32,803 nt of DNA. Origin: a virus. Taxonomy: Duplodnaviria > Heunggongvirae > Uroviricota > Caudoviricetes. This document shows, one piece after another, positions 1-32,803 of the stretch (positions are counted from its first letter, which is position 1; the number at the start of each line of letters is the position of its first letter). The stretch lies in the IMG/VR virus record IMGVR_UViG_2617270990_000007. One strand, 5' to 3'. Both the position numbers and the translations under genes were made by a program. The notes below the pieces were generated by a model. The model was not told the DNA's origin, ran no database searches, and saw only the letters and a program-made list of their open reading frames with translations.

Positions 1-23
1 TGGAGAGTGTTTTATCTGTGAAC

Positions 24-914
24 TCAGGCTGCCAGATCATCGTTTCCGATGGAAGCATAATAAGCTTTTTCTGCTTCTGCCGGAGGAGTATGGCCCAGCC
101 TTCCCAGCAATCGTCGATTGTTATACCAGTCCACCCACGTTAGTGTGGCCAGTTCCACTTCTGCACGGTTTTTCCAGCTCTTACGGTGTATTACCTCCGC
201 TTTGTAAAGACCATTGATGCTCTCAGCCATCGCGTTGTCATACGAGTCGCCTGTACTCCCTGTTGATGCCAGTAATCCGGCTTCTTTTAGTCGCTCCGTA
301 TAGGCCAGTGACACATACTGAGAGCCTTTATCGCTGTGATGGATGGTGCCAGACGGACGACGGGCCCACAACGCCTGCTCCAGCGCATCCAGCACGAATG
401 TCGTTTCCATAGACGATGAGACCCGCCACCCCACGATGTATCCGGCAAACACATCAATGATAAACGCCACATAGACGAAGCCCTGCCATGTGCTGACGTA
501 AGTAAAATCAGCCACCCACAGCTGGTCAGGTCGTTCTGCCACGAACTGACGGTTTACGCGGTCGCCTGCGGCAACGGCTTTCCGGCTGATGGTCGTACGG
601 ACCTTTTTACCCCGGAGAACACCGGCAAGTCCCATAACCGCCATGAGACGTGCCACTGTACATCTGGCCACCCTGATTCCTTCCCGTAACAACTGACGCC
701 AGACTTTACGCACACCGTACACCTGATGATTTTCATCGTATACGCGCTGTATCTCTCTCTTCAGCCAGTCGTCGTGCTGCGCACGGGCACTGCGTTTATC
801 CGGATGATGTCGCTGTTGCTGACAATGGTAATACGTTGACGGGGCAATATGCAGTTCGCTGCATACCGGTCCGACCCCGTACTGCTCACGCAGCTTATCC
901 AGCAGTGGCATCAT
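24..914 (-). CDS. IS3-family transposase OrfB (DDE catalytic domain)
   Basis: 296-aa ORF; translation matches my memory of IS629/IS3-group OrfB (…WVADFTYV…HSDKGSQY…[11 protein letters not shown]…). Overlaps OrfA by 4 nt in the -1 frame. Confidence 0.9.
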
Positions 915-1237
915 TTTTTCCAGAGGCGGTCGAACTCCGCCTTCGCAAAATAAGCGGAAGCCTGGCGAAGGATATCGTTACTGCGGCGCAGTTCACGATT
1001 TTCACGTTCCAGCTCTTTCAGACGCTGACGTTCAGCGCTGGTGAGCCCACCATCACCGCCCCCGGTATCCCGCTCATGCTGGCGAACCCAGACACGCAGA
1101 GTCTCCGGCGTACAGCCAATCTTTGGGGCAATGGAACAAATTGCCGCCCACTGTGAGTCATATTCATCCTGACTTTCCAGAACCATACGAATCGCCCGCT
1201 GACGGACTTCGGGGGAAAAACGAGTATTTTTAGTCAT
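911..1237 (-). CDS. IS3-family transposase OrfA (HTH DNA-binding, leucine-zipper region)
   Basis: 108-aa [25 protein letters not shown]…; an A6 run at the OrfA/OrfB overlap is consistent with programmed -1 frameshifting. Confidence 0.9.
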
Positions 1238-1562
1238 CCTGTTTACCTCTTTCTCAGGGAGTTTAGTCTCCAGGATTTCCGGGGCGGTTCACTATGCTGT
1301 GTGCGTTGAAAATGGAAATCTTGTTAGTCATTACCGCATTATGTGTTTGCGAAAGAATGGGGCTGCGTTAATTAATTTTGTGGATGGTCGAGTGACAGAC
1401 GGATTTATCTTGCGCGAAGGTGAGTTTGTCACTTCATTACAGGCACTGAAAGAGATCGGAATAAAAGCAGGCTTTTCAGCTTTTGCAGAAGAATAAACTC
1501 ATCTACAATCTTGCGCGGGGCTGAACTCCCGCTGAGTAACACCGTGCCACCGGAGAAAACCG

Positions 1563-1841
1563 ATGGCACGCAACGTAAAATATTACAATTCTGATAATTC
1601 GCCCGTTCTTGCCTGCACGCACGAGCGGTATTCTCACGCATTCAAGTCTGAATGGTTCCAGCACCCTCCATGCACTGAAGAGCAGGCTGAATGGATAATT
1701 CAGTGTTACCGCAGGCGCGGATACGAGGTTAAGAAAGCTCTTAGTCTCGACTACCGTCACTGGATAATCTCAGTCAGATTGCCTTACTCCGAACGCCCAC
1801 CGCGTCCGTCCCGTACATTCCAGCAACGCATCTGGAGGTAA
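1563..1841 (+). CDS. hypothetical lambdoid-prophage protein (92 aa)
   Basis: ORF ending 1 nt before the GTG start of the next gene (compact operon arrangement); no motif recognised. Confidence 0.4.
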   Translation: MARNVKYYNSDNSPVLACTHERYSHAFKSEWFQHPPCTEEQAEWIIQCYRRRGYEVKKALSLDYRHWIISVRLPYSERPPRPSRTFQQRIWR

Positions 1842-1842
1842 C

Positions 1843-2892
1843 GTGCGGGTATTACTTCGACCTGTTCTGGTACCGGAACTCGGGCTGGTGGTCGTTAAGC
1901 CGGGCCGTGAATCCATGCCGGTATTCCACAATACCCGGGTACTGGTGGAGCCGGAACCGAAAAGCATGCGTAATCTGCCGTCCGGGGTCGTTCCTGCCGT
2001 TCGCCAGCCGCTGGTGGAAGACAAAACATTGCTGCCGTTTTTCAGTAACGCACGGGTAATTCGTGCTGCTGGTGGTGCTGGTGCATTGTCTGACTGGCTG
2101 TTGCGCCATATTAAATCCTGCCAGTGGCCACACGGCGATTATCATCACAGCGAAACCGTTATTCACCGTTATGGTACCGGCGCAATGGTGTTGTGCTGGC
2201 ACTGCGACAACCAGCTGCGTGACCAGACATCCGAATCACTCGAGCAACTTGCTCATCAAAACCTGTCAGCATGGATGATTGACGTCATCGGTCACGCAAT
2301 AAGCGGTACGCAGGAGCGTGAATTATCTCTGGCTGAATTATCCTGGTGGGCGGTCCGCAATCAGGTGGCGGACGCGCTACCGGAAGTGGTATTACGTCGC
2401 TCGCTGGGATTACCAGCGGAAAAAAACTGCTCGGTGTACCGCGAAAGCGACATCGTACCGGGAGAGCAGACCGCCACCAGCATATTGAAACAGCGCACAA
2501 AAAATCTTGCACCGTTGCCTCACGCCCACCAGCAACAAAACCCATCACAGGAAAAGACGGTGGTAAGCATCACCGTTGATCCAGAGTCTCCGGAATCTTT
2601 CATGAAGCTGCCTAAACGTCACCGTTGGGTTAAGGAGAAATACACACGCTGGGTTAAGACACAGCCGTGTGCTTGCTGCGGTATGCCAGCCGACGATCCG
2701 CATCATCTGATTGGTCACGGGCAGGGCGGAATGGGAACCAAAGCACATGATCTCTTTGTGTTGCCTTTGTGCAGAAAGCATCACGACGAGTTGCATACGG
2801 ATACCGTGGCATTTGAAGAGAAGTATGGCTCCCAACTGGAGCTGATTTTTCGATTTATCGATCGCGCGCTGGCAATTGGTGTGCTGGCCTAA
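1843..2892 (+). CDS. YdfU/DUF968-like prophage protein with C-terminal Cys/His cluster
   Basis: 349-aa ORF (GTG start); C-terminal CACCG…HH…GHGQGG…CRKHHDELH resembles the Qin-prophage YdfU family from memory. Confidence 0.55.
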
Positions 2893-2894
2893 TT

Positions 2895-3287
2895 TTGTGG
2901 AGTAAGTTGATGCGTGATATTCAGATGGTTCTTGAGCGTTGGGGGGCATGGGCGGCTAATAATCATGAAGATGTGACCTGGTCGTCCATTGCCGCCGGTT
3001 TTAAGGGATTAATTCCTTCAAAAGTAAGATCTCGTCCGCAATGCTGTGACGATGACGCGATGATCATTTGTGAATGTATGGCTCGCCTGAAAAAAAACAA
3101 CAGCGATTTACATGATTTATTGGTGGACTATTATGTCGGCGGCATGACTTTTATGGCGCTTGCACGTAAGCATGGGCGATCTGATTGTTGGGTTGGCAGG
3201 ATGCTCCAGAAAGCTGAGGGCGTAGTGGAGGGCATGCTGATGGTGTTGGATCTCCGATTGGAGATGGATGCTGATTGTTCGAAATAA
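2895..3287 (+). CDS. late-gene antiterminator Q (phage 82 / QuuD type)
   Basis: Translation …[39 protein letters not shown]…[11 protein letters not shown]…[10 protein letters not shown]… matches the ~127-aa Q antiterminator family; true start probably the internal ATG giving MRDIQMV. Confidence 0.7.
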
Positions 3288-3299
3288 TTAAAGGAAAAG

Positions 3300-3328
3300 T
3301 TGCTGTCTGATTTTCATTAGTCTAACAT
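3300..3328 (+). promoter_or_regulatory. candidate pR'-like late promoter (TTGCTG - 17 nt - TAACAT)
   Basis: -35/-10-like hexamers with 17-nt spacing, 13 bp downstream of the Q stop; position matches lambdoid pR'. Confidence 0.35.
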
Positions 3329-3377
3329 TTTAAATGTTGGAATCGCAACGTAGTTATTATCATATAACAGCTTGTTT

Positions 3378-3405
3378 CCTGATTTAGCCAGCCTCCCCAA
3401 AGGCT
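3378..3405 (+). terminator. intrinsic terminator, candidate tR' (target of Q antitermination)
   Basis: Stem CCAGCC / GGCTGG with 8-nt loop followed by a T7 run, about 50 nt downstream of the putative pR'. Confidence 0.55.
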
Positions 3406-3442
3406 GGTTTTTTTCTAATAAGTATCATTTCGGGTGGGGATT

Positions 3443-3967
3443 TTATTGTTTAACCCATAATAGTTCATTGACATTGAATCCCAACTTTTGAGCGGTACGC
3501 ACATAGTCTGCTTTTACATTATCTGGAATAGTTTGGGTCCTTGCCAGAATCCATAGGTATTCTCTGTTCGGACCACTGACAAGAGCATACTTATACTCAT
3601 CATCCAGTTTGATTACATTATAGCCACCATAGAAGGGGCCAAAAAACGAAACTTTCAACGCTGCAGTTTTAGTATCTCCAGTAAAGTATGCTTTACCTTC
3701 GCTCTCGCTCCATTTGTTTTTCGTTGGATCGTATCCACGGTTAAGTACGCGAATCCCTCCGTCGTTCCGTTTTTCATAAGTAGCGCTGACCTGTTCCAGA
3801 CCACGTTCGAACCAGTTCTCGAGGCGAGCTATTTCATACCATTTTCCGAGGTAGCGGTTGGCGTCAAAATTTGTAATCGGCTGCACACCTTTAGGTGGTG
3901 TCGGGGCCTTACATGCTATAAGAGTGAAAGAGAGTGCAATGCCAGTCAACACAGGCCATAACTTCAT
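3443..3967 (-). CDS. lipocalin-family outer-membrane lipoprotein (Blc-like)
   Basis: 174 aa; lipoprotein signal with lipobox LIAC; strong similarity by eye to E. coli Blc (…NFDANRYLGKWYEIARL…FERGLE…KVSFFGPFYGGYNVI…YLWILART…). Confidence 0.8.
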   Translation of the reverse strand: MKLWPVLTGIALSFTLIACKAPTPPKGVQPITNFDANRYLGKWYEIARLENWFERGLEQVSATYEKRNDGGIRVLNRGYDPTKNKWSESEGKAYFTGDTKTAALKVSFFGPFYGGYNVIKLDDEYKYALVSGPNREYLWILARTQTIPDNVKADYVRTAQKLGFNVNELLWVKQ

Positions 3968-4159
3968 AATAAATCCTGTACTTTTGATAGTTGAGAGTAA
4001 GTATGAAAGATAGATGAGTACGACCGATCACTTAAAGAACTTTCCTACTATATTAGGAATAGTCAATAACAGAAAAATTGTCAGTGATGAAGCCAGAAAG
4101 GCAATTTAGTCCGTGCACTACAAAGTTTATGTGTTAATGAATTAGTCAAGGGGGAGGAA

Positions 4160-5119
4160 ATGATAAAAAAACCTGTGATTGGGATCAGCGGTTGTTTGGG
4201 CGGTTCTGCTGTTCGTTTTGATGGTGGTCACAAAAGAGATGACTTTTTAATGGACAAATTAGTGGAATGGGTAACATTCAGACCAGTATGTCCGGAAATG
4301 GCTATAGGGCTGCCAGTTCCGCGTCCTGCTCTACGACTTGTGCGCTCGAAGCAAGGAAATATACGGATGTGTTTCAGCCACGACCAGAATGAGGATGTGA
4401 CAGAGAGAATGACAGAGTTTAGTCGTTCTTATATGGACAAATTAAAGGATGTATCGGGGTTTGTGGTTTGTGCTAAATCTCCCAGCTGTGGCATGGAGCG
4501 CGTGCGTGTCTATGATGAAAATGGTAATCGAGGTCGTAAAGATGGAGTGGGACTATTTACGAGCACTTTGATGGAAAAGTTTTCCTGGCTACCGGTTGAA
4601 GAGGATGGGCGATTACATGATCCAGTGCTTCGTGAGAATTTTATTGAAAGAGTTTTTGCTTTGCATGAGCTCAATCACCTTTACAAGGAGAAATTATCAA
4701 GAAGAGAGTTATTAGCTTTTCATAGTCGTTATAAGCTTCAGTTGTTGGCGCATAGCCAGGCAGGCTATAAAGATATGGGACCATTTGTGGCTGCAATACA
4801 CGAGTGGGCGGACCTTGAATCATACTTTGAGGTGTATCGTGATAATCTGATGGCGATTCTCAGAAAACCAGCATCACGTAAAAATCACACGAATGTGCTG
4901 ATGCATATACAGGGGTATTTTAGTAATTACTTAAGTACACGCCAGCGTAAAGAGTTGAGCGAGGTTATACTTAACTATCGCTTTGGCACATTGCCTCTTC
5001 TTGCGCCGTTGACTCTGCTGAAGCATTATCTGGGTGAGTATCCTAATGATTACTTGCTTACACAGAATTACTTCGATCCCTATCCGGAAGAACTGGCTCT
5101 AAGACTGATGGTGAATTAA
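4160..5119 (+). CDS. DUF523/DUF1722 fusion protein (TudS/YbgA-like)
   Basis: 319-aa ORF with SD GGGGGAGG upstream; N-terminal Cys-containing region and C-terminal YbgA-like region recognised from memory only. Confidence 0.55.
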   Translation: MIKKPVIGISGCLGGSAVRFDGGHKRDDFLMDKLVEWVTFRPVCPEMAIGLPVPRPALRLVRSKQGNIRMCFSHDQNEDVTERMTEFSRSYMDKLKDVSGFVVCAKSPSCGMERVRVYDENGNRGRKDGVGLFTSTLMEKFSWLPVEEDGRLHDPVLRENFIERVFALHELNHLYKEKLSRRELLAFHSRYKLQLLAHSQAGYKDMGPFVAAIHEWADLESYFEVYRDNLMAILRKPASRKNHTNVLMHIQGYFSNYLSTRQRKELSEVILNYRFGTLPLLAPLTLLKHYLGEYPNDYLLTQNYFDPYPEELALRLMVN

Positions 5120-5516
5120 CTGTATGCGATATCATCTGAAAGTGATGAGTTCCTGTATGCAGGATATTTACAATCGTAAAAACTACGCTATGATGCTCAT
5201 AGTGTCAGTTTTTATAAAAATCCTGTTCACGCTAAAGAAAACATTGAGATGCAATTTAATGTTGGTAAACATACCAGCCCCAAAAGATTTTATTCAATCT
5301 GTTTTTATATGAAGATATTTCAAGTGAATATAAAGAGCATATAATATTATTATTGCACGCAGCTATTATAATATAACAGATTAGTTTAATGATTTGTTTT
5401 TTGTGAGTTAAACACATGGTTTTATAGTTGTGATGCAATGAGATTTTCCTTATTGTTGAACTGGCGAATATTGATTTTCCACCTATACTTACCTGGTGTA
5501 ACCCCAATGATATCAG

Positions 5517-6239
5517 GTGGATAATATGCCATACATATGTTCTATCATTTTGGTGTTGAACTCGTTTGGTGTCCGAATTGGTAAAGAAGATATTTTGTTT
5601 AAAAAAGGAAATGCTGTCCTCATTGAATACAATTTAAAAGATCTTTTTTCGTCAAATACAGATCATCTAATGATCGTAGATATTGAGGAGAAAACAGTTA
5701 ATGATTTCTTTAAAAACTACACACTCTCACCTTTTTCTGTAAGAAGGTTTTATCCGTCATACTTGATAGTAGAATGTGAAGATTTTTCATTGTTAAGGAA
5801 CTTGGTTGCATGCTTGAATTGTGATAGCAAAACCGTGGATGTAGTTAGAAATCAAATATCACTTGCATGTCTTGCTGTCTTATCTTCAGAGAAAATAGTG
5901 CAAAGTTTTTTGTTCGGAAGTCTTAATAGCTTAGGTTGTAAAGTTAAGGCTATTATTCACTCGGATATCTCAGCGTCATGGAGACTTTGTGATATATCTT
6001 CAAGATTATATATGAGCGAGAGTTTGTTAAAAAGAAAATTAAAAGACGAAGGATTATCGTTTAGTAAATTAATTCTTGAAGAACGAATGATGATGGCGCA
6101 AAGATTATTGATCTACAGTAACCATACTGTCGGCAAGGTGGCGGGAATATGCGGGTATGACAATGCATCATATTTTGTAAGTGTTTTTAGAGGATATTTT
6201 GGTGTGCCTCCGCACCAATATTTATCAAGATTTTCTTAG
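5517..6239 (+). CDS. AraC/XylS-family transcriptional regulator
   Basis: 240 aa, very AT-rich; C-terminal AraC-type HTH signature (…ASYFVSVFRGYFGVPPHQY…). Confidence 0.75.
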   Translation: MDNMPYICSIILVLNSFGVRIGKEDILFKKGNAVLIEYNLKDLFSSNTDHLMIVDIEEKTVNDFFKNYTLSPFSVRRFYPSYLIVECEDFSLLRNLVACLNCDSKTVDVVRNQISLACLAVLSSEKIVQSFLFGSLNSLGCKVKAIIHSDISASWRLCDISSRLYMSESLLKRKLKDEGLSFSKLILEERMMMAQRLLIYSNHTVGKVAGICGYDNASYFVSVFRGYFGVPPHQYLSRFS

Positions 6240-6429
6240 AAGATATGATGTGATGGCATTTTATAAAGTTATTTTTTGAAGTGTAAGATTATACGATATT
6301 TTTAGCTACGCCAGAATAATTGCTGGCGTTTTTCTTTTTGAATAGATGTTCGGGCCTTACGCTAATGTAACTTCTTTCCTTCTTCGAACCAAACCGTGTA
6401 CACCATCCGTTATCTGCGGAGGTGAGGCT

Positions 6430-6645
6430 ATGAAATCCATGGATAAGTTAACAACGGGCATCGCCTACAGCACCTCTGCAGGCAGTGCTGGCTACTGGTT
6501 TTTACAGTTGCTCGATAAAGTCACGCCCTCACAGTGGGCGGCAATAGGTGTATTGGGTAGTCTGGTATTTGGCATGCTGACGTATCTGACAAACCTTTAT
6601 TTCAAGATTAAAGAAGACAGGCGTAAGGTTGCGAGAAGAGAGTAA
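6430..6645 (+). CDS. lambdoid holin (EssD/S-like)
   Basis: 71 aa from ATG at 6430 ([31 protein letters not shown]…), SD GGAGGTGAGG upstream; closely resembles DLP12 EssD. Confidence 0.8.
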
Positions 6646-6649
6646 TCCA

Positions 6650-7201
6650 ATGACTCAAGACTATGAACTGGTTGTGAAAGGAGTTCGCAATTTTGAGAAT
6701 AAAGTGGCGGTAACTGTAGCCTTACGGGACAAAAAACACTTTGACGGTGAAATTTTTGACCTGGACATCTCGCTGGACCGTGTTGAAGGTGCCGCGCTGG
6801 AGTTTTATGAGGCAGCAGCCAGAAGGAGCATCAGACAGGTCTTCCTGGATGTTGCTGCCGGGTTATGTGAAGGGGATGAGCAGTCGCCGGAAAAGCGCCC
6901 CATAATTTTAGAGGCGCAGAATGTGTGGATAACCTACAAAGGAAAGCTACCGGGAAGAATTACTGGTTCTCTGAAGACGCCACCGACGGCATTGCGGTCA
7001 GAAAAAGATGATATTGAATCGCCCATTGAAAAACTGGAGGGCAGCGTCGCTGATCTGAATAAAAAATTGTCGGTGCTGATTCCTTCTGAAGATGAAAAAA
7101 AACGCCGCGATGAGCAGTTTGCGGCGTTTTACGATTATTGCATTGAAGTTACTCGCAGGAATTTTGTGAAGATTTTTGAGGAGGGTAAATCTCTTCAGTA
7201 A
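6650..7201 (+). CDS. hypothetical protein (183 aa) within the lysis cassette
   Basis: ORF between holin and endolysin; start taken at the ATG giving MTQDYELVVKG; no recognised motif. Confidence 0.45.
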   Translation: MTQDYELVVKGVRNFENKVAVTVALRDKKHFDGEIFDLDISLDRVEGAALEFYEAAARRSIRQVFLDVAAGLCEGDEQSPEKRPIILEAQNVWITYKGKLPGRITGSLKTPPTALRSEKDDIESPIEKLEGSVADLNKKLSVLIPSEDEKKRRDEQFAAFYDYCIEVTRRNFVKIFEEGKSLQ

Positions 7202-7409
7202 GCTTATTGGCGGACGCTGCAATTAATTCAGGAAGGTCCGCAAGGTCATCTGTCAGTGGATATGATGAAAAATCGGCGGCAGTTCTGTTAAGAAGCGCTT
7301 TAACTAATTCCTTTTCCTTCTCCGGCAACAAGTTGATTAGAGCTACGACTGCTTGCCTGAGTGCGATTAAATCAGCAAAAGTTTGTTTAGGTAGATTTGT
7401 GTAATCCAT
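7149..7409 (-). CDS. hypothetical small protein (86 aa), antisense to the lysis cassette
   Basis: ORF with AGAGG SD-like sequence about 6 nt upstream of its ATG; overlaps the 3' end of the preceding gene. Confidence 0.3.
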   Translation of the reverse strand: MDYTNLPKQTFADLIALRQAVVALINLLPEKEKELVKALLNRTAADFSSYPLTDDLADLPELIAASANKLTEEIYPPQKSSQNSCE

Positions 7410-7522
7410 AGTCGCCTCTGTGTTTATCAGATTGACATCCTCCTCCCGCCAGTGCCCATCACTGGTGAGGTAAGATTTAACATATCCGGGGATTTGAAGC
7501 CGATAAATCCTGATAAATATCC

Positions 7523-8550
<1,028 letters not shown>

Positions 8551-8910
8551 ATTAATATTAAATCGGATTATTTTTAGCGCTGAATGTGAAATTTAAATAA
8601 AAAGGACTCTTCCATGAGTCAAAATCCTTGAAATCTTAAGGGTAAGATAAAAGGTCATTAGACAGAATGACACGTTTTATTAATAAATAAAGCTATTGTT
8701 TCATTCGTGTGTTTTTCTTTACAAAAGTAATCCTTGCTATGGTTGGTTAATCATGCGTTAATGGTGTTCTGGTTTGTTACAAAATTATCTGAAGCAGTCA
8801 TTGTTATAATTTTATTATTTGTACCTCTTGAGATTTCCTTGTTGGTTTTTCTCTCTGATATTTTTTTTCGGACCATTCTGCCCAAGGGCTAACTTCTTCA
8901 AAAGGTAATA

Positions 8911-9126
8911 ATGATGTCTAACAAAATGACTGGTTTAGTGAAATGGTTTAACCCTGAAAAAGGTTTTGGTTTCATCACGCCGAAAGATGGTAGCAAAGAT
9001 GTGTTTGTCCATTTCTCAGCTATTCAGAGCAACGATTTCAAAACGTTAACTGAGAATCAGGAAGTCGAATTTGGTATTGAGAACGGACCTAAAGGCCCCG
9101 CGGCTGTTCATGTTGTGGCACTTTGA
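8911..9126 (+). CDS. cold-shock protein (CspA family, CspB/CspI-like)
   Basis: [13 protein letters not shown]…KGFGFI…[10 protein letters not shown]… canonical cold-shock domain; long AT-rich 5' leader upstream. Confidence 0.9.
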
Positions 9127-9325
9127 GGTAGAAAATATTACAAACCATATTCACTTTAGATGCCCGTGTTGCCATGGTTCTCAGTATAGAACATCATCTT
9201 TTGATGTTTCTGACAGGAATCCTTTCGGGGCAAAATGTATCTTTTGTAAATCAATGATGATTACATTTGATAATATTTCACAATACTTAAATGTTAGCCG
9301 TCTATCGTTAGATTTAAGAAAGTGA
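9109..9325 (+). CDS. hypothetical Cys-rich small protein (about 72 aa)
   Basis: ORF from ATG at 9109 overlapping the csp stop; CPCC…CIFC spacing suggests a zinc-ribbon. Confidence 0.3.
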
Positions 9326-9369
9326 AAATGAAGGCTCCATCGGGGGCGTTGGTAGCCCTTTGATATACG

Positions 9370-9458
9370 GGCTTTCAGCGGTGTAATGCGGGTTTGAGCA
9401 CCACATAAAGCCACTGAAAGCCGCTATAAATCACCCGAGTGTGGACACTGTGTGGACG
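9370..9458. other. candidate attL of the P2-like prophage (core region plus Int arm-type direct repeats)
   Basis: Two direct repeats GTGTGGAC (9439..9446, 9450..9457) at the int 3' end resemble the P2 Int arm-site consensus as I recall it; 11-bp inverted repeat GGCTTTCAGCG / CACTGAAAGCC (9370..9380, 9412..9422) just outside int. Confidence 0.4.
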
Positions 9459-10444
9459 TTTTCGGGTTCAATGCCGCCCTTTAACGGATTGAGTGTTACG
9501 GCATCTTGTAAATACTCTGGCGCGAAGTGCGCGTAGACCATTGTCTGCTCTATGCGCGCGTGACCGAGTATCCTTTGTAGCGTGATAATGCTTCCTCCGT
9601 TAATCATGAAATGCGTAGCAAAACTGTGCCGTAGAGCATGGGTTGCCTGTCCTGCTGGCAGGTCGGGCTTTACCTCTTTCAGTACCTGCCGGAACAACGT
9701 GTAATCGGCATTCGGGAACAGGAAGCCGCGCTTCACGCTGGTGAGTATTTCACATACTTCTGCCGATACTGGCACCGTTCGGGGTTTGTTCGTTTTGGTT
9801 TTAACAAACGTCACCCGATTATGGATGATGTGCTCGGCTTTCAGTTTTGCCGCTTCACCCCACCTAGCGCCCGTGCTTAGGCAAAGAACCGCTATTTTTT
9901 TATTGTCACCATCGAGCCGCGAGAAAAGGGCGGTAATTTCCTCGTTGGTTAAATAGCCCGTTTCGGGCTTCTCCTCTTTGAGTCGTTTACGTCCTCTTAT
10001 CGGGTGTTCGCCATGGTATAGCTCGGCCTCAATCAGAGCGGTAAACATTCCGCTGATGCATGTCAGATCCCGATTGATGGTAGATGGCTTAACGCCTTCA
10101 CCTCGCCGAGCTGCAACATACTGGCTAATTACCGTCTTTGTAATCTGAAACGCGCACGGATCACCGGTTATCGCCGCGAATTTCTCGACCTTTCCCCGAT
10201 TGTACTTTCCCCATTCCTCGTGCTTTGCCTTGAGTTCCCACCAGATTTGAATCAATTCGGAAAGTTGCCTTTTATCGGTCGGCTTCGCTAACCAATCCTT
10301 GTTGTGGTGGTTGTATTGCGTGTGCTTCTCAAAGGCCACTGCCTCACTTTTCTTGTCAAACTTCCTGCGGATGCGTTTTCCGTTGCGTCCGCTAGGTCTA
10401 ATGTCCACTTCATAACGACCATCATCGAGTTTCTTAATTGTCAT
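9431..10444 (-). CDS. int: P2-like tyrosine integrase
   Basis: 337 aa; C-terminal catalytic region with R…HALRHSFATH…LGH…Y motif typical of tyrosine recombinases; adjacent to C and cox in P2 order. Confidence 0.9.
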   Translation of the reverse strand: MTIKKLDDGRYEVDIRPSGRNGKRIRRKFDKKSEAVAFEKHTQYNHHNKDWLAKPTDKRQLSELIQIWWELKAKHEEWGKYNRGKVEKFAAITGDPCAFQITKTVISQYVAARRGEGVKPSTINRDLTCISGMFTALIEAELYHGEHPIRGRKRLKEEKPETGYLTNEEITALFSRLDGDNKKIAVLCLSTGARWGEAAKLKAEHIIHNRVTFVKTKTNKPRTVPVSAEVCEILTSVKRGFLFPNADYTLFRQVLKEVKPDLPAGQATHALRHSFATHFMINGGSIITLQRILGHARIEQTMVYAHFAPEYLQDAVTLNPLKGGIEPENVHTVSTLG

Positions 10445-10589
10445 AAGACCCCCGGACGAATGGCGATAAGTTGCTTTTTCTTTGCTGCTGTTACTTTGGC
10501 TTTGCGCGTATCTCCAGCAAATTTGTTGTATTTGTCATACTTAGCAACAAGTAAACAAATTTTGTAATAAATATACGCACGGTGAATAG

Positions 10590-10889
10590 TTAACCAGTCT
10601 TTTGGTCTGAGTGCTGCGATGTTGTTACATCTTGCCCAAAGTGTGCGAGTGCCGGTGCAATCTGACCGGCTTCAGGAGCAATTTGATCGGTCATAAACCA
10701 CAGGGTGTATTTACTAAATCTGGGGTGCTGTAGCATTTTCATTATGGCTTCTACGCCGGGACTTTTAACTCCAGATTCGTAGCCCCCCAACGTGCTATAG
10801 GCAATGCCCGTTAACTCGCTGAATTGCCTCTTGTTTAACCTTTCTGATTCACGGATGAGTTTTATCTTTTCAAATATCGGGGTTGACAT
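10590..10889 (-). CDS. C: P2-type immunity repressor C
   Basis: 99 aa; …KYTLWFMTDQIAPEAGQIAPALAHFGQ… matches P2 C from memory; divergent from cox. Confidence 0.85.
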   Translation of the reverse strand: MSTPIFEKIKLIRESERLNKRQFSELTGIAYSTLGGYESGVKSPGVEAIMKMLQHPRFSKYTLWFMTDQIAPEAGQIAPALAHFGQDVTTSQHSDQKTG

Positions 10890-10949
10890 AGTTACTCCTA
10901 TCTAAGAATATTGACTCGAAAGGGTGTGTTTAACCCCTTTCTGGTTATT

Positions 10950-10984
10950 CATTCAGAGCAATTAAAGCCCATTAAGAGCAATTA
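10950..10984. promoter_or_regulatory. candidate C-repressor operator in the Pc/Pe switch region
   Basis: Direct repeats CATTCAGAGCAATTA and CATTAAGAGCAATTA, 20 bp centre to centre, in the C-cox intergenic region. Confidence 0.5.
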
Positions 10985-11009
10985 GTTGCACGATAGGAGA
11001 ATGTAACAG

Positions 11010-11285
11010 ATGAACAGACAGCTTGTAAGTGCAACTGACGCGGTTCCTTACCAGGAGTTTGCAAAACTCATCGGTAAAACACCGGCAGCCGTGAAGGGAA
11101 TGATCGAAAAAGGGAAGTTGCCCGTTATTGAAATGACCGATCCGCAATCCACGTCTGGGCGTGCGGGAGAATACTGGGTATATCTTCCGGCATGGAACAA
11201 CGGCATGAAACTAGCATATGAAAGCCGTCCGAAGGAAATCAGAGAGGGGTGGTTGATGTGGTTAGGATTGGGCGATCGTTCATAA
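11010..11285 (+). CDS. cox: Cox (excisionase / early-promoter regulator)
   Basis: 91 aa; …VPYQEFAKLIGKT…GKLPVIEMTDPQS…GRAGEYWVYLPAWNNGMKLAYESRPKEIREGWLMWLGLG… matches P2 Cox. Confidence 0.85.
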   Translation: MNRQLVSATDAVPYQEFAKLIGKTPAAVKGMIEKGKLPVIEMTDPQSTSGRAGEYWVYLPAWNNGMKLAYESRPKEIREGWLMWLGLGDRS

Positions 11286-11289
11286 CTAC

Positions 11290-11484
11290 ATGGAGTTTGC
11301 GATGCTTATCCAAATCAACAGCAAAACAGCAATTTATCGCGGCTTCACGATCGTGAAGTTGCCGCGCAAAAAGCCGTATTCACGGCAGCGCTACCAAATC
11401 ACCAAAGGCGGAAATTATCTGGGGCTGGACTTCGGTCTGTCTCAGGCCCGTCAGACGATTGATCAGCTTCATCGGGGGAAATAA
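11290..11484 (+). CDS. hypothetical early protein (64 aa)
   Basis: ORF immediately after cox; stop overlaps the next start (ATGA). Confidence 0.4.
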   Translation: MEFAMLIQINSKTAIYRGFTIVKLPRKKPYSRQRYQITKGGNYLGLDFGLSQARQTIDQLHRGK

Positions 11485-11765
11485 TGACTACTTCAACCGC
11501 AGCTATTCTGAACGCTCGCCAGAGCGTCAATGCTTCCAGGCAGGACGGAACCCGCACGCCGTCCCGTAGTGGCTATGGTCCAAATCACCAACACAGCAAG
11601 TCGCGTAATGTTGTTCAGGGAATGGCACTGTCTGATATAGCGAAAAATGGTTTTGAGGTGCGATGTAAGGAAACGGGCATTCAATTTTCTATTCTTCCGG
11701 GTGGCTCTATATGTGACACCTTCAGTATTGAATTAGAAAAATACTGGAATAGCGGCGCTCGCTAA
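11484..11765 (+). CDS. hypothetical early protein (93 aa)
   Basis: ORF translationally coupled to the preceding one; no motif recognised. Confidence 0.4.
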   Translation: MTTSTAAILNARQSVNASRQDGTRTPSRSGYGPNHQHSKSRNVVQGMALSDIAKNGFEVRCKETGIQFSILPGGSICDTFSIELEKYWNSGAR

Positions 11766-11845
11766 TTAATTAACTGCAATCTAAATCATTTTATTTACGG
11801 CGTTTTTACCGGGGCTTCGCTTTATCTTTTTTCAGGGGGTTGATT

Positions 11846-12013
11846 ATGACAATTCAAACAAATGAACGCGCGCACCTGCTTGGATTGTTACGTATCAAAT
11901 TAACCTTGCTGAAAAAAGAAAAACTGTCCACCAATGAAATTTATCGCAGCCTGGAAAACTGGATCGACAACAGAGAACAGGCCGCAGAAATCAAGGAGCA
12001 AAAAAGTGATTAA
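11846..12013 (+). CDS. small ORF (55 aa) overlapping the methyltransferase start
   Basis: ATG with G-rich SD 8 nt upstream; stop TAA overlaps the GTG start region of the methyltransferase; below the 60-aa cutoff of the ORF track. Confidence 0.3.
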   Translation: MTIQTNERAHLLGLLRIKLTLLKKEKLSTNEIYRSLENWIDNREQAAEIKEQKSD

Positions 12014-12998
12014 CTCCCCTCTGATCTGGGCTGGCGGCAAGTCTCGCGCGATGCCTCATGTACTGGATGCTCTGCCGCAGGGTGAATGCCTCGTTGAGCC
12101 TTTTGTGGGTAGTGGTAGCGTCTTTCTGAATACAGACTATAAAACCTATATTCTGTGTGATAGCAATGCAGCCCTAATTAATTTCTTCTCTATGGTTAAG
12201 CGCAACACAGAAGCGCTTTTAACTTATGCATCCGCCTTGTTTTTGACTGGTAATAATGAAGATGCATATTACATAAATCGTGATGACTTCAATATTTTTA
12301 ATCGCGAGTACGCAGGGCATAGAGAGCAATATACAAATGATGAATTAGTTAAATATGCAGCGCTATTTCTTTATTTGAATCGTCACTGCTACAACGGTGT
12401 TTACCGTGTTAATTTAAAGAATGAATTCAACGTTCCTTTTGGTTTTCGTAAGAAGCCAATTTTCCCTGTGGCTGAGATTCAGCATTTTGCAAAAAGGGCT
12501 TGGGACAAAGGGGCAATGTTCCTGCATGGTGATTTCAGAGAAACAATTCCTCTATCTATCGGGCATTCAGGCTGCGTGGTTTATTGCGATCCTCCATACC
12601 TGCCAGCCAGCGAGACTGCAAATTTTACTGCATACGGTAAGCCCTTTACTGATGAAGACCATCGCGCCCTGGTTGCGATGCTTTCACGCCTCTACAACCA
12701 GGCAAAAATACCCTCTGTTATTTCCGGCAGTGACACCCCGGAAACGCGCCAAATTTACTACCCGTTCACCCTTAACTCATTCGAAGTCCGGCGTTCTGTG
12801 GGAGCAAAAACACGCAATCTCGCGGGTGAGGTGATTGGTTCGCTGCTCGTCTGTGACGAGTGCGGGCAAGTAGGGCGTGGTTATTGCGCTACCTGTTGCC
12901 CTGCCGTTGCTGGCGATGGCTATGAATCTGGAAGCGATACCTTTTGCTGTCGCAACTGCGAGATCTGCGATTCATACACAGCAGCAGAGGACTTCTGA
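12006..12998 (+). CDS. dam: Dam-like N6-adenine DNA methyltransferase with Cys-rich C-terminal extension
   Basis: SPLIWAGGK (AdoMet-binding motif I) and DPPY (catalytic motif IV); GTG start with AAGGAG SD 6 nt upstream; C-terminal ~55 aa carry ten Cys (CDECG…CATCC…CCRNCEIC). Confidence 0.85.
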   Translation: MINSPLIWAGGKSRAMPHVLDALPQGECLVEPFVGSGSVFLNTDYKTYILCDSNAALINFFSMVKRNTEALLTYASALFLTGNNEDAYYINRDDFNIFNREYAGHREQYTNDELVKYAALFLYLNRHCYNGVYRVNLKNEFNVPFGFRKKPIFPVAEIQHFAKRAWDKGAMFLHGDFRETIPLSIGHSGCVVYCDPPYLPASETANFTAYGKPFTDEDHRALVAMLSRLYNQAKIPSVISGSDTPETRQIYYPFTLNSFEVRRSVGAKTRNLAGEVIGSLLVCDECGQVGRGYCATCCPAVAGDGYESGSDTFCCRNCEICDSYTAAEDF

Positions 12999-13462
12999 TG
13001 ATTACTCCGTCCATTAACGATCACGTGAGCTATCTGCAAGGCGCGATAGCGGCGTTAGAAAAGGCAAAAGAGGCTGCATTAATTCACGCTGGTTATGCAG
13101 GTCTTTTGGCTGGCCCTGATGTTGAAAAGACGCTTCGTAAGTCTTTCGGGGCGGTTCTTGATCCCCTGATTAAGTCTCACAGTAGTGAGCTTGTTTTTCT
13201 TGGCTTTGATCCTGCCGCTGAAGCCGAGCCTGAAAGTCATACGGTTTGCGCCGTTGTTACGCGCGTTTTTTCACGCCGCTGCATTAGCAAAGGTTGCTGG
13301 CGCGTTGATTTCGAGGCGCACGATTTGTGGACTGATGAAGTTGTCCGGCATTCCCTCAACTATCCAACAGTCAAGGCCGCGCGGAAATGTAAACCAGGTA
13401 AACCGATGACATGGAAGACGACGCCTCCCCCGTTCGATTTTGATGATGGAGCGCCATTCTGA
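12998..13462 (+). CDS. hypothetical protein (154 aa)
   Basis: ATG overlaps the methyltransferase stop (TGATG); no motif recognised. Confidence 0.5.
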   Translation: MITPSINDHVSYLQGAIAALEKAKEAALIHAGYAGLLAGPDVEKTLRKSFGAVLDPLIKSHSSELVFLGFDPAAEAEPESHTVCAVVTRVFSRRCISKGCWRVDFEAHDLWTDEVVRHSLNYPTVKAARKCKPGKPMTWKTTPPPFDFDDGAPF

Positions 13463-13635
13463 TGAATACCGTTGAGGTTGTAGTGACAAAGGTGCTGGAT
13501 GTTCTCCCGCGCCGTAATTATTGGATCACTCGCGTTGAAGTTCTGGGCGAGGGTGGTTACAGCAATACAGACCTGATCACCTACTCTGAACGTGACGCAA
13601 GAGCGATACAGCCAGGCGACACGGTTTTCATCTGA
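13462..13635 (+). CDS. small ORF (57 aa)
   Basis: ATG overlaps the preceding stop; ends 9 nt before gene A; below the ORF-track cutoff. Confidence 0.35.
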   Translation: MNTVEVVVTKVLDVLPRRNYWITRVEVLGEGGYSNTDLITYSERDARAIQPGDTVFI

Positions 13636-13644
13636 GGCGGCTTA

Positions 13645-16224
13645 ATGTCTTCATTTCGCCGCTCTCATAGCATGACCAACATGCCGGGAGGCTCTATCGA
13701 GCCAGCCCGGTATGCTTACGCCTGGAATGAGCCAAAAGCCGCCATCTTCGTTGATAAGGCTCCCGCTGTTGATCTATATGAATTGGGTCAAGAGCAGGAG
13801 TTTTTCGCCTGGGTTGAAAATCCCCTCAAGCCGTTGCCTATCTTCATTCGCCGCCGCATTGCCTCTTACATAAATACCGTTCACGAGGATAAAGGGCGCC
13901 ATATCGCAAAACTGAAGTTGCGCGACATCGTTAAGCGCGAGCTTCCACACGTCAGAAACGTCACGAAACAATACGCTGTGCCAGAAGACAATGAGTGGAT
14001 CATTTTCTCTGAACTAAACCCACTGTTTCACTCGTTTGAAAATCTGCGTGAACTTGTCCGCCGCTTTAATAATCTGGCGGATTGCACGGATGAAGATATT
14101 GATTTGCTGGCTCAGGACATAGCCATTTATGCCAATGCTGTTTTGGCTGAAGTGAGCGAGGGTGCAAGTGTGTTCAACGATACTGAATACACCAAACGCA
14201 TGCTGCGTGAAGGCTCCAGGCTGATTGCGTATTTCAGGTTAGTGCCGCCCTGGGCGAAGAAGCGCCGGATGGCGCTTGATGAAGCGACAGCAGCAATACA
14301 AAAAACCCTTCATGATCGCTTTTGGTCACGCCTCCTGCGCAAGTACGCCCGCCGCTGGCGCGAGCATTTGCACATTGCCTATGGTGACGTGCGCCGCGAT
14401 GTTTCACCGTATTGCAGCAAACACCACGTTACGCAGTGGGATTCACGCCGTAAGCGTAGCCGCGCAATTATGAGCCGCCTTGAACTTGAAGATCAGGTAA
14501 CTGGTGAGCGCATTTCGCTGATAGAGCAGATTGATAAGAGCATTTCTAATCCTGAAAAGCGCCGTGTTGAGTTGATGACGCGCATTGGTGGATTTGAGAA
14601 GGTGGCAACGGAAAGCGGGTTTGCCGGCAGTTTCTTCACCCTGACCGCGCCGTCTAAATATCATGCCTTTACAGCGTTCGGGCATCGTAACCGCAAATGG
14701 AACGGAGCCAGCCCCCGCAAGACACAAAACTACCTTAATCGCGTCTGGCAACTGATCCGCGCGGAGCTTGCGCGCCGTGAGATTTCTGTTTTTGGCCTTC
14801 GTGTTGCAGAGTCTCACCATGATGGTACTCCGCATTGGCATGGCCTTCTGTTCACAGCCCCAGAGCATACCGGCGAATTGCTGGAAGTGATGGAAGACTA
14901 CGCCACGCGTGAAGATGCTGATGAACTCACCGGCAAGAATGGCAAACAGCCCCGCTTTGAACTTAAGCCGATAGATCCGGCTTTGGGGAGCGCTACTGGA
15001 TATGTCGTTAAGTACATATCTAAAAACATCGACGGTTATGCACTGGATGGTGAAAGCGACGACGAAAGCGGACGCCCACTGAAGGAGACAGCAAAACACG
15101 CTACTGCCTGGGCTTCATGCTGGGGCATTCGTCAGTTTCAGTTTCTGGGTGGCGCGCCGGTGTCCGTCTGGCGTGAGTTACGCCGCCTGAAGAATCAGGA
15201 AATGGCAGATCGAATCAGTCCGGTTTTCGGTGAGTTACACCGCGCCGCCCATGCCGGGAACTGGCAGGACTACATCACCTTGCAGGGTGGTCCGTTCGTG
15301 ACACGGAATAGGCTTGTGTTGCGCGCCTGGTATCAATATCGGGATGAGCCGAGCAGTTACGGCGAGTTTCAGAGGGTTATTAAAGGGGTGGTCATGCCAG
15401 CATCGACCGTTCCTCCGGTTGAAACCCGCCTCCATTCTTATCGCATTGTCAAAAAGAAGCCAAAAGCAGACGACGCCGCCGATCGAGGTTTTGACCTTAA
15501 GGGCGCGCCCGCGCCCTCTTGGACTCGTGTCAATAACTGTACTGAGTACAAAAAACATACAAATCAAGGGGCGGTAAATCCACCGCCTGAAGATCCAGAA
15601 CAATATGAAATTGGTCAAATGAGCCGAGAGCAGAAAAAACGGCTTAATGAGAGCATCAGAAATTACAAACCAAAACAGCAAAAATCACCTGCTGATGTGT
15701 TTGAGTCGCTTGCCAATGCTATTGCCGCTTCAGATTGCGATAGCGCAGATCAGGAGCGCGCTGAAAATTACATGAAAGTGGCGGCGGCTATCCGCGATGA
15801 ATCAGCAACCCGGCGGAGCAGTGTTGTGGAGGCCACACCAATGACTGCTCACCTTCGCTATCAGCTTTCCTCTTGGGGAATTAAGTCCAAGCCTGATATT
15901 GATGCCCTTCGTCGCGGGGCTTTGCTTTCTTTTGATGATCGACATGTTTATCTGAAGGATGGCTATCTGGTAGAAAAGACCAAAGCAATTTACTGTAGGG
16001 CTAGAGATTGTAATGCGGAGTTAAATCAGGATGATATAACCTATGGCGATGAAAAGCTCTGCTTGGCTTGTACTATGAAGCTGAAGGGGGTAGAAGTAGT
16101 CGAACAGCGCCGCGATGAAGTTAAGCAGAGAGTTAAAGCGGAAAGGAAGCGGGAGAATGATGTACTCCTTGAAAGATTAAGGGTTGCGCTCATTAATGGG
16201 GGGAAGCGTGGGCAAGTACTTTGA
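13645..16224 (+). CDS. A: P2-family replication initiation protein A (rolling-circle endonuclease)
   Basis: 859 aa; central block …FFTLTAPSKYH…HHDGTPHWHGLLF…GYVVKYISKNIDG… matches the P2 gpA family (conserved Tyr/His motifs). Confidence 0.9.
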   Translation: MSSFRRSHSMTNMPGGSIEPARYAYAWNEPKAAIFVDKAPAVDLYELGQEQEFFAWVENPLKPLPIFIRRRIASYINTVHEDKGRHIAKLKLRDIVKRELPHVRNVTKQYAVPEDNEWIIFSELNPLFHSFENLRELVRRFNNLADCTDEDIDLLAQDIAIYANAVLAEVSEGASVFNDTEYTKRMLREGSRLIAYFRLVPPWAKKRRMALDEATAAIQKTLHDRFWSRLLRKYARRWREHLHIAYGDVRRDVSPYCSKHHVTQWDSRRKRSRAIMSRLELEDQVTGERISLIEQIDKSISNPEKRRVELMTRIGGFEKVATESGFAGSFFTLTAPSKYHAFTAFGHRNRKWNGASPRKTQNYLNRVWQLIRAELARREISVFGLRVAESHHDGTPHWHGLLFTAPEHTGELLEVMEDYATREDADELTGKNGKQPRFELKPIDPALGSATGYVVKYISKNIDGYALDGESDDESGRPLKETAKHATAWASCWGIRQFQFLGGAPVSVWRELRRLKNQEMADRISPVFGELHRAAHAGNWQDYITLQGGPFVTRNRLVLRAWYQYRDEPSSYGEFQRVIKGVVMPASTVPPVETRLHSYRIVKKKPKADDAADRGFDLKGAPAPSWTRVNNCTEYKKHTNQGAVNPPPEDPEQYEIGQMSREQKKRLNESIRNYKPKQQKSPADVFESLANAIAASDCDSADQERAENYMKVAAAIRDESATRRSSVVEATPMTAHLRYQLSSWGIKSKPDIDALRRGALLSFDDRHVYLKDGYLVEKTKAIYCRARDCNAELNQDDITYGDEKLCLACTMKLKGVEVVEQRRDEVKQRVKAERKRENDVLLERLRVALINGGKRGQVL

Positions 16225-16495
16225 TGATTATGAACGGGAAGCTGACTATCAAAATTGGCTCTATTATCGAGAATCTTCGCATGAGGAACGTGAGTCAAAA
16301 AGTCATTATATCAGCCAGGATGAAGCTGAGGTGGAAAGTAGGCCTAAGTTGGTTGTGACGAAAATTGAATGGCCCGCAGTAGACGTGTTTCGTGATTTCC
16401 CTGAACACCAAGCCCTGATTACCGCTGCGGAAAAAAAATACTTTGAGTCAAAATCATGCGTTCGCGACACTGGGGATGACCAAGATGATGATTGA
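16196..16495 (+). CDS. small acidic protein (about 99 aa), P2 orf91 position
   Basis: ATG-started ORF overlapping the last ~29 nt of A; highly acidic, ends DDQDDD. Confidence 0.35.
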   Translation: MGGSVGKYFDDYEREADYQNWLYYRESSHEERESKSHYISQDEAEVESRPKLVVTKIEWPAVDVFRDFPEHQALITAAEKKYFESKSCVRDTGDDQDDD

Positions 16496-16516
16496 TAATG
16501 TGTTGTAAGGTATAAG

Positions 16517-16560
16517 TTTCAGAATAACAAGGTGTTGTAAAAAATCTTGTTATTCTGAAA
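16517..16560. repeat. perfect 15-bp inverted repeat between convergent genes (possible bidirectional terminator)
   Basis: TTTCAGAATAACAAG - 14 nt - CTTGTTATTCTGAAA, 22 nt after the plus-strand ORF stop and 5 nt after the minus-strand ORF stop; no clean U-tract on either side. Confidence 0.4.
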
Positions 16561-16564
16561 GTGG

Positions 16565-17716
16565 TTAGATAGGGGAATTCATGCTATCGGGTGCTGTTAC
16601 TACCAAATGAACTTTCGTTAATCTTTCAACCGCAAGTTTAGGCAGTACACTATCAAAAATAGCTAAATAATTTTCCAAAAGGGAATTAATATAATCAAGT
16701 TTGCCATGCTCAATCTCATACCAAGTGTCAGGGAGATACCTGACTATAATGCTTAATGTATATAATACGACTAAGTGTAATACAAAGGGATCTTGAGTTC
16801 CCCAAAATGGGACAATTACACTCGTTCCACAATAACCAGATTTGTGTGTCGTGACATAATCCCACCATAGCTCATCTTCAGGGTGATGGACTTCTCCTAC
16901 AAAATATGGTTGGTCATATTTTGTGAGGTTTTCTTCTGACTCAATTTCAATGTTTTTTATTCCAATGTTGTAAGAATTAAGCTCTTCTGCTGTTACATCG
17001 CTACCTTTGGGATAAATTGCGGCATATGTAAAACCTGAGAACTCTGGTTTAGGACGCGATAGGCCACCGAGTGACTGATTCCTTGATCTTAAGAGCATGT
17101 TTCTACTTGCTTGTCCAATTTGGAATGAAAGTGGATCTTCACCGAAAGTTTCTTGTAAAAGCGGTCTTAATTCTGGAATTCGTTTTAATAAATCAGTTAA
17201 AGAATAGGTGCGTGATGGGTCTAAATCTTCATCTTTTTTTGGACGTCTTTCTGTTGCATACTGTTTGATATCAATTCCTATATGCTTTGCATATGAATAA
17301 AAATGTCCACTTTTAAGACAGCCTATTTTTATATTGTCTGGGAATGTTTCATTTTCAACAGATTGTGTGAATAGCCCATGACCTGAAACCGTATGCTTTT
17401 GAACATTTTTTAAATCGTCGTTAGGATCCCCTGATGATATTTGTTCAGCTAAGCTTATCTGTAATAATGCATAATATCTGGATAAAATTTTTGAATTGAG
17501 TCCGCCATTTTCAGTCTCCCAATATCCGATTGCACTTCGTATTGCGGAGGACATTCCAATGGATTTTTTAATCAATACATCCTCTTGCAATGACGGATGA
17601 TTATTTTCTATTATTTTCTTACAGAGCTGCGCACTCATTAATCGTTTTAATCGTAACCAGATTGCACCGCTAACATCTGCTGCAACGAAACGTTCTATTG
17701 TTTTTTCTGATGACAT
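16565..17716 (-). CDS. hypothetical protein (383 aa), hotspot cargo gene 2
   Basis: Long AT-rich ORF with AAGGAA SD 5-6 nt upstream of ATG; no domain recognised by eye. Confidence 0.6.
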   Translation of the reverse strand: MSSEKTIERFVAADVSGAIWLRLKRLMSAQLCKKIIENNHPSLQEDVLIKKSIGMSSAIRSAIGYWETENGGLNSKILSRYYALLQISLAEQISSGDPNDDLKNVQKHTVSGHGLFTQSVENETFPDNIKIGCLKSGHFYSYAKHIGIDIKQYATERRPKKDEDLDPSRTYSLTDLLKRIPELRPLLQETFGEDPLSFQIGQASRNMLLRSRNQSLGGLSRPKPEFSGFTYAAIYPKGSDVTAEELNSYNIGIKNIEIESEENLTKYDQPYFVGEVHHPEDELWWDYVTTHKSGYCGTSVIVPFWGTQDPFVLHLVVLYTLSIIVRYLPDTWYEIEHGKLDYINSLLENYLAIFDSVLPKLAVERLTKVHLVVTAPDSMNSPI

Positions 17717-17995
17717 CGCTGTTCCTTAGTTGACGTATTACAACTTTTCAAAGTTAACCATACTCTACAAAATTAGTGGTACTAAAGGGAGCATTTTTTG
17801 ATTGCCAGCAACTTCAAATCACATAGCGGGGAGCTACAATGTAGTGTGTCGCGGCTTGGTCCTTGCTAAGAATCCATGTATAACTGAGCGCCACGAAATT
17901 GTAATGCCCTTCAAAGACCGCCGGGATTGGCGGCTTTTTAGAGTTTACTTCTAGTTTTATTGCTTCAAAATAGAGATAAAAGATAATATGGCTTA

Positions 17996-19345
17996 TCAGT
18001 TAATATCAAAGCCTTCGATCTTCTCATACATCATTTCAAACCATTTGACTCGTTGTCCAGGTATTACAGCCATGAATGCGTACTCAGTGAGCATATCAGA
18101 GGAACGTAGTTCTTCATCGGTGGCTAAGTGGTATTTTAACAATATTGCAATATAATAAATCTCAGAAACATCGACAAGGTTTACAGGAATTGATAATCGT
18201 TTAAATATCTCATCTTCTGTCAGTTTTTTGTTTAATATTTCCATGAGTAAGGATTGGTTGAATATTTTCAAGAAAGCAACTAGTGCGATGGCAACATGAA
18301 ATATTTCATGTCGGTAGGAATTTACTTCGCTGGGGTCGTTCATTATTGCGAATGTTGAATAGCAACGCTCAGCCTCTCGCAGTGAACAGTTATTCATTTC
18401 TAGAAGATACGCGAGGGTTTTTACGAGAGAACCATTCCGAATCAGTATGTCATTCCCTTGATCTAACGACAGGAGATATTGTGTTAACGTTGAACGTTCA
18501 TAGCCTGCTCGGCAGCCTACTGAGAGCATACTTTTTTTAGGAAGAGTAAACCAATAATGAATAAATTTATTTAAATATAATCTTGTATTTATGCTCCCAT
18601 ATCTACACTCTATACTTTTTTCAAACTGCTCACGGTTAACTACTAGTAAGAAAACAAAACCTTCCACTGAAAATATATGTTTTATTTTCTCTAGCAAGTC
18701 AAGGGAAAAATCAGGTCGCGACCTGTCTAGCTCATCAATTATAAATATTATTTTTTTCCCACACTCAGTGTGAATCTTGGTCAGCAATGCTCTAAATTGC
18801 TCAATTGTTGCTAACTCACTCTCGCTCGTTTTTATTTTTTCTTCAATGTACTCTTCAATAGGTGATGTGAGAGAGTCACTGATGGCATCACTTGCTTTCT
18901 CCAGTGCGTTACCTGAGACTAATCCACTTGTGAAAGTGCTTACGGCAAATTTTGCACCATTAAGTGCGAATGACGCGCCTAGTTTTTTACCAATGGATAA
19001 TAACTCTTTCCCGAGGTTTTTAAGCTTTCCATCTTCTTTTTTTATGAGTGAATAAATTTTTGATGTTAAGGCTACAAATGGGTCTGATTGATAGTCATTT
19101 TCAAAAGCGTCAAAGTAAATAACGTCAAAGTTGTCAGCATGGTTTTTATTTATTTCTGATGACATCATTTTTACAAATGAGGTTTTTCCGTTACCCCATT
19201 CATCATTGAGCGCAAGTACAAGACTTTTATCTGGGGCATTTGTTGCTACCCGCATGATGATGTCATGAAGTTTTTTACGTCCAAATATGTCATCTGCTGT
19301 ACTAAAACCATCTGAGAACGCTTTAACAGGAGCGGTCAATCGCAT
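17996..19345 (-). CDS. KAP-family P-loop NTPase (449 aa), hotspot cargo gene 1
   Basis: Walker A with the KAP-typical Trp (NDEWGNGKTSF), following F-D-A-F…D-P-F segment, Walker B IIFIIDELDRSRPDF; GAGGAA SD upstream of ATG; AT-rich. Confidence 0.7.
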   Translation of the reverse strand: MRLTAPVKAFSDGFSTADDIFGRKKLHDIIMRVATNAPDKSLVLALNDEWGNGKTSFVKMMSSEINKNHADNFDVIYFDAFENDYQSDPFVALTSKIYSLIKKEDGKLKNLGKELLSIGKKLGASFALNGAKFAVSTFTSGLVSGNALEKASDAISDSLTSPIEEYIEEKIKTSESELATIEQFRALLTKIHTECGKKIIFIIDELDRSRPDFSLDLLEKIKHIFSVEGFVFLLVVNREQFEKSIECRYGSINTRLYLNKFIHYWFTLPKKSMLSVGCRAGYERSTLTQYLLSLDQGNDILIRNGSLVKTLAYLLEMNNCSLREAERCYSTFAIMNDPSEVNSYRHEIFHVAIALVAFLKIFNQSLLMEILNKKLTEDEIFKRLSIPVNLVDVSEIYYIAILLKYHLATDEELRSSDMLTEYAFMAVIPGQRVKWFEMMYEKIEGFDIN

Positions 19346-19548
19346 AATTTCTTTTCCTCATTTATTTAATGATTTAACGGCATCATAACTAGGCATGAGG
19401 TTACTTTTCAATAGAGTAAAGTGATGCACGATTGTGCGCAAAAATGCACAATAAAATCAGCCCCTTTTTGGGATTATCGAGGCAGGATCTGCGGGGGCTG
19501 GCGGTGGATCTGCAAGTGCACGAAAACACGAGTGTTCGTTGCGCGCAG

Positions 19549-19567
19549 GTGACGGGGGGAAAGCCCG
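19549..19567. other. candidate cos site of the P2-like prophage
   Basis: GGTGACGGGGGGAAAGCCC matches about 15 of 19 positions of the P2 cohesive end as I recall it, in the GC-rich gap between the hotspot and portal gene Q. Confidence 0.4.
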
Positions 19568-19750
19568 CGCGGCGGGGGGGTAGGGGGATGCCTCAAATAT
19601 AGGGAAATTGGCGCAATTCTGGCGCGCTGCTGCGTTCTGTGTGTTGTGTGCGGGTAATGGCGTGTTTAGATGATGGGGCGCTTAGAATGGCGCTGGCGCG
19701 CCGTGTGTTGATGTGATGCTAAGAGCGCCGCCGGACTGGCGGCGGTGTGG

Positions 19751-20812
19751 TTATTTGGTGGATTCAAGCAGGGCGTAAGGTTTAAAGCGGATCACTTCTT
19801 CGCCAAGCCAGTCGTTGACGTGCTTCAGTGCTTCCATTGCTGGCATCAGTTCGTTGATGGCAAACACGCGCGCGGCTTTCTCCATATCACCGAATGAGCC
19901 GTTGCCGTCCGGCATGGCCCCCATCAGTTGCGGTGGTACGCGGTGAGCGGCAAGGATGTCATCACGCGTAGCTGATTTAATATTTAAAAACTCATCCTTT
20001 GCAGATATCTGGCTGAAGGGCATCAGTTGTACCCCATCTTTGCCGCCGCCTGGTGCGTGGATCACTACGTTCTTAAATGCGCCTTTGTTCCTGGCTCCTG
20101 CCAGTGTTTGCTGTATCTGTTTTACACCAGCGTCATCTACCTGTGATGTGCCGATGTAAAGAATGCAGCCAGCATGAGATCCGTTCTCATAGTACATTTT
20201 GCGAAACATGTCCGCCGAGTGTGACAGGCTGGCTGACAGCAGGGTGCCCATATATTCCGGCATCCCGTAGATTTCCTGGTGAATATCGGGGTTCAGCACG
20301 TGGCAAACTGTGCCGGTTTCAAAGGCGCATTCGTCTTTCCACTGCCTGATAAACCAGTACGTGTCCAGGTCGGTGCCGCGCCGGGTGTACTTCGCAGGGG
20401 AATGGCGAAGCGGTAGCCGCCCGCCTAGCCGGTTCTTTCGTTCTTCAAGATAGAAGTTGCCAAACACAAACCAGTCAAGCGCCAGGGCGGAGAACGTCTG
20501 GCGAGACAGTAGCGGGTGTGGAATAAAGCATCCCGCCAGCGCGTTGCGCTTGAAGTACAGCGCTGACTGGTGCCAGGATGCTTTGCCGAATGAACGCGCA
20601 AGCCCGTACCAGTCCACCGGCGTTTCGTAATATCTGCCGTTGTCGGCGCAATACATATTGTCGAGTAGGTCGTAAGCGTCCGCGACCTGGTATGGCCCAT
20701 CAAAGGTGAAGGCGCTCAGAGCGGGATCGCGCTTTAGTGCTTCGCCAATATCAGCCTGTTGCGCGCCGTCAGTAAGCATGGTCATACCGCTTTCATGTGT
20801 TGTTGTGTTCAT
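19751..20812 (-). CDS. Q: portal protein (P2 gpQ-like)
   Basis: 353 aa; size, position next to cos and upstream-adjacent to the terminase ATPase; similarity to the gpQ family by eye. Confidence 0.85.
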   Translation of the reverse strand: MNTTTHESGMTMLTDGAQQADIGEALKRDPALSAFTFDGPYQVADAYDLLDNMYCADNGRYYETPVDWYGLARSFGKASWHQSALYFKRNALAGCFIPHPLLSRQTFSALALDWFVFGNFYLEERKNRLGGRLPLRHSPAKYTRRGTDLDTYWFIRQWKDECAFETGTVCHVLNPDIHQEIYGMPEYMGTLLSASLSHSADMFRKMYYENGSHAGCILYIGTSQVDDAGVKQIQQTLAGARNKGAFKNVVIHAPGGGKDGVQLMPFSQISAKDEFLNIKSATRDDILAAHRVPPQLMGAMPDGNGSFGDMEKAARVFAINELMPAMEALKHVNDWLGEEVIRFKPYALLESTK

Positions 20813-22536
20813 TAAAACTCCATAACGAAACTACCGCCGCCGCCGTTCTCGCGTCCAAGCGGCTCGTTGATGACTGCCAGCATATTGGCCCAGGCTAAGT
20901 CGCCGTGACTGACTCCGCGCGCGCGGTCGGTGTCATAAGTGACTTGTCCGCCGGGGGTGGTGATCTTTCTGACAGCGTTGAATGCTGACACTAGCGCCTG
21001 TTCACTGCGGTCATACTCCCAGCGCCCCGCGCGGATCACCTGTTGCATTTTCAGTACCAGGGTGCGCTTTGATGACAGCGACATTATGAAACAGACCGAA
21101 GCCGGGAAGAACTTTTTGACCAGTTGCCAGACCGCTTCACCGATGCCGGTGCCGTCAATTGCGATGTGTCGAACGTTATATTTCATCGTCAGGTCTTCGA
21201 TCACTTTGGCCTGTTCTTCAAACTCCATCCCGCGTAGCTGGCGCGTCTCTATCGTGCGGAACTTGCCGCCACTGACAAGGGGAGGGGCAACCACGGAAAC
21301 AGCGCCGCTGTCACCGTTGCCGCTGCCGCCGTTGGCGTCGTAGCCTATCCAGACTTCACGATCACCCAGCGGGCGGGGTGCGTAGGGTTTCCAGTCCTGC
21401 CAGTCGTCGTAGCCGTCCGCGCCACACGTCAGTAGCTGATTGAGTGAGAAAACAGCCTCGCCTTCTCTGACGAACTCACACATGTACAGGTTGGTGTATT
21501 CGTCCGGGGTGTTTTCGTCCTGGATTTCTTCCAGGTCGGTGAACTCCCAGCCGTGGTCGATCACGTCCTTTAGGGTGACAATCTGCCGCCAGGTTTTGTC
21601 CGGGCACAATAGGCCGCTGTTTAGCGTTTTCCAGCTTGTGTCGAAGTCTACCCTGCTGGACTTGGCCCGCTTCTCATTCCAGCGCTTGCCCGTCCAGAAG
21701 GGGTAGGCTTCGTGGCTTTCGCTCGATGGCGTTGAAAAGTAAGTGCGCGTAAGCCCTTTCAGGGTTGCCATAGCGCCAGCCACTTTGCGAAGGTTGGCAA
21801 AGTTGCCTACCCAGAAAAATTCATCAAAAAACAGGTTGCCGGTGTAGCTCTGCGCAGTAGCGGCAGACGTGCCGAGAAAATGCAATTCAGCCCCGTTAGA
21901 CAGCAAAATTTTGTCACCGCCCTTTAGTTCTACGTCTACCTCTTCGGCAATCTTCTGAATGAATCCCCGGAACTGGTGCGCCTGGCGGCGTGACGCTGAC
22001 AGAAAAATCTGGTTGCGTTGGTATCCGTGCTTAACGTCATCCCGCAGCGCCTGTAATAGCGCTTCGCGGGCAAAATACCAGGTTGCGCCAATCTGGCGAC
22101 TTTTCAGGATCATGCGGTTTCGTTGCTGGCGCTGTTCAAACCATCCCTGCTGATGCCAGGCCAGAGAGTCCTGAATTTTTTCCCGCAGCGCGGCGATCTG
22201 CGCTTCGGTGAAGTGGTTTTTCTTCTTGCCCGCGCGCGCTTTCTTGAAGGGTTGCGCCGGTTGGCCTTCTGCCAGCTTCTTCACCTGGCGCGTGAGCGCG
22301 TCGATTTCCTTCAGATCGCCGCCGGTCTTTGTTGGTTTCATCGCGATTTGGCATAACCGGGCATCAATAGATTGTGTGACGCGCTGAATCGCGGGCGTTT
22401 CGTCCCATTCGTCGCGCTTTTTCCACGAATAAACCGTGTTCTGACTGATACCCATCAGGCGTGCGATCTCTGCTGGCGGGTAGCCCTGCCAGTAAAGCTG
22501 CTTTGCTCTCTGTCTTACAAATGCGTCCTGGATCAT
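20812..22536 (-). CDS. P: terminase large (ATPase) subunit (P2 gpP-like)
   Basis: Start set at the internal ATG (MIQDAF…) with AGAGGA SD, because the longer track ORF would cover the late-promoter dyad at 22602..22619. Confidence 0.85.
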   Translation of the reverse strand: MIQDAFVRQRAKQLYWQGYPPAEIARLMGISQNTVYSWKKRDEWDETPAIQRVTQSIDARLCQIAMKPTKTGGDLKEIDALTRQVKKLAEGQPAQPFKKARAGKKKNHFTEAQIAALREKIQDSLAWHQQGWFEQRQQRNRMILKSRQIGATWYFAREALLQALRDDVKHGYQRNQIFLSASRRQAHQFRGFIQKIAEEVDVELKGGDKILLSNGAELHFLGTSAATAQSYTGNLFFDEFFWVGNFANLRKVAGAMATLKGLTRTYFSTPSSESHEAYPFWTGKRWNEKRAKSSRVDFDTSWKTLNSGLLCPDKTWRQIVTLKDVIDHGWEFTDLEEIQDENTPDEYTNLYMCEFVREGEAVFSLNQLLTCGADGYDDWQDWKPYAPRPLGDREVWIGYDANGGSGNGDSGAVSVVAPPLVSGGKFRTIETRQLRGMEFEEQAKVIEDLTMKYNVRHIAIDGTGIGEAVWQLVKKFFPASVCFIMSLSSKRTLVLKMQQVIRAGRWEYDRSEQALVSAFNAVRKITTPGGQVTYDTDRARGVSHGDLAWANMLAVINEPLGRENGGGGSFVMEF

Positions 22537-22601
22537 GCGGTGTCCTCTCGTTTCGATGGAGAGATTAACCCGCGCGCGTGGGCCGTTCCCGCTGTTTGGG
22601 T

Positions 22602-22619
22602 TGTGGGCCGTCTCTGACA
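22602..22619. promoter_or_regulatory. late-promoter activator dyad (TGT-N12-ACA) in the divergent P/O promoter region
   Basis: TGTGGGCCGTCTCTGACA; centre lies about 55 bp from plausible start points for both P (leftward) and O (rightward). Confidence 0.5.
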
Positions 22620-22692
22620 ACTAAAACGCGTTGAGACAATGACTTAGCAACTGACATCATGGAAAAACAGAAACCAACCGGCAGGAAAGAAC

Positions 22693-23532
22693 ATGAGTGA
22701 AACCAGCAAACCTACCCGGAAGAAATTCCGCGTTGCCGTCTCCGGTGCCACCGTTGACGGTCGCGAAATTCGACCAGATCACCTCCGTGATGCTGCCGCG
22801 AGCTATAGCCAGGACGTTTACGGCGCTCGCGTGAATGTTGAACATTATCTCTCGCCTTATCCAGGCAGTGATTTTGGTGCGATGGGGGATGTTACGGCGC
22901 TTAGCGCTGAGGACATTACTGAAGGTCCGCTAGCAGGGCGCACTGCGTTATATGCGGAAATTGAACCGTCAGCGCAAATGAAAGCGCTGACAGATGCCGG
23001 TAAGAAAGTCTATTCCAGTATTGAATTGCACCCGCAATTTGCACTGAACGGTAAGGCCTACATTGTCGGCATGGCGATGACTGATACCCCGGCAAGTCTG
23101 GGTACTGATCGCCTGAAGTTTGCGGCCCAGCAGCGCCAGCAGGTGCAGGCATTCAATAAACAGCAGGGCGAAAGCGCGATGTTCTCTGACGCCATTGAAG
23201 CGGAAGTGATCGAACTGGCTGAGCAGCGAAGTGATGAAGGCAGCAAGTGGTTTAGCCGCATGAAGGAAATTCTGACCAAAAACCATAAAACCGACAGTGA
23301 GCAATTCAGCCAGGTGCGCGAAGTGGTTGAAGGTGTCGCCACGTCTCAGGCGGGCCTTATCGATCAGGTGGTGGAACTGAGAAGCCAGCGCGCTGACGAC
23401 GCAAAGGAAATTCAGAAGTTGACCAGCGAACTGACCGACCTGAAAAACACACTGGCAAAGCAGGACGCCAGCACTTTCAGCCGCCAGCCCGCACAGGGCG
23501 GTAACACCGGCGTCGAACAAGCCGATTACTAA
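22693..23532 (+). CDS. O: capsid scaffolding protein (P2 gpO-like)
   Basis: 279 aa; position and size match P2 O; coiled-coil rich C-terminus. Confidence 0.85.
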   Translation: MSETSKPTRKKFRVAVSGATVDGREIRPDHLRDAAASYSQDVYGARVNVEHYLSPYPGSDFGAMGDVTALSAEDITEGPLAGRTALYAEIEPSAQMKALTDAGKKVYSSIELHPQFALNGKAYIVGMAMTDTPASLGTDRLKFAAQQRQQVQAFNKQQGESAMFSDAIEAEVIELAEQRSDEGSKWFSRMKEILTKNHKTDSEQFSQVREVVEGVATSQAGLIDQVVELRSQRADDAKEIQKLTSELTDLKNTLAKQDASTFSRQPAQGGNTGVEQADY

Positions 23533-23555
23533 CCACGCAAGCGAGAATAAAACAC

Positions 23556-24641
23556 ATGGAAAACAGTACCCGCGTACTTTTTAACGGCTATATCGATCGC
23601 CAAGCCAACTTAAATGGCGTGCGCTCTGATGATGTCGCCAAGTCCTTCAGCGTTGAACCGGCTGTGCAGCAGCGTATGGAAGCCGCTTCAATGGAAAGCG
23701 ATGATTTTCTGAAGAAAATTAACGTATTCCCGGTAAAAGCCCAGGAAGGCCAAAAAATCCTGATTGGTAGCAAAGGCCCGATCGCCAGTACCAACAACAG
23801 CAGCGACGGCACCTCCCGCCGCAACCCGGTAGACAATCACTCTAAAGAGCCGAGCACGTACCGCTGCCGTAAAACCAACTACGACTCTAGCTCCAGCTAT
23901 TCACAGCTGGATGCCTGGTCTATGCAACCTAATTTCCAGTCACTGATCAGCGCGGCAAACGCCCGCCAGATTGCACTGGACCGTATCATGATTGGTTTTA
24001 ATGGTACGTCATACGCTGAAGTGTCTGACCGTGCCACGAATCCGCTGTTGCAGGATTGTGGCGTTGGCTGGCTTCAGAAAATCCGCAATGACGCCCCGCA
24101 CCGCATCATCAGCAAAGTCACGCTGACTGCGCGCGATGAAGACAACAAAATCGTCGCCAAAGGTACTTACGGCAACCTGGACGCGGCTGTTTTTGACGCC
24201 AAAAACACGCTGTTGGATTCGTGGCACCGCAAAGCGCCTGATCTGGTTGTGATCCTGTCTTCTGATCTGTTGACCAGTAGCTATTTCCCGAAACTGAACG
24301 CCCTGAGCCAGACCAACCCGAACAGCGAATTGATCGCGGCACAGTTGATTGTGTCCAGTGAAAAAGTTGGCGGTCTGCCGGTGGTCTTCGCACCGTACAT
24401 GCCTGATGACTGTGTGCTGATCACGTCGCTGAAAAACCTCTCTGTGTATTACCAGTTGGGCGCACTGCGTCGAACCATCAAAGAGGAACCGCAATATAAC
24501 CGCGTGGCTAACTACCAGTCCTCAAACGATGACTTCGTTGTAGAAGACTACGGCAAATGCGCATTCATTGACGGGATCACCTTCGCGGAGGCCGCCCCGG
24601 CATCGTTATCCGTAGAGCCTGACGAGAACGCGGGCGCGTAA
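23556..24641 (+). CDS. N: major capsid protein (P2 gpN-like)
   Basis: 361 aa; P2 gene order and size. Confidence 0.9.
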   Translation: MENSTRVLFNGYIDRQANLNGVRSDDVAKSFSVEPAVQQRMEAASMESDDFLKKINVFPVKAQEGQKILIGSKGPIASTNNSSDGTSRRNPVDNHSKEPSTYRCRKTNYDSSSSYSQLDAWSMQPNFQSLISAANARQIALDRIMIGFNGTSYAEVSDRATNPLLQDCGVGWLQKIRNDAPHRIISKVTLTARDEDNKIVAKGTYGNLDAAVFDAKNTLLDSWHRKAPDLVVILSSDLLTSSYFPKLNALSQTNPNSELIAAQLIVSSEKVGGLPVVFAPYMPDDCVLITSLKNLSVYYQLGALRRTIKEEPQYNRVANYQSSNDDFVVEDYGKCAFIDGITFAEAAPASLSVEPDENAGA

Positions 24642-24684
24642 CTGCAATTGCGGGCGCATATGCGCCCGCCACCTGGAGACAAAA

Positions 24685-25509
24685 ATGTTAACCCCAGCGC
24701 AAAAACACTTTCAGAAAGTGATGGCTGATCGACGCGGAGACAGTGCCGCGCAACATAGCGTTGTGCGTACCGCGCATGAGCAAATTTTGCATCGTCTACG
24801 CCTCGATCAGGCCTCTCTTAAAGCGGTGCAGTCTACTGAAACAAAAGCAGTGATGAAGCGTGACATGTTGCCGGGTTACCAGGGCTGGATTGATGGGACT
24901 CTGGAGGGCGACAGCGGGCGACAGGATGAAGTGATCACCACGATGATGCTGTGGGCGATTGACTGCCAGGACTACCCGCAAGCGCTCAAGATTGGGCGCT
25001 ATGTGGTGAAGCATGGCCTGTCTATGCGTGACGACTTCAAACGTACTGCGCCGGTGATGCTGACTGAAGAAATCAGTAACCAGGCGCTGAACGTGGCGAT
25101 GACTGACGTTGAGGCGGATATGTCGGCTTATATCACCGTGCTGGATGAACTGGCGGAGATTGTCGCCGGTGCTGATATGCCGGATGAAGTGCAATCCAAG
25201 CTCTGCAAGGCCCGCGCCTTCTCGCGCCGTGGAACGGCTGACAATGAGACAAAAGGCGAAGCGCTAAAACTGTTTCGCCGTGCGACGGAACTGAACCCCG
25301 CAGCGGGCGTGAAACGTGAAATGCAGTCTATTTCACGCGAGCTGAAGAAGCTGGCGGCCCCGCAACCGGAAGCGACAGCACAACCGGTGCCTGTGCCGGT
25401 TGTCGCAGAGAAGAAAACCAAACGTAAGCCGAGCGCGGATAAAGCTGAGAAACCGGCAGCAAAAAAACGCGCACCGCGTAAAACGGCGAAAGATAAAAAA
25501 GAATCTTAA
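24685..25509 (+). CDS. M: terminase small (endonuclease) subunit (P2 gpM-like)
   Basis: 274 aa with Lys/Ala/Pro-rich basic C-terminal tail; P2 order. Confidence 0.85.
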   Translation: MLTPAQKHFQKVMADRRGDSAAQHSVVRTAHEQILHRLRLDQASLKAVQSTETKAVMKRDMLPGYQGWIDGTLEGDSGRQDEVITTMMLWAIDCQDYPQALKIGRYVVKHGLSMRDDFKRTAPVMLTEEISNQALNVAMTDVEADMSAYITVLDELAEIVAGADMPDEVQSKLCKARAFSRRGTADNETKGEALKLFRRATELNPAAGVKREMQSISRELKKLAAPQPEATAQPVPVPVVAEKKTKRKPSADKAEKPAAKKRAPRKTAKDKKES

Positions 25510-25606
25510 CGACTTCGGCCCCGACCGACAGGAGGCACGCGCGGAGATCTGCCCGTAACTGGTCTTTTCACCGCGTGTCCACCTCCTGACTTTTTAAGGA
25601 GCGCTC

Positions 25607-26104
25607 ATGAGTAGCCTGGTTGCCACAAAAACGCCGTTTCCGCCTGGCAGTGATGTAACTGATGTTGATGACGGTGATTCCACGGTAACGGCGGGAAGTT
25701 TCTGGCCTGTCATTAACCTGAAGGATTTGCGCCTTGCCGCGCGTATTACCGGCGGTGTCACCACTTCGCGACTGATGCACGTCACTACTGAGGCCGTGGC
25801 ACATGTCATTGAGCAGCTTGAAGAGTGGCAGATCAATCAGCAGGGGCTGGGCTATGAGGCGCTGAAGAATGTGCCCGCCGTGGAGATAAACGGCGAGAGC
25901 GTGAAGGTGTACCGCTACCGTCGCGCGGTTTATTCCATTGCCCGTGCCCTGGTGATTGAAGGTTATCGGGACGTTGATACCACGCCAAAAGGCGACAAAG
26001 ACGCCGCCGCGCTGGATTTGCAACGCGAAGATCTCTGGCGTGATGCGCGCTGGGGTATTGCAGACATCCAGCGCAAGCCGCGCGTTTATGCGGAGTTGTG
26101 CTGA
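25607..26104 (+). CDS. L: head completion / stabilisation protein (P2 gpL-like)
   Basis: 165 aa; AAGGAG SD; P2 order. Confidence 0.85.
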   Translation: MSSLVATKTPFPPGSDVTDVDDGDSTVTAGSFWPVINLKDLRLAARITGGVTTSRLMHVTTEAVAHVIEQLEEWQINQQGLGYEALKNVPAVEINGESVKVYRYRRAVYSIARALVIEGYRDVDTTPKGDKDAAALDLQREDLWRDARWGIADIQRKPRVYAELC

Positions 26105-26304
26105 TGAAGGTCACCGCGTTACAGGGCGATACGCTGGATCAGCTATGCCACCGGCACTACGGAAAGACCAAAGGCGTTACTGAAGAAGTATTGACCGCCA
26201 ATCCGGGTCTGAGTGGGCAGGTTTTTTTAAACGCAGGGCAGGTGGTTGAAATGCCGGACATTGATACCCAGCCCGCACAAGAGATGGTGCAGTTATGGAG
26301 CTAA
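26098..26304 (+). CDS. X: tail protein X (P2 gpX-like)
   Basis: 68 aa; overlaps L stop; matches gpX size and position. Confidence 0.8.
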   Translation: MLMKVTALQGDTLDQLCHRHYGKTKGVTEEVLTANPGLSGQVFLNAGQVVEMPDIDTQPAQEMVQLWS

Positions 26305-26591
26305 ATTCGTTTCACCGGCTATGGGACTGGGTTACCTGGATTTCTTCATCCATCAGCGTTGGTGTTGGTGTGATGACGTGGAATGAAAAGTTGGGGGTTG
26401 CCGGTGTTGTTTTGGGTGCCCTGTCAGGCTGGCGCGCCTGGGTACATCGTGCGCGGGTGGAGAAAGCACAGGCCCGCCGAAACTCACTGATTGAGCAAAT
26501 TCTTGATCAGGCCGAGCGCCGGGGGCTTACCGATTTTGAGCGGGTGAAGCTGGCGCAATTCCAGGCGGGTGACGATGAAGACGGTTATTAA
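26295..26591 (+). CDS. putative holin
   Basis: Small membrane protein with hydrophobic segments (…LGVAGVVLGALSGW…) and charged C-terminus, immediately upstream of the endolysin; not similar to P2 Y itself. Confidence 0.45.
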   Translation: MELNSFHRLWDWVTWISSSISVGVGVMTWNEKLGVAGVVLGALSGWRAWVHRARVEKAQARRNSLIEQILDQAERRGLTDFERVKLAQFQAGDDEDGY

Positions 26592-27117
26592 GCGTTGCTC
26601 TATCGCCGTAATTGTCGCCCTGGGCTTATCAATGTCGCCCGATGCGCTGAGAACGTCGCCGGAAGCACAGCAAAAAATAGCCTCCTGGGAAGACTGCCGA
26701 AACACGCCTTATTACTGTACCGCCGGAGTGTTGACCGTGGGGATCGGCTCCACCGGTGGTGTGGAAAAACGCGAGTACAGCAACGCTGAAGTAGCGCGCC
26801 GGTGGGTTAGTGATATGCAGCATTCTGAACGCTGCGTAAACCAGAACTTCAACGGCGAAGCGATGCCGCAAAAGGTGTTCGAAAGCATGGTTGATGGCGG
26901 GCTGAATGTGGGTTGTACGGGCCTGATGTGGTTTACCGATAAACAGGGCCGCAAACAGCGCACAACCATCTGGAAAAATGCCCAGGCTCACAACTGGGGC
27001 GGCGTCTGTGATCGTCTAACCGACTTTGTAAACAGTGCCGGTAAGCGCTCGCAAGGGCTGGTCAATCGGCGCACTGATTTTCAGGCGTGGTGCCGTAAGG
27101 ATGCGGGGGCGCAATGA
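26569..27117 (+). CDS. K: endolysin (lysozyme-like, SAR-type with E-x8-C-x5-T variant)
   Basis: 182 aa; N-terminal hydrophobic segment containing a Cys; WEDCRNTPYYCTAGVLTVGIG carries the E-x8-C-x5-T signature. Confidence 0.8.
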   Translation: MTMKTVIKRCSIAVIVALGLSMSPDALRTSPEAQQKIASWEDCRNTPYYCTAGVLTVGIGSTGGVEKREYSNAEVARRWVSDMQHSERCVNQNFNGEAMPQKVFESMVDGGLNVGCTGLMWFTDKQGRKQRTTIWKNAQAHNWGGVCDRLTDFVNSAGKRSQGLVNRRTDFQAWCRKDAGAQ

Positions 27118-27488
27118 AAACAATTTTATGGGGTTTGGTGCTAACCGCTCTTACTTACGGGGCCGGGTATTACCGGGGATATACAAGCGGCGTGGCGGAT
27201 GACAACGAACAGAAGTTACAGCGCATGTTTGATGAAAGTGAAGCTGTGATAGGTGAAATGCGTGGTCTGTCTGCTGATGCGCGGGCGGTGCTGGCTGAGG
27301 CCAAAAAAGCGGAGCAAACACGCAACCTAGCGGGTGAAGAACGCCGTAAAAACATAACTGAGGGGATGCGTGATGATTCGTGTGCCAGTGCTCTTGCTCC
27401 TGTTGCTGTCAGTGATGGGTTGCTCAGAAAAAATAAGAGTTCAAACGCGGCTGATTCACGAGCCGATACCGGAAAGCCTGACCGATGA
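27114..27488 (+). CDS. lysB: i-spanin (LysB/Rz-like)
   Basis: 124 aa; N-terminal TM helix then charged helical region. Confidence 0.6.
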   Translation: MKTILWGLVLTALTYGAGYYRGYTSGVADDNEQKLQRMFDESEAVIGEMRGLSADARAVLAEAKKAEQTRNLAGEERRKNITEGMRDDSCASALAPVAVSDGLLRKNKSSNAADSRADTGKPDR

Positions 27489-27660
27489 AACGCCCACGCC
27501 GGAACTGAAAACGCCGGTGACGTGGGGCGGTATTGCGATTTGGGCGGATCAGTTGCATGACGCGCTTGATACCTGCAATGCGGATAAGAGTGATATCCGG
27601 GCGCTAAATCTGTTGCGCCTGGCACGCCAGAGGGGAGGGGAACCACATGCTGAAAATTAA
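27370..27660 (+). CDS. lysC: o-spanin lipoprotein (LysC/Rz1-like), overlapping the i-spanin 3' end
   Basis: 96 aa; signal peptide with lipobox VMGC; Pro-rich mature region. Confidence 0.55.
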   Translation: MMIRVPVLLLLLLSVMGCSEKIRVQTRLIHEPIPESLTDETPTPELKTPVTWGGIAIWADQLHDALDTCNADKSDIRALNLLRLARQRGGEPHAEN

Positions 27661-28099
27661 CTCATTACGTAGCGCGCTCACCAGGGCTAATCCGTGGTGT
27701 CGTGCCAACCCTGAAGCCTTCAGCGTTTTTATTGAATCCGGGCATGTTGAGACGACCGGCGAAACGGCTGACTTTGTTTACGCCTATACGCTGTGTCTCT
27801 TTGTGATGAATTTTGCCGGTGATCTGGATGATTTCACGTTGCCGCTGATGGCCTGGCTGTGGCAGGAACAGCCGCAACTGTTGCTGAACCCGGAGAAGAA
27901 CAAAGAAATTAAGTTCACAACGGCAATCAATAATGACGATACCGCCGATCTGTTTTTTGAACTGCCTATTAGTGAACGCGTGATTGTATCGCGTGATGAA
28001 GCCGGGAAGCTGACCGGAAAGCATAAGCCGGAACCCCGCCCGCGCATGATGCCAGAGTGGGGCGCGATGTTGAGCGAACCTGGGAGTGACAACCCATGA
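27647..28099 (+). CDS. R: tail completion protein R (P2 gpR-like)
   Basis: 150 aa; P2 order. Confidence 0.8.
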   Translation: MLKINSLRSALTRANPWCRANPEAFSVFIESGHVETTGETADFVYAYTLCLFVMNFAGDLDDFTLPLMAWLWQEQPQLLLNPEKNKEIKFTTAINNDDTADLFFELPISERVIVSRDEAGKLTGKHKPEPRPRMMPEWGAMLSEPGSDNP

Positions 28100-28734
28100 A
28101 TGCCGGTGATGTTCACGCGCTGGATCAGTATTTCGCAGACATCCTGGCGGGGGCGTCATCCAGTGGGCGGGCCAGAACGGCGCGCGCCGTGGGTAAGGTT
28201 TTACGAATTAGCCAGCAACAGCGCATACGCGCACAGCGTAACCCGGACGGAAGCCAGTACCCGTCACGCCGCCGTAAAACGCTGCGCACCCAGCAGGGGA
28301 TCGCCTTTATCTGGGAAGGGCAGTTGCGCCGGTTGAAAAACTGGCACAGCGGGCGCGGTAAATATGGGCGGACGATTACCGGATTTGATGAAGACCGCAA
28401 TGAGATCCGCACGTTCTACCGTGCCGATATTGAGCGCTATACGGAAATTAATACCCGCGCGGGCCAGCGCCCAAAAGTGGTCAAGGCTCCGATGTTCGTG
28501 AAGCTGAGAACCGCCCGCTTTATGAAGGTGAAGGCATCCAGTGAGGGGGCTGAAGTGGGTTACAGCGGTATGGCGGCCCGTATCGCCCGCATTCATCAGT
28601 ACGGATTGCGTGAGCAGGTAGGGCCGGGGTCATTTGCGAAGTATGCGCCGCGTGTCCTGTTGGGAATTTCTAAGGCTGATGAAGCGCTGATCCGTAGCGC
28701 GGTGATTAACAGCCTGGGGGGTGCCGGGGCATGA
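28096..28734 (+). CDS. S: tail completion / virion morphogenesis protein S (P2 gpS-like)
   Basis: 212 aa; overlaps R stop; P2 order. Confidence 0.8.
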   Translation: MNAGDVHALDQYFADILAGASSSGRARTARAVGKVLRISQQQRIRAQRNPDGSQYPSRRRKTLRTQQGIAFIWEGQLRRLKNWHSGRGKYGRTITGFDEDRNEIRTFYRADIERYTEINTRAGQRPKVVKAPMFVKLRTARFMKVKASSEGAEVGYSGMAARIARIHQYGLREQVGPGSFAKYAPRVLLGISKADEALIRSAVINSLGGAGA

Positions 28735-29312
28735 GTGCCGAACTGTTGCGCCTCCTGTCTAACGTGCTCCGTGTGGGCGTGGTTTTTGACATATCGAAAG
28801 ACGGTAAAAGTGTACGGGTGCAGAGCGATGATTTGCAGACAACATGGCTTCGCTGGACGACAACGCGCGCCGGTGCTTTCAAATTCTGGTGTGCGCCGTC
28901 GCTGGGCGAACAGGTTTTGCTGGGATGTCTGGGCGGCAATCCTGAAACAGCCGTTGTGCTGGGCAGCCTCTACAGCAACGAAAACGACGCCCCCGCCAGT
29001 AGCCTGATGCAGATGATGATCACCGCGCCTGATGGGGCTGAATTTAGCTATGACGCGAAGGCGGGCGCACTGAGTGCCGGCGGAATGAAAACCGCCACCA
29101 TCCAGGCAGCAACAAAAATCACGCTCGATGCGCCAGAGGTGGAGTGCACAAAACATCTGAAAGCGAAAACCTTTGATTTCACTGAGGGCGGAAAGATGAC
29201 CGGCGATGTAACTCACAGCGGCGGCGCACTGAAGTCAAACGGCGTCCAGGCTGACGATCATGATCATGGTGGTGTTGAGAGTGGCAATAGCAGGACTAAG
29301 GGGACGGCATGA
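28731..29312 (+). CDS. V: baseplate assembly protein V (spike)
   Basis: 193 aa; P2 order. Confidence 0.85.
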   Translation: MSAELLRLLSNVLRVGVVFDISKDGKSVRVQSDDLQTTWLRWTTTRAGAFKFWCAPSLGEQVLLGCLGGNPETAVVLGSLYSNENDAPASSLMQMMITAPDGAEFSYDAKAGALSAGGMKTATIQAATKITLDAPEVECTKHLKAKTFDFTEGGKMTGDVTHSGGALKSNGVQADDHDHGGVESGNSRTKGTA

Positions 29313-29677
29313 CGGCGAAATATACGGGAATGAACCAGGGCGGCACAGGGACGGTTTCAGATAGCGATCACCTTTGGCAGTCCGTGAAAGATGTCCTGCT
29401 GACGCCGTTGGGGTCACGCGTAATGCGCCGGTCGTACGGCAGCTTGTTACCTGATTTGCTGGACGCCCCGAAAAACGAAACAACACGCCTTCAGCTAATG
29501 AGCGCCACGGTGATTGCGCTGACGCAATGGGAACCGCGGATAGCACTTAACCAGGTTGATATTACGTATTCAGACGCCGGGGCGGTGACGGTTGAGTTAG
29601 GCGGATTGGTTACCACAACAATGCAGCCGGTAAGCGGTGCAGTAAAGGTGAAGGAGTCAGGCAATGGCGACAGTTGA
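29309..29677 (+). CDS. W: baseplate protein W (gp25-like)
   Basis: 122 aa; P2 order. Confidence 0.85.
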   Translation: MTAKYTGMNQGGTGTVSDSDHLWQSVKDVLLTPLGSRVMRRSYGSLLPDLLDAPKNETTRLQLMSATVIALTQWEPRIALNQVDITYSDAGAVTVELGGLVTTTMQPVSGAVKVKESGNGDS

Positions 29678-30557
29678 TTTATCAGAGCTTCCACCACCGG
29701 AAATCATCGCGACGCTGGATTTCGAAATCATCCTGAGTGATGTGAAAGAGATGATTATTGCCGCTTATCCGGAGGGACAACAACAGGCCATAGCAGCAGC
29801 ATTGGAGCTTGAGTCGGAGCCTTTGACGGTGCTCGCTCAGGTGATTGCTTATCGCGAATTGATGTTGCGACAGGTCATAAATGACGGTGCTGCAGCTTGC
29901 ATGTTAAGCCATTCCACCGGCGGAGATCTGGATAACCTGGCGGCAAATAACAATACAGAGCGACTGACGATTGTTGAGGAGACAGATACAACAGATGCGG
30001 TAATGGAAAGTGACGCCGCGCTGCGCTTACGTGCGCAATCTGCATTCGAAGGATTGAGTGTTGCCGGGCCTACCGGCGCTTACGAATACTTCGCTAAAAG
30101 CGCATCAGGGAAAGTTGCTGATGTTAAGGCATCAAGTCCGGCGCCGGCTGAAGTTGTTGTTTCGGTGCTCTCTGCTGAAGGTGACGGAACGGCTTCAGAC
30201 GAGCTGATCGCAACGGTCAACGCAAAATTATCAGATGAAAGTGTCCGCCCTGTGGGTGACAGGCTGACAGTCCAGAGCGCTGAGATTATCAGTTATGACA
30301 TCAATGCCACGCTGTATCTCTACCCAGGCCCAGAGTCAGAACCCATTGTGAACGCTGCCGAGGCGTCGTTGCAGAAGTGGCTCAAAAGCCAGTGGCGGAT
30401 CGGGCTTGATGTTGCCAGGTCTGCAATTTTGGCGGCGTTACACGTGCAGGGCGTGCAGCGTGTGGAACTGGATTTACCTGAACGGCTGATTATCAGCGAT
30501 ACACAGGCGGCGCGGTGCGCTTCGGTCACCATCACGAGAGGCGGAACCGATGAATAA
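29664..30557 (+). CDS. J: baseplate protein J
   Basis: 297 aa; P2 order. Confidence 0.85.
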   Translation: MATVDLSELPPPEIIATLDFEIILSDVKEMIIAAYPEGQQQAIAAALELESEPLTVLAQVIAYRELMLRQVINDGAAACMLSHSTGGDLDNLAANNNTERLTIVEETDTTDAVMESDAALRLRAQSAFEGLSVAGPTGAYEYFAKSASGKVADVKASSPAPAEVVVSVLSAEGDGTASDELIATVNAKLSDESVRPVGDRLTVQSAEIISYDINATLYLYPGPESEPIVNAAEASLQKWLKSQWRIGLDVARSAILAALHVQGVQRVELDLPERLIISDTQAARCASVTITRGGTDE

Positions 30558-31164
30558 CAGTCTGTTGCCACCTTCAGCCAGTGATTTTATGCGCAGTGCC
30601 GAGGCCGCAACCTGGCGCGTGAGTGATTTGCCCGTAGACCTGAAAACGCTGTGGAACCCTGATGAATGCCCGGTTGCTTTACTGCCTTATCTGGCCTGGG
30701 CGTTATCGGTTGATCGCTGGGATAAAGGCTGGTCAGAACAGACAAAGCGACAGGTGATTAAATCCGCCTGGCTGGTACACCGGCAAAAGGGAACTATTGC
30801 GGCGCTGCGCCGTGTCGTTGAGCCGTTCGGCTTCCTGATAAAGGTCGTTGAATGGTGGCAGAACGGAGGCGAGCGGGGAACATTTCAACTTGAAATTGGT
30901 GTTTCTGACTCAGGGATTACAGAAGAAACCTATCTCGAGCTTGAGCGCCTGATCGCTGATGCAAAACCATGCTCACGCCACCTGACCGGCCTTGCAATCA
31001 GTATGCAGGCGAAGGGAGAGGTATACGCCCACGCCGGGTGTTATGGCGGTGACGTGATGACTATTTACCCCTATATGCCTGAAGCCGTAGAAGTCAGTGG
31101 CGGGTATTTTCCCGGGGGCGCAATTCATATTATTGATACGTTAGAGGTAACAAATGGCGGCTAA
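30550..31164 (+). CDS. I: tail protein I
   Basis: 204 aa; P2 order. Confidence 0.8.
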   Translation: MNNSLLPPSASDFMRSAEAATWRVSDLPVDLKTLWNPDECPVALLPYLAWALSVDRWDKGWSEQTKRQVIKSAWLVHRQKGTIAALRRVVEPFGFLIKVVEWWQNGGERGTFQLEIGVSDSGITEETYLELERLIADAKPCSRHLTGLAISMQAKGEVYAHAGCYGGDVMTIYPYMPEAVEVSGGYFPGGAIHIIDTLEVTNGG

Positions 31165-31498
31165 ATTCTTTGCCCTGCTGACTGCTCAGGGGGCGGCAAA
31201 ATTATCAAATATGGCTGCGCTGGGTGAGAAGTTAGAAATCACCTCGCTCGCAGTTGGCGACGGCGGCGGCAAATCACCAACACCAAGCCAGGCACAGACA
31301 GCGCTGGTTAACGAGGTGCGCCGCGCCCAGCTTAACTCGCTGTCAGTGGACGATAAAAACGACAGCCAGATTATTGCGGAACAGATTATTCCTGAATCCG
31401 TTGGCGGGTGGTGGATTCGTGAAATAGGACTCTTTGATGCTGATGGTATCTTGATTGCTGTGGCTAACTGCCCGGAGACGTACAAGGCCACAACAGAG
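31154..31498 (+). pseudogene. H: tail-fibre gene H, truncated after ~115 codons by IS insertion
   Basis: N-terminus (…AVGDGGGK…IAVAN…ETYK…) matches the P2 gpH N-terminal domain; the reading frame runs straight into the IS terminus at 31499, whose first three bases TGA supply the stop. Confidence 0.8.
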
Positions 31499-31540
31499 TG
31501 AACCGCCCCGGGTTTCCTGGAGAGTGTTTTATCTGTGAAC

Positions 31541-32431
31541 TCAGGCTGCCAGATCATCGTTTCCGATGGAAGCATAATAAGCTTTTTCTGCTTCTGCCGG
31601 AGGAGTATGGCCCAGCCTTCCCAGCAATCGTCGATTGTTATACCAGTCCACCCACGTTAGTGTGGCCAGTTCCACTTCTGCACGGTTTTTCCAGCTCTTA
31701 CGGTGTATTACCTCCGCTTTGTAAAGACCATTGATGCTCTCAGCCATCGCGTTGTCATACGAGTCGCCTGTACTCCCTGTTGATGCCAGTAATCCGGCTT
31801 CTTTTAGTCGCTCCGTATAGGCCAGTGACACATACTGAGAGCCTTTATCGCTGTGATGGATGGTGCCAGACGGACGACGGGCCCACAACGCCTGCTCCAG
31901 CGCATCCAGCACGAATGTCGTTTCCATAGACGATGAGACCCGCCACCCCACGATGTATCCGGCAAACACATCAATGATAAACGCCACATAGACGAAGCCC
32001 TGCCATGTGCTGACGTAAGTAAAATCAGCCACCCACAGCTGGTCAGGTCGTTCTGCCACGAACTGACGGTTTACGCGGTCGCCTGCGGCAACGGCTTTCC
32101 GGCTGATGGTCGTACGGACCTTTTTACCCCGGAGAACACCGGCAAGTCCCATAACCGCCATGAGACGTGCCACTGTACATCTGGCCACCCTGATTCCTTC
32201 CCGTAACAACTGACGCCAGACTTTACGCACACCGTACACCTGATGATTTTCATCGTATACGCGCTGTATCTCTCTCTTCAGCCAGTCGTCGTGCTGCGCA
32301 CGGGCACTGCGTTTATCCGGATGATGTCGCTGTTGCTGACAATGGTAATACGTTGACGGGGCAATATGCAGTTCGCTGCATACCGGTCCGACCCCGTACT
32401 GCTCACGCAGCTTATCCAGCAGTGGCATCAT
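31541..32431 (-). CDS. IS3-family transposase OrfB (copy 2)
   Basis: Translation identical to ORF 24..914. Confidence 0.9.
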
Positions 32432-32754
32432 TTTTTCCAGAGGCGGTCGAACTCCGCCTTCGCAAAATAAGCGGAAGCCTGGCGAAGGATATCGTTACTG
32501 CGGCGCAGTTCACGATTTTCACGTTCCAGCTCTTTCAGACGCTGACGTTCAGCGCTGGTGAGCCCACCATCACCGCCCCCGGTATCCCGCTCATGCTGGC
32601 GAACCCAGACACGCAGAGTCTCCGGCGTACAGCCAATCTTTGGGGCAATGGAACAAATTGCCGCCCACTGTGAGTCATATTCATCCTGACTTTCCAGAAC
32701 CATACGAATCGCCCGCTGACGGACTTCGGGGGAAAAACGAGTATTTTTAGTCAT
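32428..32754 (-). CDS. IS3-family transposase OrfA (copy 2)
   Basis: Translation identical to ORF 911..1237. Confidence 0.9.
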
Positions 32755-32803
32755 CCTGTTTACCTCTTTCTCAGGGAGTTTAGTCTCCAGGATTTCCGGG
32801 GCG

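Follow-up and report, generated by a model that had tools for sequence, protein, structure and literature searches.

A P2-like prophage of Escherichia coli whose tail-fiber gene H runs into an insertion sequence (IS), with no tail gene readable beyond it, raises the question of whether the genes distal to H have been deleted or lie elsewhere in the genome. We studied this locus in a window of 32,803 bp, by which we mean the whole stretch of DNA analyzed. An earlier note on the same DNA had concluded that H is interrupted by an IS629-like element and that the prophage lacks everything downstream of H. The interruption held up, and the loss did not: the genes in question are found on another contig of the same assembly. 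Feature coordinates are collected in Table 1.

Gene H is interrupted by IS629 after codon 115

The reading frame at 31154-31501 encodes 115 amino acids followed by a stop codon. Its product, H', matches Pfam PF12571 (phage tail-collar fiber N-terminal domain; E = 3.4e-46) over profile positions 1 to 113 of 150, and this domain of H is itself cut by IS629. H' aligns residue by residue with residues 1 to 115 of the intact 428-amino-acid H, in which the protein goes on with EGSGRTQ.... Both results bear out the assignment to H that had been made from N-terminal motifs, and GenBank already annotates H' as KDT31062.1 and KDZ88407.1. The gene neighborhood is that of P2. gpJ, at 29664-30557 (Baseplate_J), is followed by gpI with its Tail_P2_I domain and then by H, in the P2 order, and the overlap between I and H also resembles that of P2. 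A protein identical to the gpI of the window accompanies intact H in many assemblies. Gene G (PF02413, Caudo_TAP chaperone) lies directly after the rest of H on the second contig described below and in all intact relatives. The frame therefore has the two marks of a gpH-type gene, namely a PF12571 N terminus and a place after J and I and before the assembly chaperone.

IS629 starts at 31499 with TGAACCGCCCCGGG... (in a longer reading of the same start, TGAACCGCCCCGGGTTTCCTGGAG...). The letters at this near junction are ...ACAACAGAG/TGAACCGCC, the slash marking the border. As had been proposed, the H frame runs straight into the IS terminus and the IS gives the stop codon, since its first triplet is TGA.

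The position of the insertion was established from uninterrupted copies. More than 100 blocks of the public collection hold proteins identical to the gpI and gpJ of the window. Eleven retrieved loci were 100% identical to window positions 29300-31498, that is, along the 2,199 bases that precede the site, and all of them carry an intact 428-amino-acid H. In these 11 assemblies, the empty site reads ...ACAACAGAG/GAAGGATC without interruption (with a longer right side, GAAGGATCAGGCCGTACG...; the uninterrupted sequence spanning the site is ...ACAACAGAGGAAGGATC...). These loci place the insertion point between codons 115 (GAG) and 116 (GAA) of H, which supplies the breakpoint that the earlier note had proposed to locate by alignment with intact gpH. 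A megablast search with the junction region found the junction in none of 5,426 complete E. coli genomes, and matches to the IS swamped the results. The phage side alone gave four matches among complete E. coli genomes, the best of which was strain ES1 at 96.9%. The ES1 prophage has a different integrase and occupies a different chromosomal site, and it is informative on gene order.

The element itself is 99.5 to 99.8% identical over about 1,315 bases to listed copies annotated as the IS3-like IS1203 family; the listed matches include O157:H7, O111:H8, and unserotyped E. coli strains. We reconstructed the full IS629 as 1,310 bp with terminal inverted repeats of 13+9 bases. Its ends are TGAACCGCCCCGG...CCTGGAGA on both sides, imperfect inverted repeats that begin with TG. 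Identity, a length of about 1.3 kb, inverted repeats, overlapping orfA and orfB, and a 3-bp target-site duplication together place it in the IS629/IS1203 group. Both transposase genes are antisense to H. An ALIL pseudoknot spans the orfA/orfB overlap, which fits a predicted programmed -1 frameshift. IS1203 and IS3411 are isoforms of IS629, whose target duplications measure 3 to 4 bp (PMC3271280). In four O157 genomes, 62% of the IS629 copies were found in prophages or prophage-like elements, and IS629 contributes to prophage decay (PMC3271280). The present copy resembles the IS629/IS1203/IS3411 elements of O157:H7 and other STEC prophages in the element itself, its orfA/orfB and ALIL, the duplication, and the prophage target. 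It differs in its host, another E. coli isolate, and in its target, a P2-like H gene rather than the usual lambdoid Sp/CP prophages.

Table 1. Coordinates of the features discussed (positions are those of the window unless a locus is named; L numbers denote loci, L032 being contig JNSB01000110.1)
Feature	Position	Strand	Basis
Second IS629 copy, bases 20-1310	1..1291	-	1286/1286 identity to right-hand copy; sits in Qin gene rem
Left 22 kb of P2-like prophage, int to H'	9345..31498	+	99.97% identical to uninterrupted JNMX01000022.1 copy
gpI baseplate protein, overlaps H start	30550..31164	+	PF09684, E = 1e-51
H', 115 N-terminal codons of P2-type tail-fiber gene H (intact, 428 codons)	31154..31498	+	PF12571; 100% nt identity to intact alleles
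GAG, left copy of 3-bp target-site duplication, native codon E115 of H	31496..31498	.	Empty-site comparison
TGA stop of H', first three IS bases, codon 116	31499..31501	+	Frame followed from ATG at 31154
IS629/IS1203 copy, bases 1-1305 of 1310, clipped by contig end	31499..32803	-	Annotated-copy identity; reconstructed length and repeats
IS orfB, 296 aa, HTH_21 and rve DDE integrase core	31541..32431	-	Pfam rve, E = 9e-28
ALIL pseudoknot, predicted -1 frameshift stimulator at orfA/orfB overlap	32357..32473	-	Rfam RF01497, 121.5 bits (gathering score 50)
IS orfA, 108 aa, HTH_Tnp_1	32428..32754	-	Pfam PF01527, E = 2.4e-12
Inverted FI-to-U operon	L001 23562-30397; L004, L010-L031; L032 2667-9310		
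FI split by IS421/IS186	L032 8303-9826		IS421-copy identity; one IS end only on contig

The window is a draft contig with both ends inside IS629

An exact-protein look-up showed that the entire 32,803-bp window is the draft contig JNSB01000059.1 of E. coli 3-105-05_S1_C1 (assembly GCA_000705005.1). Its right end falls on base 1305 of the 1,310 bases of IS629, 5 bases before the far end of the element. Its left end falls on base 20 of another IS629 copy, which terminates at position 1291. The two copies are in direct orientation, and their common bases match at 1286 of 1286. Window position 1292 corresponds to position 4001 of locus L036, within rem (3954-4205) at about codon 17, and a comparison with the empty site of strain PSJ-07 likewise puts the left copy inside this gene of the Qin cryptic prophage. 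The same IS breaks a contig of a sibling assembly too. Both window ends are assembly breaks in a multicopy repeat, without biological meaning. Because the window stops inside the IS, the absence of genes past H is uninformative; it is true, as had been reported, that none of G, FI, FII, E, T, U, D, and ogr occurs before the window end. The earlier note had overlooked both that the window ends inside the IS and that it starts inside an identical copy.

A perfect terminal repeat of this kind could lead one to take the contig for a circular or complete phage genome. We considered a circular element with a single IS and rejected it: the flanks readable in the window, CTA to the right of the left copy and GAG to the left of the right copy, do not form a duplication, and the gene adjoining the left copy is rem, not H.

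The distal tail genes are present on a second contig of the same assembly

Through the tail-fiber assembly protein G, which is the representative of its cluster, we reached JNSB01000110.1, a contig of 9,826 bp that belongs to the same assembly as the window. Its first 1,291 bases are IS629 bases 20-1310, as at the left end of the window. The far junction on this contig reads ...GGGGCGGTTCA/GAG/GAAGGATCAGG..., or in short form ...GGTTCA/GAG/GAAGGATC. The 3-bp duplication that had been suggested as something to look for at the far IS end is thus GAG, and it is shared by both junctions. Past the IS, the contig matches intact alleles over 3,297 bases with zero mismatches. When the 1,310-bp IS and one GAG were removed from the two contigs, H was restored at 1287 of 1287 nucleotides identical to an intact allele (locus L013). 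The reconstructed locus with both halves of H, the IS, and the second GAG measures 2,600 bp from the ATG to the stop codon. The contig continues with the rest of H, G, an acyltransferase gene, U, T, E, E', FII, and most of FI. The products of G, the acyltransferase gene, U, T, E, E', and FII are identical in protein sequence to their counterparts in an uninterrupted copy of this prophage. The distal genes are therefore intact beyond the IS, one of the two fates that had been considered for them, and the other, deletion, found no support.

The annotated proteins fit the same arrangement. Under a simple insertion with a GAG duplication, the frame entering H from the IS would lack a start codon, and the C-terminal fragment was predicted to begin at M126. 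This 303-amino-acid fragment, M126-C428, is present in the collection as KDT28317.1 and KDZ80730.1, from the same two GenBank assemblies as KDT31062.1 and KDZ88407.1. Of the possible C-terminal fragments, that from M126 was the only one in the collection; those from M127, V145, and V159 were absent. Exact look-ups of T, the acyltransferase, and the FI fragment from JNSB01000110.1 gave no match, probably owing to differing start codons. For gpD, the strain has the annotated protein KDT30430.1, whose accession number falls outside the runs of both other contigs, and the remaining piece of the prophage therefore lies on a third contig. This contig would carry the N terminus of FI, D, ogr, and attR. 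Because the assembler could not cross the multicopy IS, the prophage sequence is divided among three contigs or more.

These data bear on three alternatives to a simple insertion. One is that IS629, or recombination between its copies, removed the rest of H together with all tail and late-control genes distal to it. Deletions associated with IS629 have been described in O157 (PMC3271280), and the window on its own shows nothing past the IS. Yet the rest of H, G, U, T, E, E', FII, and most of FI follow an IS629 end with the matching GAG in the same assembly, gpD is present in the strain, and the window merely stops 5 bases before the end of the IS. A second prophage copy should yield an intact H N terminus, and none was found for this strain. 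We consider such a deletion highly improbable. The earlier note had itself named an H gene that continues after the IS with a matching duplication as the outcome that would speak for insertion without deletion, and this is what the second contig holds.

An assembly artefact, in which IS sequence was wrongly joined to a contig end and is not truly in H, has a chance that we regard as negligible. Nearly the whole IS is appended to the ends of both contigs, which shows that the assembler extends into repeats. But the two contigs break at one identical nucleotide and share a 3-bp duplication of the kind that IS629 makes, the break recurs in three assemblies, and the GenBank annotators called both H fragments independently.

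The third alternative holds that the insertion was followed by recombination between IS copies that inverted, excised, or relocated segments, so that the two halves of H are now apart or 30.2 kb is partly circular. The genome has several identical IS629 copies, two of which, 100% identical and in direct orientation, do flank the window; only the CTA and GAG flanks are visible, and short-read contigs cannot order the exits of a repeat. Against this, both halves of H carry GAG and rejoin perfectly, which is the mark of an unrearranged insertion. The pair of contigs is the same in three assemblies, with no positive sign of rearrangement. We find this course of events very unlikely. The matching GAG and the perfect restoration of H instead suggest that H', the IS, and the rest of H are physically adjacent.

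The IS629-in-H site was seen in only three related assemblies, and across the whole collection just 3 contigs encode precisely the H' protein. Because the stub is so restricted and the DNA around it hardly differs from that of many intact copies, the insertion appears to be recent and private to its lineage.

A second insertion sequence splits the sheath gene FI

On JNSB01000110.1, homology to the uninterrupted prophage breaks off at position 9310, immediately behind codon 61 of FI, the sheath gene. The 516 bases that follow are identical at every position (516/516) to copies annotated as the IS4-like IS421 family, and a partial open reading frame in them matches DDE_Tnp_1 (PF01609), which assigns the element to IS421/IS186. 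It agrees with known IS186/IS421 elements (IS4 family) in this full identity and in the transposase domain; a single end lies on the contig, so this copy is known from the 516 bases alone. The insertion in FI is a second, independent inactivating event in the tail module, located outside the window.

In several unrelated assemblies (L010, L015, L017, and L025; in L010, from 18729 onward), a Mu-like prophage with genes for Mu transposase A and MuB interrupts FI near codon 140. The resulting 262-amino-acid sheath fragment was found on 34 contigs. Together, the IS421 and Mu-like insertions indicate that FI has been struck repeatedly by different mobile elements.

The prophage belongs to a P2-like lineage with an inverted tail operon

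The same prophage is present without interruption, at the same chromosomal site, in JNMX01000022.1 from E. coli 3-475-03_S4_C2. Window positions 3645-31498 are 99.97% identical to that contig, with 8 substitutions and no indels. Four of these substitutions lie inside the 22 kb of prophage, where they cause three amino acid changes and disrupt no frame. Most of the differences are paired or lie in C- or G-rich runs (23811 and 23814 in capsid gene N, 7395-7441, and 19577), and P86T and P87S in the major capsid protein are among them. These clustered differences may reflect errors in sequencing or assembly and not true mutations.

By comparison with the empty site in strain PSJ-07, the attachment core is approximately AAGGCTCCTTCGGG, between ynfQ and ynfN of Qin. 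The attL core lies at about 9331-9344, and the left end of the prophage is at about 9345. A search for exact direct repeats of at least 12 bases shared by attL and attR found none; since the core is imperfect, we defined it from PSJ-07.

The part of the prophage in the window carries int, a repressor gene, cox, a methylase gene, A, and a cargo encoding a YaaC-like protein and a KAP NTPase. It also carries Q, P, O, N, M, L, X, lysis genes, R, S, V, W, J, I, and H'. The P2-type domains found on contigs of the lineage are Phage_GPA, Phage_Cox, portal, terminase, GPO, cap_P2, GPL, tail_X, GpR, tail_S, base_V, GPW, J, I, GpU, GpE, tube, sheath, GPD, and Ogr_Delta. The gene set thus covers replication, head, lysis, baseplate, tail, and late control, which identifies a P2-like prophage (Peduoviridae). 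The likeness to P2 lies in the V-W-J-I-H-G segment, in which H carries the tail-collar PF12571 domain, follows J and I, and precedes the G chaperone gene, and in GpA, Cox, Q, P, O, N, M, L, X, R, S, V, W, U, E, D, and Ogr. Among sequenced phages, the nearest are Enterobacter phage phiT5282H and Escherichia phage 500465-2, at only about 66 to 68% nucleotide identity.

The prophage differs from P2 in several respects. Its H has 428 residues and a different C-terminal, receptor-binding part (with a weak Gp53-like_C match). An acyltransferase gene follows G; the slot between G and U holds this gene or, in loci L004-L007, a recombinase gene of the resolvase/invertase type. The acyltransferase is possibly involved in O-antigen modification. 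The P2 order H-G-FI-FII-E-T-U-D-ogr on a single strand, which the earlier note had expected, is not found in this lineage. In every relative examined, the FI-FII-E'-E-T-U operon lies between G and D on the strand opposite to V-W-J-I-H-G. Given its presence in all of them, the inversion is a trait of the lineage rather than damage.

The cargo, on the minus strand at 16565-19345 between A and the portal gene, consists of a YaaC-like gene (383 amino acids) and a KAP-family P-loop NTPase gene (449 amino acids). The NTPase matches the PADLOC candidate defense family PDC-S20 (E = 1e-74) and, more weakly, PifA and QatA. In E. coli ES1, the related prophage has a DNA adenine methylase gene at the same spot, which marks this spot as a variable cargo position. 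Variable cargo positions in P2-like phages are known to hold antiphage genes.

The structural half of the prophage is about 96% identical to that of prophages located at cpxP/fieF (ES1, L026, and L028). The integrase/immunity region is only about 72% identical to that of these prophages (window 9331-10444 versus L001 2722-3702). The two levels of identity, together with the different chromosomal site, point to a modular exchange of the integration/immunity module.

Discussion

Our analysis leaves little doubt that the best explanation of this locus is a simple, recent insertion of IS629 into H, with nothing deleted, plus a second IS in FI. A 1,310-bp IS629/IS1203 element of the IS3 family transposed between codons 115 and 116 of H in a P2-like prophage of about 32 kb in the Qin region of E. 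coli 3-105-05_S1_C1. The insertion duplicated the 3-bp target GAG without loss of flanking DNA. It left behind a 115-amino-acid N-terminal stub, ended by the TGA of the IS itself, and cut off the other 313 codons of H, together with G and its chaperone product, from the upstream operon. Separately, IS421/IS186 split FI after codon 61.

In P2, gpH is the tail fiber, with its N terminus on the baseplate and its C terminus on the receptor, and gpG is its chaperone; gpFI forms the contractile sheath. By analogy, IS629 would separate the late promoter from the rest of H and from G, and FI would likewise be cut off from its promoter, as would probably the genes behind it. The tails should be nonfunctional, because the stub lacks the end of the attachment domain, and the 313 remaining codons and G lie behind 1.3 kb of antisense IS. 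From what is known of P2 mutants in H and FI, a lack of fibers, polarity on G, and a lack of sheath would be expected here, and the prophage would be unable to build fibered contractile tails or, on its own, infectious particles. The tail defect that the earlier note had proposed thus retains its place in our interpretation, strengthened by the lesion in FI. The modules for integration, replication, head, and lysis appear undamaged.

The DNA between the two direct IS629 copies amounts to 30.2 kb and comprises part of Qin and two thirds of the P2-like prophage. It is conceivable, though we give it a very small chance, that this IS-bracketed unit is excised, lost, or moved through recombination between the IS copies, or that the H stub, if the late operon still expresses it, interferes with the baseplate or fiber assembly of superinfecting P2-like phages. 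If so, the double IS insertion would represent a domestication step and not plain decay.

For the analysis of draft genomes, a contig that ends in a repeated IS tells nothing of what follows. When draft contigs suggest a truncated prophage or missing tail genes, the remaining contigs of that assembly should be consulted. In the present case, what might have been a 10-kb deletion proved in this way to be a clean 1.3-kb insertion, and the lesion in FI came to light. The biological weight of the finding is small, and both fragments of H were already annotated in GenBank. Insertion of IS629 into prophage genes is a known and well-documented route of prophage decay in E. coli; the present case adds another instance, in a P2-like rather than a lambdoid prophage. 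For users of the strain, it means that this prophage should give no infectious particles, though its gene content is complete.
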